DNA of 63,060 nt, the filler included, from Stramenopiles sp. TOSAG23-6 (Eukaryota): the NCBI GenBank assembly GCA_900128565.1. It is 22 parts of 22 records of this genome, joined end to end, with 100 filler letters (N's around TTAATTAATTAA, not from the genome) between each part and the next. Parts side by side here need not be neighbours in the genome. Positions count along the whole stretch, not along the records: positions 25,991 to 28,756 come from LT637829.1; 21 more parts are not named here. One strand, 5' to 3'. The notes under the pieces were generated by a model, which did not search any database, was not told the DNA's origin, and worked only from the letters and a program-made list of their open reading frames with translations. Positions 1 through 63,060 of the stretch are shown piece by piece. Positions within the stretch are counted from its first letter, which is position 1. Every line of letters begins with the position of its first letter. The translations under genes and the position numbers were made by a program.

Positions 1-52
1 GTACCTAACAAATTTTTTTAGATTTTTTTTGAAATATTTTTCCAAAATACAT

Positions 53-538
53 ATATCGTCTGGTAAATCGATGTTTTTGAATTCATTATATGACAGAAAT
101 AAGATATCTTTGATGGCAAGAGGCGGGCATTTATTGCATGTATGTTTTATTTTTTTTCAAATTCTATTTGTTTTTTTCGTACGAAATTTCGTACCTAACA
201 AAACAAATTAGATTTTTTTGAAATATTTTTCCAAAATACATAACCAGGATTCAAAATCAAATAAACTGTTATTGTTGGCAAGAGGAGAAGATCCACTTGA
301 TGAAATCATTGATACAATTATTGATAATGATAATATTGTTTCAAAAATATCCGACACTCAACACAAAGCACAACATACATTTTCAAAACAAAACAAACAA
401 TACAAACAATATGAAAAGACATCAAGAATTGAAAAATCTGTACTCCATCCAAATATCCTAGCCATGAGAAAAACACGAAATAGTTTGAGTCGTCCTTTAT
501 CACCTCTCTCTACAATTACTGTTTTATCGTACAAATAG
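53..538 (+). CDS. 3' part of an uncharacterised gene (exons 53-139, 242-538)
   Basis: Removing the family intron 140-241 joins ...ARGGHLLH|NQDSKSNK in frame; stop TAG at 536-538. Confidence 0.55.
140..241 (+). mobile_element. Introner-like intron, GT...AT
   Basis: CAT|GTATGT...TTTCGTACGAAA...TACCTAAC...GAAATATTTTTCCAAAATACAT|AAC; close to the family consensus. Confidence 0.85.
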
Positions 539-644
539 TTTATACAAAAATGTTTTCATTGTACTATTTTATAAATCTTGTATTTTTTATTGTATTTTTT
601 ATTGTACAAATAATTAAATTTTAATTAAAATTTTGTTTTTTTTA

Positions 645-2679
645 CTATTTACAATTTTCTTCTTGAATTGCTTTTGAAAACATTACAAATGTAATTTCTG
701 CATTTTTGATACATTCTATCTCAATCGACTCTTTAATACTCAATGATTTTGAAATGACATCATTATTATCTTTTTTATACCGTAGACAAGTTCGAACAAA
801 TTCTAATACAGCATATATTTTGCAAGATATTTATATACATTTACATGGTTTAGTACACACAAATTCGTTAGGTACAAAATTTCGTATGAAAAATACATTT
901 GAATTTGAAAATAAAACGTACAGCAATCATTTTTTCATCTTTTTTATCGTCTTCATCAATACCCAAAAATTCTATAATATGTTTCAGTTTTATAAAACCA
1001 GATCCATCTGCATCCATTTGTTCATATGCATTGCTTAAGGCCAAAGTATTGTAAAAATATATTCTTATCATTTCAATTTGTAAGTATTTTTTTTTGGTTG
1101 AAATATTTTTCNATTTACTCAAACATTTAAAAAAAATTACAAAAACAAAAAAAATAATCTACAAACCTTAGGGTTAGGGTTCAACATACATGATTCTTTA
1201 TCTTTTAGTTGATCTTCGACCAATCCAACTAAAAGTTCTGATAATCGAAGTGACTTTGAATCATCTTGGTCCATGTTTTGTGAGAAATACTTTTAAAAAA
1301 ACATTTAAATTTCTGTTAGGTACAAAATTATCTACGAAAAAAAAAAAATTAAATTCTAACTTTTTTTTTTTTTTTTTTTTTTTTGAATTGTAACAAACAT
1401 TGTTCGAAATATTCTTTTTGCTGAATCAGAATGAACTCCATATTTTGCAAATTCTAATATCAACTCTTTTTCATCAATTTTACCATTCTTATCTTTATCA
1501 ATATGACTAAAATATGTATTTTGGAAAAATATTTCAAAAATTTTCTATAAAAAAAAATTTGTTAGGTACAAATTTTTTTACCAAAAAGAAAAAAAAAAAA
1601 TAAAATAAATTCGATTTTTCTGTTTAAAAAAAAAAATAAAACATACATGATGTCAAGTCGGATACTAAAGATCTATCGATCGATTGTACCATAATAAGAA
1701 AAATTGCTTTTTTTACAGTACTAAATTTTGATGCAATTTGAAGTCTTGATAATAATTCTCTTGTATTAAATCGTTCGCCATATTTCTGTATAGAATTTTT
1801 ATAGTTATTTTGAATCCACGGATGTGCCAAAGCTGATTTTGCAGTCATTCTCTGGCTTAAATCACGATCTAATAATTTCGATAAAAAATCTTTACAGTTG
1901 GGTGATGAATTTTGGAAAAATATTTCAAAATTTTCTAAAAAAAAAAATTTGTTAGGTACAAAATTTTTTTTTTCCCGTAAAAAAAAAAAAAAAAAATCGA
2001 TTTTTTTGTTTAAAAAAAAGAATAAAACATACATTTTCTTTTCCAAATTTTCGATGAAAAATTTGGATTTGCATTTCTAATTTTATCAAAGATTTCGTGT
2101 CTATCTTTACCCATAAATGGTGGATAACCTACATGTATTGTAGATATATATTATACAAATTTGTTATTTTTATTAGTTACGAAATTCTAAAAAAAAAAAT
2201 TCTAAAAAAAAAAATTCTAAAAATTAATGAATGAAAGATTACATACGAGTAAAATATAGCACAACACACCAAGTGACCACAAATCAGCAAGTTCATTATA
2301 CAAACCATCTAGTATTTCAGGAGCTATATAAAAAGGTGTACCAACAATACTTGTCATTAATCCTATTGAATCATTAGGGTTAGGGTTTGAATCATTAGGG
2401 TTAGGGTTTGAATCATTAGGGTTAGGGTTTGAATTTTGTGTTGACGTCCGGATAGGGCGACCACCAACACGAAATCTACGTCCAGAATGAATCACAGGCT
2501 CTGATGTTTTTGGTGTACTACTAGACGTCAATGACGTCATATCTATATGTTCTGTATTATTTTCTACATTCTTTATTTGATGATTCTCTTCATCAAAAAA
2601 CTTTTTACTATAACCAAAATCAATCAGCTTGATAGGCTGTTGACATTTCCTGCCTCCAGATGAACATTCTGAAAAAACT
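645..2679 (-). CDS. Calcium-dependent protein kinase (CDPK-like), 5'-partial, 7 exons
   Basis: Kinase motifs [29 protein letters not shown], then EF-hands ([20 protein letters not shown]). Frame is restored by removing 813-921, 1044-1189, 1273-1398, 1514-1646, 1905-2032 and 2133-2246; a further partial intron starts at 2680. Confidence 0.9.
813..921 (-). mobile_element. Introner-like intron, GT...AT
   Basis: GCT|GTACGT...TACCTAAC...CAAAATATAT|GCT; in-frame join MIA|AVLEF. Confidence 0.8.
1514..1646 (-). mobile_element. Introner-like intron, GT...AT
   Basis: CAT|GTATGT...CCAAAATACAT|AT; restores [12 protein letters not shown] (EF-hand). Confidence 0.85.
1905..2032 (-). mobile_element. Introner-like intron, GT...AT (ends AAAATTCAT)
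   Basis: Restores [12 protein letters not shown]; the AC preceding the terminal AT is mutated to TC. Confidence 0.85.
2133..2246 (-). mobile_element. Diverged family intron, GT...AT
   Basis: CTC|GTATGT...CAATACAT|GTA restores the kinase motif YILLVGYPPF. Confidence 0.85.
2368..2430. repeat. 3x 21-nt tandem repeat containing (TTAGGG)2, encoding NPNPNDS in the CDPK
   Basis: GAATCATTAGGGTTAGGGTTT x3. Confidence 0.95.
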
Positions 2680-2752
2680 ATATATTGTAAAGAAATATTT
2701 TTTTTTTTTTCAACCTCATAATTTTTTTTTGTTAGGTACAACATTTCATATG

Positions 2753-2797
<45 letters not shown>

Positions 2798-2897
2798 NNN
2801 NNNNNNNNNNNNNNNNNNNNNNNNNNNNNNNNNNNNNNNNNTTAATTAATTAANNNNNNNNNNNNNNNNNNNNNNNNNNNNNNNNNNNNNNNNNNNN
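2798..2897. other. Artificial contig linker N44-TTAATTAATTAA-N44 (first of 21 in the window)
   Basis: Identical 100-nt spacer with stops in all six frames recurs every ~2.8-2.9 kb; flanking contigs decrease steadily in length. Confidence 0.98.
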
Positions 2898-2949
2898 TTT
2901 TGTAAAATTGTATTATTGTTATTATTATTATTATCACTCATGGCATTAT

Positions 2950-4060
2950 CAAATAATATTGCGTGTAAAGTACTATCAAGTAGGAATAAAATGGGTATTA
3001 GATATATTGATACTTTAGCACCGCACGACGCAACAGGTTTATGTAAATGTATTGAATATGGAATTTCGTCACCAGATAGCATCGTAGGTTGTTTTGCAAT
3101 GTCTGCAAGTGATTATAATTTTTACAGCCAATTCTTTAATCAAGTATTTAGTTGTTTGAGTACTAATAATTGCCCCAATCGAGTAAAACATCTGACTTGT
3201 TGGAATTTAGATAAAGATGCAGTAGCCAAGCCTATTGATAGCTTCGTTCCATGTGTAATTGGACTTACTGAGAATAGAACAAAACTATTCCTTGATGTTT
3301 TTTCTCTATTACTACATGCAAAAGACGACACTCATAATTCTAATATGAATTTAGGTTTATCAAAATATCAATTTAACCTATTTATTGAAGTTGTCTGTGG
3401 TTGTATGATAAGTAATGATTGTGCAATACAAAATGGATGGTGCTTTCAGGAAGCAGATAGTAATAATAATGGATATATTGAAGTAGATGCATGGTTACGA
3501 TACTGTCAAGAATGTGCTTCAAAATATAATATGTTTATTGAAAATGCTATTAAACCATTTATTGTCAAATGTAAGAATAATGGTGACATTAATAGTAATA
3601 GTATAGAGAGTATCATAAGTAAAAATAATGATACAATAGATGACATGCAAAATAGGTTAAATAATATTGATAATGCCATGAGTGATAATAATAATAATAA
3701 CAATAATACAATTTTACAAAAAACAAAAATTGACACTGATATTATAAAATGGTTTCAAACTCATTTAAGAGTATTGCATATCACCCAAGCAACTGATTTA
3801 TTCATTGACTATGATTCAAATGCTACGAAACAAGGTTTTATCACAGTAGGTGAATTTGTATTATGTTTACGTAGAGCAGGTTTAAGTACAACAAAAGATG
3901 CTTTAGAAGAATGTGCAGCTATGAGTGAAGTATTGTTTGATCATTTATTGATGAAAGCTTCTACAGCTACGCCAACAAATAGTCCTAAATCTATTGCTCG
4001 TAAAGCAATCTGTAATGCATTATTTACAACGCCATTTAAAACTATTTATAATAAAATACC
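2950..4060 (+). CDS. Fragment with a phosphagen (arginine/creatine) kinase N-terminal-like domain and EF-hand-like motifs
   Basis: GLCKCIEYGISSPDSIVGCFAMSASDYNFYSQFFNQV resembles the ATP:guanido phosphotransferase N-domain; DSNNNGYIE EF loop; ends fall at inverted-repeat junctions. Confidence 0.55.
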
Positions 4061-5694
4061 ATCTGTTATTAAAGGCCTTAATACTTGTAAAAGATGATCT
4101 TCCAAAATTAAACGATCTTTCATACTCATATCGGTCATAAACCTATCAACCGTTTTTAAAGATTTTATATTTTTCACATCCTTTCCTTCAAAACCTTCCC
4201 ATTCGGTATTATTCTTACCTCCAGTCGTAGGTTTCCCAGTTTTCCTGCTCAATGCAAATGTCGATGGTTTAATTATATTTCTACGTAAAGATTGTAACAA
4301 GCATACAGTACCTCGGGGTCCTAATGTAGATAGATTTTGAATACCTAAATATTCTGGTGGAGGTGCAAGTGTATAGGGTTCAATAATAATATTATAATTA
4401 TTTGCCTGACATTTTTCTAATAGTGTATCAACTTCAATTTCGAAAGATTTCGTGTCTCCTTCATATAATCTTTTACAATACTCCAACCAATCGCGTTTTG
4501 TTATAGTGATATCCTCATGTATAATATTATTGTTATTGTTTGATTGCAACATGAAACATTCATACGATTCAGCTTCATTTGTATTCATTTTGCATTTCTT
4601 CACTTTTTCATAGAAATATAAAAAATGAATAGCTTTGATATTTGACTTGCTTTTGATATCAACTATATGATCAAATATTTTGTATATTTTGTCAACTAAA
4701 TATATCGGTAAACCAATAACTTTTGCAGCTAAATAAACTTTCATTAAATATACTTTAGCAATAGCTACCATTTTCCTCACATTGGCCTGAATGATTCTTG
4801 CAGCACAATTTTTATTTTCTGTCATTAATAATTCTTCTTCAGTTTGTTTCATCCAATTACTTTGTAATCGAGGTGTTTTATCAAATATCATATTTAACTT
4901 CTGACATAATAAACCGAAGGATACTTGAGGTATATTTGTTTTTGAAAGAAAACTATTATTAGTAAAGAGTGATTTGATATTATTATCTGTCAAATCAATA
5001 TTCGGTTGAAGTTCACTGATAAATAAACGCAATACTTCAAGAAATACTGCATAAGAAATTCCTAGTGGTTGCCATGTAGTATCTATAATTCTATGTATTT
5101 CGCCAACTATGAGAGAAGCAACAACAGTATAAATTATTGACCGTAACAAAGATCGCAATTCACTTTTATGAACCCACTTTTCAATACTAAGTAAACTTCG
5201 ATGAACTTCACTTTCAGTATCACAATTCTGTTCCCATGATGATTCCATTAAGCATTGGAACTTGGTCAGAGCCTTTTCGCCCGTAATAACACGTGGCAAT
5301 ATCTTCCATTTAGCAATGACATAATCAGTAATTGCATTTAAATTTACTATTTCTGTATTCGAAGAATTTAAATTATTTGTTTTTTTTTTGATATAAGTTG
5401 TTCCCACATATGTTCGAGTTTTTTTTGCGAGGATGAAAACTTTTCGATACTTACAATCATGGACACATGTACTTTAAAATTATCTCGTTTTATCCTTTTA
5501 CGAATTTTCCTTGCAATTATTCCACGGTATATTTTCTGTATTTTGGCAACAGTTTCATGTATTCCTACTTTAGTTGTTGTACTATTTGAAATCCATTCTA
5601 TTGTATCTTGTAAATCTTCATTTGGTCGTATGACGGTCCCATTTTTATTAACAGCTGGTATTTTATTATAAATAGTTTTAAATGGCGTTGTAAA
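4046..5694 (-). CDS. Fragment with IQ motifs, probably the continuation of the 2950-4060 gene after an inversion
   Basis: Begins FTTPFKTIYNKIP, identical to the end of the + strand ORF; IQ motifs KIQKIYRG and IIQANVRK; one frameshift in the homopolymer near 5385. Confidence 0.55.
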
Positions 5695-5889
5695 NNNNNN
5701 NNNNNNNNNNNNNNNNNNNNNNNNNNNNNNNNNNNNNNTTAATTAATTAANNNNNNNNNNNNNNNNNNNNNNNNNNNNNNNNNNNNNNNNNNNNTATTTC
5801 AAAAAAAATCTAAAAAAAATTGTTAGGTACAAAATTTACTATAAAAAAATAAATTCAATTTCAAAATTAAAAAAAAAAATAAAACATAC

Positions 5890-6333
5890 ATCAGTTCGTT
5901 TCTTTTTCCATGACTCACTCAAATCAAATTTATCAAGGTTTACACCTAGTTTAGATGAACCAGACACACAAAAATGAGAATCTGTGTAGTACAATGTAGT
6001 AGTTATATTCAATTGACCTGCTATAGTACAACCTATCCAACCAACGCCAAGTGCTTTCAATATTGGTGCATAAGAGTCTGATAAGTGCTTAATTGGAGTC
6101 CAAGCTCCAAGTAATTCGTGAAAAATGAAGGGTTTTTTCAATGAGGGCAAAGTATCTGTGCTTGAATAATTTAGGGCCTCTTTACTTTCAAGGTTATATC
6201 TAGAATCAGCAATCTCATCGAACGAAGAATTTTGGGTAGGTACCTCGTGTTCGACTTCATATGGATCGACGTATTTTCCATCTGACGAAAATGACGAATC
6301 AAGCTCAGAGTCAGTTTCCGTGGAAGTACTCAT
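5890..6333 (-). CDS. Lipocalin/fatty-acid-binding-protein-like, first exon
   Basis: LLGAW...SYAPILKALGVGW resembles the FABP N-terminus; exon ends at a family donor GAT|GTATGT (5889). Confidence 0.5.
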
Positions 6334-6589
6334 ATTTCTGTTGAAGACAATGATACAACACTAGTAGAACTATAAAAATTCATAAAATGCTATAGAGTCG
6401 TAATTTAAAAACGAGAGAGAGCTCAGCCAGATAAACGTTAAAAAACAAGATCTCATCTCGAATTTTGCGTTTGATTGCGAAAAAATCGGTTTTTCGTGTA
6501 GACGCGATATTTGATTTGACTTTTTGACTCCTTCAAATTTAATTGCCTTCCCCCATTAGATTATTTTTTGCGGAAAATTTTAAGGAAGA

Positions 6590-8538
6590 ATGAGACTATG
6601 GGTTCGGAATGAAATATTTGACCATGCCCCTCCACGTAGTTTACTTAGACTAAGTTTATCAAATGTCAGGGAGTTTGTTAGTAAATTGCATCAACGAATC
6701 AACAAAGATAGAGCGACACAAACAAGTGAAATTTCTTCCGACATGTTATCTCCATGCTGTTTTTTCGCAGAGGCAGACTTCATAATAGTAGCTAAGCAAG
6801 TTTTCAAATGGAGAACTGCCGAAGCAAAAGTAATGTTTCAAATGTTTACTCTTTTTGAGACGAATAGAGCAAATGGGGGAAAGCGTGATGCGAAAATATG
6901 TTCAAGTCCAAGGTATGTGAGAAAACATCGAATAGCTCAGATTGGGTTATTTCTATTCATTCACACATACTCGAAACCTGCAGCGGCATCTCCGATGACC
7001 AAGAAAGATATTAATATTCGCTGGACTGAAGAAAGTAAGGAATCGCAGATTTTACGTTCACCGCGTTCACCCCGTTCACCTCGCGGATCTTCACCCCGAT
7101 CACCGGTGTCATTGTCCCCAACTCATGGAAACTGTTCTCCGTTACATCTTGGCCCGTTGTCACCTAGAGCCTTATCTCCCCGTGCAGCGTTATCCCCAAG
7201 AATGGTATCTGTTGATCGAGTATCTTTAGAGTCACCTCGTGGTGCTGCTTTGACGAGGAGATCAACGGAAGATGCTTTCAGACTTCACTTTGTAAAACGT
7301 TCATTTAGAGAAATTCTTGAGTTTTTGCAACCAACTGTCAAAGTGACTACCGCTAGTAAATCTGACGATACCGTTACTATGTTGACTAAAGAACAAGTCG
7401 ATGATCTCGGTTTTCTTCTTAATGGTGGTCCTGATTTTGAGCACGAGTTAGCTCATGGGTGTGGTGTGAGCGCTTTATCTCCTTGGTGGCGAGATGGAGA
7501 TAATACCCAATCAGTATCACCCCATGTGGTACAAGATTGGGTTGAGAGAAGCTTAACTATAAATGAACTTGCATATCCACCTCCACGTTTAGGGACCCAG
7601 AGAATGAGGAGTCCACAGCAAAAACGACAGAATGGAGGTGATGGTGCTGTAGGAGTGGCTCCTGGTGTAATTCGTAAACTTGCTCATCCACTCCAAATTT
7701 CTGAGGTTCATTCTACTGTAATTAAGCAACCCGCCGATACTCATGGTTCAGATTCTGATGTTTTCATCAACTTTTGCCAAAATGCTTATGTATATGTATT
7801 GGCACCTGTTCGATTTGTTACACTTTTGGGCTGTAGTAATTGTACAGTAGTTGTAGGTGCAGTTAGAAAATGTATTACCACAGAACATTGTGAAGGATTA
7901 ACAATCATTTGCGCTGCTCGGAGAATCCGTCTATGTAATAGTGTTGACAGTACCATATATACATATACAAATGAACAACCACTTGTTATGGGCGATTGTC
8001 GTGGATTATATATGGCTCCTTATAATACCTACTACCCGAACCTGGAAAATCATGTTATTGAAGCTGGCTTAGGAACAGCAAAACAGAATAGTGATTCTAC
8101 TGTAGCAACTGTTTCATCTGCGACTACTAATGATAATTGTACTGTGAAAGAGAACAATTTAATGGGGTGTGAAGGTAAACAACGTCATGAAGGTAAAACT
8201 TCAGCTTCGAGTACAACTTCCTCGGTATATCGAGAGAGAAAAGAAACAAAAATAGAAAGCAAAACAGAAAGGAAAGTCCCATTACAGTCAACTATTGAAA
8301 ATAAAACTATTCGGAGCCAAACTCAAAGTAAAAATACAGACATTGAAGATAATAAAATGCATAAAGGTATGCGTTTACAATTGTCACCTAATCTATGGTC
8401 GCAACCATTGTGCCCATCTAAAGTTCTCAAGGTTCGCGAAATGAAACTCTCACCGGAAAAGTTTTTCACATTTGCAGTTCCGGTGTTAGTCAATGAAAAT
8501 ATTTCTGAAAACTCTTGTATGATCAACCCATTCCCAAT
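6590..8538 (+). CDS. TBCCD1: TBCC domain-containing protein 1-like, 3'-partial
   Basis: C-CAP/cofactor C beta-helix CQNAYVYVLAPVRFVTLLGCSNCTVVVGAV...APYNTYYPNLE; ends at a family donor (8539). Confidence 0.8.
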
Positions 8539-8690
8539 GTATGTTTTATTTTTTTTCAAATTCGAATTTTTTTTCGTACGAAATTTTGTANNNNNNNNNN
8601 NNNNNNNNNNNNNNNNNNNNNNNNNNNNNNNNNNTTAATTAATTAANNNNNNNNNNNNNNNNNNNNNNNNNNNNNNNNNNNNNNNNNNNN

Positions 8691-9770
<1,080 letters not shown>

Positions 9771-9928
9771 ATACTGATACTCATACTGGCGGTGAGTTGC
9801 GAATGGGTATCTTTCCGAAGTATGAAAACATAAAAAAAACATAATAAATGAAAAAATGTAAAATTTGAAATTATTTTTACAATTGTAGTTTGTTCATACT
9901 ATTAAATTATTCGAGAATCACNACTAAT

Positions 9929-11484
9929 TCATCCACCCTTAATTAATTGATCCATCAGGTTTTTAAATTCGTTTACATTCAATCCATTGTCATTATCTTC
10001 GTCAAGCTCAACCAGTAGTATAGCCAATCTTTTATCAGATATATCGCCTTTGCCGACACAGTACAAAGCATCCTGCAGCTCCCCAAAATCTAGTGTATTA
10101 TTTTTATCAACATCAAAATGCCCAAATACACGTTCAAGTCTATTATGCCTTTCATCTACTGTTTCACCACCTATTGGAGGTTTCTCGCACCTTTTTTCCA
10201 ACATTCTTCTTCGGTTTTCTCTCAATCTTTTTATAGTAGAATAAGCAATAGACTTTTTTGCTTGAATTATAGCATTTATTTCCTCCTTTGAAAATCTTTC
10301 AGAATTGTTTTCTTTCCACCACATTAAGAATCCTTCAAATGTCACGGCATCATTTAAGCTTGTATCATATAGTTTCATATCTTCAAAAGAAGATTTTTTT
10401 AAAGTAGTAACAATTGATGATATCTTATCATTGTTTCCTTTATCATTCAGTTGTAATGTATCTCCTATAAGTTGTACGAGTTCGTTGACTTCTTCTCGAT
10501 CTAAATCATTTGAATTATTTGCATCCATTTGATGAAATATTTGACGAATTTGCTTTTCCTCATCTTCGATAAAAATTTGACTAATTCGTTTTCCCTTTTC
10601 ATTTGATACACCAGCTGCTGCTGCTTCTGCTTTTGCTTTTGCCTCTGCTTCTGCTTTTGCATCTGCTTCTGCTTTTGCATCTGCTTCTGCTTTTGCATCT
10701 GCTTCTGCTTTTGCTTCTGCTGCTGCCTCTGCTTCTGCTGCTGCCTCTGCTTCTGCTTTTGCTTTTGCTTCTGCTTTTGCTTTTGCTTCTGCTGCTGCTT
10801 TTGCTTTTGCTTTTGCTTTTGCTTCTGATTTTTTGTTTCTGCGGAAAAAGTTCCGAACTGATCGACCACGTTGCCGAGATTGAATTTTTGTAGCAGCTTC
10901 ATCTTTTATAAAGCAATATTGCCTCCACTTGGATATTATTCGAGAAGCAGCATCATCGGGAGATTTAGCAAAACTTTCAACTACTAAGTCTAAAACCTGC
11001 TGTTTTGTTGGATATTTGAAAGTTAATTTTTTCTTTTTTTTTGCATGTTTTTTAAGAAGTTTTAATATTTGAATAAATGCTACTTTAGATACATCAGTCT
11101 TATTAATACCTGTCAAGTACATACCTGGTTTAACATTACCATTTGCTTGTATANNNNNNNNNNNNNNNNNNNCTCCCTTTTTCTTGTTTATAGCTGGTAT
11201 ATCGGAAAACCCTGTCACCATAGCGCCAATCTTCCCCGGGCCTCTTTTCAATTGTAAACCCAAAGGTCCAGGCTTGCACTTCACAACGACCTTATATTGA
11301 TATCTTGCTGCTTCTTTAGCTTTTAGCTTTTCTTTTGCTTTTAGCTTCTCCTTCGCTTTTGCTGCTTCTTCGCGAACTTGGCGACCACGTTGCCGAGCTT
11401 GAATTTTTGTAGCAGCTTCATCTTTTATAATGCAATATTTTCTCCATTTCGATATTATTCGATTAGCTGCTTTTTCTGGAGATT
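9929..11484 (-). CDS. IQ + PDZ-like + EF-hand protein with an AEAKAK low-complexity linker, 5'-partial
   Basis: KIQARQRG/KIQSRQRG IQ motifs, PGPLGLQL PDZ loop, EF loops DANNSNDLDREE, DVDKNNTLDFGE, DEDNDNGLNVNE. Confidence 0.75.
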
Positions 11485-11584
11485 NNNNNNNNNNNNNNNN
11501 NNNNNNNNNNNNNNNNNNNNNNNNNNNNTTAATTAATTAANNNNNNNNNNNNNNNNNNNNNNNNNNNNNNNNNNNNNNNNNNNN

Positions 11585-11770
11585 ATATAGGATTTGTACC
11601 ACATTCATTCATTTCAATACATATAGGATTTGTACCACATTCATTCATTTCAATAGTTGTTGTATTTGTACCACATTCATTCATTTCAATAGTTGATGTA
11701 TTAATACCACATTCAACCATTTCAATAGTTGATGTATTAGTACCACATTCATTCATTTCAATAGTTGTTG
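11585..11770. repeat. ~5x 36-nt coding tandem repeat
   Basis: Unit ...GTACCACATTCATTCATTTCAATAGTTG... repeated. Confidence 0.9.
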
Positions 11771-12967
11771 TATTCGTGTTTGTATCGCGTAATTTTTTAC
11801 TTTTTTTCTCTACAATTGAAGAGACGATTCGATATATAATTGCTCTTTTTTTTTAAAAAGTTTTTTTCACCAACGCCAATTAGATCAAGTTCATCCAGAG
11901 TTCGTGTTTCATAATGATTTGTATTTGTAGACATATTTTGTGTACGTGGTCTCATATTTCGTGTTTTTGTGTATATATCTGTATTCGTTCCAATACTTTT
12001 TTTTTGTGTTTTCTTTTTTTCAATATTTTTTTGATTTTTTTGATTTTGAATTATGATATTTTTTTCTACTACTCGATTTCGTGCATTTCGTAAGTCCGTT
12101 TGAAGTGTTGAATTCACTTGTACTAATTTTGCATTTAATTCCGAAAGTGCGATACATGCATTTTGAAAAAATATTTCAAAAAAAAAAAAAAAATTTTGTT
12201 AGGTACAAAATTTTTTGAAAAAAAAAATTCAATTTCAATTTCAAATTAAAGAAAAAAACAAAAAAAACATACATTCTTTTTGATATTCTTGTAAAGTATT
12301 CGAATGTAAATTATTATTATTATTATTATCTATGAAATGAGCATCTACATTTTGATATTTTGTTTCCTGATTTTGATGATCACTATTATTATTATTATTA
12401 TTATTATTACAAGCAAATGTAGAGGTAGTGTTACCATTATGCGTCGCTGGTCCAGTAGGCAAAGTTTGTGAAAATGAAAGTGTAACTGCAGCAACGTCAT
12501 CACTACCAAGATCATTTAAATGTTCATTTAAATGTTCATTTAAATGTTCATTTAAATGTTCATTTAAATGAACATAACTTCGATTAGTGTTTGAGTGTAC
12601 TACCAATGGCGTGTCTTTTTCATCATCATCAGTATATTGAATAATTGTATGCTCTTGACTATTATTCGATGGAGTTTCAATAGTTTGATGTTGTTGATTT
12701 TGTAGATTGTCATTCGGGTTATTATCATTAGGATTAGGGTTTTGTATCTCCATTTTTTTTTGTTTGTTGTGTTTGTTTTGTTTGTTGTGTTTGTTTTGGT
12801 TTGTTGAAGGTAAAAGTGTCAATGACAGTTGCTTCTGTAATTGTTTATTTTTTTGAATGGCACTATCTTTTTCTTTCTGTATAGTTTGCACGATATCAAC
12901 ATGTGCATTTTGTATATCATTCATCCGTTTAATTTCTTCAGCCAAATCTGTTTTTTTTGACAATATT

Positions 12968-13003
<36 letters not shown>

Positions 13004-14278
13004 GTAAAAAATTTATACAAAAAAAAAAAAAAATTAAAAAATTAAAAAATTTTTCGTGTAAAAAAAAAAAAAACATATAACATACAGAAACACTTTTGTT
13101 TTGCTTTTGTTAACTCTTGTTTTAAATTTTGTTCTGAAGCAGCAGATGCTTGGCATTGTAAATGTAACCTCTCTTCATATTGCTGAACTATTCCAGATGA
13201 TGGTAGATGTTGATATCTATTTTTTAAACTCTGAATTGTCGATTGAGCTAACTGCAAATCCGCTTCCGTACCTCGTAACTGCTGAGATAAAGAGTCAGCT
13301 GTTTTTGTTGCTGCAACAGCTTGTTCTTTATTCTCTTTGGCTCTTAACTCTACCATTTCATGTATTTTGAAAGAATATTTCAAAATTTACAAAAAAAAAA
13401 AAATGTTAGGTACAAAATTTTCAAAAAAAAAATTAAAATTTTTTTTTGGTAAANAACCAAAAAAAAAAAAAAAANAAAACATACATATTTTTTTGAAATA
13501 TCTTTGACAAGTTGGCCCAATTTTGTATTGCTTAATTTTTCGGCAGACCATTTTTCTTCAACACTGCAAATATTTTTGTCACTTTCTCGACTTTTTTTCA
13601 AAATTTCTGTCTTTAACTGATTGATTTCACGACCACGAGCACATAGTACTGTATTTTGGAAAAAAATTTCAAAATTTTCTATAAAAAAAAATTCGTTAGG
13701 TACAAAATTTCGTATGAAAAAAAAAAAAAAAACTTCGATTTTTTTTTTTTTTTGGTAAAGAAAAATAAAATAAATAAAATAAAACAGACATGTTTGTGCT
13801 TGAGAATTTTCATTATGTAATCTTTTAATTTCATCCCGCAATGAATTTGTCGTATTCAAATCACTCGAGTGTTGTTTGGATAGTTCGGCATCTAATTCCG
13901 CATTTCGTGACACAATTGTTGCTAATTTCGCTCTTAATTTCGATACTTCCAATCTAGTTTGATGAAGGATTTGACCACGAAGACGTTCAAGTTTTTCTCT
14001 TGTAAGTACATTTCCATCATGTGTATTGATATTATCTTGATCATAGCCTTCAGTATTCCATGAATGATTAGGATTATCAAATTCTATTTCGTCATTTTCG
14101 TCATTTAAATGTCCGAACTCGATTTGATCTTCTAAATCATTAATTTTGGATTGAAGTAATGCAATTGCATTTGCGTTTTCAGCTCTTTCGTTATTAAATG
14201 TGAGAATTTGTGCTTCTGTATGACTTCGGGTAAATTCACTTTTTCGTAGTGCAATTCGGAGTTGTGAGATTCTCTCAA
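11585..14278 (-). CDS. Coiled-coil protein with C-terminal IEMNECGTNT repeats, multi-exon, partial
   Basis: Frames join across introns 13649-13789 (GT-AG), 13360-13484 (GT-AT), 12948-13085 (GT-AG) and 12156-12272 (GT-AT); homopolymer frameshift near 11850. Confidence 0.65.
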
Positions 14279-14690
14279 ATGTATTTTAAAAAATATTTGA
14301 AAAAAAAAAAACCTAAATTTGTTAGGTACAAAATTTCGTACGAAAAAAAAAATTTAGACAAAAAATTGAAAAAAAATNNNNNNNNNNNNNNNNNNNNNNN
14401 NNNNNNNNNNNNNNNNNNNNNTTAATTAATTAANNNNNNNNNNNNNNNNNNNNNNNNNNNNNNNNNNNNNNNNNNNNGAAGATTTTTACGCAAAAAAAAA
14501 ATGCAGACCGCAAATTGCGATAATAAAATCACACTATAATCTCAAATCAATTCAAAATTTCAATTTTCAAATCATCTTCTGTGTCTCTCTCTAATCATTG
14601 AAATTAGTAATCTAAAATCTCAAATGAACAATAATAAAATTCTTTTTCACTATTTCAATAAACATGATTTAATCTAAAATTGCACCCATC

Positions 14691-15347
14691 ATGTATGAAA
14701 TAGAAGCTGCTTTAATATTTGGGTTATTAGGATTTATACTATTCTTCACTGTGACACATCGGCTTTCTACGAAAAATGGAAGTCAATTAAACACGGAACT
14801 CACACTAAGATATATGACTAGACGATTGCTTCCTGTATCAAAGAATTTTAGCTGTGAATTGAGTAGTGACGTAAAATCATGCAACTCAATACCAGTGGAA
14901 GATCTTGAGACTCTGCTCGTTTTTCTCGATGGAAACGTATTTAGCGGTCTCGCTGTGCAACGGTCTTTTATTCCAGATGCCGGCGACGGCCTCTTTGCTT
15001 TGCGTCACTTCCAAAAGGGTGATTTATTATGTGTATACCGTGGGACTGATCTATCATTGAAGGATGTATTGAAAATGAAGCTAGAGGATAAAGATTATGT
15101 AATGGGTGGATTTGGACTGAACTGTCATCTTGATGCCTCTTCTCACGTAGATGTATTAGCACGTTACATCAACGACAATTTTATGAATAGAAAATCTATT
15201 AATACAAAGTTTGTGAAGTCTAAAAAGTACAAATTTGCTCTAGTTATTGCATTACGAAATATTGAACCTGGTGAAGAACTCTACGCTTCGTATGGGGATA
15301 GTTATTGGTCTGTTCGTGGATATTCCAAAAAATCAAAACAAGTGTAA
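14691..15347 (+). CDS. SET-domain methyltransferase with an N-terminal hydrophobic segment
   Basis: SFIPDAGDGLFA, ARYIND, ALRNIEPGEELYASYGDSYW. Confidence 0.9.
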   Translation: MYEIEAALIFGLLGFILFFTVTHRLSTKNGSQLNTELTLRYMTRRLLPVSKNFSCELSSDVKSCNSIPVEDLETLLVFLDGNVFSGLAVQRSFIPDAGDGLFALRHFQKGDLLCVYRGTDLSLKDVLKMKLEDKDYVMGGFGLNCHLDASSHVDVLARYINDNFMNRKSINTKFVKSKKYKFALVIALRNIEPGEELYASYGDSYWSVRGYSKKSKQV

Positions 15348-15744
15348 AGATAAATACAAAATACAGAAAGGATATAAAAGTGACTAAACATAATGTAAAT
15401 AAATAAATGGTGAAAGAATTTTTCGTTTCATTTTATCTTTAAGACAATTTGTTTTTCATACATTACCCCCAAGTCCAAGATTTCATATGCATTTCTTTTA
15501 TGCATTGACAAACACAGACAATATTACAGATAAAAGTGAAACAACAAATGACACACCATCGACATTCCTTTAATAACAGTGTAAAATACATCAAAATTGT
15601 TTTTGTTCCATTGGTGGCAGCAATATATATACCTTTTCAAGAATTAAAAAAAAAAAAAAAGGTCAGTACAGTTCTACATTAAATTAATTCGTCTGGTTTG
15701 AAGGATTTTTCATTTCTCTTCAAATAATTCGTTTTTTTAATCTA

Positions 15745-17142
15745 TTATGATTTACCCCGAGTGCTCCATTGCTCTTCAAAGACCTCATTTGTTATACCCG
15801 ATGCAAGTGCAAGCTTTCTCACAATTTCCTTTTGGTCTTCATCTCCTTTATTTGTCTTTTCATAATTGTAAATAGTATATCCCTTGGACACTCCAAATTC
15901 ATCTGCCTTTTTATGTGACGTCACGACTGGTGAAGTGTGAAATTCCTGTGTTTTGCTATTTACTAATGGTGTGTTTTCCTTTTTCATATTTATAGTATTC
16001 AATAAATGTGTATTAGAAGGAATAATTACAGATTCTGATGCTTTGCTCCAACCAGACCAAAGTTCTGTCGATTTTTCAAGATTAGTTAAAGGTAATAGAT
16101 TTGTTGCCATAGTACAATGTGGGTTTACAATAGGCTCTTTATTCTCACAATTACTTTTGTTTTTTCTCTCTACGCAATAGTTATCGACATCATCCAACTC
16201 TTGTTGATTCTTATCGACAATGTGATATGAATCCATCTCTTGTTGATTATTTTTACCAAAAGTAGTTTTGTCGTATATTGATGGCAAATTCAATGATTGG
16301 AAAATACGAACACGAACACGTGCTATATACTTACCACTATCAAGACCATTTATTGTATATGATATTTCATCACTAAGATTACCTTGGTGGTGAACTTCAA
16401 CGTATCCAATTGAAGTTTTATCAACTGTTCTCTTCAGAACTTTTTTGATTTTGATTATTTCGACTTGATAGGGACCAGGTTTAGGATGAAACTTTGTAGG
16501 CTTACAATGTTTCCAGTTTAGCTGTATACTATGATTTTTACTCACCTTACATAACTTTATAGATGGAGCATCTGCGGGAGTTTCTCGTGAAAGTTTGATG
16601 GATAATTGGATGGTTCGCTGGAGAAGTATAAGCGATTCGGTAGCAGTCATAGGAGGCTCATGCATTGCCAATGAATTTGCCAGAAGAACAAGCCTTGCCC
16701 ATAATTTTCCATATCTCATAACTACCTTATCAAAATCTTCATCAATTTCAAAACCTGTTAATTCTTCGACCATATCACAGGCAACTTCTTTTGTAAAAAT
16801 CAATCCTCTTTTGAGATTATGAGCAAGAGCCTGTGTTGAACCGACTGAATCTGAGGCACAGAGTTTCGATTGATATATATTCCATTCAGCTTCATGTTCA
16901 ACACGTTTCGCATGCAGACGACATGCAGAACGGTATAGCTCCGGGTGTATACGACCTGATTCAAAAAGATTTTCAATATGTAACATGAACGTGTCAGCTT
17001 CAGTAAAATATTCCAAAATGTCTGCTTCTAACTTGTCACTTTCATTTTCCTTCTTATAGGCACCTGCACCAACACCTACTGCGATTTTACCAGCCACTCT
17101 TATAAATGGCTTGATAATTGCCTTGGCAGCGGTTTGCGTCAT
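15745..17142 (-). CDS. Uncharacterised protein with an FN3-like segment
   Basis: 465-aa intronless ORF; PADAP...SIQLNW...YQVE...YTINGLDSGKYIARVRV. Confidence 0.65.
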   Translation of the reverse strand: MTQTAAKAIIKPFIRVAGKIAVGVGAGAYKKENESDKLEADILEYFTEADTFMLHIENLFESGRIHPELYRSACRLHAKRVEHEAEWNIYQSKLCASDSVGSTQALAHNLKRGLIFTKEVACDMVEELTGFEIDEDFDKVVMRYGKLWARLVLLANSLAMHEPPMTATESLILLQRTIQLSIKLSRETPADAPSIKLCKVSKNHSIQLNWKHCKPTKFHPKPGPYQVEIIKIKKVLKRTVDKTSIGYVEVHHQGNLSDEISYTINGLDSGKYIARVRVRIFQSLNLPSIYDKTTFGKNNQQEMDSYHIVDKNQQELDDVDNYCVERKNKSNCENKEPIVNPHCTMATNLLPLTNLEKSTELWSGWSKASESVIIPSNTHLLNTINMKKENTPLVNSKTQEFHTSPVVTSHKKADEFGVSKGYTIYNYEKTNKGDEDQKEIVRKLALASGITNEVFEEQWSTRGKS

Positions 17143-17419
17143 TGCTTTATCGGTTCTTACTTTTGTGATCAGAAATATTTGTTGTTTTTGAATGCCAAGT
17201 CAAGCCCTTAAGGTTGGTCAAATCACACGAAATCGGGGATCAAAATTTGCCCGCGCAATTGCAAANNNNNNNNNNNNNNNNNNNNNNNNNNNNNNNNNNN
17301 NNNNNNNNNTTAATTAATTAANNNNNNNNNNNNNNNNNNNNNNNNNNNNNNNNNNNNNNNNNNNNGTACGAAATTTTGTACCTAACGATTTTTTTTTGAA
17401 ATATTTTTTCAAAATACAT

Positions 17420-18059
17420 GCGTACAAATGCAACAATTGTGTACGAGCCGTTTGAAACAGCAGCTCTACCACGAAAATTGGATAAAAATAGTAAAAAAGG
17501 AGGAAGAGGCCAATTAGAAAGGTATGATCTCGTATTCACTTCACCTCCATTTTTTGATTTTGAAGTATATACTTCATTAAAGGGGCAATCTATGGACACA
17601 TTTCAGCAGTTTAATGACTGGCTTGTTGGTTTTTTATATGTTTCGTTATCACGAGCATGGAGCTTGTTGGATAAAGGCGGTTACATGGCGATACATATTA
17701 CAGATATTCCTTCTGCAGGCGTTTTAGTATGTGAAAAAATGGTTTTATTTATGATGTGGCGATTATCAAATTGTATGTATTTGGGGTGTGTTGGAAGTAG
17801 TGGACATGTTAGAAAACCAAGACCAATTTGGATAGTTCAGAAGCTTGGCACTAAAGGAGGCAGTGAAACATCTCAACAAACTCGTAATAAAGAAAAAAAA
17901 AGAAGTGAAATGGCTGGTGAATTTTTGAAGAAAATATATCCTGATGTGCATGCACGAATTATAGAGTCCCATGATGGTACATTAGGCGATTGGGATGCTA
18001 TGCGAAAGGTAATGAATCGTTCAAATGATACAATAATAGGGAACAAAAGAAAACGATAA
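17420..18059 (+). CDS. SAM-dependent amino-methyltransferase-like protein, C-terminal exon
   Basis: YDLVFTSPPFFDFEVY (motif IV-like SPPF), AWSLLDKGGYMAIHI; preceded by family intron 17366-17419. Confidence 0.7.
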
Positions 18060-18217
18060 TTTGAAAATAAAAAAAAAAAAAATAAAGAAAACAAAAAAAA
18101 ACACGAAAACCCACTTAAAGACATAACAGGCTTTATATACTATGTACATCTTTTATTACAAAAACAAATACAACATAATATGTCATTCCAATCATAATAA
18201 AATAATATCACACACTA

Positions 18218-18320
18218 TCCACAAGACGTTTTTACAATAAAAAGAACATNCACAAGACGTTTTTACAATNAAANGAACATCCACAAGACGTTTTTACGAT
18301 GAAACGAACATCCACAAGAA
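18218..18320. repeat. ~3.3x 31-nt tandem repeat between convergent genes
   Basis: TCCACAAGACGTTTTTACAATAAAAAGAACA repeated. Confidence 0.85.
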
Positions 18321-18356
18321 TTTCTTTGCAAAATATGATCGAAGGATACATTTTTT

Positions 18357-19413
18357 TTACTTAATGCTTAAAAGCATATTAGAAGAATTTCCAGGTGGCA
18401 TATATGTGACATTTCGAGATCTAGCAAGAGTGTGTGCAATCTCAGTGGCAGCATGAATTCTACTCAACTCCAAGAAACCATTTCCATGTGTTTTAATAGA
18501 TTCTCCAAACAATTCCGCGGATTCAGACTCACCTTCAGAGGTTATAATTTTAGCTTTCTTTTCTTGTTCAGATTTTTCAACAATAAATTTTGCACGTTCG
18601 GCTTCCTGCTGTGCAACTTGCTTGTGCTCAATAGCTTTGGTAAACTCTGNACCAAATGTAAGATGACTGTTGTATTAAAAATATTGTCAAACAAAGTTTT
18701 GAAATGAGACATTGAAAATATAAAAGCAAATAGTAAAACACATAATTTGTTGGAGAAATTTTCATAGTAAAAAAAAATAAACTTTAGATTGATTATTGTC
18801 AGAATGTTGGGACCTTTTCGTAATCACTTGTGGGTTGCAACACCCAGTCAGTCGAAAGATGGTTTAATTCCAATCATCATACAATTTTAAATCAAATGAA
18901 AACAATCTCAAAGANTTCGTACGAAAAAAAAAATGAAATACTTTAAATTGGCAATTTTTTGCTATCGTACCAAACAAAAAAAAATCGTTAGGTACGAAAT
19001 TTCGTATGAAAAANAATCGTACCAAACAAAAAAGGGCTCGGGCAGAAATCTCAATCGTTCATCGAGTATTTGTTTGTAGAACAAAAGTCTCAATTAATTG
19101 TGTTGTCGTCAATGCCCTCAATGATTGATTGATGCCATAAATCAAAATAAAAGATCATAAAAATGGAAAATAACACGAAATATTTCAAAATATTTCATAC
19201 AATCTGTACAAAACATTAGGGTTAGGGTTTGTGTAATAATATTACGTACGTAATTGATACATCATCCAAATCAATATGAAATTCAGCACAGCGAGTGGTC
19301 AATTGTTTACGAATATCTTTAGAAACTTCGTCACGCTTCGTTAAGAGCTCTGAAGCAGGATATTGAGCGACTACAGACTTTAAAACTTCATTGCCTACAG
19401 AGGGAAGAACTCT
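18357..19413 (-). CDS. PHB: Prohibitin, last two exons (18357-18666, 19250-~19413); absent from the ORF track
   Basis: [18 protein letters not shown]...[36 protein letters not shown] intron 18667-19249. Confidence 0.92.
18795..18885 (-). ncRNA. Intronic box C/D snoRNA with two LSU rRNA guides
   Basis: Box C ATGATGA, D' CTGA, C' GTGATTA, D CTGA, terminal stem ATTGT/ACAAT; guides antisense to the conserved LSU segments CGAAAGAUGGU and UGUUGGGACC. Confidence 0.88.
19033..19118 (-). ncRNA. Probable intronic box C/D snoRNA with degenerate boxes
   Basis: Stem AGGGC/GCCCT, C-like TTGACGA, D-like CCGA; antisense to LSU CAGAAAUCUC and GUAGAACAAAAG. Confidence 0.6.
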
Positions 19414-19857
19414 TTGTTATAAAATATATATACGAAAAAGTAAAATAAATGAGTACACACATCAAAATAAAAAAAAATAAAAAATAAAAAAGTGTTTCAT
19501 ATGGTTAGGGTTGTGGTTAGGGTTGTTTCATCTATGGTTTTTCTCAACATCAATGGCAACATAGTTGCTAANATCAAGACTAGGAATATAGAGACCGAAA
19601 AGAAGGAGCACGTTACAATACTACACATATTTGTACATATAGAACTATACATGTAGAATACATAGCAGCTCAACAACTTCGTTACTTTAAGATCTTTAGC
19701 TTTGCATTGACGTCATGAAATGTTAACTTAGAAAAGAAAACTCAGCGCAAATCATTGCAGTGGTAGCTGCTGAGGGTTACTACATCCCAAAGCTCGCATA
19801 CCAGATCTTATTATTGTAAAAAAAAAAAGAAAAAAATGGTTCAACTGAACAAAAATG

Positions 19858-19970
19858 ATAGGGTTCATTTGGTGGTGCATGTTGTATCCACACGTTAGCC
19901 GAACCTCCCTAAAGGGTGGCTCAAAGCAAATATCGTTCAGAACAGGTCATGTGTCGTAATCACTCCCTAT
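19858..19970 (-). ncRNA. Box C/D snoRNA with two SSU rRNA guides, copy 1
   Basis: Stem ATAGGG/CCCTAT, C-like GTGATTA, D' CTGA, D-like ATGA; guides antisense to SSU AACAGGUC and UGGUGGUGCAUG. Confidence 0.75.
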
Positions 19971-20027
19971 AGTTGAATATATACCTAAAATAGAAAAAAA
20001 AAGGGGGAAATAGGAAAAGAACAAATG

Positions 20028-20140
20028 ATAGGGTTCATTTGGTGGTGCATGTTGTATCCACACGTTAGCCGAACCTCCCTAAAGGGTGGCTCAAAGCAAA
20101 TATCGTTCAGAACAGGTCATGTGTCGTAATCACTCCCTAT
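20028..20140 (-). ncRNA. Box C/D snoRNA, identical tandem copy 2
   Basis: Exact repeat of 19858-19970 with different flanks. Confidence 0.7.
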
Positions 20141-20244
20141 AGTTNNNNNNNNNNNNNNNNNNNNNNNNNNNNNNNNNNNNNNNNNNNNTTAATTAATTAA
20201 NNNNNNNNNNNNNNNNNNNNNNNNNNNNNNNNNNNNNNNNNNNN

Positions 20245-20806
20245 CGAAGCAAGTGCGGGGGAAGCATACAACTGCTTCAATTTTATGGAGAAAAGATGTC
20301 CTCTTGGCATTGTCGCATACCGGAAAATAAACGGGGAATATCGAATGACTTGGGCTACAGAAAGCACAGAAGCCGAGAATAATTTTAATCTTACAAAACA
20401 AGCTCTATCAATTGACGATATTGAAAACCGACTTAAAGATATGATAACTGAGGACCAGCATAATTTTCAGCAACAGTTAAAGGCTGACATCTTTGATCTG
20501 GAAAACAAGATTGATCTGGAAAACAACTTTCTTCTGGAAAACATTGATCATGCCGCTATTGCTAACCGGGGGATCGTGGATTTCTTTAAAGAAGTGATCC
20601 CCAACGACGTCGACACCACTCTCGATGATGCCATTCTGAAGTTCGAGTTAAATAACATTGCGATCAAGCCAGACATGACCTTGGAAGAGTATGCCAAAAC
20701 AAAGATGCGCGAGGCTGAGGGTTACAGGAGAAATTTTCAAGGACCATTCGATCAGGCTAATGCCGAATTATTAAGGGAAAGATTTTCCCTTCTTCCACAC
20801 CATTAG
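20245..20806 (+). CDS. Hypothetical protein, probably 5'-partial
   Basis: Open frame of at least 173 aa ending TAG; no motif recognised. Confidence 0.5.
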
Positions 20807-20938
20807 GTAGCGTAGATGATGATGTGGTCACTTTGTTCTCACCTTCTTGTTTCTGAATATGTTTTGTAGTTGCATCAACACATTTTGAAAGCACGTAGAC
20901 ATTAAAATACGTAAAAATTTAGAATGGAAATTTATTTT

Positions 20939-22903
20939 TCAAATTGCAAGTTGTAATAAACGTAAATAATGTCGCGCATCTCTCTTTTTGATTAAATCTA
21001 AAAGTGGCCCAAGAATAAATTCTATTTTCTTCCGTGTTAATACCAAACATCGACAATCAGATAAGGCTACAACATCAGCTTGTGAAAGTCTTCTTGTCAT
21101 TAATGCCATTTCACCTATCCACATATTCTTTTTCAAAATTGCAAGTGGAATCTTCTTACCTTTTGGTGTTTTTTGATATAATCTAAGTCCACCTTCTACT
21201 ACTATTATAAGTTTATCAGACATTTCACCTTGCTCTACCAAAATTTCTCCAGATGAAAACACTAATTCTTCAGCTACATCTGCAAGCATCCATAATTCTT
21301 TTTGAGTGAGCGAACTTAAAACTTGAACAGGTGCTAATAATTCTGCTCTTTGAATTCTTTGTTTCTGTGCATGAGCAATAATTGCCCTTTTAATACCTTT
21401 TCTACTACACATCCAAAGTGTTGCATGGAAATCTGCATGTGTTCTAACAAGAAGTGATCTTTCACTTTTATATAAGAGACCAAGTTCACCAAAATAATCA
21501 CCGGGGCCTAATGTTTGAAATAATTTATATTCTGCCTCGTCGAGACGACCTAAAATCTTACGAAGTATTGGTGAATCTTTCACTTCTTCGCCATTAGCTA
21601 TTGCTTTTTGTTTAGCCTTTTCTCGTTCATATAAAAGTTTCGTCTTTTCTTCTTCCTTTCGAGGTATGAAGACTTGACAACGTCCTTTTGCTACGATAAA
21701 AAATTTATCATCTTGTGCGCCATACTCAACAATTGGCGACTTCTTTTTGACTGGGACCATTTCAAATGTTCCTTGTATTGCTTTGAGCGTTGATATAGGC
21801 ATATGTGCAAATAAAGGATGTTGTTGTAGCAATGTAATAACCGCGTCGTCGGGTACGTCAACATCTTCAGGATCGGAGTCTTCGTCATCATCATCCAAAT
21901 CTCTAAATGTTCCGATCCAGTTAACAAAAGGAGATTCAAGAATACGTTCAAGTACTATAAGTCTTATTCGATCAAAGGTCTCTTTCGTAGGCTCTCGAGC
22001 ATCATATTCAGTTGCTGAACGAATTTTTGGCTCCATGTTAATTTGTTTTTCTGAACCTCTCACGATAAAATCATTTAAAATATCTGCACACCTTTCCTTA
22101 ATGTATCTAGCCTGGCTTGGTTGTGTACATGTAAATTTATACTTTTCAACCTGATTTAAGAAACGTAAGTCTTTTTCTTCGGTGATTTTCTTAGGAGAAT
22201 CGCTTTGTAGAACAAACTTAAGAAACAATGCATATGTAGATTTATCATTCAAAACTGCGACTAAATCATCCATTGTCATTTCACGATTATCAGCAGGAGC
22301 TCCAGGACGGCCACCTTCGTCATCATCGGATGATTCATCGTTAGGAATATATGAAGGACCATGGTATTCCCATTGATTATTACCCGGTGCATTTTGCTCT
22401 TCTATAGACCACATACGCGAATCATCAGAGGCTTGAGAAATAGCAAGTCTTCTGGTTTTCATATCATAATTGGGCAACCACTTTGGACGAGCGGGTGTAT
22501 TGGAAGAGCTCACATNNNNNNNNNNNNNNNNNNNNNNNNNNNNNNNNNNNNNNNNNNNNNNNNNNNNNNNNNNNNNNNNNNNNNNNNNNNNNNNNNNNNN
22601 NNNNNNNNNNNNNNNNNNNNNNNNNNNNNNNNNNNNNNNNNNNNNNNNNNNNNNAAACTGAACAGGATTATCTGGACGATTAAGTAACAACGAATCTGTA
22701 ATCCCAGTAAACATTCGTTCAATCTTCTTTGATGTAAGATATCGGTTCAATTCTTTCTGGATTTGTTTAGTATTAGTGCCTGTAAGAATGCTAAGTTGTT
22801 GTCCCTCCTGCAACTTCGGCTCACCAACAAGTCGAGTATTTTTCTTGCCCTTTCTCTTGGATTTCTTTCTATTCATCGTTGAAGAAGAACGGCGGCTAGA
22901 CAT
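20939..22903 (-). CDS. PKA regulatory subunit-like protein: D/D domain + RGS domain + two cNMP-binding domains
   Basis: YLTSKKIERMFTGITDSLLLNRPDNPVQF (docking); FLKFV...LRFL...ILNDFIVRGSEKQINM...TFD (RGS); FGELGLLYKSERS and IGEMALM (CNB); internal N gap. Confidence 0.8.
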   Translation of the reverse strand: MSSRRSSSTMNRKKSKRKGKKNTRLVGEPKLQEGQQLSILTGTNTKQIQKELNRYLTSKKIERMFTGITDSLLLNRPDNPVQFXXXXXXXXXXXXXXXXXXXXXXXXXXXXXXXXXXXXXXXXXXXXXXXVSSSNTPARPKWLPNYDMKTRRLAISQASDDSRMWSIEEQNAPGNNQWEYHGPSYIPNDESSDDDEGGRPGAPADNREMTMDDLVAVLNDKSTYALFLKFVLQSDSPKKITEEKDLRFLNQVEKYKFTCTQPSQARYIKERCADILNDFIVRGSEKQINMEPKIRSATEYDAREPTKETFDRIRLIVLERILESPFVNWIGTFRDLDDDDEDSDPEDVDVPDDAVITLLQQHPLFAHMPISTLKAIQGTFEMVPVKKKSPIVEYGAQDDKFFIVAKGRCQVFIPRKEEEKTKLLYEREKAKQKAIANGEEVKDSPILRKILGRLDEAEYKLFQTLGPGDYFGELGLLYKSERSLLVRTHADFHATLWMCSRKGIKRAIIAHAQKQRIQRAELLAPVQVLSSLTQKELWMLADVAEELVFSSGEILVEQGEMSDKLIIVVEGGLRLYQKTPKGKKIPLAILKKNMWIGEMALMTRRLSQADVVALSDCRCLVLTRKKIEFILGPLLDLIKKRDARHYLRLLQLAI

Positions 22904-23120
22904 CGAGATATTGTTTCGGCACTCTATGTAGTGCAGAGACTTCACACTTGTCTTACTAGCTCACAGTACCTATATGTTGTAGAAACATTTTGTGTCTGTG
23001 AAACTGTAGAATTTTAACGTNNNNNNNNNNNNNNNNNNNNNNNNNNNNNNNNNNNNNNNNNNNNTTAATTAATTAANNNNNNNNNNNNNNNNNNNNNNNN
23101 NNNNNNNNNNNNNNNNNNNN

Positions 23121-25833
23121 ATCAAGTTAATGAACAAAATATTACGCGAATTCCAGATACGCCTCTAAAGACAGAAACTCCTGAAGAAAAGATTTTAGAG
23201 CTGGAGAACCAAACAACTGGTAAAGACCGAGAGAACAGCGGGGGGTTTATTTTATTGCGTATCTCAATAGAAGGATTTGAGGACACGGAAGCTAACATCT
23301 TGAAAGAAAAGAAAAGGCGAAAAGCCATGCAGAGTTTCAAAGCCAACTTTTCAGCCAAGGGTGTAGCAAAGAAGCTCAAGGATAAAATGATAGCCGCAGC
23401 GAGCGCAAGAGTTGCGGCAGAAAAAGACGAATTACGCGCAAAACAGAAAAGGGCTGGTAAGATGAAACTTACCATTCTAAATGCTTCTGCTTTGCCACGC
23501 GCAGACCGTTCATCGTCGGACCCATTTGTCAAAATATCAATGGAACCAGCAAATAAATCAAGACAAATTGTATTCAAGACATCAACGAAAAAGAAAAATT
23601 TGAACCCAGAGTGGAATGAAGAATTTGAATTTGTTTTTGATGACTGGAATGAACTAGAAACATCAAGTATAAATTTATCTGTGATTGATTGGGATCTTAT
23701 CGGTAGTGATCTTATGTGCACAGCAACACTATCTGACTTTCATCACAGGAATGGAGTTTCAGTTCAACCTCCTGATGGTGAGTTGGTGGAACCCGGTTCT
23801 GATGTAAGAACCATCAAGTTAGATAATTGCACTACAAAGAAGGATAAAGATAGACCTGGTGGTACTTTGAGATTAAGCATCGAATTAAGTGGCTTTCAAA
23901 TGGATGCAGAGCGGATATTGGATAATTCCGAATCCGGTGGAGAAATACTCGTCTTACCTCCTGAAAGATGGTGGTTCGTGGATGATGCTGGGAATTTACA
24001 GGGACCATATCCAAATGATGTAATGAAAACTTGGTATGAGAGTGGCGCACTCCCAGATTACATTAAAATAACTACAAAACCAACTGGAAAATGTTTTGAA
24101 ATATCGTCTTATGGTGTTTCGCCATTCATCCCTCAACCTCGAGTAAATAAACTTAAAAAAGCAGGTAAATTGGTATCTTCATTGCTTGTGGGTACAACCA
24201 AAACATCTACCAAAGATGTAGCGATGTCTTCGATCAAACCAGATGAAAAGGATCCGTTTGCGACATCAGATGAAGATGAAGATTTTGAAGCAGATGTATA
24301 CACGAGATCTCGCACATGGTATTTTCTTGATGATAAAAACAAACGCCAAGGTCCGTTTCCATCTAATCAGATGCGAGGTTGGTGGGACTCTGGTGCGCTT
24401 CCAGTACATATTAAAGTATCTCATGGCCCATTTGGTCCTTTCTATGAAGCGTCTCTGTTTGGTAGCAAAGATATTGCGAGTCGTGCATTCGGTGGAGAAA
24501 GATGCCTCACAGGTATCTTCTCAAAGCGCTTCACTGACATACAAGCATTGAAAAAGAAACTCAAAGATGAACAAAATGCCCGCGCACAAGCTAAACGTTT
24601 AGAAGAAGAATCAGCGCATGCTATGAATGACTATAGCAAACGAGATGGAAGTGGTACTCTGATAGTAGAGATCGTTCGTGCAAAAGATATTCCTGTGATG
24701 GATAAAAGTACATCAGATCCATTTGTTGAAATTGAAATTATTAGTGGATTGGAAAAACAGAAACATCGCACAAGTACAAAGAAGAAAACACTTCGACCTA
24801 TATGGAATGAAACATTTTCTTTTCAATTATCTAGCTGGGAAGAGTTGTGTTCAGCTAAACTCCACGTCCGGATGTTCGATTGGAATCGAATAAAGAATAC
24901 CCCTATGGGGACGTCCATAATTACTGACCTCAATTATCGCAAAGGTCAATTAATTAGACCTAAAGGATATGACATGGGGATTGCAATTAATTTAGTAAGA
25001 GATCGACGTTCTTTAATTTTAGATTATAAAGGTGAAAGTGGTGGTAATTTGATTTTGCGGCTTTCTCCCATCGGGTTTATGCGTAAATCCAAAGAACGAG
25101 CAAAGAGCGACATGGTGAATGCGCGCAACGTAGTTTTAGCTTTCGCTACAGAAGAAAAGAACAAAACTTTGTCTGTTACAGGAATCCAGAGAATTGCTCG
25201 AGGTTATAAAGCCCGCAGAGCTTTTGATAAAAGTAAGAAATCAATCACCGGAATTCAAAAAATATCACGTGGTTACAATGTGAGAAAGATTTTAAAGAGT
25301 GTTGGGAGGGAGCGTTTCCATGAGGTTATTCGATCTAGAAGGGCATCCTCTAGCGCAGCAGCAATTCTCCTTCATACATCATCAAGTGAAATAACAACAA
25401 AAGAATCAATCAAAGTAAAAGCAATGGACCTTGCAAAAGAATCTATAATAGACATTTCAACTTCCAATGAAATTGAATCACCAAAGCGAGTTGACGATAC
25501 AAATGTAGATACATATACAAACGACCAAGATGAAGAATATGCTAGCGGCAGAGTTGAATTTGAAGTAGTTCGCGCGACAAACCTCCCTCGGGCTGATCGA
25601 TCTGCATCGGATCCATTTTTAATACTGAAATGTGGATCTCAAATATTTCAAACAACGACTAAAAAGAAAACTTGTGAACCAGAGTGGAATGAAAAATTTT
25701 CATTTGAGTTTGAAAATTGGTCAAAATGTGACAACGCTGAAATATCCATCGAATGCTGGGACTGGAATTTTATTGGAAACAATACTTTAATGGGAACCAC
25801 CAAAATCGCAGCATGCAGCAGATTTGTAAATGT
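23121..25833 (+). CDS. Multidomain protein with 3x C2, 2x GYF-like and IQ motifs, partial
   Basis: SDPFV...KKKNLNPEWNE (C2 x3); WWFVDDAGNLQGPY and WYFLDDKNKRQGPF (GYF-like); IQRIARGY and IQKISRGY; ends at family donor 25834. Confidence 0.85.
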
Positions 25834-26078
25834 GTACGTTTTCATCATTCAGTTCAAATTTATTTTTTTTGTACCAAATTTTGTACCTAANNNNNNNNNN
25901 NNNNNNNNNNNNNNNNNNNNNNNNNNNNNNNNNNTTAATTAATTAANNNNNNNNNNNNNNNNNNNNNNNNNNNNNNNNNNNNNNNNNNNNGTTTTATTTT
26001 TTTTNAAANTTTGNTTTTTTTTTCNTACGAAATTTTGTACCTAACGAAAAAACGTTGAAATATTTTTCCAAAATACAT

Positions 26079-27353
26079 TCGATATGTTTTTGGAATGCCT
26101 TTTAATTCAAAAGATCTTGAACGTGCCGGGGCAGCCAATGCGTCTTCAATCTGTCTGTTAAGTTCACATGGTGAAGAGCATCATTTTTATAATGAGAATA
26201 ATTTTCATAATGAATATGGTTCTTCTAATACTATATCTCGCCGAACATCTTCAGTGCGTAATAGCATTTGTAGTAGTAACCCGATTGGTACAATGGGTGT
26301 TATGGGTTCCTTGGTGGGCTCAAATGCAAATAGAATTCACCGCAATTCATGTATCTTTTATTTTTTTTTCAATTTCGAATTTATTTTTTTATAAAAATTT
26401 TGTATCTAACGTTTTTGTTTTTGAAATATTTTTCCAAAATACATCAATGCCTAGTAATAGAAGTAATTCAATGTTAGGTTCTGTGATGGAAGCTGAAAAT
26501 AGTCGTACGGTTGACGCGGATGTTTTAATGTCTTCAATGGAAGTGTACGTTTTTATCATGAATTTATTAATTTATTATTTTTTTCATACGAAATTTTGTA
26601 CCTAACAAATTTGAGTTTTTTTTTTTTTGAAATATTTTTTCACAATACGTTGCAAGTGTTGTTTCGAAGAATTATACACAACATGGAAATACCTCTTTCC
26701 CATCGAAATACACTACAATTAAACGTCCTTTTTGTATCTCAGAGTTACAACATACATCTAATATTCCACTGGCAGTATCAACAAGTGTATCTTTTGTTCG
26801 AGGTATCACACCAGAGGACCGAAGTAAAACTGATTATCTACCAGAAGTTGAAAAGTTGCAACAACATATTAACTCATTTGTTAAAGGTGCATCGTGTTTG
26901 AAAAGTGTCCAAGGTGAAGATACAAATACTTTACCCTTCTTACAACCAGAATATGCTGCCGGGCAAGTGTTTTCTGCAAAAATGATGGACTCATTACTAG
27001 GACAGTTGTTTTATAATTCTGATGTACTAGCTCTAATTCAAGGCATCTTAGGCACAGGTGCTGGATCCAATATCTATCTTTGGGATGTTCATGATATAGT
27101 AAGTCGTAATTCTAACCAAGCCAATAATGAAGAGACAGAATCAAAGATAAATTTACCTTGTTCTAATACTCAAAAAGTTAGAACATACGGTCAATTATTC
27201 CAGAAATTAGTCACACAACCAGAAATAAGTCAAGTTCCGCTCGGCTTATATCGACCTAAAGGTTGTAAAGGGTCTCTTCTACCTTATGTGTGTACAAATC
27301 CGTCGGCGAGTACGCGCCTAGTTCGGGGTGACTGTGTGTATGTTCTCGCATAG
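26079..27353 (+). CDS. Ca-activated (BK/Slo-type) K+ channel, C-terminal RCK region
   Basis: DLERAGAANAS, ISELQH, YAAGQVFS..MMDSLL.Q.FYN, TYGQLF, PLGLYR, YVCTNP, DCVYVL; introns 26351-26444 and 26545-26650. Confidence 0.88.
26351..26444 (+). mobile_element. Introner-like intron, GT...AT
   Basis: CAT|GTATCT...TATCTAAC...CCAAAATACAT|CA; in frame. Confidence 0.85.
26545..26650 (+). mobile_element. Introner-like intron, GT...GT
   Basis: AAGT|GTACGT...TACCTAAC...CACAATACGT|T; GT duplicated at both junctions; restores MEVASVV. Confidence 0.85.
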
Positions 27354-27400
27354 GGATAGTTTTGTTAGACTTTATATTTATTTAATGAAAATCTTTATAA

Positions 27401-27760
27401 TCAAACTGCTAAAACGTTGCCTAATTCACCCGAAGTTTGTAACTTTTCTATTTCTGAGCAACCACCAATTGATTTTCCATTTACGAATAATTTTGGTACA
27501 GTTCTTTGACCAGTTATCCGCTGCAAAGCATCCTGCACTTCTTCCGCAGAAACACAAGTATTCTCGAAGCAAACGTTCTGATTAGTATCACTGAGGTCTA
27601 TCTGTTGAATAAGATTAGTTGGAACATATCCAGATAATATCCCCATCGCGCGAGAGCAGTAACCACAACCCACTTTCTTAAAAAAAACTATATTAGTTTG
27701 AGAGATGAGACCTTGTACAACATCATCGGCATCTCCTATCGAACTTTGCGCCAGGCCCAT
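27401..27760 (-). CDS. Glutaredoxin (dithiol, CGYC)
   Basis: CGYC, TGQRTVPKLFVNGKSIGGC. Confidence 0.95.
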   Translation of the reverse strand: MGLAQSSIGDADDVVQGLISQTNIVFFKKVGCGYCSRAMGILSGYVPTNLIQQIDLSDTNQNVCFENTCVSAEEVQDALQRITGQRTVPKLFVNGKSIGGCSEIEKLQTSGELGNVLAV

Positions 27761-28028
27761 TTTAATTATTAGCTAAACCTAAAAAAACAACAAGTTGTTG
27801 ATGCCGGAGCCCTAACCCTAATTAATAAATTGAATAATTCGAATTGTCGGTTTTTGCCGGTCAACTTTCGTCCATCTTTCGTCCATATATTTAAACATTA
27901 TTTTTCTAGTAACCACTTATTTATGTAAAAGGATCATATTATTACGTGTGTTACCTGATTAGTTCCTCGATAAAATTATTTTAGACTTATCCCTTTAAAA
28001 CTTAGGAGTTTACCTCGCATTTGTAGAG

Positions 28029-28697
28029 ATGGATGGGACGTGGCAAAAAACAGATTCCATGCAAGAGTTACACGACGCTGAAAACGATCCGTGGTCTGTA
28101 GACGATTCTCTTACTGAATTAGAGCGATTCTGTTTATTTGCTAACAGTGGTATTGATTTACAGAGATGGCGTGGAGTTGATATGCTGAAAGATGCGTTGG
28201 AGTCTCATCCAAAAAAAGTGGAGGCTGTAGCTTTGGTACTTCCATTGATAGAACAACTTTCACAGGATAAACATCAGGTAGTCCGACAGCATCTTGCCGA
28301 GCAGCTTCCTGCCGTCGCAATTCTTTTACATGATACACAGCTAGGTGAGTCAGGTTATGAATATATCATCAATGTAATTATACCTACTTTGAAACGTCTT
28401 GTGTTCGATGATGGTAGTAATGCTATTAGCAGTGACAAAGACGAAGACTTCGACTATGGTGATGGCACTCAAGTTCGTACTGCTGCTTGTCATGCTCTTG
28501 TTGCGGTTGCGCGTCTAATAAAACGTGAAGATCTTGTTCCACATGTACTCACAATCGCTCTTCAACTTGCTCATGAGGACTCTCGTGATGAATTGCGAAT
28601 AACTGCTGCTCTTTTAATTAATGCTTTAGCTCCATGGTTGGGTCCAGATATTTGTGCTGAATTTGTAGGACCTGAAACGATTAGTCTTGCTGAGGAT
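28029..28697 (+). CDS. HEAT-repeat protein, PP4 regulatory subunit 1-like, first exon
   Basis: DDSLTELER...VVRQHLAEQLP...QVRTAAC..LV; ends at family donor GAT|GTGTGT (28698). Confidence 0.7.
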
Positions 28698-28917
28698 GTG
28701 TGTTTTATTTTTTTTCAAATTCGAATTTTTTTTTCGTACGAAATTTTGTACCTAACNNNNNNNNNNNNNNNNNNNNNNNNNNNNNNNNNNNNNNNNNNNN
28801 TTAATTAATTAANNNNNNNNNNNNNNNNNNNNNNNNNNNNNNNNNNNNNNNNNNNNCTATATTCATTGTTGTTGGTTACTATGTGGTGGTTGCTAGATCG
28901 TTATTTTCTTTATTCAG

Positions 28918-31544
28918 ATGTTAGAACTTTATCGCTATCTCTGAATCTCAATCTTGCAGCAGTCTTTAACAAATTAGGTCATTGGGAAGATGCAGTCTCT
29001 GCTTCAACAGAAGCGCTCCGTATTGATCACAAGAATGTAAAAGCTTTGTATAGACGTGCTATTGCACGTACTAATTTAGATCTCTATGACAGAGCAAGAA
29101 CAGACCTCGAGAAACTTCTGGAATATAAATCAAATTACAAACCTGCGCTTGACCACCTTCGGAATATTTCTCTTGCACAAGGCGAAACTATTGAACCTGA
29201 TTCTACACATGCAGTTTCGGATGACACTAGTTTAAATGACACAAAAAACTGGGCGAAGGAAATTTCTCCAAAGTTCATAAAGCAAAACATATTCTTAGTG
29301 GGAAAGTTTTTGCAATAAAATTGATCGAAAAGGATAAAATAAAACGAATGCAGATTCGACATCCGAATATGTACGGTTTCCTGATGAATTTCGAATTTAT
29401 TTATTTTCTCATACGAAATTTTGTACCTAACGAATTTTTTTACTATATTTTTTTTCACAATACATACATAATGAAATATTAATGGAAAGAAAGATTTTAA
29501 AACGGTTTTGTAATAAGCATCCTAATATCATCAAATTTTATGGTACATTTCAAGATGAGCATGCTCTTTATTATGTACGTTTTATTTTTTTCAATTTTTT
29601 ATCTAATTTTTTTTTTTTTTGGTAAAAAAATTTTGTACCTAATAAAAACAAATATATATTTTTTCACAGTACATGTCATGGAATATGCTCAAGGAGGAGA
29701 ATTGTGGAGTCATTTGGTTGATCAAAATGACCCTCTGAGACGTCAAATAGGCTGCTCACTTCAAGAAGCTAGATTTTACATTGCGCAGGTTATAAATGCG
29801 TTGGCGTTTATGGGAGCACAAGGAGTTGTTCATAGAGATCTAAAACCTGAAAATATGATGTACAATTTCATGATGAATTTCAAATTTTTTTTTTTTTTTC
29901 TGGTATGAAATTTCGAACCTAACGATTTTTTTTTACGAAAAAAAAAGAAAACAATCTTCACAATACATGATTATTGAGTCAGGACATCTTAAATTGATTG
30001 ATTTTATGACTTGCAAAGATCTCGTAGATCCCGAACTAAATGGACCTGAGTATGTCGGAACTCCGGAATACATGGCACCTGAAGCCATTAATGGAGAAAA
30101 AGGTGATGATGTAAATTGTTCAGCTGATTTATGGTCACTTGGCTGTTTCATATTTCAATTAATTGCTGGTTATCCTCCATTTAAAGGTGGTAGTGATGTA
30201 CGTTTTCATTATTTTTTTGCCTATTTGTTTTTCATATGAAATTTTGTACCTAATAACAAAATTTTTGTAATATTTTTTCACAAAACATTATTTAACTATG
30301 CGAAAAGCTCTTGCAAGACAACTTGTTTTCCCTCAAGGCTTTGATAAAGACGCACAGAATTTAATTTCAAATTTACTTACTTTAGATCCAAAGGAAAGAG
30401 TTGCTCGGATCATGGGTATGCAAGTTGATTCATTGAATTGTGTTGCCCATGAGGAAAAACAACATATGAAAAATACAAAAAATAATACAAAAAATAATAA
30501 AATGAAGGAGAATAGTAATGAAAATGTAACAACGAATCAATATTTTGCTGTAATCAAACAACATCCATTTTTTAACGGAATTTGTTGGGATTCGTTACAT
30601 GATGAAACACCACCACCAATTGATGAATCAGAACTTCAAATTCGCACATTTGAAACAAATATTGATGAGGAGTGTTATGGATACGGAACATTTGCAATCG
30701 ATAATTTTCATAATCAAAATCTTGATAAAAATGTATCGACAATTTCAATGAAACAACGTTTTGCTCTGATGCATAGATTAGACGTAAAAGAAATTTTACT
30801 TCCAAATATGCCTTTATTTTATAAAACGGAAGGTCATTCTCGTTCAGTGTGTGCGAGAAGAAGAGAATATTTAGGATTAGGTAGATTAGGAAATGATTCA
30901 TTTTCAAAAAAGTTTTCTTTTATGTATTTGTCGTTTGATACTCGTGGTTATGATGGAACGGATTTGAGTAAATCTTTATTTCGTTCTGCTATTATGCATA
31001 TTAATGTAAAAAGTCCGACATTTGTTGTGATTTCTGGTCGTCTCATTGGAGCTGCATCAGGAACAAAGAAGTACGACAAACTTGTCTCTGAATTTCATAA
31101 ATTCATTGGTGACATGAATGAAGATATTAATATATGCTTTGTAAGTGGAAATAATACTGGTGGTGAAATTGAATTTTCATCAAATAAATCATCAAATGAT
31201 ATAGAATCAATAACAAATGATTCTTCCCAACAGAAGTATAGTAGATGGTCTAACTCTAACTTAGAGATATATCGTCATAACTTTGGTGATGATTTTTATG
31301 GTATCTGGGTGGGTGGAATTAGATGTTTATTTCTAAATTCTTCACTATGGGAATCTAAATATGAAACTGATGGTCCATCAAAATTGAGCCAAACGTTGCA
31401 CCAAAAAGATCAAATGCAGTGGTTAAAACATGAATTATATGTCGCATCTTTATGTGCTCAACATGTTTTAGTTTTTGCACAACATTCTTTCTTTAATTTT
31501 GGTGCTAAACACACAGAAGATATATTATTACCACTAGAAACTAT
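28918..31544 (+). CDS. TPR + AGC/PDK1-like kinase + CPPED1-like metallophosphoesterase fusion, partial
   Basis: TPR (NVKALYRRA); kinase [41 protein letters not shown]...LFLNS...WLKHEL...VFAQH; four family introns; frameshift near 29245. Confidence 0.85.
29371..29465 (+). mobile_element. Introner-like intron, GT...AT
   Basis: Restores [16 protein letters not shown]. Confidence 0.9.
29575..29674 (+). mobile_element. Introner-like intron, GT...AT
   Basis: Restores [13 protein letters not shown]; a CAG 5 nt upstream of the end would shift the frame. Confidence 0.92.
29860..29968 (+). mobile_element. Introner-like intron, GT...AT
   Basis: Restores [22 protein letters not shown]. Confidence 0.92.
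30198..30288 (+). mobile_element. Introner-like intron, GT...AT
   Basis: Restores [15 protein letters not shown]. Confidence 0.9.
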
Positions 31545-31810
31545 GAACGTTTTATTGTTTTTCAAATTCGATTTTTTTTTCGTACGAAATTTTGTACCTA
31601 ACGAATTTAAGTTTTTTTTTTTNNNNNNNNNNNNNNNNNNNNNNNNNNNNNNNNNNNNNNNNNNNNTTAATTAATTAANNNNNNNNNNNNNNNNNNNNNN
31701 NNNNNNNNNNNNNNNNNNNNNNGTTTTATTTTTTTTNAAANTTTGNTTTTTTTTTCNTACGAAATTTTGTACCTAACGAAAAAACGTTGAAATATTTTTC
31801 CAAAATACAT

Positions 31811-33085
31811 TCGATATGTTTTTGGAATGCCTTTTAATTCAAAAGATCTTGAACGTGCCGGGGCAGCCAATGCGTCTTCAATCTGTCTGTTAAGTTCACA
31901 TGGTGAAGAGCATCATTTTTATAATGAGAATAATTTTCATAATGAATATGGTTCTTCTAATACTATATCTCGCCGAACATCTTCAGTGCGTAATAGCATT
32001 TGTAGTAGTAACCCGATTGGTACAATGGGTGTTATGGGTTCCTTGGTGGGCTCAAATGCAAATAGAATTCACCGCAATTCATGTATCTTTTATTTTTTTT
32101 TCAATTTCGAATTTATTTTTTTATAAAAATTTTGTATCTAACGTTTTTGTTTTTGAAATATTTTTCCAAAATACATCAATGCCTAGTAATAGAAGTAATT
32201 CAATGTTAGGTTCTGTGATGGAAGCTGAAAATAGTCGTACGGTTGACGCGGATGTTTTAATGTCTTCAATGGAAGTGTACGTTTTTATCATGAATTTATT
32301 AATTTATTATTTTTTTCATACNAAATTTTGTACCTAACAAATTTGAGTTTTTTTTTTTTTGAAATATTTTTTCACAATACGTTGCAAGTGTTGTTTCGAA
32401 GAATTATACACAACATGGAAATACCTCTTTCCCATCGAAATACACTACAATTAAACGTCCTTTTTGTATCTCAGAGTTACAACATACATCTAATATTCCA
32501 CTGGCAGTATCAACAAGTGTATCTTTTGTTCGAGGTATCACNCCAGAGGACCGAAGTAAAACTGATTATCTACCAGAAGTTGAAAAGTTGCAACAACATA
32601 TTAACTCATTTGTTAAAGGTGCATCGTGTTTGAAAAGTGTCCAAGGTGAAGATACAAATACTTTACCCTTCTTACAACCAGAATATGCTGCCGGGCAAGT
32701 GTTTTCTGCAAAAATGATGGACTCATTACTAGGACAGTTGTTTTATAATTCTGATGTACTAGCTCTAATTCAAGGCATCTTAGGCACAGGTGCTGGATCC
32801 AATATCTATCTTTGGGATGTTCATGATATAGTAAGTCGTAATTCTAACCAAGCCAATAATGAAGAGACAGAATCAAAGATAAATTTACCTTGTTCTAATA
32901 CTCAAAAAGTTAGAACATACGGTCAATTATTCCAGAAATTAGTCACACAACCAGAAATAAGTCAAGTTCCGCTCGGCTTATATCGACCTAAAGGTTGTAA
33001 AGGGTCTCTTCTACCTTATGTGTGTACAAATCCGTCGGCGAGTACGCGCCTAGTTCGGGGTGACTGTGTGTATGTTCTCGCATAG
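31811..33085 (+). CDS. BK/Slo-type K+ channel C-terminus (duplicate copy)
   Basis: Same as 26079-27353. Confidence 0.85.
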
Positions 33086-33132
33086 GGATAGTTTTGTTAG
33101 ACTTTATATTTATTTAATGAAAATCTTTATAA

Positions 33133-33492
33133 TCAAACTGCTAAAACGTTGCCTAATTCACCCGAAGTTTGTAACTTTTCTATTTCTGAGCAACCACCAA
33201 TTGATTTTCCATTTACGAATAATTTTGGTACAGTTCTTTGACCAGTTATCCGCTGCAAAGCATCCTGCACTTCTTCCGCAGAAACACAAGTATTCTCGAA
33301 GCAAACGTTCTGATTAGTATCACTGAGGTCTATCTGTTGAATAAGATTAGTTGGAACATATCCAGATAATATCCCCATCGCGCGAGAGCAGTAACCACAA
33401 CCCACTTTCTTAAAAAAAACTATATTAGTTTGAGAGATGAGACCTTGTACAACATCATCGGCATCTCCTATCGAACTTTGCGCCAGGCCCAT
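33133..33492 (-). CDS. Glutaredoxin (duplicate copy)
   Basis: Same as 27401-27760. Confidence 0.95.
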   Translation of the reverse strand: MGLAQSSIGDADDVVQGLISQTNIVFFKKVGCGYCSRAMGILSGYVPTNLIQQIDLSDTNQNVCFENTCVSAEEVQDALQRITGQRTVPKLFVNGKSIGGCSEIEKLQTSGELGNVLAV

Positions 33493-33760
33493 TTTAATTA
33501 TTAGCTAAACCTAAAAAAACAACAAGTTGTTGATGCCGGAGCCCTAACCCTAATTAATAAATTGAATAATTCGAATTGTCGGTTTTTGCCGGTCAACTTT
33601 CGTCCATCTTTCGTCCATATATTTAAACATTATTTTTCTAGTAACCACTTATTTATGTAAAAGGATCATATTATTACGTGTGTTACCTGATTAGTTCCTC
33701 GATAAAATTATTTTAGACTTATCCCTTTAAAACTTAGGAGTTTACCTCGCATTTGTAGAG

Positions 33761-34429
33761 ATGGATGGGACGTGGCAAAAAACAGATTCCATGCAAGAGT
33801 TACACGACGCTGAAAACGATCCGTGGTCTGTAGACGATTCTCTTACTGAATTAGAGCGATTCTGTTTATTTGCTAACAGTGGTATTGATTTACAGAGATG
33901 GCGTGGAGTTGATATGCTGAAAGATGCGTTGGAGTCTCATCCAAAAAAAGTGGAGGCTGTAGCTTTGGTACTTCCATTGATAGAACAACTTTCACAGGAT
34001 AAACATCAGGTAGTCCGACAGCATCTTGCCGAGCAGCTTCCTGCCGTCGCAATTCTTTTACATGATACACAGCTAGGTGAGTCAGGTTATGAATATATCA
34101 TCAATGTAATTATACCTACTTTGAAACGTCTTGTGTTCGATGATGGTAGTAATGCTATTAGCAGTGACAAAGACGAAGACTTCGACTATGGTGATGGCAC
34201 TCAAGTTCGTACTGCTGCTTGTCATGCTCTTGTTGCGGTTGCGCGTCTAATAAAACGTGAAGATCTTGTTCCACATGTACTCACAATCGCTCTTCAACTT
34301 GCTCATGAGGACTCTCGTGATGAATTGCGAATAACTGCTGCTCTTTTAATTAATGCTTTAGCTCCATGGTTGGGTCCAGATATTTGTGCTGAATTTGTAG
34401 GACCTGAAACGATTAGTCTTGCTGAGGAT
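33761..34429 (+). CDS. PP4R1-like HEAT protein (duplicate copy)
   Basis: Same as 28029-28697. Confidence 0.7.
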
Positions 34430-34646
34430 GTGTGTTTTATTTTTTTTCAAATTCGAATTTTTTTTTCGTACGAAATTTTGTACCTAANNNNNNNNNNNNN
34501 NNNNNNNNNNNNNNNNNNNNNNNNNNNNNNNTTAATTAATTAANNNNNNNNNNNNNNNNNNNNNNNNNNNNNNNNNNNNNNNNNNNNGTTAGGTACAAAA
34601 TTTCGTACGAAAAAAAAAATCGAATTTGAAAAAAAATAAAACGTAC

Positions 34647-35385
34647 GTATTTAGCATATTGAATCTCAGGGTCTGTAAGACCATTACCGATAGCTAACCC
34701 TTTGAGAGGAATGTAAATATCTCCAGATTTTACATTTTTGTTTCCTTCATAGATTCGATGAGTCACAGCAGGAACGTAATGTCCAGCGTAACTTTCTCCA
34801 AACACAAAGAATTCTTTGGTCTTTATGTATTCAGGATGAGCCTTCAAAAATGACTGGAGAAACTCATACATGTCCTCACCAACTTCAGTCTCGTTGGTAT
34901 CATGAGAACCATAGGAGAAACCAGTGCCTGCTGGTTGATCAATGTAAATGAGATTTGCGTTTTCATTCCACTGTAAAAAAATGAATATAAGTTGAAAAAG
35001 TGTGACGTGTGAGTACACAAATCTTAAGGGGGGGGGGGAATCAGAAAAAGGAACACACATAATGATCACGTACAGAGTTTGGATTCGTTTTTGTCGTCAA
35101 GTCAGATTGAACTTTACAAGGGCCGTTTTCGCCAAAGAGAGCAACCTCGGAAGAGCAACCTGGACCACCTGTCAACCAGAGAACAAGTGGGGCGTTTGCA
35201 GGGTCGTTACGTGATTCAAAGAACCAGTAGAAGTAGTTTTTGTTCTGCGTGCCCAATTTGTAATATCCCGAGTATTGTTTTGTTACATCGCACAGTCCAG
35301 AAGGCGATGATGTTTCGAGGGTACCATATGCATTGACACCGACAATACTAGCAAGAGCTAGTACTGTGAAAACGATTGACAGCAT
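34647..35385 (-). CDS. Serine carboxypeptidase (S10), secreted, 3'-partial
   Basis: Signal peptide, WLTGGPGCSS, YIDQPAGTGFSY, GESYAGHY, IGNGLTDP; canonical GT-AG intron 34971-35073; family donor at 34646. Confidence 0.95.
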
Positions 35386-35715
35386 TGCTTTTTTCAATTA
35401 AGTGTAAACACAAATACGTACTTAGAAGTATCTTACGTACCACCACACATGGGCACAAGAAAAGTTTCGAGAACTTTCTTTTACGTTTTTTTGACATCAG
35501 CTGATAACGAGTAACGTCAACCACTCAAGTTGCTATTAATAGCTAGTAGATTAGGGTTAGGGTTATACCGCGTGTTGTCCTAGGTACTACCTGTGCCCTA
35601 CAACTGGTGAATGGTAGGGTACCATTGTTGTTGCTATTCTATGATTAGGTTCATTATTCATGATGTTTGCTAATATATACAACCTTGTTAGTAAAATATA
35701 TTCATTTTGTTCGAT

Positions 35716-37350
35716 TTATTTGTTCAATAATGCCAAAATGTCTTTGTGTCCGTTTTTACGCGCAAGGTCAGTTGCTGTTACGCCATTATTATTCTTTGCA
35801 TTAACGTCTGCACCGTCTTGCAATAAAGCTTTCACAGTTTCTATATAGCCATTTTCAGAAGCCCAGATCAATGATGTCCAGCCCTGATGATCCTTTGCTT
35901 CAATATCTGCACCACACTCCAATAAAGCTTTCGCAATTTCTGTATTGCCTTTCAGTGAAGCAATAAGCAATGGGGTAACACCGTTTTTAGGCTGATTGAC
36001 ATCAGCATCTGCTCTAAGAAGTTGTGCAACTACTTCCGCATGACCTTTTTCAGCAGCATCGAACAGTGCATTATTTTTCCACTCATTTGACAAGACATCA
36101 ATAAGTTTTGATACTACTGTTTGATGACCATTTCGTGTAGCAACATACAACGGTGTGAATCCATTTTTGTTAGCCTTATTTACATCAGCACCATTAGCGA
36201 TAAGTAATTCAACTACTTCTGTATGACCCTTTTGAGAAGCAATAAGCAATGGCGTAACTCCGTTTTGTTTAGGCTGATTGACAACAGCATCAGCAGCAAT
36301 GAGTTCTTCAACTATTCCTACATGACCAAAATTTGAAGCAATAAACAATGGGGTGGAACCGTTCTTAGTAGGCTGGTTGACATCAGCATCTCCTTCAATA
36401 AGCAATTCAACAATTCCTTCGTTACCCTTATGTGAAGCAACATACAATGGGGTATATTCGCCTTCTGCAGCCTGATTGACATAAGCACCAGTATCAATAA
36501 GTAGTTCAACTACATCAACATGATCATTCTGTGAAGCAGCATACAATGGAGTATATCCGTCATTTGTTGCCTTATTGAGATCAGCACCTTTTTCAAGAAG
36601 TAATTCAACTATATCAACATGACCATGTTGTGAAGCAATCAACAATGGTGTACCTCCGATTTTTTCAGCCTGATTGACATCAGCACCAGCAGTGATAAGT
36701 TGTGTAACTACTTTACGATGGCCATTCTCCGAAGCAACAAGCAATGGCGTAACTCCGCTTTTAGTAGCCTGATTGACAAAAGCATCAGCAGCAATGAGTT
36801 CTTCAACTATTCCTACATAACTCTTCTGTGAAGCGACAAACAATGGGGTATATCCGTCTTTTTCAGCCTTGTTAATATCAATATCATCTGCATCGATAAG
36901 TAGTTCAACTACTCCAACATGACCAAAATTTGAAGCAATAAACAATGGGGTGGAACCGATCTTAGTAGGCTGGTTGACATCAGCATCTTCTTCAATAAGC
37001 AATGCAACAATTCCTTCATTACCCTTATGTGAAGCAATATACAATGGGGTAGCTCCGCTTTTTTCAGCCTGGTTGACATCAGCACTAGCATCGATAAGTT
37101 GTTTAACTACTTTTACATGACCAAAATTTGAAGCAATAAACAATGGGGTGGCACCCATCTCAGTAGGCTGGTTGACATCAGCATCTTCTTCAATAAGCAA
37201 TTCAACTACTCTTTCATGACCATTTTGTGAAGCAACATACAATGGGGTAACACTGATTTCAGTCTGATTGACATCAGCACCTGCTCTAAGAAGTCGTGCA
37301 ACTACTTCCGCATGACCTTTTTCAGCAGCATCGAACAGTGCATTATTTTT
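35716..37350 (-). CDS. Ankyrin-repeat protein, 5'-partial
   Basis: More than 14 GxTPLxxAxxxGH repeats. Confidence 0.95.
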   Translation of the reverse strand, partial: KNNALFDAAEKGHAEVVARLLRAGADVNQTEISVTPLYVASQNGHERVVELLIEEDADVNQPTEMGATPLFIASNFGHVKVVKQLIDASADVNQAEKSGATPLYIASHKGNEGIVALLIEEDADVNQPTKIGSTPLFIASNFGHVGVVELLIDADDIDINKAEKDGYTPLFVASQKSYVGIVEELIAADAFVNQATKSGVTPLLVASENGHRKVVTQLITAGADVNQAEKIGGTPLLIASQHGHVDIVELLLEKGADLNKATNDGYTPLYAASQNDHVDVVELLIDTGAYVNQAAEGEYTPLYVASHKGNEGIVELLIEGDADVNQPTKNGSTPLFIASNFGHVGIVEELIAADAVVNQPKQNGVTPLLIASQKGHTEVVELLIANGADVNKANKNGFTPLYVATRNGHQTVVSKLIDVLSNEWKNNALFDAAEKGHAEVVAQLLRADADVNQPKNGVTPLLIASLKGNTEIAKALLECGADIEAKDHQGWTSLIWASENGYIETVKALLQDGADVNAKNNNGVTATDLARKNGHKDILALLNK

Positions 37351-37518
37351 NNNNNNNNNNNNNNNNNNNNNNNNNNNNNNNNNNNNNNNNNNNNTTAATT
37401 AATTAANNNNNNNNNNNNNNNNNNNNNNNNNNNNNNNNNNNNNNNNNNNNTCCAGCCATCCTATAAAATTTAAAAAAAAGTCCAAAAAAAAAAAGGGTTA
37501 GGTATAAAATTTTTTATG

Positions 37519-37552
<34 letters not shown>

Positions 37553-37612
37553 GATTAAAAATTCTGAAAAAAAAAATGTAAAGAGTATGTATGTATAAAA
37601 ATTTAAAATTAC

Positions 37613-37702
37613 CTGTCTATACGCTGAACATAATAGTTGTGTTGATGCTAACCACCCAAGTTGAATTGTGCGTCGGTCTTCGGTGAGAAAGAACTGTGAA
37701 AA

Positions 37703-37736
<34 letters not shown>

Positions 37737-38165
37737 GGACAAAATTTTGTTTAAAAAAAAAAAAAAAAAATTTTTTTTAGTTTCAAAAAAAAAAAAAAAA
37801 AAAATCATACTAAAAAAACCTACAAAATCTCGACGTAATTTTGTTATTGTTCCTCGGGGTATGCATTCTGCATACTTTTTAAATGCTTGTTCTATACTAC
37901 ATTGAGTCTTGAAGATGTGTACAGCTAATTTTTGAACACGAAATAAAAGAAAATGTTCAAATTGAATCATAGAATTGAGTTTTCGCACAGTTGAATATAC
38001 GTTTGATATCATATTAGCAAGATCATTGATAGGATTGAATGATTGACAATATATATTTGGTTGGTCGATATCTCTTTGTATTGAATGGAGATGTTTTTCT
38101 TTTTCTATTGTTGTCGTTGTTGCTGCTGAGTTAGTGACACTATTAGTCGTATCCCAGTCAGTCAT
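37613..38165 (-). CDS. Hypothetical protein, first exons
   Basis: ATG at 38165; GT-AG intron 37694-37823 with a family-like 3' end; donor CAG|GTAATT at 37612. Confidence 0.45.
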
Positions 38166-38947
38166 TCTACCAACAGTTGTTTACTTTTTGTTTTGTATCA
38201 AATATTGTGTTGTACGACTTTTTTTTTTCTAATAAACAATGTGTGGATAAGTAAAACACGCTTGTAGAGTACGTAAATAGGTATGTAGAGATTCGAAATG
38301 TGTAGAGCAAGTAGAGAGGACTTGTAGAAAAGTAGTAAGCACGAGAACACTTTGTTTGAGGTACAATTGATAATGACAAATATTGTATTTGACTTTAATT
38401 GGCAATTTTGGTGGGTACAGCAATCACAAGTTTGATTTCAGTAGACAATGTCAATACTTGTATGATACAACACACAATTGATACACTATGACAATGGATA
38501 TTTTGATTTTGATGATATTTTTACAAATGAAAACACAATACTATAAAATGTAATGACAAATTTCTTACATTTTTTGACGTTTTTGTTGTGTTTTTTTAGA
38601 GTTTTTGAGTTTGACCTCTCTTTTTTTATACTTTGATGTGCACGAAATAATATAAGAAAAATCAAAAAAAAAGCAGCTGATTTGGAAAAACTCGCTCTCA
38701 GAAGAAGACCTTTCTTTTGGAGCGAGTTTTGCTTTCTCTCTCCTCCTTCTCTCTTTCCTTTATCTCTCAATCAAACTTTAATTGGATTCAGCTATACTCA
38801 TATATATAAATACATAAATACATAGATACATAGATACTGTATCTAGATACGTTTGAATAACTCACTTTATTACAAACATACTGTACAATGCATAAGCAAA
38901 AGTCTAACTTTCATAACGATCATGTTTTTTATAATGACAAAAAGAAA

Positions 38948-40105
38948 ATGGATTTTTTCATTCTATTCATCATTGTTGCTGTTGTGACTGCAGGTGTCTC
39001 TTTTTTCTGGTTTCTTCAAATTGTATACAAAAACTATACCAAACGAAAGGAAAACAAGAAAAAAGACAAGAATTCTTTGACAAGTCNACTNCNTCNAAAT
39101 GNAAAAAANGNAAAATACGTCAACATCTGATACCATTACTGACAAACATCAACACTTTTATTCCAATTCCAAAACAATTTCCCCGTTCCAACAACCACTA
39201 CACCAAAAAACAATACAACCTTACATTGAACACATACAACACAAAACACACAAAAAACACAAAACAACAAATGAAAATAAAACACGAATATGTACATGGT
39301 ATAAAAAGATTCAAAATATTTTGTCTAGTCGACCATTTGCAGGAAAGTTCCCAGGAAAGTTTTTTGAACGCCGTTTAATTGAACAACTTCTTATCTGTAT
39401 TTTTATTATTATAATAAGTCTACTTATTTGGTATGGTTTTCCTTGGACAGCATGTACAATCATTCTAAATGACTCGACGGATGATGATGAATCACAATCA
39501 AACTCAGGCTTCCAATGGAACCTTCAAAACATTCAAAACATTCAAAACATTGAGTGTAATGTATGTTTTTTTTTTTTTTTTAAATTTGAAATTGAATTTT
39601 TTTTTCATACGAAATTTTGTACCTAACAAAATTTTCAAAATTTTTTTGAAATATTTGTCCAAAATATATTGGTCAACTAATAAGAAATCACCAGGAACAT
39701 GGTTAACTAAAACAGGTTGTGTTTTATTACTGAGTGAAACACTTGATGAAGATACTGCGGAAAACACTTGTTTGTTTTCATTATTTAAATGATTACTTTT
39801 CATTTATATAGTTTATATATTACTTTTTTTGAAAAAAAAAAAAAAAATTCAATTTTTTTTAGAATTTTTTTTTTCGTACGTAATTTTGTACCTAACAAAT
39901 CCCATTTGAAATTTGTATACTATATTTTTACATTATATGTGAACCATTTCTGTATAGATTTACAAAATTTGGTGCTTATCTTGGTGAACTTTGTCAATTT
40001 TTAGCCGCTTCAACTTTAATTCCTTTACCAAAAAGATCATCAGTATTACGATATTTTGGTATATCATTTGAACGGGCTATCCAATGGCATCGCTTTCTTG
40101 GTAGA
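38948..40105 (+). CDS. Ferric reductase/NADPH oxidase-like membrane protein, 3'-partial
   Basis: PKRSSVLRYFGISFERAIQWHRFLGR; introns 39561-39669 and 39770-39938 (both GT...AT); Ns near 39090. Confidence 0.75.
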
Positions 40106-40363
40106 GTATGTTTTTTTTCATACATTTTTTTTTTTTTTTTTTTACTAAAAAATTTTTTTTTTTTTTTTTTTTACTAAAAAAAATTTTTTTTTTTTTTTTT
40201 TAAAATTTTTTNNNNNNNNNNNNNNNNNNNNNNNNNNNNNNNNNNNNNNNNNNNNTTAATTAATTAANNNNNNNNNNNNNNNNNNNNNNNNNNNNNNNNN
40301 NNNNNNNNNNNTGTACCTAACAAATTTTAGTTTTTTTTTTTGAAATATTTTTCCAAAATACAT

Positions 40364-42990
40364 ATTTTCCAGCAAATGACAAATTTAGCTGGAATAGGGC
40401 TTATTTTTTACATATCAAGAAATGTATTACAAACATCTTTTCATTACAAAAAATGGACAATAAAGTTATCATTTGGTTGGTGTTTGATACTATTCATCAT
40501 TCCAAAAATGTTGCAAAGTTTTTTGCGTGGATTACCACTTCTTTTCAATAATGTATGTTTTATTTTTTTTTTAATTTAGTTTTTGTTTTGTACGAAATTT
40601 CGTATCTAACAAATTTTACAAAAAAATATTTTTTCACAATACATGGTGATGAAGAGTTCTCCTCCAAAACGAAACTTGATCCACCTAGAGATTTTATCAT
40701 GGATGACTTGTTTGGTACAGTTTTAAAATCTTCTGCGCGTATGAAACAAAGACGTTTTATGCATATAATATGGTCAGTGATGTGGACAGTGAGCGCATTC
40801 ATTTTAGGCGTTTTAGTTAAATTACCTTTGCTCTTGCTTGTCGCGTTTTCGATATGTGGAGCATTATCTGCAAATGTAATGTTTAGCAAAAAGCTTTTTC
40901 ATATTTTTGTAATTGGTTGTTTTGTATCTTGTATTTCGGGATGGATTATATTTAATTATATATTTTTAATTCAANACTTTGTTTTACCTTCGGATGTACA
41001 TGTGTATCAAGTAGCTGGATTAATATGGTTGGAAATTATTATTNTTATTTCAATATTATGTATCATTATTGTACTCAAACAAAAAGAGAAGATTTCTAAT
41101 CATCGTATAGGATCCAATATTTCAAGCAATATAGGTGTTCAATATTCATCTACAAATAAAAAACTTTATACAGGACAACATGTGCAATCGCGAAATAAGA
41201 GAATAAATACTACATTTACAAAAAAAGTGAATAATCATTTAAATGATCATTTAAAAATTGGTACAGAGTCAATATTTNAAAGAATACTTGGAATACTTGT
41301 GATAGTATATTCGTTTTTGTTATTACTTTTAGAAGTATTTTTTTTATCAAATGGAACAATAGAACTTGGANAAACATATGCTGTTGCCTTTTCAATGATA
41401 TCACTATGTGCTGCTCGTGTCTTGTATTTACAAAAATTAATCACTATTCAATCAGTTTGGATCATTGTTTGTGTAGAATTTGGTAAGATCGTCATACTGA
41501 CATTAAAGTTCGATGATAAAGATAAAACTTTGTGTGCTTCGGTTTCAATAATATTACTGTTATTGTTACTATCATCTCCGCTATATTTGAAAAAAAAGGA
41601 TTTGGGACAACAACACTCTTGTATTTCAACATTATTGGTCGCAATTGTTTGCGTATACAGTAGGAAATGCATGNTTGTGTCTTTACTTACAGTATTTTTT
41701 ACACTTGTTCGGCCAAAGACAATACAAAACAATGCGAATCTAAATGTATCAGAAGCTTCTTCATGGAGTGTTGTAATTTTAATTACTACATTATACGTTT
41801 TTATTTTGAGATTGCAAAGCTCTTCACATTCTAAATATATTACACAAGTAGGTGTCATTGGCATTTTGTTTTTAGTATTGATAATACTCATTGACATATT
41901 TCAATTAAACAAATACGAAATTCCTACATGGATCATACTCATGCATGTGACATCTCTGACGTTATTGTTTGCATTAATTATGCCAAATTTTGTACCAAGG
42001 AAATTTCGATTTATTTCGGGTGGTTTCTGTAGTTGTTTTTTTGGATTGTCTGTTGTAAGAACTTTTTCAAACCCATCTACTCATACACTACTTATATGTG
42101 GTTTAATTAGTTATCTCGGNGGATGTGCTCTCATCTGTATANTTACTCTGTGGGCACTTCAAAACGAAACTAAAACATGCGAAATGAANTGTAGAAAAAA
42201 TAATGCTATCCAATCATTAAATGAAACAATAAGGCGTTCAAATGCAAAATGGGCATACAATTTGTATGTTACTATACTACTATTAGCTATTTTTGATTTG
42301 GGAATNTACATGTTTTCTGAGTGGCGCCAACTCGAATCAGGGAAAGCTTTTTTACTTTCTCCCCCCAATACGCTCTATTGGATAATTCTTTGTATTAGTC
42401 TATGTATTGCTGTAGTATCAAAAGTATCAGGTAATGAAATGACTGATTCCTACGTATCATCTACAAATATAAAACTTCATCAAAGTCATTATGGACATNA
42501 TTTNAGAGATCGATTGCGATCAGTTTCGATGAATGTATGTTTTATTTTTTTNCAAATTCGAATTTGTTTTTCGTACGAAATTTTGTACGTAACGATTTTT
42601 TCTTGAAATATTTTTCCAAAATACATGGAACTGGATATATTCAAGTTGGAGATATTGGTAATATTTCTACATTCGTCTCTTGGAGTCTTTTAGTGTCCTG
42701 GAGCTTGAGTCTTCCTTGCAAACATTTCTTTGAAGTTTTGTTTTCTGAAAAATATGTAGAAAAGTCTTGGATATTATATGTATTATATTCTTTTGGATGT
42801 CATACCGAGTCATTTCAACTTGTTTTGAGCATATGTTTATCAGCATCATGTTTACTTTTATTGCATCCCAGTTGTAGGAAGAGAACTTTATACTGGGCAA
42901 GTGATAAACTTAAACAATATATACCAATACAAATAGCCATTATTATACCCCTTATAATATCATGTACAAAAAGCTTGATTTCGAATATAT
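40364..42990 (+). CDS. Large multi-pass membrane protein, partial
   Basis: Many hydrophobic helices; frame kept across GT...AT introns 40553-40644 and 42535-42626; bounded by partial family introns. Confidence 0.75.
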
Positions 42991-43173
42991 GTACGTTTTA
43001 TTTTTTTTTTCAAATTCGATTTTTTTTTCGTACGAAATTTTGTACCTAACGATTTTTTTTTGAAATATTTTNNNNNNNNNNNNNNNNNNNNNNNNNNNNN
43101 NNNNNNNNNNNNNNNTTAATTAATTAANNNNNNNNNNNNNNNNNNNNNNNNNNNNNNNNNNNNNNNNNNNNTT

Positions 43174-45931
43174 GATGATTCAAATTATGATGATTCAGGG
43201 CCGGATGGTGAACCTGGGCCCGATGGTGAACCTATCCCAGGAATTGATGATGATTCAAATTATGATGATGAAGTTCCTGATGGTGAACCTATACCAGATG
43301 AAGTTGATGATGATTCAAATTATGATGATTCAGGGCCGGATGGTGAACCTATACCAGGAATTGATGATTCAAATTATGATGAAGGACATGGACCCGATGG
43401 TGAACCTATCCCAGGAATTGATGATTCAAATTATGATGATGAAGGACAAGATTTTGGACCTATTCCAGCAGTTGATGATTCAGATTACGATGATCAAGAA
43501 CCTGATGATGAACCTATTGGAGAAGAATTGATTGACCACGGAGAAGAACTGATTGTTGATGATGAAGAGTATAATGATGGTGATGGATATGACTCTGAAG
43601 AAGAAGATGATCCTGGATATGATATTATTGATAATGTTGCTGAATCTGTGCTAGGACCGTTAGAATCTATAGCCACAGAAGAAGCAAATGTACAAAAAGA
43701 TACAACTGTTCAAGCAACCGCGCATAAGAAGAAGGCCATTGATGAGAAATCGGTCAAAGCAACTGCGCGTAAAAATGCTGCTGATCAAAAGTCGGCCAAC
43801 GCAACTGCACGTAAAAAAGCTGCCGATGATGAAGTGACGAAAAAGGCAAGTACTAAAAAAAAAGCCGAAGCAGTTGCAATGAAAGCAGTGACTGAAAAAA
43901 AAGCAGCTGATAAAAAAGCGGCCATAAAAGCTGCTGAAAAAAAAGCCGCTGATAAAAAAGCGGCTAAAAAATCGGCTGATAAAAATGCAATTCAGAAAGC
44001 TGTTCGAGCAACAAAAGAAAAAATAATCGCCGATAAAAAAGCGACTAAAAAAGCAGCAGTTGAAAAACAAGCGATTACTATTGCAAAGAAAGCGATAGCA
44101 GATAAAAAGGTAGCGGATAAGAATGCTGCTGTAAATGCGACAAAAGCGCAGCATGCTCAAATGGCAAAAGTTGTGGCTAATCAAGTAGTGAAGCAATTGT
44201 CGCGTCAACAGGCAGCAGCAGATGTAGCTTTGAAAAAGGTACTTAAGGAAAAAGATAAAATTGCGAAAAATGCAGCTGAAGAAAAAGCCTCTAAAGCAGC
44301 AGCAGACATGAAAATTGCGAAAGAAGCAGCTCAAGAAAAAGTCCGTAAAGCAGCAAGTAAAGCAAAAGAAGAAGAATCTGGTGGTTTTATGGATTATGTC
44401 TTTGGGACTGACGAAGAAGGAACACAAAATCAAAATCGGCGACAAATGCAACAACAACAGCAATCTGTAGTCTTTGCAAACGCTGTATCGAAAGATATCA
44501 AAGAAATCAAAGCACGGCTAGAATCTTTGGAACTTGGTGGGAAAGAAGAAATCTCAAAGCTTGATACTGTATCGAACAAGTTTACATCTTTTGCAGAGAG
44601 CATAGCGAAAGCGTTAGATGAAGCTCGGGAAAGTGCAACCAACCGTTGGAAAAAAATGAAAAAGGGTTTTAGAAAACGTCATGATGACATGAAAAAATTG
44701 CAAGCAACTCAAAGTAAAGAAATACATGCTTTACAAAATCAAAAAGAGAAACTTCTGCATAGTATCAAAACTCTAAGTTCGTCTTTAGAGCTCAGCTTTA
44801 AACATATAACAAAGAATTTCAAAGAAGAGAACAATATGGAATCAAATATTCGAAAATCTTTATCAGAATTAAAAGCAGAATTTGAAAAAATGCGTGAAGC
44901 TCTCAAAAACAACATGGCAAATAATGGTAAAATGTTTCAACATCTTAACGAAGCTGTTGGCCATATTAAACATGCTTATAAAACCACTTTGAAACATTGG
45001 AAAAAAGACGCTTTGGACAAAACTGCACTAACAAAACAAATAAATGTCATGGTTCATATGGCACATGAAATCCGTAAAACACTTTCACGACAACAGAAAC
45101 AACTGCAGCAGGAGAAGCAAATCCAACATAAACAACAGAAGAAAATACAGCAACAGAATGAAAGAATGTTACGTCGGCCAAGGAGAGTAGCAGCAAAAGA
45201 ACGAACAAAACCACAAACGCCTTTGCTATTACCAAAAGTAATCAAACCAGAAGTAATAAAAGCAACTACCGAGAAAGAAACAGCAGCAAAACCAAAAGAA
45301 GAAGTAAAAGCAACTACTGATACAGATGCAGCAGCAATACCAAAAGAAGGAGTGTCATTACCGCAAGCAGTCAAACCAGAAAAAGTAAAAGCAACTACTG
45401 ATACAGATGCAGCTGCTACATCCGAAAAAGAAGTAAAATCAACTACTGATACAGATGCAGCTGCTACATCCGAAAAAGAAGTAAAAGCAACTACTGATAC
45501 AGATGCAGCAGCAACACCAAAAGAAGAAGTAAAAGCGTCTACTGATAATTCTGCAGTTACTACACCAAAGGAAGTAGTAAAAGCAATAAATGATGCAGCT
45601 GATACATCGGAAAAAGAAGTAAAAGCAACTACTGATACAGATGCAGCAGCAACACCAAAGGAAGAAGTAAAAGGCGCTACTGATAATTCTGCAGTTACTA
45701 CACCAAAAGAAGAAGTAAAAGCAATAAATGATGTAGCTGATACATCGGAAAAAGAAGTAAAAGCAACTACTGATAATTCTGCAGTTACTACACCAAAGGA
45801 AGAAGTAAAAGCAACTACTGAGAAAGATACAGCAGCAACAGCAAAAGAAGGAGTGCCATTCCCGGAAGTCAAACCTAAAGAAGTAAAAGCAACTACTGAT
45901 ACAGATGCAGCAGCAACACCAAAGGAAGAAG
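43174..45931 (+). CDS. Low-complexity protein: acidic DDSNYDD/GPDGEP repeats, K/A-rich coiled coil, KEEVKATTDT repeats; partial
   Basis: One open frame across the whole contig, in frame with ORF 43528. Confidence 0.8.
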
Positions 45932-46219
45932 NNNNNNNNNNNNNNNNNNNNNNNNNNNNNNNNNNNNNNNNNNNNTTAATTAATTAANNNNNNNNNNNNN
46001 NNNNNNNNNNNNNNNNNNNNNNNNNNNNNNNACGCGTTCACTGCTCATGTACATTTTCATTATGAATTTCAATTGTTTTTTTTTTTTTAAGAATTTTGTA
46101 CCTAATATTTTGTTTTTAGTGTTCGTTTTCATTCATTTCAAATGTATTTTTTCCATACAAATTCCTAATTTTGTACCATACCTAACATTATTGTTTTGAA
46201 ATATGTTTTCACAATACAT

Positions 46220-46965
46220 GGGCGAGCCAAAGGTTATTTGAATAAATCTGAACAGCCTCGACTTTCAGAAGAAGAGTTTAGAGATGTTGTTGACCGTGCG
46301 GCTCGTAGAGCTCAGGACAAAGAAGGTCAATATTTACAGGCAATTTCATTATATATTCGTACCGATGAGTATCAACATGTAGTGACAATTTTAAATAGGC
46401 AACTTGGCCGTGTTGTTGTCCTGCTCCAAAATCAGCTACTGCAACTGGTCAATTGGCAAGCAAAGCTCAGCTTAGAAAAACTGTGCGGAAGTGTGCTGAA
46501 GAGTTTGTCATGGCTCACGTTCAAAATGATCCTCAAGTTCAAGACCGGATTGGATGGCAAGAAGGTAGAGGAAGTAGTTCTCGCGCAGGTCATACATTGC
46601 AGCAATTGTTATTTACGCTTATGCCATTCTTTGATTTGTGTCTTGAAAATAAGTGGCTTGCCGCTCTTCGTATATTACAGCCACTTGAACTTTTACCTTT
46701 ATCAGAGAATGATCTCAGTAGATGCGTAGAAAAATTTCAGCACGCAGATGAATCAATTCGCCGCAATATTCACCATGTTATGTTAGCTAAAATGGAGGCA
46801 TTATACAGTTTACATCAACAGGCAAAGCGTGGAAGTCATAGTGCATCCACTCCTGTATCTTTGGATAGTAGTACTAGTGCACCCACTCAATTGAGTGCTA
46901 TTCAAACCTCAATGGTACCTGATAATGTCAGGGCCCAACTTTTCCGAATGCAAGTGGACCTATAA
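46220..46965 (+). CDS. NUP93: Nucleoporin Nup93/Nic96 C-terminus, frameshifted
   Basis: QAISLY...VVTILNRQLG...FFDL...ALRILQPLELLP...VEKFQHADESIRRNI; 1-nt shift near 46418; preceded by intron 46049-46219. Confidence 0.7.
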
Positions 46966-47226
46966 AGGTGGCCAAGAATTTATAAATGGACTATGGAGAT
47001 ATATAAGTAATAATAATACTTTTTTGATGTATCTGGTAAGTAATAATAATACTTTTTTGATGTATCTGGCTGTACAAGGAAAATGACATTGGATAGAGTT
47101 GTTTTGCAAGATATGTTCTATGTTAATGTATATTTAAACTTGAATAAAGAGGTAATACAAGTTTATAATCATTGCAAACATAGCGTAAAGCTAAAGCAGT
47201 ATTTAGGAATTTTTGAATACATTTAA

Positions 47227-47655
47227 CTAAGCAATCCACTTGTGACCACAATTTCGGCATACACTCACAACTTTCATCGTATCGTCATGTGTCATAAAAA
47301 AAACAGCTTCGGTACCACCACACTTTTCGCAATCTGCTGAACCAGTGCGCTGTAGAGTAACATCATTGATACAATCTTGGCGGACCTGGGACAACTTCAT
47401 AGTACTATCTTTGATAAGTTCATTTCGGTATACGCACGAAGAGTTAGACTCCGTTTTATGCCCACAATTACGGCACGCCAACAAAAGTTTCTTTCGCGCA
47501 CGATCTTCTAATGGATACAACATATTTGCACACATTGTACAAAAGTGGATACTCACTGCGTTTCTTTCTCCAGCGACCTCCTCTATTCTATCAAATTGGT
47601 TTTGCCCTGCAGGTTCTTCGTCGGAGCCAAAGTCAGGCATCTCCGCATCAGACAT
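47227..47655 (-). CDS. RPB9: RNA polymerase II subunit RPB9
   Basis: FCTMCANMLYP...ACRNC and CEKC...EAVFF...VCRNCGHKW zinc ribbons. Confidence 0.93.
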   Translation of the reverse strand: MSDAEMPDFGSDEEPAGQNQFDRIEEVAGERNAVSIHFCTMCANMLYPLEDRARKKLLLACRNCGHKTESNSSCVYRNELIKDSTMKLSQVRQDCINDVTLQRTGSADCEKCGGTEAVFFMTHDDTMKVVSVCRNCGHKWIA

Positions 47656-48041
47656 GATGGAGCAATAAAGCTATCTATGTTATACAATACCCTAAAGTGA
47701 ACACAATGAGTTAGCGATGCTAGAGTATATCCCACACTTAATGATGCAACTTGGAGATGAATTTTACTCAAATATTATGTTGCACCACAAGCAATTGCGG
47801 GTGTTGTTTCAGTATGCTTGACATAATTCAATTTCGCGATGCCGCGCGAGGTCGATTTTGACAAACCTGCTTCACACGGAGATTTTTGTGAACTGACTCG
47901 TGTGAGTTAGTATTTATATCAATTTGCCTCAGACTTCTGTATTCGATAGTACAAAAACCTTGACAAAACAATCACAATTCGTTTGATAATTTGTATTATG
48001 CTTTAAAATAATAGTATGGTGTTCTGATTAAATAGATTACA

Positions 48042-48739
48042 ATGAAACCAGTACAGATGCTTGCCAGAAGTCATCGCTTGTCGGTTGCACCAATGATGGA
48101 TTGGACAGATCGACATTTTCGCACGCTTATGCGACTACTTTCTCCAAATGCGATGCTATACACCGAGATGCACGTCGCACAAATGCTCAAGCACGCATCC
48201 CAAGATAAAATACACCGGGCACTGTTTTTTGATCGTCATTGGGAAGACAAAGTAACTGTACAGCTTGGTGGAAGTGATCCAGAACTTCTGGCACATTCTG
48301 CTATATTATGCGAACAATTTGGTTACGACGAAATTAATATAAACGTTGGTTGTCCTTCTGCTAAAGTTGCTGGAGCAGGTCGATTTGGTGCTTCATTGAT
48401 GTATGATCCAACAATGGTGTTGCGTATTTGTGATGCTGTGAGCAACGCAGTTGGGGGAAGGCTTCCTGTATCAGTAAAATGTAGAATTGGCGTTGTCGAA
48501 AGTACCGCAGATTTATTCGATTCAACCAAAACTTGTAGTAGTGTCGTCGATAGTCTTGAATATGAATCTTTATGTCATTTTGTTGAGAGTGTTTCAAAAT
48601 CAAATGTAGTTGACCATTTTATTGTTCATGCACGTAATGCTGTGTTGGGTGGAATTGGTAAGAGAATATTCTCAACAAGTGACAATAGAAAAATTCCGCC
48701 ACTAAAGCACCACTTAGTGACGAAATTAGCTCGCGAAAT
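48042..48739 (+). CDS. dusA: tRNA-dihydrouridine synthase, DusA-like, first exon
   Basis: SVAPMMDWTDRHFR, LYTEM, QLGGSDP, ININVGCPS, VSVKCRIG, FIVHAR, IPPL. Confidence 0.92.
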
Positions 48740-48976
48740 GTATGTTTTATTTTTTTTCAAATTCGAATTTTTTTTCGTACGAAATTTTGTNNNNNNNNNN
48801 NNNNNNNNNNNNNNNNNNNNNNNNNNNNNNNNNNTTAATTAATTAANNNNNNNNNNNNNNNNNNNNNNNNNNNNNNNNNNNNNNNNNNNNAGTATCTTTG
48901 TTATAATTAACGATTTGATATTCATGAATAAATGATGGGGTCTTAAATATATTCTACTTTCAAGAGAGAATTCTTG

Positions 48977-50209
48977 ATGTCAACGCTTCCATTTATTAAC
49001 GTAAAGCAAGCAACCTCTGGACAGGAGAAAGATAAAGCAAGCGTATTTGGTAAAGGTTCATTAAATTTGGCTAGACAGATTTCCTTGTCCTCGACATTGC
49101 CCTCAATATCTGGAATCAAAGGGGTAGAAACACGAAGCAAAACACGATTTAAAACAATCAACTCTAAGAGTATCCCATCGCTTGACTCTGCAGACTCGAC
49201 CTCAGATTCAGATGCAGGCCCGGTTGCACCACTGCCAAAGAAAACGAAAGTCAAACAAATAGAGGCAATGGGCAAGTTAAATAGTCCAGTGAACCTCAAA
49301 GATAAAGCTATAGAAAATAAAACGATGCATAATATGACATCTAAATTACTCGGAGGCACAAATAAGACTTCAGCTGCTGCGGAAATATACCGAATGAAGC
49401 AAAAGTTTAAAGACAAGAAAAAATTTGGAAATACTAATATATCACGTATTGAAGAACGTTTGAAGGAAGATCCATGTAATGCAAATATTATGTTCGAACT
49501 TGGAAGCGCATTGAGTAAAACAAAACACTTAAAAAGATCATTGTCACTACTAGAAAAAGCTCAAGAATTATCTACAAATGTTAATTATAACTCAGAAACA
49601 ATTCTTGAACCACTAGATTTATGGTATACTCTAGGGGAAGTTCGTCAGACTCTCTGGAGAAGAGGCGGTCACGTAGATCTGGAGTTATTAAAAAAATGTG
49701 CTGATGCATTTCGCCATGCATTAGAAGACGGTGATCGATATTCACAGAACCCAGGGCTACTGATTAAACTTCATCATGCATATAAAAATATGGGGGATAT
49801 GGAAAGTGCCCTGAGAATATTAAATCGGCTATTTGAAAGCTGTCCTGGATGTATGCAAATCAATGCATGCTTAATCTCCGGAGCATCAATTTATAAGAAA
49901 ATAGGAAAATTAGATTTAGCAATTGCGTCAATTACACAAGAAGTTATTGAGAAACCCCCAAGAGGATTTAAACCTTGGCACATTACATTTACTTTAGCAA
50001 AACTAGAAGCAGAATCGAAAGAAAAATTATTAGCAGAAGCAAAATTAAAGGCACAAATAAAATTAGCAGCAAATAATTTAAAAATTAGTGAAGATAACAT
50101 TATAGATAGTGATGTATCTTATACAAGCAGCAGCAGCGACTCAAGCAGCAGCGACTCAAGCAGCAGCGACTCAAGCAGCAGCGATGAGGATGGCACAATT
50201 AAACTCTGA
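48977..50209 (+). CDS. TPR-like helical repeat protein with a Ser-rich tail
   Basis: FELGSAL...LLEKA, WYTLGEV, HAYKNMGDMESAL; (SSSD)n tail. Confidence 0.65.
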   Translation: MSTLPFINVKQATSGQEKDKASVFGKGSLNLARQISLSSTLPSISGIKGVETRSKTRFKTINSKSIPSLDSADSTSDSDAGPVAPLPKKTKVKQIEAMGKLNSPVNLKDKAIENKTMHNMTSKLLGGTNKTSAAAEIYRMKQKFKDKKKFGNTNISRIEERLKEDPCNANIMFELGSALSKTKHLKRSLSLLEKAQELSTNVNYNSETILEPLDLWYTLGEVRQTLWRRGGHVDLELLKKCADAFRHALEDGDRYSQNPGLLIKLHHAYKNMGDMESALRILNRLFESCPGCMQINACLISGASIYKKIGKLDLAIASITQEVIEKPPRGFKPWHITFTLAKLEAESKEKLLAEAKLKAQIKLAANNLKISEDNIIDSDVSYTSSSSDSSSSDSSSSDSSSSDEDGTIKL

Positions 50210-50481
50210 ATAAATAAATTTAATGACAAAAAATTTGATCATTGTCTACTATTTACTAGTACATTTTTTTTTTCGTATTGGCATACTATATATATATAGT
50301 AGTGTTAAGGGACTGTCCATCAATGACGTCAATTTTTTATATATTATAATATAATATTATAAAGGCCGGTCACAAAGCCGGTATTGCCGGTCATCGAGCT
50401 ATCATGAAAAAAAAAATGAATCACGAATCTCTATTCTTTTTCATTTCAATATCATTGTTTGGTTTCGAGTAATATTCTCGC

Positions 50482-51297
50482 ATGGGTGTTGGACCATCAA
50501 GTCAGTATGTCAAACCTTCGCCATCCATGGCTGAGGCTGAGCTAGCAATCAAGTTGTCTTCTGCCGAACGTCGAAAGCTTGCTCAGCTTGACGAACGGAC
50601 TCTTCGTGATGCATATCGAGGACTTAAGGTAGTAAAAGAAGTTTCAGTAAAAGGCCCTGAAGGGCGTCTAGATAAGGTACAATTTAATGAGGCCCTTTGT
50701 GTATTTACTGCTTTTGGTATACCATCTTTTAGAAGCACACCATTAGGTCGCCGCCTTTTTGATCTATGGGATTTGTGTGGCTCAGGAAGTATCGGGGAAG
50801 ATGAGTTTGTTGGTGGTTTAATTGTATTGTGCTCCGGTACTAAGCAACAGAAATGCGACATGACTTTCAGCTGTTATGACCTTGATGGAGATGGGTTTGT
50901 ATCTAGAGATGAATTTATAAGCATAGTTACTTTAAGCTGGTTAGCTGCTTTTCGTTCGTTGTCTGAATCTGTTTTAGAGGCAGTCAATCGGCGCCAAAGT
51001 AGCATTGGCATTTCTTCTGGTGTTTTCGGAGTGTGTGATCCATCTGATCCAGATGCATGGCACAGTCGTGTACGCGCATTTGCTGAGAGTGGTATAGGTA
51101 GATTGCGAATTCAGTGCAATGATGAATTTGATAGATTAGACAAAAAATTCCAAAATAAATTAGACCGAGAAGCATTTCAAGATTGGGCATGTGAAGAGCG
51201 TACTGTCACCTCTAGAATTAATGGTTATGCCGACCATACTGTTTATTTAACATTTACATCGAACTCGAAAGAAGGGTCTACTTATGCAACTATTTAA
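50482..51297 (+). CDS. EF-hand calcium sensor (calcineurin B/NCS-like)
   Basis: N-terminal MG, RLFDLWDLCGSGSI, FSCYDLDGDGFVSRDEF. Confidence 0.85.
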   Translation: MGVGPSSQYVKPSPSMAEAELAIKLSSAERRKLAQLDERTLRDAYRGLKVVKEVSVKGPEGRLDKVQFNEALCVFTAFGIPSFRSTPLGRRLFDLWDLCGSGSIGEDEFVGGLIVLCSGTKQQKCDMTFSCYDLDGDGFVSRDEFISIVTLSWLAAFRSLSESVLEAVNRRQSSIGISSGVFGVCDPSDPDAWHSRVRAFAESGIGRLRIQCNDEFDRLDKKFQNKLDREAFQDWACEERTVTSRINGYADHTVYLTFTSNSKEGSTYATI

Positions 51298-51326
51298 GCA
51301 TTTATTTCAATTAAATTAAATGAAAG

Positions 51327-51596
51327 TCAAATTATGCCAAAACATTCATCATGGAATTGTGCTAGAAACGACTCCATATATTTATGTCTTTTTCCAGCAA
51401 CTTCCTTACCTGCTTTTGTTTTCATCATGCCTCGCAAAAGTAACAACTTTTCGTAGAAGTGATCTATTGTAAAACCAGTACCCCCAGACCCCATATATTC
51501 GTTTTTTGTAATTCGCGAAGAAAGAATTTTTTCACCTTCGGTTGCAGATATTGGGCCAGTCGTACAGTCATACATTGCTCTTTGCTTTTTACCTCC
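51327..51596 (-). CDS. HD-superfamily hydrolase, last exon
   Basis: TIDHFYEKLLLL..MMKTKAGKEVA.KRHKYMESFL.QF; family intron 51597-51648. Confidence 0.8.
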   Translation of the reverse strand, partial: GGKKQRAMYDCTTGPISATEGEKILSSRITKNEYMGSGGTGFTIDHFYEKLLLLRGMMKTKAGKEVAGKRHKYMESFLAQFHDECFGII

Positions 51597-51805
51597 ATGT
51601 ATTTTGGAAAAATATTTCAAAAAAAAATCGTTAGGTACAAAATTTCGTNNNNNNNNNNNNNNNNNNNNNNNNNNNNNNNNNNNNNNNNNNNNTTAATTAA
51701 TTAANNNNNNNNNNNNNNNNNNNNNNNNNNNNNNNNNNNNNNNNNNNNTTGAGAAAAAAAAATAAATTCGAAATTGAAAAAAATAAATTCGAAATTGAAA
51801 AGTAC

Positions 51806-52957
51806 ATGAACCATTGAACGAGTTTCACTTTAGAATTTTTTGTACGTAATATGTGTAAAGATTCGTACACCACCATTCCAGCAGCAACCGCCCAGCTTTC
51901 AATAATTTCAAATGGAACAGTACATTCCATCCATATAAGATTGTAGTCTTCAATTATAGTTTTTGAAGCTTCCTTAGGGTTAGGGTTTACAATTTCATCA
52001 GGGTTAGGGTTTACAATTTCAGCAGGGTTAGGGTTAGGACCAAAATTGATCCAAATCTCTATTAAAATTTCTATTTGTGACACTTCAAAACCAAGAAATT
52101 GGGAAATTGATAATAATTTTGTCTTTGGATCTATCTCCATGAGACTTTTTAGACGAAACTTTAATCGTTGTTCAAGTTGATCTACTTTATCTACTTTACA
52201 AATTGGTTTTGTACTTTTATTTGAATGATCAAGCTGATTCATCTGGTTAGGGTTAGGGTTAGGGTTAGTAGAAGTACTTATTGTTGTTGTTGCACAATTT
52301 TTCATTGTAGATCGAAGAAAGATTACTCGCTTCACGTAAGTCGACACTTTTTGAATTGCGATTTCTTTGTATGTTTCATAAAAATTAAAATTGATGCTGT
52401 AAACATACATCTAATTTAATTGCATTTCTTGCAATATCAGCAGCAGCAGTATATTGTACTGCAACAATCTTTCTTGAGTCTGCATCAATACCATTTGTTT
52501 GTTTTGTACCAACATTCGTACCTGAGCAATTTTGAATAGTAACGTCTGCATTCTTTGCATTCTTTGCAACATCCACAGCTTTCTTGACGACACTTTGTTC
52601 TTTTATATTTTTTGTTTCTTTTGAGTTTTGAAATGAAGGGTATATTACACTTGTTTCTTTTGTGTTTCTATGAAATGTAGGATATAAAGGTGACTCTCTC
52701 TCTAAATGTACAGTACCTTTCTTCCTATTTTTTTCTTGGAGGCATGCTTTATATTTATTATCAACCATAGTTGTCCATATGCCCTGTGTACGGTATTTAT
52801 CACACATTTTATCAATGACTGCAAGAGACGTTCTTTTTGAATCATCTGTTAACGTAGTATCCACTTTTAATAATCTTGTCAATTTTTCAATAGCCCCAAG
52901 AAGCTCTGCTTCAGAGGTGGCACTTGCGAATGACTGAAGCACTGCTGACATTGGCAT
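51806..52957 (-). CDS. Protein with an interrupted MIT-like domain, partial
   Basis: AADIARNAIKLD and KEIAIQKVSTYVKRV flank a truncated intron at ~52370-52408. Confidence 0.5.
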
Positions 52958-53385
52958 TTCTATAACTTTATATCCATACAGGTCACGTTCAATGTGTTGC
53001 GATAGGCTCCTCTTTTGGTTACACTTTCAAATTTAAATTTTATCAGTAAAGATGTCTTAAAAAAGATCAAGGAATGTAAGTCATATGAACTACGCGTATA
53101 TGTGATAGCCAACACTACAGTAGCTAAAGCTACAGGTATTCGTAGGGTGCGACCGATCAAACAAAAGGCGAATCGGGAAAATGTCAAATTTTTTTGTTGG
53201 AAAAAAAATCACGAAATACTTGGTTTTATAGATAATACGAATACGTTTAAATTGAAGACGGCGGTTAGCACCTGTGTGACGTTAGAAAAAAGTGTAGTAC
53301 CAAAAAAAGTCCAACGAAATAAAAAAAGAGCAAACAAAAAATAAAAAAAGGTCCAACGAAATCTCATTTCCTAAATAAAACACAG

Positions 53386-54385
53386 ATGCCTGTAAAAAAT
53401 CGTAGTACTATTGTAGAGCCTTGCTATGATGGTGAACAAATACTGCACGTAGTCGAATATGTAAAAAACTCATTGTATTATGTTTGTCTACCCAACAATG
53501 TCTTCCCTCCTAGTAAGAAAAAAGGCGAATGTTGGGTGAGTATTGATAAGCATTTGATTTACAGTCCATTTTTCTTAGATTTTGGTCCTCTTAACATAGC
53601 ACAAACGTTTCGATTTTTTCAAATACTTGGTTCAAAACGTTGGCAAGCGTATTTAGAATTAACGAACAACTCAAAACCTAAAAAAAAGATTTCATCGTCA
53701 AAATCGTCAAAAGGCAAACAAAAAAAAACTTTCAGCGTCGAAAAGCAAACAAAACTGCAAATTCAAATATGTAAAGAAAACGATCAAAGTAGATCATGAT
53801 ATATTTGGAAAGAATGCTATAAACAAAGGAAAGGTGTACTTTTATTCTACAATGGATCCAAAACTTCGTACCAATGCAGTCACTTTGCTCTGTATTTACG
53901 GCACTCTTGTTCTTGTACGTTTTCATCATTATTTTTTTTTTTTTTGGTAAAAAATTTTTCGTACCTAACAAAATTTAAAAAAAAATGAAATATTTTTTCA
54001 CAATATTGGATCTATCCCCAGAAGAAGCTTGTCTTCCTTTTCAAAATTATGAAGAAACGTCAAAACTTCCTTTTGTGAACTTCCACGATCCGACACCTTT
54101 TGACTGTACATGTACGTTTACATCATAAATATTAAATTTAAATTTCGAAATTAAATTTTGAACAAACAAAAAAAAATTAAATTTTTTCAAATTTTTTTTT
54201 CATTTGAAATTTCTTACTAACAAATTATTTGAATTGAAATATTTTTTCAATGCACATACCCATTGTCTATTATTGACTGTGTGCGAGGTGTTAAAAGAGC
54301 AATGAACGATAATTTTTTTAAAATACATAAATTTAATCTTGAGGAATATGAACACTTCGAACGTGTCGAAAACGGTGATCTCAAT
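53386..54385 (+). CDS. CDC14: CDC14-family dual-specificity phosphatase, N-terminal part
   Basis: YSPFFLDFGPLNI, RTNA, SPEEA, DCVRG, FNLEEYEHFERVENGDLN; introns 53915-54008 (GT...TG) and 54112-54257 (GT...AT); A-run frameshift near 53725. Confidence 0.93.
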
Positions 54386-54658
54386 GTACGTTTAAAATTA
54401 ATTTTTTTTTTCATACGAAATTTTGTACCTAACTATTTTTTTTTTGAATTTTTTTTTTTCATAGAAAATTCTGTACCTAAAAAAAAAATTTTATAAAAAA
54501 AAAAANNNNNNNNNNNNNNNNNNNNNNNNNNNNNNNNNNNNNNNNNNNNTTAATTAATTAANNNNNNNNNNNNNNNNNNNNNNNNNNNNNNNNNNNNNNN
54601 NNNNNTACGAAATTTTGAACCTAACAATTTTTTTTTGAAATATTTTTCCAAAATGCAT

Positions 54659-57256
54659 GATTTACATTCGGGCAAATTGTGATGCACAAGCTAGGCGTTG
54701 TATTAATATTTCTCAAGGTTTGAATCCAAATTCTCCAGAAGTCTGGATAGCTCATGTACATTTTCAAAATTAATTCTTTTTTAAAGTTTTTTCGTACGAC
54801 ATTTGTTACCTAACGAATTAAAATGTTTTTTTTTTTTTTCACAATACATGCACGTATTATTAAAAACAATATAACCTTGAACAAAGAAAAAATCTCCGAG
54901 AAACTGATTAATGCGTTTGAATGCGCAACTACAATCCCACCCCCATCGATTACACCATTTAATGCCTTATTTAGTTTGGCTCATTCATTTATTCATGTCA
55001 AAAAGTTTGCTGAGGCAGAAAATCGATTACGTTTACTTTCAATTCGTACGTTTTTCATGATGAATTTCAAATTTATATTTTTTTTCATACGAAATTCCAT
55101 ACCTAACAATTGCTTTTACGAATTTTGTTTTTACATTTTCACAATACAGGTAATCCATGTGGGAAAGTATATATTTTACGTGGTGTTTGTTTACAGTTAC
55201 AACACCGATGGGTTGATGCGTCTGATGCCTTTTTACATGCATTTACATTTTTCAAAAATAATGAAAAGTCGATGAATCTTGATTCAACAGAATTAAATTG
55301 GAGATTTCAACTATTATTGAAATTATCAAAAGAAGGTTTCATTCGTTGTGCTGCACGAATACCTCTCAAATCTAAGACATCTCATATAGTCAATACATTA
55401 GATACACTAGCTACTACAAAGATAGAGCAAGCTGAAGTTGTATGTTGTCCACTTTAATTTCAATTTGAGTTTTTTTTTTTCGTAGAAAATTTCATACCTA
55501 ACAACTTTCAAATTTGACATATTTTTGCACAATACTTGCTTTCGGGAATGAAAACTGGGACCTAGCAGCAAGGTTATACAGTACAATTATATCTGAACGA
55601 AAAAAAACTATAAGTGAAGAAAATAATGCAAATAATTCATTTGTCAATCTGTATATGTCAACTGCTATATCTTTTTTTCTATCAAAAAAGTATGTAGAAT
55701 TCCAAAACATAATCCAAGAAGGTATTGATATATGCAGTAGAAGTACATTTGAAGGATCATTTGAGGGATTAGTTTCATTACTTAAATTGTCTGCTTCTAT
55801 TGAAGCTATTCATGGAAACACTATCAAAACAATTGCGACTGTTAAACAATTAGATGAAATTACTGATACATATAATCCAGAAAATGTAATATTGAATTCA
55901 TTATGCTATCGTACAATATCGAGTGACATAAAAAATGTGTCTTCAATTCTCCAATTATCTCTACGATATTATCCTAATGTAAGTCGATTATGGATATATT
56001 TTGGATATTCTCTCTTATCCTTACCATACGATACAAATAATGATTCTACAGACCAATCGAATATTACAAGAGCAACAAATGCTGCTTTGTCAGCTGCAGA
56101 AACAAGTAAGACAACAAATGAAGAAATTGCAGCGAAATTGTTGTTTGGTGTATGTAACTTTAGAAAAGGATTTTGTCGTGAAGCATCATCAAGTGCTCAA
56201 ATTGTATTACGCAATGATCCGAATAACACAAGTGCTCTTTTACTATTAGCTTTATCCGAAGTATCAAAGAATATTGAATGTAATTCTAAAAAAACAAAAA
56301 ACATAAAAAGAATTGAATTTTCGTGTAATTTATTACAAAGAGTAATACAACAAATGAAATCATTGGATTCATTTACTTTGAAAGATCAAAAGTGTCTTTC
56401 AACAATTCTATGTGTGTCTCAATTATTGAATAGTGAAAACATAGACATCATCATGAATACTGTAAAAGATTGTGATGAAGCAGTGAAACTATTATTTCGT
56501 GCAAGAGCAATTGTTACACATAGTTCTAATGACTACAAGGATGCAATTGATGCTTACTTGTTGGCTACTAAAGCATTAGCTGAAGAATCAGAAGATAATG
56601 AAGAATTAGGTACAGTGTATTGTAACAAAAAATTACATCGACGAGGTCAATTATTTTTAGCATTTCATGAACTTGCTTCGATATATATGAAACATGATAC
56701 CTTACAAAATATAAATTCAAATGAAAATTCTATACGATGCCTTCAACGTGCGGCACGAATTGCTCCAACAAAATTAGGTAAAGCTGTATCCTATACTCAA
56801 CTTTCTCTCCTTCATTTTGATGCATTAAAACGATTTAATATGACAAAAAGCTCAAAACAAGGTATACAAGCCATTAACAAAGCGATGAAACAATTTTTTA
56901 TTTTAGGTTGTACATCTTTCAACAAAAAATGTATGGAGGAAAATGGATTAAAGAGTGAATTTCTAATGGATCATCAAGACATCATTAGTTCTCAATCTTC
57001 TATAGAATCAGCATCATTATCTTCAACTTTAGTTGCAAAAAGTTTTTTTTCTGAAGGGTCTTGGGATGATTTTACTACCATTATTTCTGCCAGTCGAAAA
57101 TTTCTTCATTTTAGCTGTCTTGCTAAATGTAAACTTCAAAAAAAAAAAAGTTTTCCAGATACATCGGAAACTGTGATGATGAATATTATTGAAAAATTAT
57201 TGTGTTTTTGTGGTAGTGCAAAAAGTAGACAAAATTCTTCAGAACCGAGATGGTAA
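54659..57256 (+). CDS. TPR protein, SKI3/TTC37-like C-terminal part
   Basis: SQGLNPNSPEVWIAHA and further TPRs; in frame across introns 54756-54849 (AT), 55046-55149 (AG) and 55440-55537 (TT). Confidence 0.65.
55046..55149 (+). mobile_element. Family intron with canonical GT...AG ends
   Basis: TTC|GTACGT...TACCTAAC...CACAATACAG|GT. Confidence 0.88.
55440..55537 (+). mobile_element. Family intron, GT...TT
   Basis: GTT|GTATGT...TACCTAAC...CACAATACTT|GCT; TT duplicated at both junctions. Confidence 0.85.
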
Positions 57257-57511
57257 ATGGGTGTTATTAATGTTTAAATAAATTAGTGGTTGTTTTTATT
57301 ATGTAAAAAAAAATCTTTTTTGTTTAGGTACAAAATTTCGTACGAAAAAAAAAATAAATNNNNNNNNNNNNNNNNNNNNNNNNNNNNNNNNNNNNNNNNN
57401 NNNTTAATTAATTAANNNNNNNNNNNNNNNNNNNNNNNNNNNNNNNNNNNNNNNNNNNNTATAAATTTTTTGAATAACCCTTACCAAAAAAAAAAAAAAA
57501 AAAAAATTTTT

Positions 57512-57549
<38 letters not shown>

Positions 57550-57639
57550 CCCCAACTCAAAATTAATGACGTCATCCTTTTTATCTAATCTAACAAATGA
57601 AAAATATTTTTTTTTTTAACAATACTTTACACTATATAG

Positions 57640-58097
57640 AGATGTCATAGAATAGGTCAAAAAAAAGTAGTAAAAATTATTCGATTTGTCATTAAATCTA
57701 CAGTTGATGAAAAAATAATGAAAATTGCTAATCGAAAAACAATTTTAGATGAAAATGTTTTACAAAAAAAAAAAAAAATCTTCAGATTTAACGTCTGATG
57801 AACTTAAAATCATTATGTAAATTTTATTTTTTTTTTTTTGTATTTTTTTTGTATGAAATTTTTTTTATAAAAATTTTGTACCTAACAAAAATTTTTTTTT
57901 TTTTGAATATTTTTTCACAATACATGCAAGAAGAACTGGCTTCATTACGAAACAAACAAAAAAATCAAAATACACAAAATACACAAAAAAAACAAAATAC
58001 AATATCGGATGAGGTGACTGAGGATGATGCAAATCTTATTGATAATTTACCTTCATATGGGATTAAAAGTTTGGAAAAAAATATTTTTTTGTGCTAA
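57640..58097 (+). CDS. SNF2-family helicase C-terminus
   Basis: RCHRIGQKKVVKIIRFVIKSTVDEKI (motif VI); intron 57817-57925 (GT...AT). Confidence 0.8.
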
Positions 58098-58378
58098 ACT
58101 ATAAAAATTTAAAAATTTAAAAATGTAATGTAAAAAATTTATTTTTTGAACCAAATTTTGAGATGTTTTTTATTTTTCCTAATTTTTATATTGTTTTTTT
58201 ATTTTTCCTAATTTTTTTCATACAAAAAATTGTACCTAACATTTTCTTGAAACGTTTGACATATTTTACTACGAAACATTTTTTTTTTTACCGAAAAAAA
58301 TGTTTTTTCGTAGGAAATTTTGTACCTAACAATTTTCAACATTTATGTTTAGACCATTTTCATTCCAATATTTTCATA

Positions 58379-58539
58379 CATTTTTTTATATTCGATCGCA
58401 TCAGGAAATAAAAGTTGCACGAAATCATCATTTTCATCAGTCCGCTGTCCAGCCCAAAATGTTTTTTTGGGACAATATTTCAAAAAATATTTCGTTAGGT
58501 ACAAATTTTTTTTAGAAGAAAAAAAAAAAATTCAATTTC

Positions 58540-58583
<44 letters not shown>

Positions 58584-58633
58584 TTTTTTTGTTTTTTTTT
58601 TTTTTCCTTGACATTTTTAAAAAAATTAAATTT

Positions 58634-58665
<32 letters not shown>

Positions 58666-58868
58666 CATACATAATTCATTTTTTTGCTTTTCTGTTTTTT
58701 CCTTGACATTTTTCATGGCAGCATTATGTAAATCAATCTTATTGAGCAAAGTAGATGCATACTTCATTAATATTTTATATTCTATTTTATTCTGCATGTC
58801 TGAACGCAAGCAAAGAATCATGTCCTATAAAGAATAATACAATTCATTTTTTTGTTATATATTTGATG

Positions 58869-58905
<37 letters not shown>

Positions 58906-59127
58906 TAGGAAAAAAATTTCGTACAAAAAAAAAAAAAAAAAAAAAAAAGAAAAAAAAAAGCATTTTAAATTCATAATGAAAACAAACATGTGCCTTCATT
59001 CTATTGACTTGTTTCATTTGTATTTGTACTTGATACAATTTTTTCATAATTTTATTTTTCACATATTCAATAGCTATTTGTCTTCTGACTTTATTTACAT
59101 CTGTAGCAATCCAAATAGATATATACT
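58379..59127 (-). CDS. Hypothetical multi-exon gene fragment
   Basis: Three short exons separated by poly(T)-expanded family introns join in frame. Confidence 0.4.
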
Positions 59128-59207
59128 GTATTGTAAAAAAAAAATTTTTTTTTTTAAATTTTTTTTGTTAGGTACAAATTTTCGTACAAAAAAAAAAAAA
59201 AAAAAAA

Positions 59208-59243
<36 letters not shown>

Positions 59244-59302
59244 GTAATTTTGTACTTAACCGAAAAAAAAAAAAAAAAAAAAAATATTTTTTCACAAAAA
59301 AT

Positions 59303-60135
59303 GTTTGCGACAGAAATTCAGCTATACAAAGACGAAAATGTAAATATATCAAACATTCCCATGTATCGTAATAACACGGCATGCTGTGATTTGATCTCAC
59401 TAAAACATAAGAAATTTCTTGGTATTTTTCCAATATTAAATGATTTATGTACAACACGAAATACGAGACATTCAAGTGCAGAAAATTTCGTGTCAAATTT
59501 AACTAAAAAATTTGGTAGAAAAAAAGGATTTTTTTTTGATGCACAAACTAAACAAGTAAAACAAAGTTCAATGTATTTTTATGGAGATTTTCGAAACCGA
59601 CAAAGCTTTTCAATTGTTCATTATGCACGAGATGTTAAATATGATGTATGTTTTTTTAAAAAAATTTTAAAAAATTTTTGAAATTTTTGAAATTTTTGAA
59701 ATTTTTTTTTTTTTTTTTCGTACGAAATTTTGTACCTAAACAAAAAACAATTTAAAATTTTTTAAATTTTTTAAATATTTTTTTTTACCATACAGGCCAC
59801 TCAATTTATTGTAAAAAATATGGACAAAGTTCCTCCACAATTATTTGAATTATGTAAAAATAGTTCACAAACATTTATGAAAACATTGTATACTACAAAA
59901 AATACAAAAAATACAAAACATACAAAAAATACAAAAAATATAAAAAAAATATTAGGTACAAAAAATGGTACAAAAAATATAAAACAAACTTTAGTATCAA
60001 AGTATATGCACCAATTAAAGTCGTTAATCAATACATTAGATAATACAACAACACACTATATTAAGTGTATAAAACCAAATAATATTAATTTTAGACCAAT
60101 TGATGGAAGAGCCAGTTTTGATGTATGGAAAATAT
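59303..60135 (+). CDS. Myosin motor domain fragment
   Basis: GIFPILND, FSIVHYARDVKYD|ATQFIVKNMD, THYIKCIKPN; family intron 59646-59795 (GT-AG). Confidence 0.9.
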
Positions 60136-60310
60136 GTACGTTTTTCATGAATTTCAATTTTTTTTGAAATTTTTTTTGAAATTTTTTTGAAACTTTTGGT
60201 ATAGTCGTATNNNNNNNNNNNNNNNNNNNNNNNNNNNNNNNNNNNNNNNNNNNNTTAATTAATTAANNNNNNNNNNNNNNNNNNNNNNNNNNNNNNNNNN
60301 NNNNNNNNNN

Positions 60311-61464
60311 AAAAAGATGTACCAACAGCAGGCAACAGACAACATCTTCTTGCACCAGAACCTGATGCTGACTGTTGGGCTACAATAAAAGCACTAAAAT
60401 TGAACCTACAAAAAGCAAACATTAAAGTTGTTCCAGGGAAAGACAAACAAGATTGTCGGGAAGCAAGGGATAAACTAATAACACTACTTGCTACTCATGC
60501 TGCTTATCCAACACAAATTGTTTCGCGTCGTGTAAATCCAGAGCTTGCAAAAAAAAAAAAAAATCACTCTGCTACAGCTATTCAGTCTCTTGTACGTGGC
60601 CATCAAGTTAGAAATCAAGTTAGAAGACAAGTAGCAGCTTCTTTGGCAGATAAAGGAATGAAAGATTTCGAAGAAAGAACAATAAAAGCAGAAGAAGCAG
60701 CAAAAGAAGCACAAGCACAAGCACAAGCACAAGCACAAGCTGCAGCAAAAGAAGCAGATAGAAGAGCAGAAGCTTCTTTGGCAGTTGAAGGAATGAAAGA
60801 TTTCGAAAGAAGAATAAAAGAAAAAGAAGCAGCAAAAGCAAAAGCTGCAGTAAAAGAAGCAAAAATAAAAGAAGAAGCGAAAGTAGCAGCAGCAAAAGAA
60901 GCGAAAGAAGCAGAAGAAAAAAAAAATGAAGTATATTCTTATGATGGTGATGAAGAATATTCTTATGATTTTGATTCTGATTCTGAAAGTGATGATGGTG
61001 ATGAAGAATATTTTGATGATTTTGATTCTGAGTCTGAAAGTGATGATGGTAGTGGTGATGCAACAGATTCAGTTGAACAGCAGAAAGCAAAAGAAGAAGC
61101 AGATGCAAAAGGTAGGAGAACTGTTAGCAGAGAAGCAGCAGCAAAATTACGACAAGCAGAAGCACAAGCAGAAGCACAAGCATCAGAAACAAAAGCAGCA
61201 GAAACAGCAGAACAAGGAATAGAAAAAGGAGAACAAAAAGGAGAACAAACACAAACAACAACAGGCTGGGATAAATTGAGAGATGTTGTCTGGAATGCTT
61301 TCGGAGATATCGGTAAGCAATATTCTGAAAACGAAGGCGGAAGCTTAGCAGTACCAACAGACACTGAAGCAGCTGCAGAAGAAGCAAAAGAAACAGCAAC
61401 AGCAGCAGCAGCACAAACAACAAAATCCGTAGATACTAATCAAACTTCATGGACAAAAGAGAGT
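60311..61464 (+). CDS. IQ-motif, Ala/Glu/Lys-rich protein fragment
   Basis: AIQSLVRGHQVR IQ motif; AQAQ and acidic repeats; ends at family donor 61465. Confidence 0.7.
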
Positions 61465-61558
61465 GTATGTTTTATTTTTTTTTTTTGTATGAATTTTTTT
61501 TTCGTACGAAATTTTGTACCTAACGAATTTTTTTTTGAAATATTTTTCCAAAATACGG

Positions 61559-62992
61559 GAGGGGCCAATGCTCAAATGGCTTTCGATATATTTCAGAATA
61601 TTTTAAAATCTGGCGAAATTGAGTTCTCGCATTGTACTATACTGCTGAAAACGTGTACTACATCCCAAGATACGCTTAGTGTATGTTTTTTTCACATTTT
61701 TTTTTCATACGAAAATTTGTACCTAACAAACATTTAAAAAAAAAAAATATTTTATTTTTTTTGAGTGATTTTTCTTTCCTCCTGAATTTCAATTTTTTTT
61801 TTTTCCAAATTATTTTTTTTTTGTAAAAACTAACAAAAACATTACATTTTTGAAATATTTTTTTCAATATATTTATTAAATTCAATAAAATCTTCAAAGA
61901 GTCCGTTTTTAGATAGGCAATTAATTGATATAATGTACAGTAAATGTTGTAGTGTAAGTACATTATCATCAGGTGTATCAACTAATCAAACCCTAACCCT
62001 ATCAGAGAATCATATGACTCAAAATTTGTACCACAATTTTCGTATACAAAAAAACATTTTGCTACAAAACCAAGAAAATTTCGATGTTTCATTGAATTTT
62101 GACAAACACAATGGTACAATAATGAATAATAAAAATGGTACAATAATGAATAATAAAAACACAATTAAAACACGGACAAAACGACACATCAACCCTAACC
62201 CTAAACATATAAATTCCCAAATTGATATTTTATACAACACCATAAAAAAACGGTCTCGTAATAACCCTAAAAACCCTAAAAACCCTAAAAACCCTAAAAA
62301 CCCTAAAAACCCAAATACAATAACAATTTTGAAAAATGTCTTATATGATATACGATGTAACCCTAACCCTAATGCTTCTTCGTCGATGCTTGGAAAAAAA
62401 GATTATAGAAAACTTTTATACTTGAGTGGTTTTTTTGGATTGTATTCTGATGTAGGTTTCAAAACTGTTTCTTTCCCTACATTTTTTTGTATAGTAAATT
62501 TCGTACCTAACAAAATTTTTTTAAAATTTTGAAAAAAAAATTTTTTACCTACATTTTTTTTTATAGTAAATTTCGTACCTAACAAAATTTTTGAAAATTT
62601 TTGAAAAAATATTTTTCCACAATACATGCAAAATATATTTTAGATATTATGAAACTTCGTCATGTAATTCCTGGTGCTGAGCATTTTAGTGCATTGGCCC
62701 AACCAATATTAGAAAAAAACACTCACATGGATGGATTTGTATTGAAACTATTTGAGGAAATGTGTACGTTTTCCTAACCCTAACCTAACCCTAACTTTGT
62801 ACTACATTTTTTTTTTCATACGGAATTTTGTACGTAACGAATTTTTACTAAAAAAAAAAATATATATATATATATATTTTTTCACTTTATATGCGTTGGT
62901 CCATGCATTATTGATGATCATGCTGTCATGCTTGCTCTTCGTGCTTGCAAGGGATTCTCGAATGGTGTCGCATCACGAAAAGCAATGGACAT
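61559..62992 (+). CDS. PPR-like helical repeat protein fragment, 4 exons
   Basis: AKYILDIMKLRHVIP, LKLFEEM, LALRAC; in frame across introns 61681-61872, 62452-62627 and 62764-62892 (all GT...AT). Confidence 0.55.
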
Positions 62993-63060
62993 GTATGTTT
63001 CATTTTTTTTTTTTTTTACAAAAAAATCGAATTTTTTTTTCGTACGAAATTTTGTACCTA

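Follow-up and report, generated by a model that had tools for sequence, protein, structure and literature searches.

The 106-nt element flagged in the window (the whole 63,060-nt stretch of Stramenopiles sp. TOSAG23-6 DNA that was analysed, assembly GCA_900128565.1) belongs to a family of genome-wide introns of about 100 nt. Its members have been copied as whole elements, carry a two-base target-site duplication, are spliced in the GT...NN register, and start with a sequence complementary to an altered U1 RNA. The family is real and is best read as transposon-derived non-canonical introns like those of Fritillaria, but with a changed U1. Probably it is a non-autonomous introner that takes its acceptor from the target duplication, with exact restoration of the mRNA and a host U1 that matches the element.

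The window comprises 22 contigs of about 2.8 kb each, separated by N spacers, from a eukaryotic assembly of 21.1 Mb in 6,236 contigs. Positions 25991-28756 recur at 31723-34487. Duplicated and self-inverted contigs (this pair, C13/C14, C1695-C1706 and C2384-C2389) inflate genome-wide counts, and family copies are frequent contig break points. In a tree of ATP synthase beta (one gene, 33 sequences), the organism grouped with Incisomonas marina and other marine sequences (support 0.94). It is probably a MAST-3-like stramenopile, a provisional placement because the tree is based on a single gene. A second, lower-scoring small-subunit rRNA match (L076, G000:C137:3115-4595) is possibly organellar or bacterial.

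A 17-mer spanning the branch motif of the family had 4,487 exact matches in the genome and none in a reversed control; as the assembly holds duplicated contigs, this figure is not a copy number. Copies were collected from a 682 kb sample made up of the window and further genome stretches, about 85% of it coding. Their ends were placed by position-weight matrices (PWMs) from which both dinucleotides were excluded. From 474 branch candidates, 183 passed into the strict set and 210 fell below the score limits, the rest being truncated, N-containing or duplicates. The reading frame was kept in 175 of the 183, and these 175 form the base for dinucleotide counts. The window itself holds 18 strict frame-preserving copies, 12 of them AT..AT, as the original prediction had it for most copies.

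Table 1. Positions of the flagged intron, its host gene and further family copies in the window.
Feature	Position	Strand	Basis
Upstream duplication copy GT, final two bases of the exon	26543..26544	+	Sequence; register from family statistics, homologues and RNA contig
Flagged element, 106-nt GT...GT intron of the family	26545..26650	+	PWM boundaries; frame restored
Donor GTACGTTTT, complementary to the altered U1 5' end of this genome	26545..26553	+	U1 comparison
Branch-point motif TACCTAAC, putative branch A at 26605	26599..26606	+	Family motif; canonical U2 pairing box
Downstream duplication copy GT, putative acceptor	26649..26650	+	3'-end alignment of the family
Last exon of host gene, C-terminus of Slo/BK-type potassium channel gating ring	26651..27353	+	PDB match, E = 1.8e-10; spliced frame open
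AT..AT neighbour copy in the same host gene	26351..26444	+	Frame-preserving strict copy
Flagged element again, through assembly duplication (one locus, no independent copy)	32277..32382 (approximate, by offset)	+	Contig duplication
TT duplication (TT at 55438-55439) and copy 55440-55537 ending ATAC-TT	55438..55537	+	Sequence
Family copy, TT upstream, TG end	53915..54008	+	PWM boundaries
Family copy, TC upstream, AG end	55046..55149	+	PWM boundaries
Family copy in myosin head gene, AT upstream, AG end	59646..59795	+	Homology; PWM boundaries
Family copy, AT upstream, AG end	13649..13789	-	PWM boundaries
Family copy, GT upstream, GG end; frame closed, boundary and function uncertain	61465..61558	+	PWM boundaries
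Region of a protein kinase gene; AT..AT copies at 29371-29465, 29575-29674, 30198-30288 and another at about 29870-29970	29371..30288	+	Family copies

Excision of the flagged copy joins open frames of the potassium channel gene. The range first given for it, 26543..26650, marked a real copy and took in the upstream GT, which lies outside the element. The 3' end reads ATAC-GT as predicted; the start is GTACG, not the predicted GTAT, so that the inverted repeat of this copy is 3 bp. The GT..GT flanks noted here and the TT..TT flanks noted for 55440-55537 can be read directly from the sequence. From the alignment of family 3' ends we infer that the GT at 26649-26650 is the acceptor. An in-frame AG 6 nt downstream is a candidate alternative; of 164 non-AG copies, 50 (the flagged one among them) have such an AG within −45 to +15 nt and 114 do not. 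The flagged copy showed no notable fold (z = −0.37).

The splice register was supported by reading frames, homologous proteins and RNA. After removal of the element, 176 of 188 copies of a first set had an open frame; with the 3' end moved by 1-2 nt the number fell to 75-80. Each register implies its own residues wherever the upstream and terminal dinucleotides are unequal, and the homologues fitted GT...NN in all three informative alignments: methylcrotonyl-CoA-type carboxylase beta (I), fumarase (M) and XPC (V versus I). A fourth alignment (signal peptide peptidase) ended before the junction. A 94% identical ATP synthase beta agreed with the GT..AT-spliced translation. A-starting copies had AC ends more often (3 of 10 versus 2 of 165 others, p = 0.0013), as the pairing of the first and last intron bases in the spliceosome would lead one to expect.

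Four sequencing runs were compared with L045:5960-10000. RNA contig X9 record 28 skipped the 101-nt copy at L045:9317-9417, with 0 other letters and flanks of 113 and 55 letters, and its junction is the mRNA predicted for GC/GT...GT/GG (slashes mark splice boundaries); this RNA support is one metatranscriptome contig of depth 4.4, from one study, at a locus other than the flagged copy. Frames, homologues and this contig agree that splicing out the element together with one duplication copy restores the coding sequence, as had been proposed and as is characteristic of introners. Unspliced family sequence also occurred in RNA runs X6 and X8 and represents pre-mRNA, retention or DNA. A search for empty sites in DNA run X3 found the element present at all six sites reached, among the matches listed. 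In relatives, ATP synthase beta crosses the intron site as one open reading frame on contigs of 7.5-31.8 kb, a comparison made at protein level.

Upstream and terminal dinucleotides were equal in 126 of the 175 strict copies (92.1 expected), 106 of which were AT..AT. The excess persisted among copies without AT at either end (20 of 29, 6.0 expected), after exclusion of both AT and AG (16 of 23, 6.2 expected; maximum 15 in 50,000 permutations) and among GT/TT/CT alone (14 of 15, 6.6 expected; p = 8 × 10−5). AT stood upstream of none of 19 copies ending in GT, TT or CT, compared with 114 of 156 others (p = 2 × 10−10). The repeat was exactly 2 bp, the match excess being absent at −3, −4, +1 and +2. 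The predicted recurrence of the bases before the donor thus holds beyond any preference for AT when run on the 682 kb sample, and a 2-bp target-site duplication whose 3' copy serves as acceptor is borne out by these counts. Three other arrangements were rejected: a duplication of 3-4 bp or one extending beyond the acceptor (no excess), a palindromic target (−3 versus +1 within each copy, 41 matches versus 49 expected), and a TG...CA element lying between A and T without duplication (the second-last base tracks the upstream base).

Among the 175 copies the upstream dinucleotides were mainly AT (114), GT (20) and TT (16); AT ended 138, and the AG acceptor of U2-type introns ended 11. The donor classes listed were GT (155), AT (10), GC (5) and GG (3). 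That the acceptor is whatever was duplicated proved true in part: after GT, TT or CT, 14 of 39 copies matched, and 22 ended in AT. Matches after these targets were commoner in consensus-like copies (8/14 versus 6/25, p = 0.08), a weak age trend that fits later end conversion without proving it. TG and GG ends follow TT and GT upstream, respectively, suggesting T to G changes of the last base. Four of the 175 copies have the context AG/GT..AG and resemble ordinary old sites.

The 5' and 3' subfamily tags were linked (55:15 versus 1:28, p = 1 × 10−12), and because this linkage spans the element, whole elements must have been copied. Together with the 17-mer matches it places many related intron-forming copies in unrelated genes, another introner trait. 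Median pairwise identity was 73%, and 54 of 156 copies had a neighbour of at least 90% identity after homopolymer compression. The first 100 of 109 matches to a near-identical young subfamily had GT (53), AT (30) and TT (17) upstream; removal of 16 same-coordinate duplicates by hand left GT 47, AT 20 and TT 17, CT being outside the search. This spectrum differs from that of the general sample given above (p = 2 × 10−14), and the young subfamily prefers GT/TT targets.

A held-out set of 40 of these 100, favouring TT and AT cases, was reduced to 33 when seven were dropped (one truncated, four duplicates, two without a scored end). The end equalled the upstream pair in 23 of the 33 (10.4 expected) and in 16 of 21 non-AT copies (9.7 expected, p = 0.0013), with AT..AT, GT..GT and TT..TT coexisting; some mismatches look like assembly chimeras. 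Because ends match the upstream pair within one subfamily, the terminal dinucleotide tracks the target and is not inherited. In this set, as in the dinucleotide tests, a splice site co-opted from a target-site duplication is seen, as in introners. Inheritance by core-matching recombination had been raised by a clustering of GT-ending copies (12 versus 2.6 neighbours, p = 7 × 10−4, post hoc), and was ruled out by this tracking.

Several further peculiarities of copies were recorded. CCCTAA telomere-like repeats occur within some of them (window 62764-62892; L009:8928-9056; L010 at about 2616 and 2008; L189 at about 2678), and CCTAAC is common to this repeat and the branch motif. The branch-motif unit is internally duplicated in 13 of 175 strict copies; copies with a doubled unit include window 54380-54500 and 62452-62627, L018:3212-3383 and L040:9168-9347. 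At 59121-59302 and 18930-19030 of the window, inverted fragments lie back to back with a branch motif on each strand, either real rearrangements or amplification chimeras. Short or altered genic copies without the usual branch motif (L066 at about 89, L218, L017 at about 624 on the minus strand; one of them is in fumarase) imply possible alternative branch sites.

One head-to-tail cluster at L068:9-645 (G000:C1146; duplicate C6122) holds the U5, U2, U1 and U4 genes. The U1 5' end reads AAACGUACAUG, compared with the Rfam consensus AUACUUACCUG, and each of the three changes is complementary to CAT/GTACGTTT. The base substituted at position 9 (C to A) lies opposite the last exon nucleotide, which the duplication supplies. 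Over the 175 donors, this U1 forms a mean of 9.0 Watson-Crick pairs out of 11 (10.0 with G-U), versus 6.8 for the Rfam consensus, and its change is presumably functional. Stem-loops I and II of U1 also diverge from the consensus. The Rfam search yielded one U1 gene and its duplicate (E = 8 × 10−12, 54 bits, below the 69.5 cut-off). The canonical U1 11-mer had 7 matches versus 10 in the reversed control, which is chance level, in an incomplete assembly from which a canonical U1 could be missing. As the altered U1 pairs with exon-terminal AT, splicing itself offers a further reason why AT precedes the donor, and its frequency there may stem from target choice as well as from pairing with U1.

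The U2 branch box and U5 loop 1 equal the Rfam consensus, and the U6 ACAGAGA box is present. Donor-U1 and branch-U2 pairing and the presence of U1, U2, U4, U5 and U6 point to the major spliceosome. U12 and U6atac had no matches in the assembly in a weak search whose controls were also silent. U2AF1 was not found on the 8 contigs examined out of the 11 with zf-CCCH matches. When metagenomes were scanned for a 16-mer from the altered U1, 107 stretches matched, none carrying the snRNA cluster or the family motif.

Terminal inverted repeats of MITEs measure about 10 bp or more. Perfect end-to-end complementarity here extended over 5 bp in one copy, 4 bp in 62, 3 bp in 45 and 0-2 bp in 67, with terminal position 5 complementary in 1% of copies. 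With an inverted repeat of no more than 4-5 bp, reaching 4 bp in about one third of copies, the MITE label is not supported. The suggested ISL2EU affinity fared no better. In the relevant passages of PMC4482050, ISL2EU elements have GG termini, terminal inverted repeats of 6-259 bp, an A/AT/T target, THAP-DDE and YqaJ open reading frames, and occur in animals only. The 2-bp AT duplication is common to both, but the family ends in GTAY...ATAC and also duplicates GT and TT, with C (33%) or A (25%) at −3 and G (49%) or T (23%) at +1, and its host is no animal.

An autonomous partner, sought with PF13359 and PF02992 only in the incomplete assembly, was not found. Two distinct DDE_Tnp_4 loci are present, a Harbinger and a lone open reading frame, and DDE_Tnp_4 matches in this incomplete assembly came without THAP or YqaJ matches. 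The intact-looking PIF/Harbinger of 3,107 bp (L185:503 to L070:2914; G000:C2432, four identical contigs) has a GGCC-type inverted repeat, a TAA duplication, a transposase and a convergent second open reading frame; its ends and duplication rule it out as the partner. A short degenerate family copy with branch motif lies between its two open reading frames (L070:1045-1095, minus strand). The other locus is an intron-less open reading frame without clear ends (L069:392-1651, G000:C4153). It was rejected as partner, having only weak AT-rich inverted arms (about 215-234 and 1684-1703) and no subterminal sequence in common with the family; the arms include GTAT and ATAC, probably by chance. A Transposase_21 profile search of the assembly gave no match. 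The long elements with the same termini that the original prediction looked for did not appear either: none of 107 donor sites examined begins one.

The probable course of events would be as follows. Donor (GTAYGTTTT), branch motif and pyrimidine tract would all come with the element, which would insert at an NT dinucleotide and thereby duplicate it. A DDE-type transposase acting in trans with a staggered 2-nt cut may have mobilised it, such an enzyme being the most plausible origin of a duplication fixed at 2 bp. The major (U2-type) spliceosome would cut before the first G of the element and after the downstream duplication copy, yielding the exact mRNA. In exons, the survivors would be sense insertions with a tolerable acceptor. 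Later, presumably by selection after insertion, an A would tend to replace the second-last base, or a G the last one, so that YAT ends prevail and YAG ends form a minority. The host U1 would have changed to pair with CAT/GTACGTTT, the commonest duplication plus the element start. More tentatively, and with confidence somewhat short of even, we propose that the major spliceosome of this lineage has become tuned to the footprint left by a single mobile element (from CAG/GT...YAG/ to CAT/GT...YAT/, with U1 changed even opposite the last exon nucleotide), that this element represents a so far unclassified group whose duplications measure 2 bp, and that target preference shifted between waves, the young subfamily being rich in GT and TT.

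The same duplication and splicing could have arisen without a cut-and-paste transposase, if intron copies (RNA-derived or DNA) patched staggered 2-nt breaks or an unknown recombinase acted. We regard this as rather unlikely. The negligible inverted repeat, the partner not found, the 13 copies with internally duplicated branch units, the differing target spectra of subfamilies, and the occurrence of 175 of 183 strict copies in sense orientation in open frames all fit such an origin. However, concentration in exons is partly expected in a sample that is about 85% coding, a fixed length of 2 bp fits a fixed-stagger enzyme, and the partner search covered two transposase families in an incomplete assembly. 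A very improbable reading is an element with its own AT acceptor, inserted without duplication after AT or NT in a context favoured by U1, the apparent duplication being coincidental. It would account for the 22 of 39 copies that end AT after GT, TT or CT, and for the pairing of U1 with exon-terminal AT. It leaves unexplained the 14 of 15 GT/TT/CT matches, the absence of such ends after AT (0 of 19), and three targets with matching ends inside one subfamily.

Homogenisation of old introns by selection for long splice signals, with no new insertion, seems extremely unlikely. It is compatible with copies fixed in another population (DNA run X3, at the sites reached among the matches listed), a median identity of only 73% and the four AG/GT..AG copies, but not with linked tags, near-identical copies in unrelated genes, the duplication itself, or the uninterrupted ATP synthase beta of relatives, compared at protein level on 7.5-31.8 kb contigs. 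A register two bases upstream (AT...AC, minor-spliceosome-like) gives an identical mRNA where AT flanks both sides, and is hardly credible at all: copies exist after TC, CT, AA and GC, homologue residues and the RNA contig contradict it, the donor fits the altered U1 in the GT register, and U12 and U6atac, as weak evidence, gave no match.

Few features of splicing are as strongly conserved as the AG acceptor and the U1 5' end. Thousands of introns here appear to end in AT, GT or TT, with an acceptor taken from the footprint of a mobile element, and U1 carries matching changes that Fritillaria, the best-known case, does not have. Gene models built on the GT-AG rule will be wrong here. Sister MAST-3 lineages could tell whether the spliceosome changed before the element entered or adapted after the invasion, and the young and old subfamilies form a natural series for acceptor evolution. 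A literature search found no report of GT-AT introns or altered U1 in MAST-3 or other stramenopiles, nor of this combination of features; introner tables in the supplements of PMC9860276 and PMC12130899 might list the organism, and most subscription papers were outside its scope. The intron passages of PMC5778133 do not mention non-canonical splicing.

By analogy, the family appears to work like the introns of Fritillaria and introners of the Chrysochromulina type. According to the pertinent sections of PMC13326754 and PMC11282704, F. borealis and F. pellucida have MITE-derived non-canonical introns removed by the U2 spliceosome, in which the 3' end repeats a short stretch that precedes the donor, AT being the commonest 3' end. 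In these tunicates, however, three bases (YAY) are repeated, most donors are AG and there are many intron classes, whereas the stramenopile has a 2-bp repeat, GT donors and one family. The U1 5' end is strictly conserved and U2AF duplicated in Fritillaria; here U1 differs at three pairing positions. Introners of the Micromonas/Chrysochromulina type, in the parts of PMC9860276, PMC12130899 and PMC11282704 that describe them, have 3-4 bp duplications, which supply AG in the Micromonas example, whereas 2 bp supply AT, GT or TT here. In Entamoeba and Mastigamoeba, the U1 5' end is likewise altered to complement an atypical donor (bioRxiv 10.1101/2022.06.08.495308). The Entamoeba change affects the recognition sequence for such a donor; the genomes concerned are poor in introns, and the passages in question mention neither a non-AG acceptor nor a duplication; both were found here, and one U1 change (position 9) faces the last exon base. 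New in this family are the altered U1 alongside canonical U2, U5 and U6 boxes and the preference of the young subfamily for GT/TT targets.

Follow-up and report, generated by a model that had tools for sequence, protein, structure and literature searches.

A high-copy intron family with GT donors and mostly non-AG 3' ends in Stramenopiles sp. TOSAG23-6

A gene for a TPR and PDK1-like protein kinase with a long C-terminal region (28919-31544, plus strand) is interrupted by four similar insertions that begin with GT and end in AT, which raises the question of how a spliceosome could remove introns that lack the near-universal AG. The gene lies in a window, by which we mean the whole stretch of 63,060 nucleotides that was analysed, made up of 22 separate contigs of ~2.8 kb joined by N linkers; contig 31723-34487 is a duplicate of contig 25991-28756. 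The host would be a MAST-3-type marine stramenopile, because an exon of the kinase is 100% identical to the public predicted protein P0001, whose label is of MAST-3 type. Our reading, to which we give a probability of roughly two in three, is that the insertions are copies of a MITE-type introner removed by a U2 spliceosome with relaxed acceptor proofreading. That the intron family with non-AG ends is real is well supported; it would combine two known things, an introner and a non-canonical acceptor, in a new lineage.

Insertions in the kinase gene and their relatives in the window

The four element-introns of the kinase gene occupy 29371-29465 (95 nt, putative branch A at 29430), 29575-29674 (100 nt, putative branch A at 29642), 29860-29968 (109 nt, putative branch A at 29922) and 30198-30288 (91 nt, putative branch A at 30253). 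All four lie on the plus strand, run from GT to AT and follow an exon that ends in AT; a fifth, incomplete copy starts at 31545. An earlier note on this DNA had claimed that removal of the four GT...AT copies restores named kinase motifs, and it does: the joined protein aligns to P0002 without gaps at 4 of 4 junctions, and to P0003 and P0005 with gaps away from the junctions only. At the same places, the public GT-AG model of the kinase has an 8-residue deletion, insertions of 3 and 7 residues and a wrong stretch.

Exact removal was also compared, on a profile of relatives, with the in-frame GT/GC-AG alternatives that lie within 45-60 nt. All 27 scored lower, the best canonical alternative at introns 1 to 4 by 15.9, 7.8, 13.1 and 21.4 bits; the profile comprises 40 of 132 relatives, which were picked by BLAST to the exact model and hence lean towards it. 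The same note had held that the AG alternatives break the frame or delete the αC Glu. A CAG 5 nt upstream of the end of intron 2 would indeed shift the frame with the present donor, but for intron 3 the statement was too strong, as an in-frame AG 21 nt upstream would add 7 residues and is the alternative that scores 13.1 bits worse. The TPR and kinase parts stand in different frames near 29240; because a run of A sits there, a sequencing or assembly error is suggested, with a real frameshift as the alternative. Searches for transcript-derived proteins near-identical to the spliced genes returned the public gene model alone, no match at all, or distant kinases of at most 60% identity, and the RNA runs contain 0.06-0.13 of the words of the kinase-side stretch.

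The kinase insertions belong to an element that recurs throughout the window, as had been noticed before. Its 20-nt 3' motif has 25 matches with at most 3 mismatches (0.04 expected), and the 21 non-duplicate contigs contain 46 instances of its branch motif, whereas 30 shuffled versions averaged 0.07. Copies were found by motif scans, a weight-matrix scan and reading by eye and then curated; the curated set omits the duplicate contig 31723-34487 and copies truncated by contig ends. It comprises 38 complete copies of 91-212 nt, a wider span than the ~90-150 nt first given, of which 27 end in AT, 6 in AG, 2 in TT and one each in GT, TG and GG; the earlier count of 32 copies (24 AT, 4 AG, 2 TT, 1 GT and 1 TG) was close. 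The terminal triplets are CAT in 21 copies, TAT in 6, CAG in 6, CTT in 2 and CGT, TTG and CGG in one each. Identity to the nearest copies flanked by AT on both sides ranges from 0.62 to 0.84 over the 38, with 20 copies making up the alignment. What is found, then, is many introns that are similar from end to end and sit at unrelated gene positions, as in introners. Protein homology fixes the host strand for 16 complete copies, and all 16 have the sense orientation, as previously stated.

The length of 27 of the 38 copies is not a multiple of three, and removal leaves at least 36 open codons on each side in 33. The frames after removal are short at the other five (8861, 46049, 57817, 58987 and 61465). 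Copy 46049 adjoins a contig end. Copy 8861-8959 has part of a ferrochelatase gene on one side and an EF-hand gene on the other, in frames that do not match, and this join was probably made in error by the assembly, through the repeat; chimeric joins of this kind may therefore account for some of the mismatches between flanks. The repeat is where the assembly breaks, since an element motif lies 110 nt or less from 24 of the 42 ends of non-duplicate contigs. The copy with the GG end (61465-61558) runs into a stop after 15 codons and by hand allows a canonical in-frame reading from a GT 2 bases upstream; it stays in the count of 38. The intron at 37823-37689 was rejected as a copy with TT on both sides, and its end was set to the CAG at 37694, the sole choice that keeps the frame.

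Six AG-ended introns are thus in the set. Those at 35073, 37823 and 13085 are strongly diverged and may be unrelated older introns, whereas those at 13649-13789 (minus strand, flanks AT|...AG), 55046-55149 (plus strand, TC|...AG) and 59646-59795 (plus strand, AT|...AG) are clear family members, the last in a myosin gene whose exons lie at consecutive profile positions (to 496, from 498). A copy with flanks TT|...TG interrupts a Cdc14 phosphatase gene (53915-54008, plus strand), the middle exon of which had no match among solved structures. Ordinary GT-AG introns coexist with the family, for example one of 583 nt in a putative prohibitin gene. The gene names prohibitin, Ski3-like, PP4R1-like and channel are putative and based on sequence features.

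Element ends and target duplication

In 24 of the 38 copies, the dinucleotide that closes the intron is the one that precedes its GT (permutation p=5e-4). AT, which has a frequency of 0.106 in coding sequence, is the upstream dinucleotide of 25 of the 38; 22 copies are flanked by AT on both sides, and the upstream exon ends in T in 36 of 38. The second-last base is other than A in five ends, four of which match the upstream base (p=1e-3). These include a consensus-like copy with GT on both sides (26545-26650, plus strand) and a copy with TT on both sides (55440-55537, plus strand), for which no in-frame AG lies within 60 nt of the end with its donor; both direct repeats are evidence for a target duplication. 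The first bases of the intron also pair with those just ahead of its terminal dinucleotide, in 31, 36, 29 and 22 of the 38 copies at positions 1 to 4 and in 2 of 38 at position 5, which gives a putative terminal inverted repeat of just 4 bp that overlaps the donor.

From these patterns we infer the layout NT|GTAY...RTAC|NT, a short inverted repeat plus a 2-bp target duplication whose second copy would serve as the acceptor; with this layout, a single explanation would cover the odd ends. It also bears on the conserved AAATAC motif, which the earlier note had proposed as a guide to the splice site. The motif is conserved, but it ends in the inverted repeat of the donor; its conservation would partly reflect mobility, and a splice signal need not be invoked.

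The element would accordingly be classed as a non-autonomous DNA transposon, a MITE-type introner of about 90-110 nt when young with ends GTAY...RTAC. To judge from the flanks, it would insert at NT sites, mostly AT, and duplicate those two bases. It would bring a yeast-like U2 donor GTAYGT, the branch motif TACCTAAC and a T tract, while the downstream copy of the duplication would become the last two bases of the intron, such that splicing from GT to NN would restore the mRNA exactly. The element patterns were absent from the metagenome contigs, viral contigs and prokaryote genomes searched, with no related DNA locus. Neither a transposase nor an empty site was found, and the inverted repeat has just 4 bp; both points count against a MITE origin.

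The same splicing could also go together with no target duplication at all, if an element with the ends TG...CA inserted between N and T or spread via RNA into proto-splice sites; the direct repeat would then be a by-product. At AT sites this predicts a sequence identical to that of the duplication model, and the T at the end of 36 of 38 upstream exons agrees with it. Among the 13 copies with a non-A upstream base, 9 have A as the second-last intron base, the pattern that an end belonging to the element itself would produce; this counts against duplication. However, the four that instead repeat the upstream G or T are the most consensus-like of the 13 (0.77-0.82 vs 0.62-0.75; Mann-Whitney p=0.0014, post hoc), which insertion without duplication does not predict, and we consider it unlikely. 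Under the duplication model the junction can slide by 1-5 nt; therefore, GT-AT, TG-CA and AT-AC excision give the same mRNA at most copies.

Junctions in the CDPK gene and splice signals

A CDPK gene on the minus strand carries six complete copies within 813-2246 (2246-2133, 2032-1905, 1646-1514, 1398-1273, 1189-1044 and 921-813), and their removal leaves a 425-residue frame that can be aligned with CDPKs. With a profile built from 25 of 150 relatives, exact removal came out ahead of the best alternative by 5.2, 20.7, 10.8 and 2.7 bits at introns 1 to 4. At introns 5 and 6, where the region is poorly aligned, a canonical alternative was ahead by 2.9 and 8.9 bits, which speaks against our reading.

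Intron 5 (1044-1189, minus strand; 146 nt, GT...TT, upstream exon ending in AT) is among the most diverged copies, with an identity of 0.65. The contig that holds it (1-2745) was picked for its intron density and its mismatched copies and compared with the contigs of three RNA runs and one DNA run (X3). A 162-nt contig from a poly(A) metatranscriptome (X8, record 20, depth 3.6) matches 1258-1190 and then 1043-951; it skips copy 1189-1044 exactly, split at GT...TT, with two differences that are unplaced. The contig rules out the canonical alternative that the profile prefers at this intron. Exact removal is thereby supported at 8 junctions through homology and at one through an RNA contig. The abundance of element-matching contigs in the RNA runs stands against our reading. 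An X8 contig at 239-474 also ends at a junction, but neither this nor gaps in exon coverage or summed depths were counted as evidence. The 15 joints among the matches listed were repeat-driven.

These data must also be weighed against the view that the copies are recent insertions, largely unspliced or cryptically spliced, and that the X8 contig stems from an element-free strain. It could indeed come from a strain without the copy at 1189-1044, and it is the single RNA contig to bridge a copy in the comparison of the RNA runs with the CDPK contig, a point against our reading. Records that match the element number 795, 991 and 135 in the RNA runs vs 5278 in DNA run X3, and those in the RNA runs may represent precursor RNA, retained introns or DNA carry-over. 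The frame break near 29240 in the kinase gene and the canonical sites chosen by the public gene model would likewise suit unspliced insertions. Yet genes carry 4-7 copies each, uniformly in sense where the strand is fixed, and their frames are intact after removal; the public model, itself predicted, shows indels when aligned with orthologues. The bridged copy, being so diverged, is unlikely to be still polymorphic. Moreover, the independent DNA run contains the copy at 1646: an X3 contig (record 8) covers 1625-1900, includes part of this copy, and none of its three differences alters the protein read in the spliced CDPK frame. We therefore regard a lack of splicing as quite unlikely.

A GT donor is present in 38 of 38 copies, with GTAYGT matched at 6 of 6 positions in 26 copies and at 5 of 6 in 10. 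A branch-type motif occurs in 34 of 38, its A lying 32-56 nt from the end rather than the 35-45 nt proposed earlier, and 29 of 38 have a run of at least four T within a T-rich tract. The U2-type donor and branch motif reported before are therefore conserved. The YAG acceptor of U2-type introns, by comparison, is seen only in the 6 of 38 copies that end in AG. In 8 of the 32 non-AG copies, the stretch from the branch motif to the end contains an AG, so scanning for the first AG does not describe these copies.

AG is nevertheless not a matter of indifference to these introns. The upstream and terminal last bases differ in 9 copies, and in 8 of these the intron carries G; copies with an AG end have diverged further than the others (p=0.045). 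Both comparisons are post hoc and on small numbers. Together with the nine more diverged copies that have A as the second-last base, this suggests an acceptor under selection toward A and G, and a spliceosome that would tolerate rather than prefer non-AG ends. Of the earlier proposal that the 3' site is defined without AG, the non-AG introns thus stand on homology and the RNA contig, and spliceosomal excision would be plausible, while full independence of AG conflicts with the drift and with the coexisting GT-AG introns.

On our reading, the U2 spliceosome would commit on donor and branch point and ligate 32-56 nt beyond the branch, past the T tract, at YAT or another triplet, with U-1 substituting for G-1 at the acceptor. 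The likely cause would be weaker 3' proofreading, of the kind linked to Prp18/Slu7/Prp8, or a changed U2AF. AG would still be the better acceptor, hence a drift of older copies toward AG. Transposition, lariat chemistry and the altered factor are the parts of this scheme that we infer. More tentatively, the wild-type U2 spliceosome of this stramenopile lineage may have largely lost the check for AG when exons are ligated, through the loss or alteration of a factor such as Prp18, Slu7, Prp8 or U2AF1. Most introns, thousands genome-wide, would then combine canonical donors with YAT, TT, GT or BG ends, their position being set by the branch point, the T tract and the terminal motif, and one transposon family would exploit this, its copies turning to AG with age. 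No snRNA or spliceosome gene was found in the window.

Excision could instead bypass the spliceosome by a structure- or protein-guided route that cuts the inverted ends, as proposed for euglenid nonconventional introns. The inverted and direct repeats at the borders would suit such a route, as would the AGs that have to be skipped in 8 of 32 non-AG copies. Against this, the alignment of 20 copies gave no consensus structure (0 consensus pairs), the inverted repeat is just 4 bp, the branch motif is retained in 34 of 38, and drift toward AG is a spliceosomal signature; we regard this route as very unlikely. Membership among the euglenid nonconventional introns was rejected on the 0 consensus pairs and the T-rich tract.

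Most improbable of all are true AT-AC introns that start two bases upstream and are removed by the minor spliceosome or as U2-type AT-AC introns, a known spliceosomal pair that would account for the AT bias and yield the same mRNA at the 22 copies flanked by AT, but whose shifted start shares 5 of 8 bases at most with RTATCCTT across all 38 copies, leaves the six AG-ended introns non-canonical and disagrees with the RNA contig. Because the upstream exon ends in AT while the copy ends in TT, the two registers differ at the X8 split, which fits the GT register (or a slide of one base) and not AT-AC. A U12-type identity was rejected, as the RTATCCTT donor has no perfect match in either register, the closest being one copy with 7 of 8 in the GT register. 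The shifted register would also put His at a kinase position where 89 of 108 relatives have Leu and none has His (42 of 150 relatives are without the motif), an argument weakened by a canonical alternative only 5 bits worse. The GT register would therefore rest on the donor consensus, the AG-ended members, the RNA contig and, weakly, the conserved Leu.

Relation to known systems

The earlier note did not recognise a GT-AT family of this kind. We likewise found no report of one in the literature searched, which included MAST-3 non-canonical introns and protist single-cell genomics; AT acceptors made by target duplication are, however, known from Fritillaria. Introner surveys start from annotated introns, which are mis-modelled here, and their supplementary tables, like those of the Fritillaria study, could list this family or a GT-AT class.

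In Fritillaria, transposon-derived introns with inverted ends and a target duplication that forms the 3' site end in YAY and are removed by the U2 spliceosome (PMC13326754; PMC11282704). AT is the commonest 3' end, at 44% in F. pellucida and 34% in F. borealis, and divergent U2AF paralogues have been linked to the non-AG ends (PMC13326754). The family described here shares the transposon origin that we propose, the inverted ends, the 3' site made by duplication and the prevalence of AT. In contrast, the main classes in F. borealis start with AG, and 95% of introns are non-canonical; the AT acceptors of Fritillaria go mostly with non-GT donors; the size of the GT/AT class in F. pellucida is not stated in the main text compared. 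Our family combines a perfect GTAYGT donor and a strong branch motif with a 2-bp duplication, and it is a single dominant family in a stramenopile host.

Introners of Micromonas, Aureococcus and Chrysochromulina, which are likewise high-copy and mutually similar, bring one splice site with the element and gain the other from the duplication (10.1101/2022.06.06.494994). The duplication-derived acceptors described for introners are canonical (10.1101/2022.06.06.494994; PMC12130899), these introns being GY-AG with rare GC and GA donors, whereas here the duplicated NT would be used even though it is not AG. Amoebophrya introner elements are also repeated introns with inverted and direct repeats at their borders (PMC7789003), but they have inverted repeats of 8-20 nt in hairpins, direct repeats of 3-5 nt and varied ends, in a lineage where U1 was not found; the family here has 4-bp ends, no hairpin and an invariant GT. 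In Physarum, U12-type introns have expanded, with a proposed TA target.

A parallel to the proposed acceptor choice comes from yeast without Prp18. It accepts BG and HAU 3' sites (CAU and UAU being the best non-G sites) when the donor has G+1 and a U tract precedes the site, and pairing of U-1 with G+1 has been proposed (PMC10711555). Here 29 of 32 non-AG ends fall into these classes (27 YAT and 2 BG). The remaining three (2 CTT and 1 CGT) include the RNA-supported copy and count against our reading. Use of such sites in yeast is a low-level side reaction of a mutant, whereas most introns here would normally be spliced in this way.

If true, this would be an independent origin of mass non-AG splicing, far from tunicates and dinoflagellates, and a cleaner case, with a textbook U2 donor and branch point and the acceptor alone changed. 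It would isolate why AG is near-universal and which factor enforces it, with predictions available from yeast genetics (the Prp18 pathway) and from tunicates (U2AF), and copies of different ages, in their thousands, would preserve a record of how selection acts on each base of the acceptor. AG-only gene prediction mis-models such host genes, and introner surveys based on annotation could miss families of this kind in uncultured protists.

Among DNA transposons, ISL2EU elements share the 2-bp AT target duplication (PMC4482050), but an ISL2EU identity was rejected. Those animal elements have an A|AT|T target, GG ends and inverted repeats of 6-259 bp, none of which fits; the ends here are GT, the repeat is 4 bp, and G follows the site in 21 of 38 copies.

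Focal kinase gene and internal structure of the copies

In the focal gene, which encodes a TPR and PDK1-like protein kinase, a frame break at position 29240, lying at an A run, separates the TPR part from the kinase part. The same gene holds an incomplete copy of the repeated intron-like element at position 31545, whose first bases are GA in place of GT. In three copies (46049-46219, 62452-62627 and 54386-54505), the segment carrying the CTAAC-type branch motif is duplicated internally, giving two motifs per intron. Telomere-like CCCTAA runs were observed within exons as well as within some element copies (2370-2430, 52000-52260, 62200-62310 and 62770-62795).

Unusual copies, other introns and donor-like sites

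The copy at 61465-61558 is close to the family consensus and ends in GG; here, read-through is also open in frame, and an alternative canonical in-frame reading uses a GT located 2 bases upstream. We also found a partial copy on the minus strand (57294-57359) that is antisense to a long plus-strand gene and lies immediately beyond its stop codon; this copy may form part of a convergent neighbour gene. A GTATGT on the minus strand (52373-52411), preceded by AT and lacking a branch motif, sits between two open frames, and a search by hand for a short frame-keeping intron at this site found none. A prohibitin-like gene on the minus strand contains a canonical GT-AG intron of 583 nt (18667-19249), which encloses a degenerate piece of the element with a branch motif near 18999.

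Contig duplication and junctions at the element

One contig is present twice, at 25991-28756 and 31723-34487. At 8693-9767, a single element copy connects a ferrochelatase fragment to an EF-hand gene out of frame, a junction that is probably a mis-assembly via the repeat. Two 3' halves of the element, one on the minus and one on the plus strand, abut back to back without donors at 59126-59302, an arrangement that looks like an inversion arising from amplification or assembly. Close to a contig end, a segment of ~170 nt is repeated in tandem (19850-20144).
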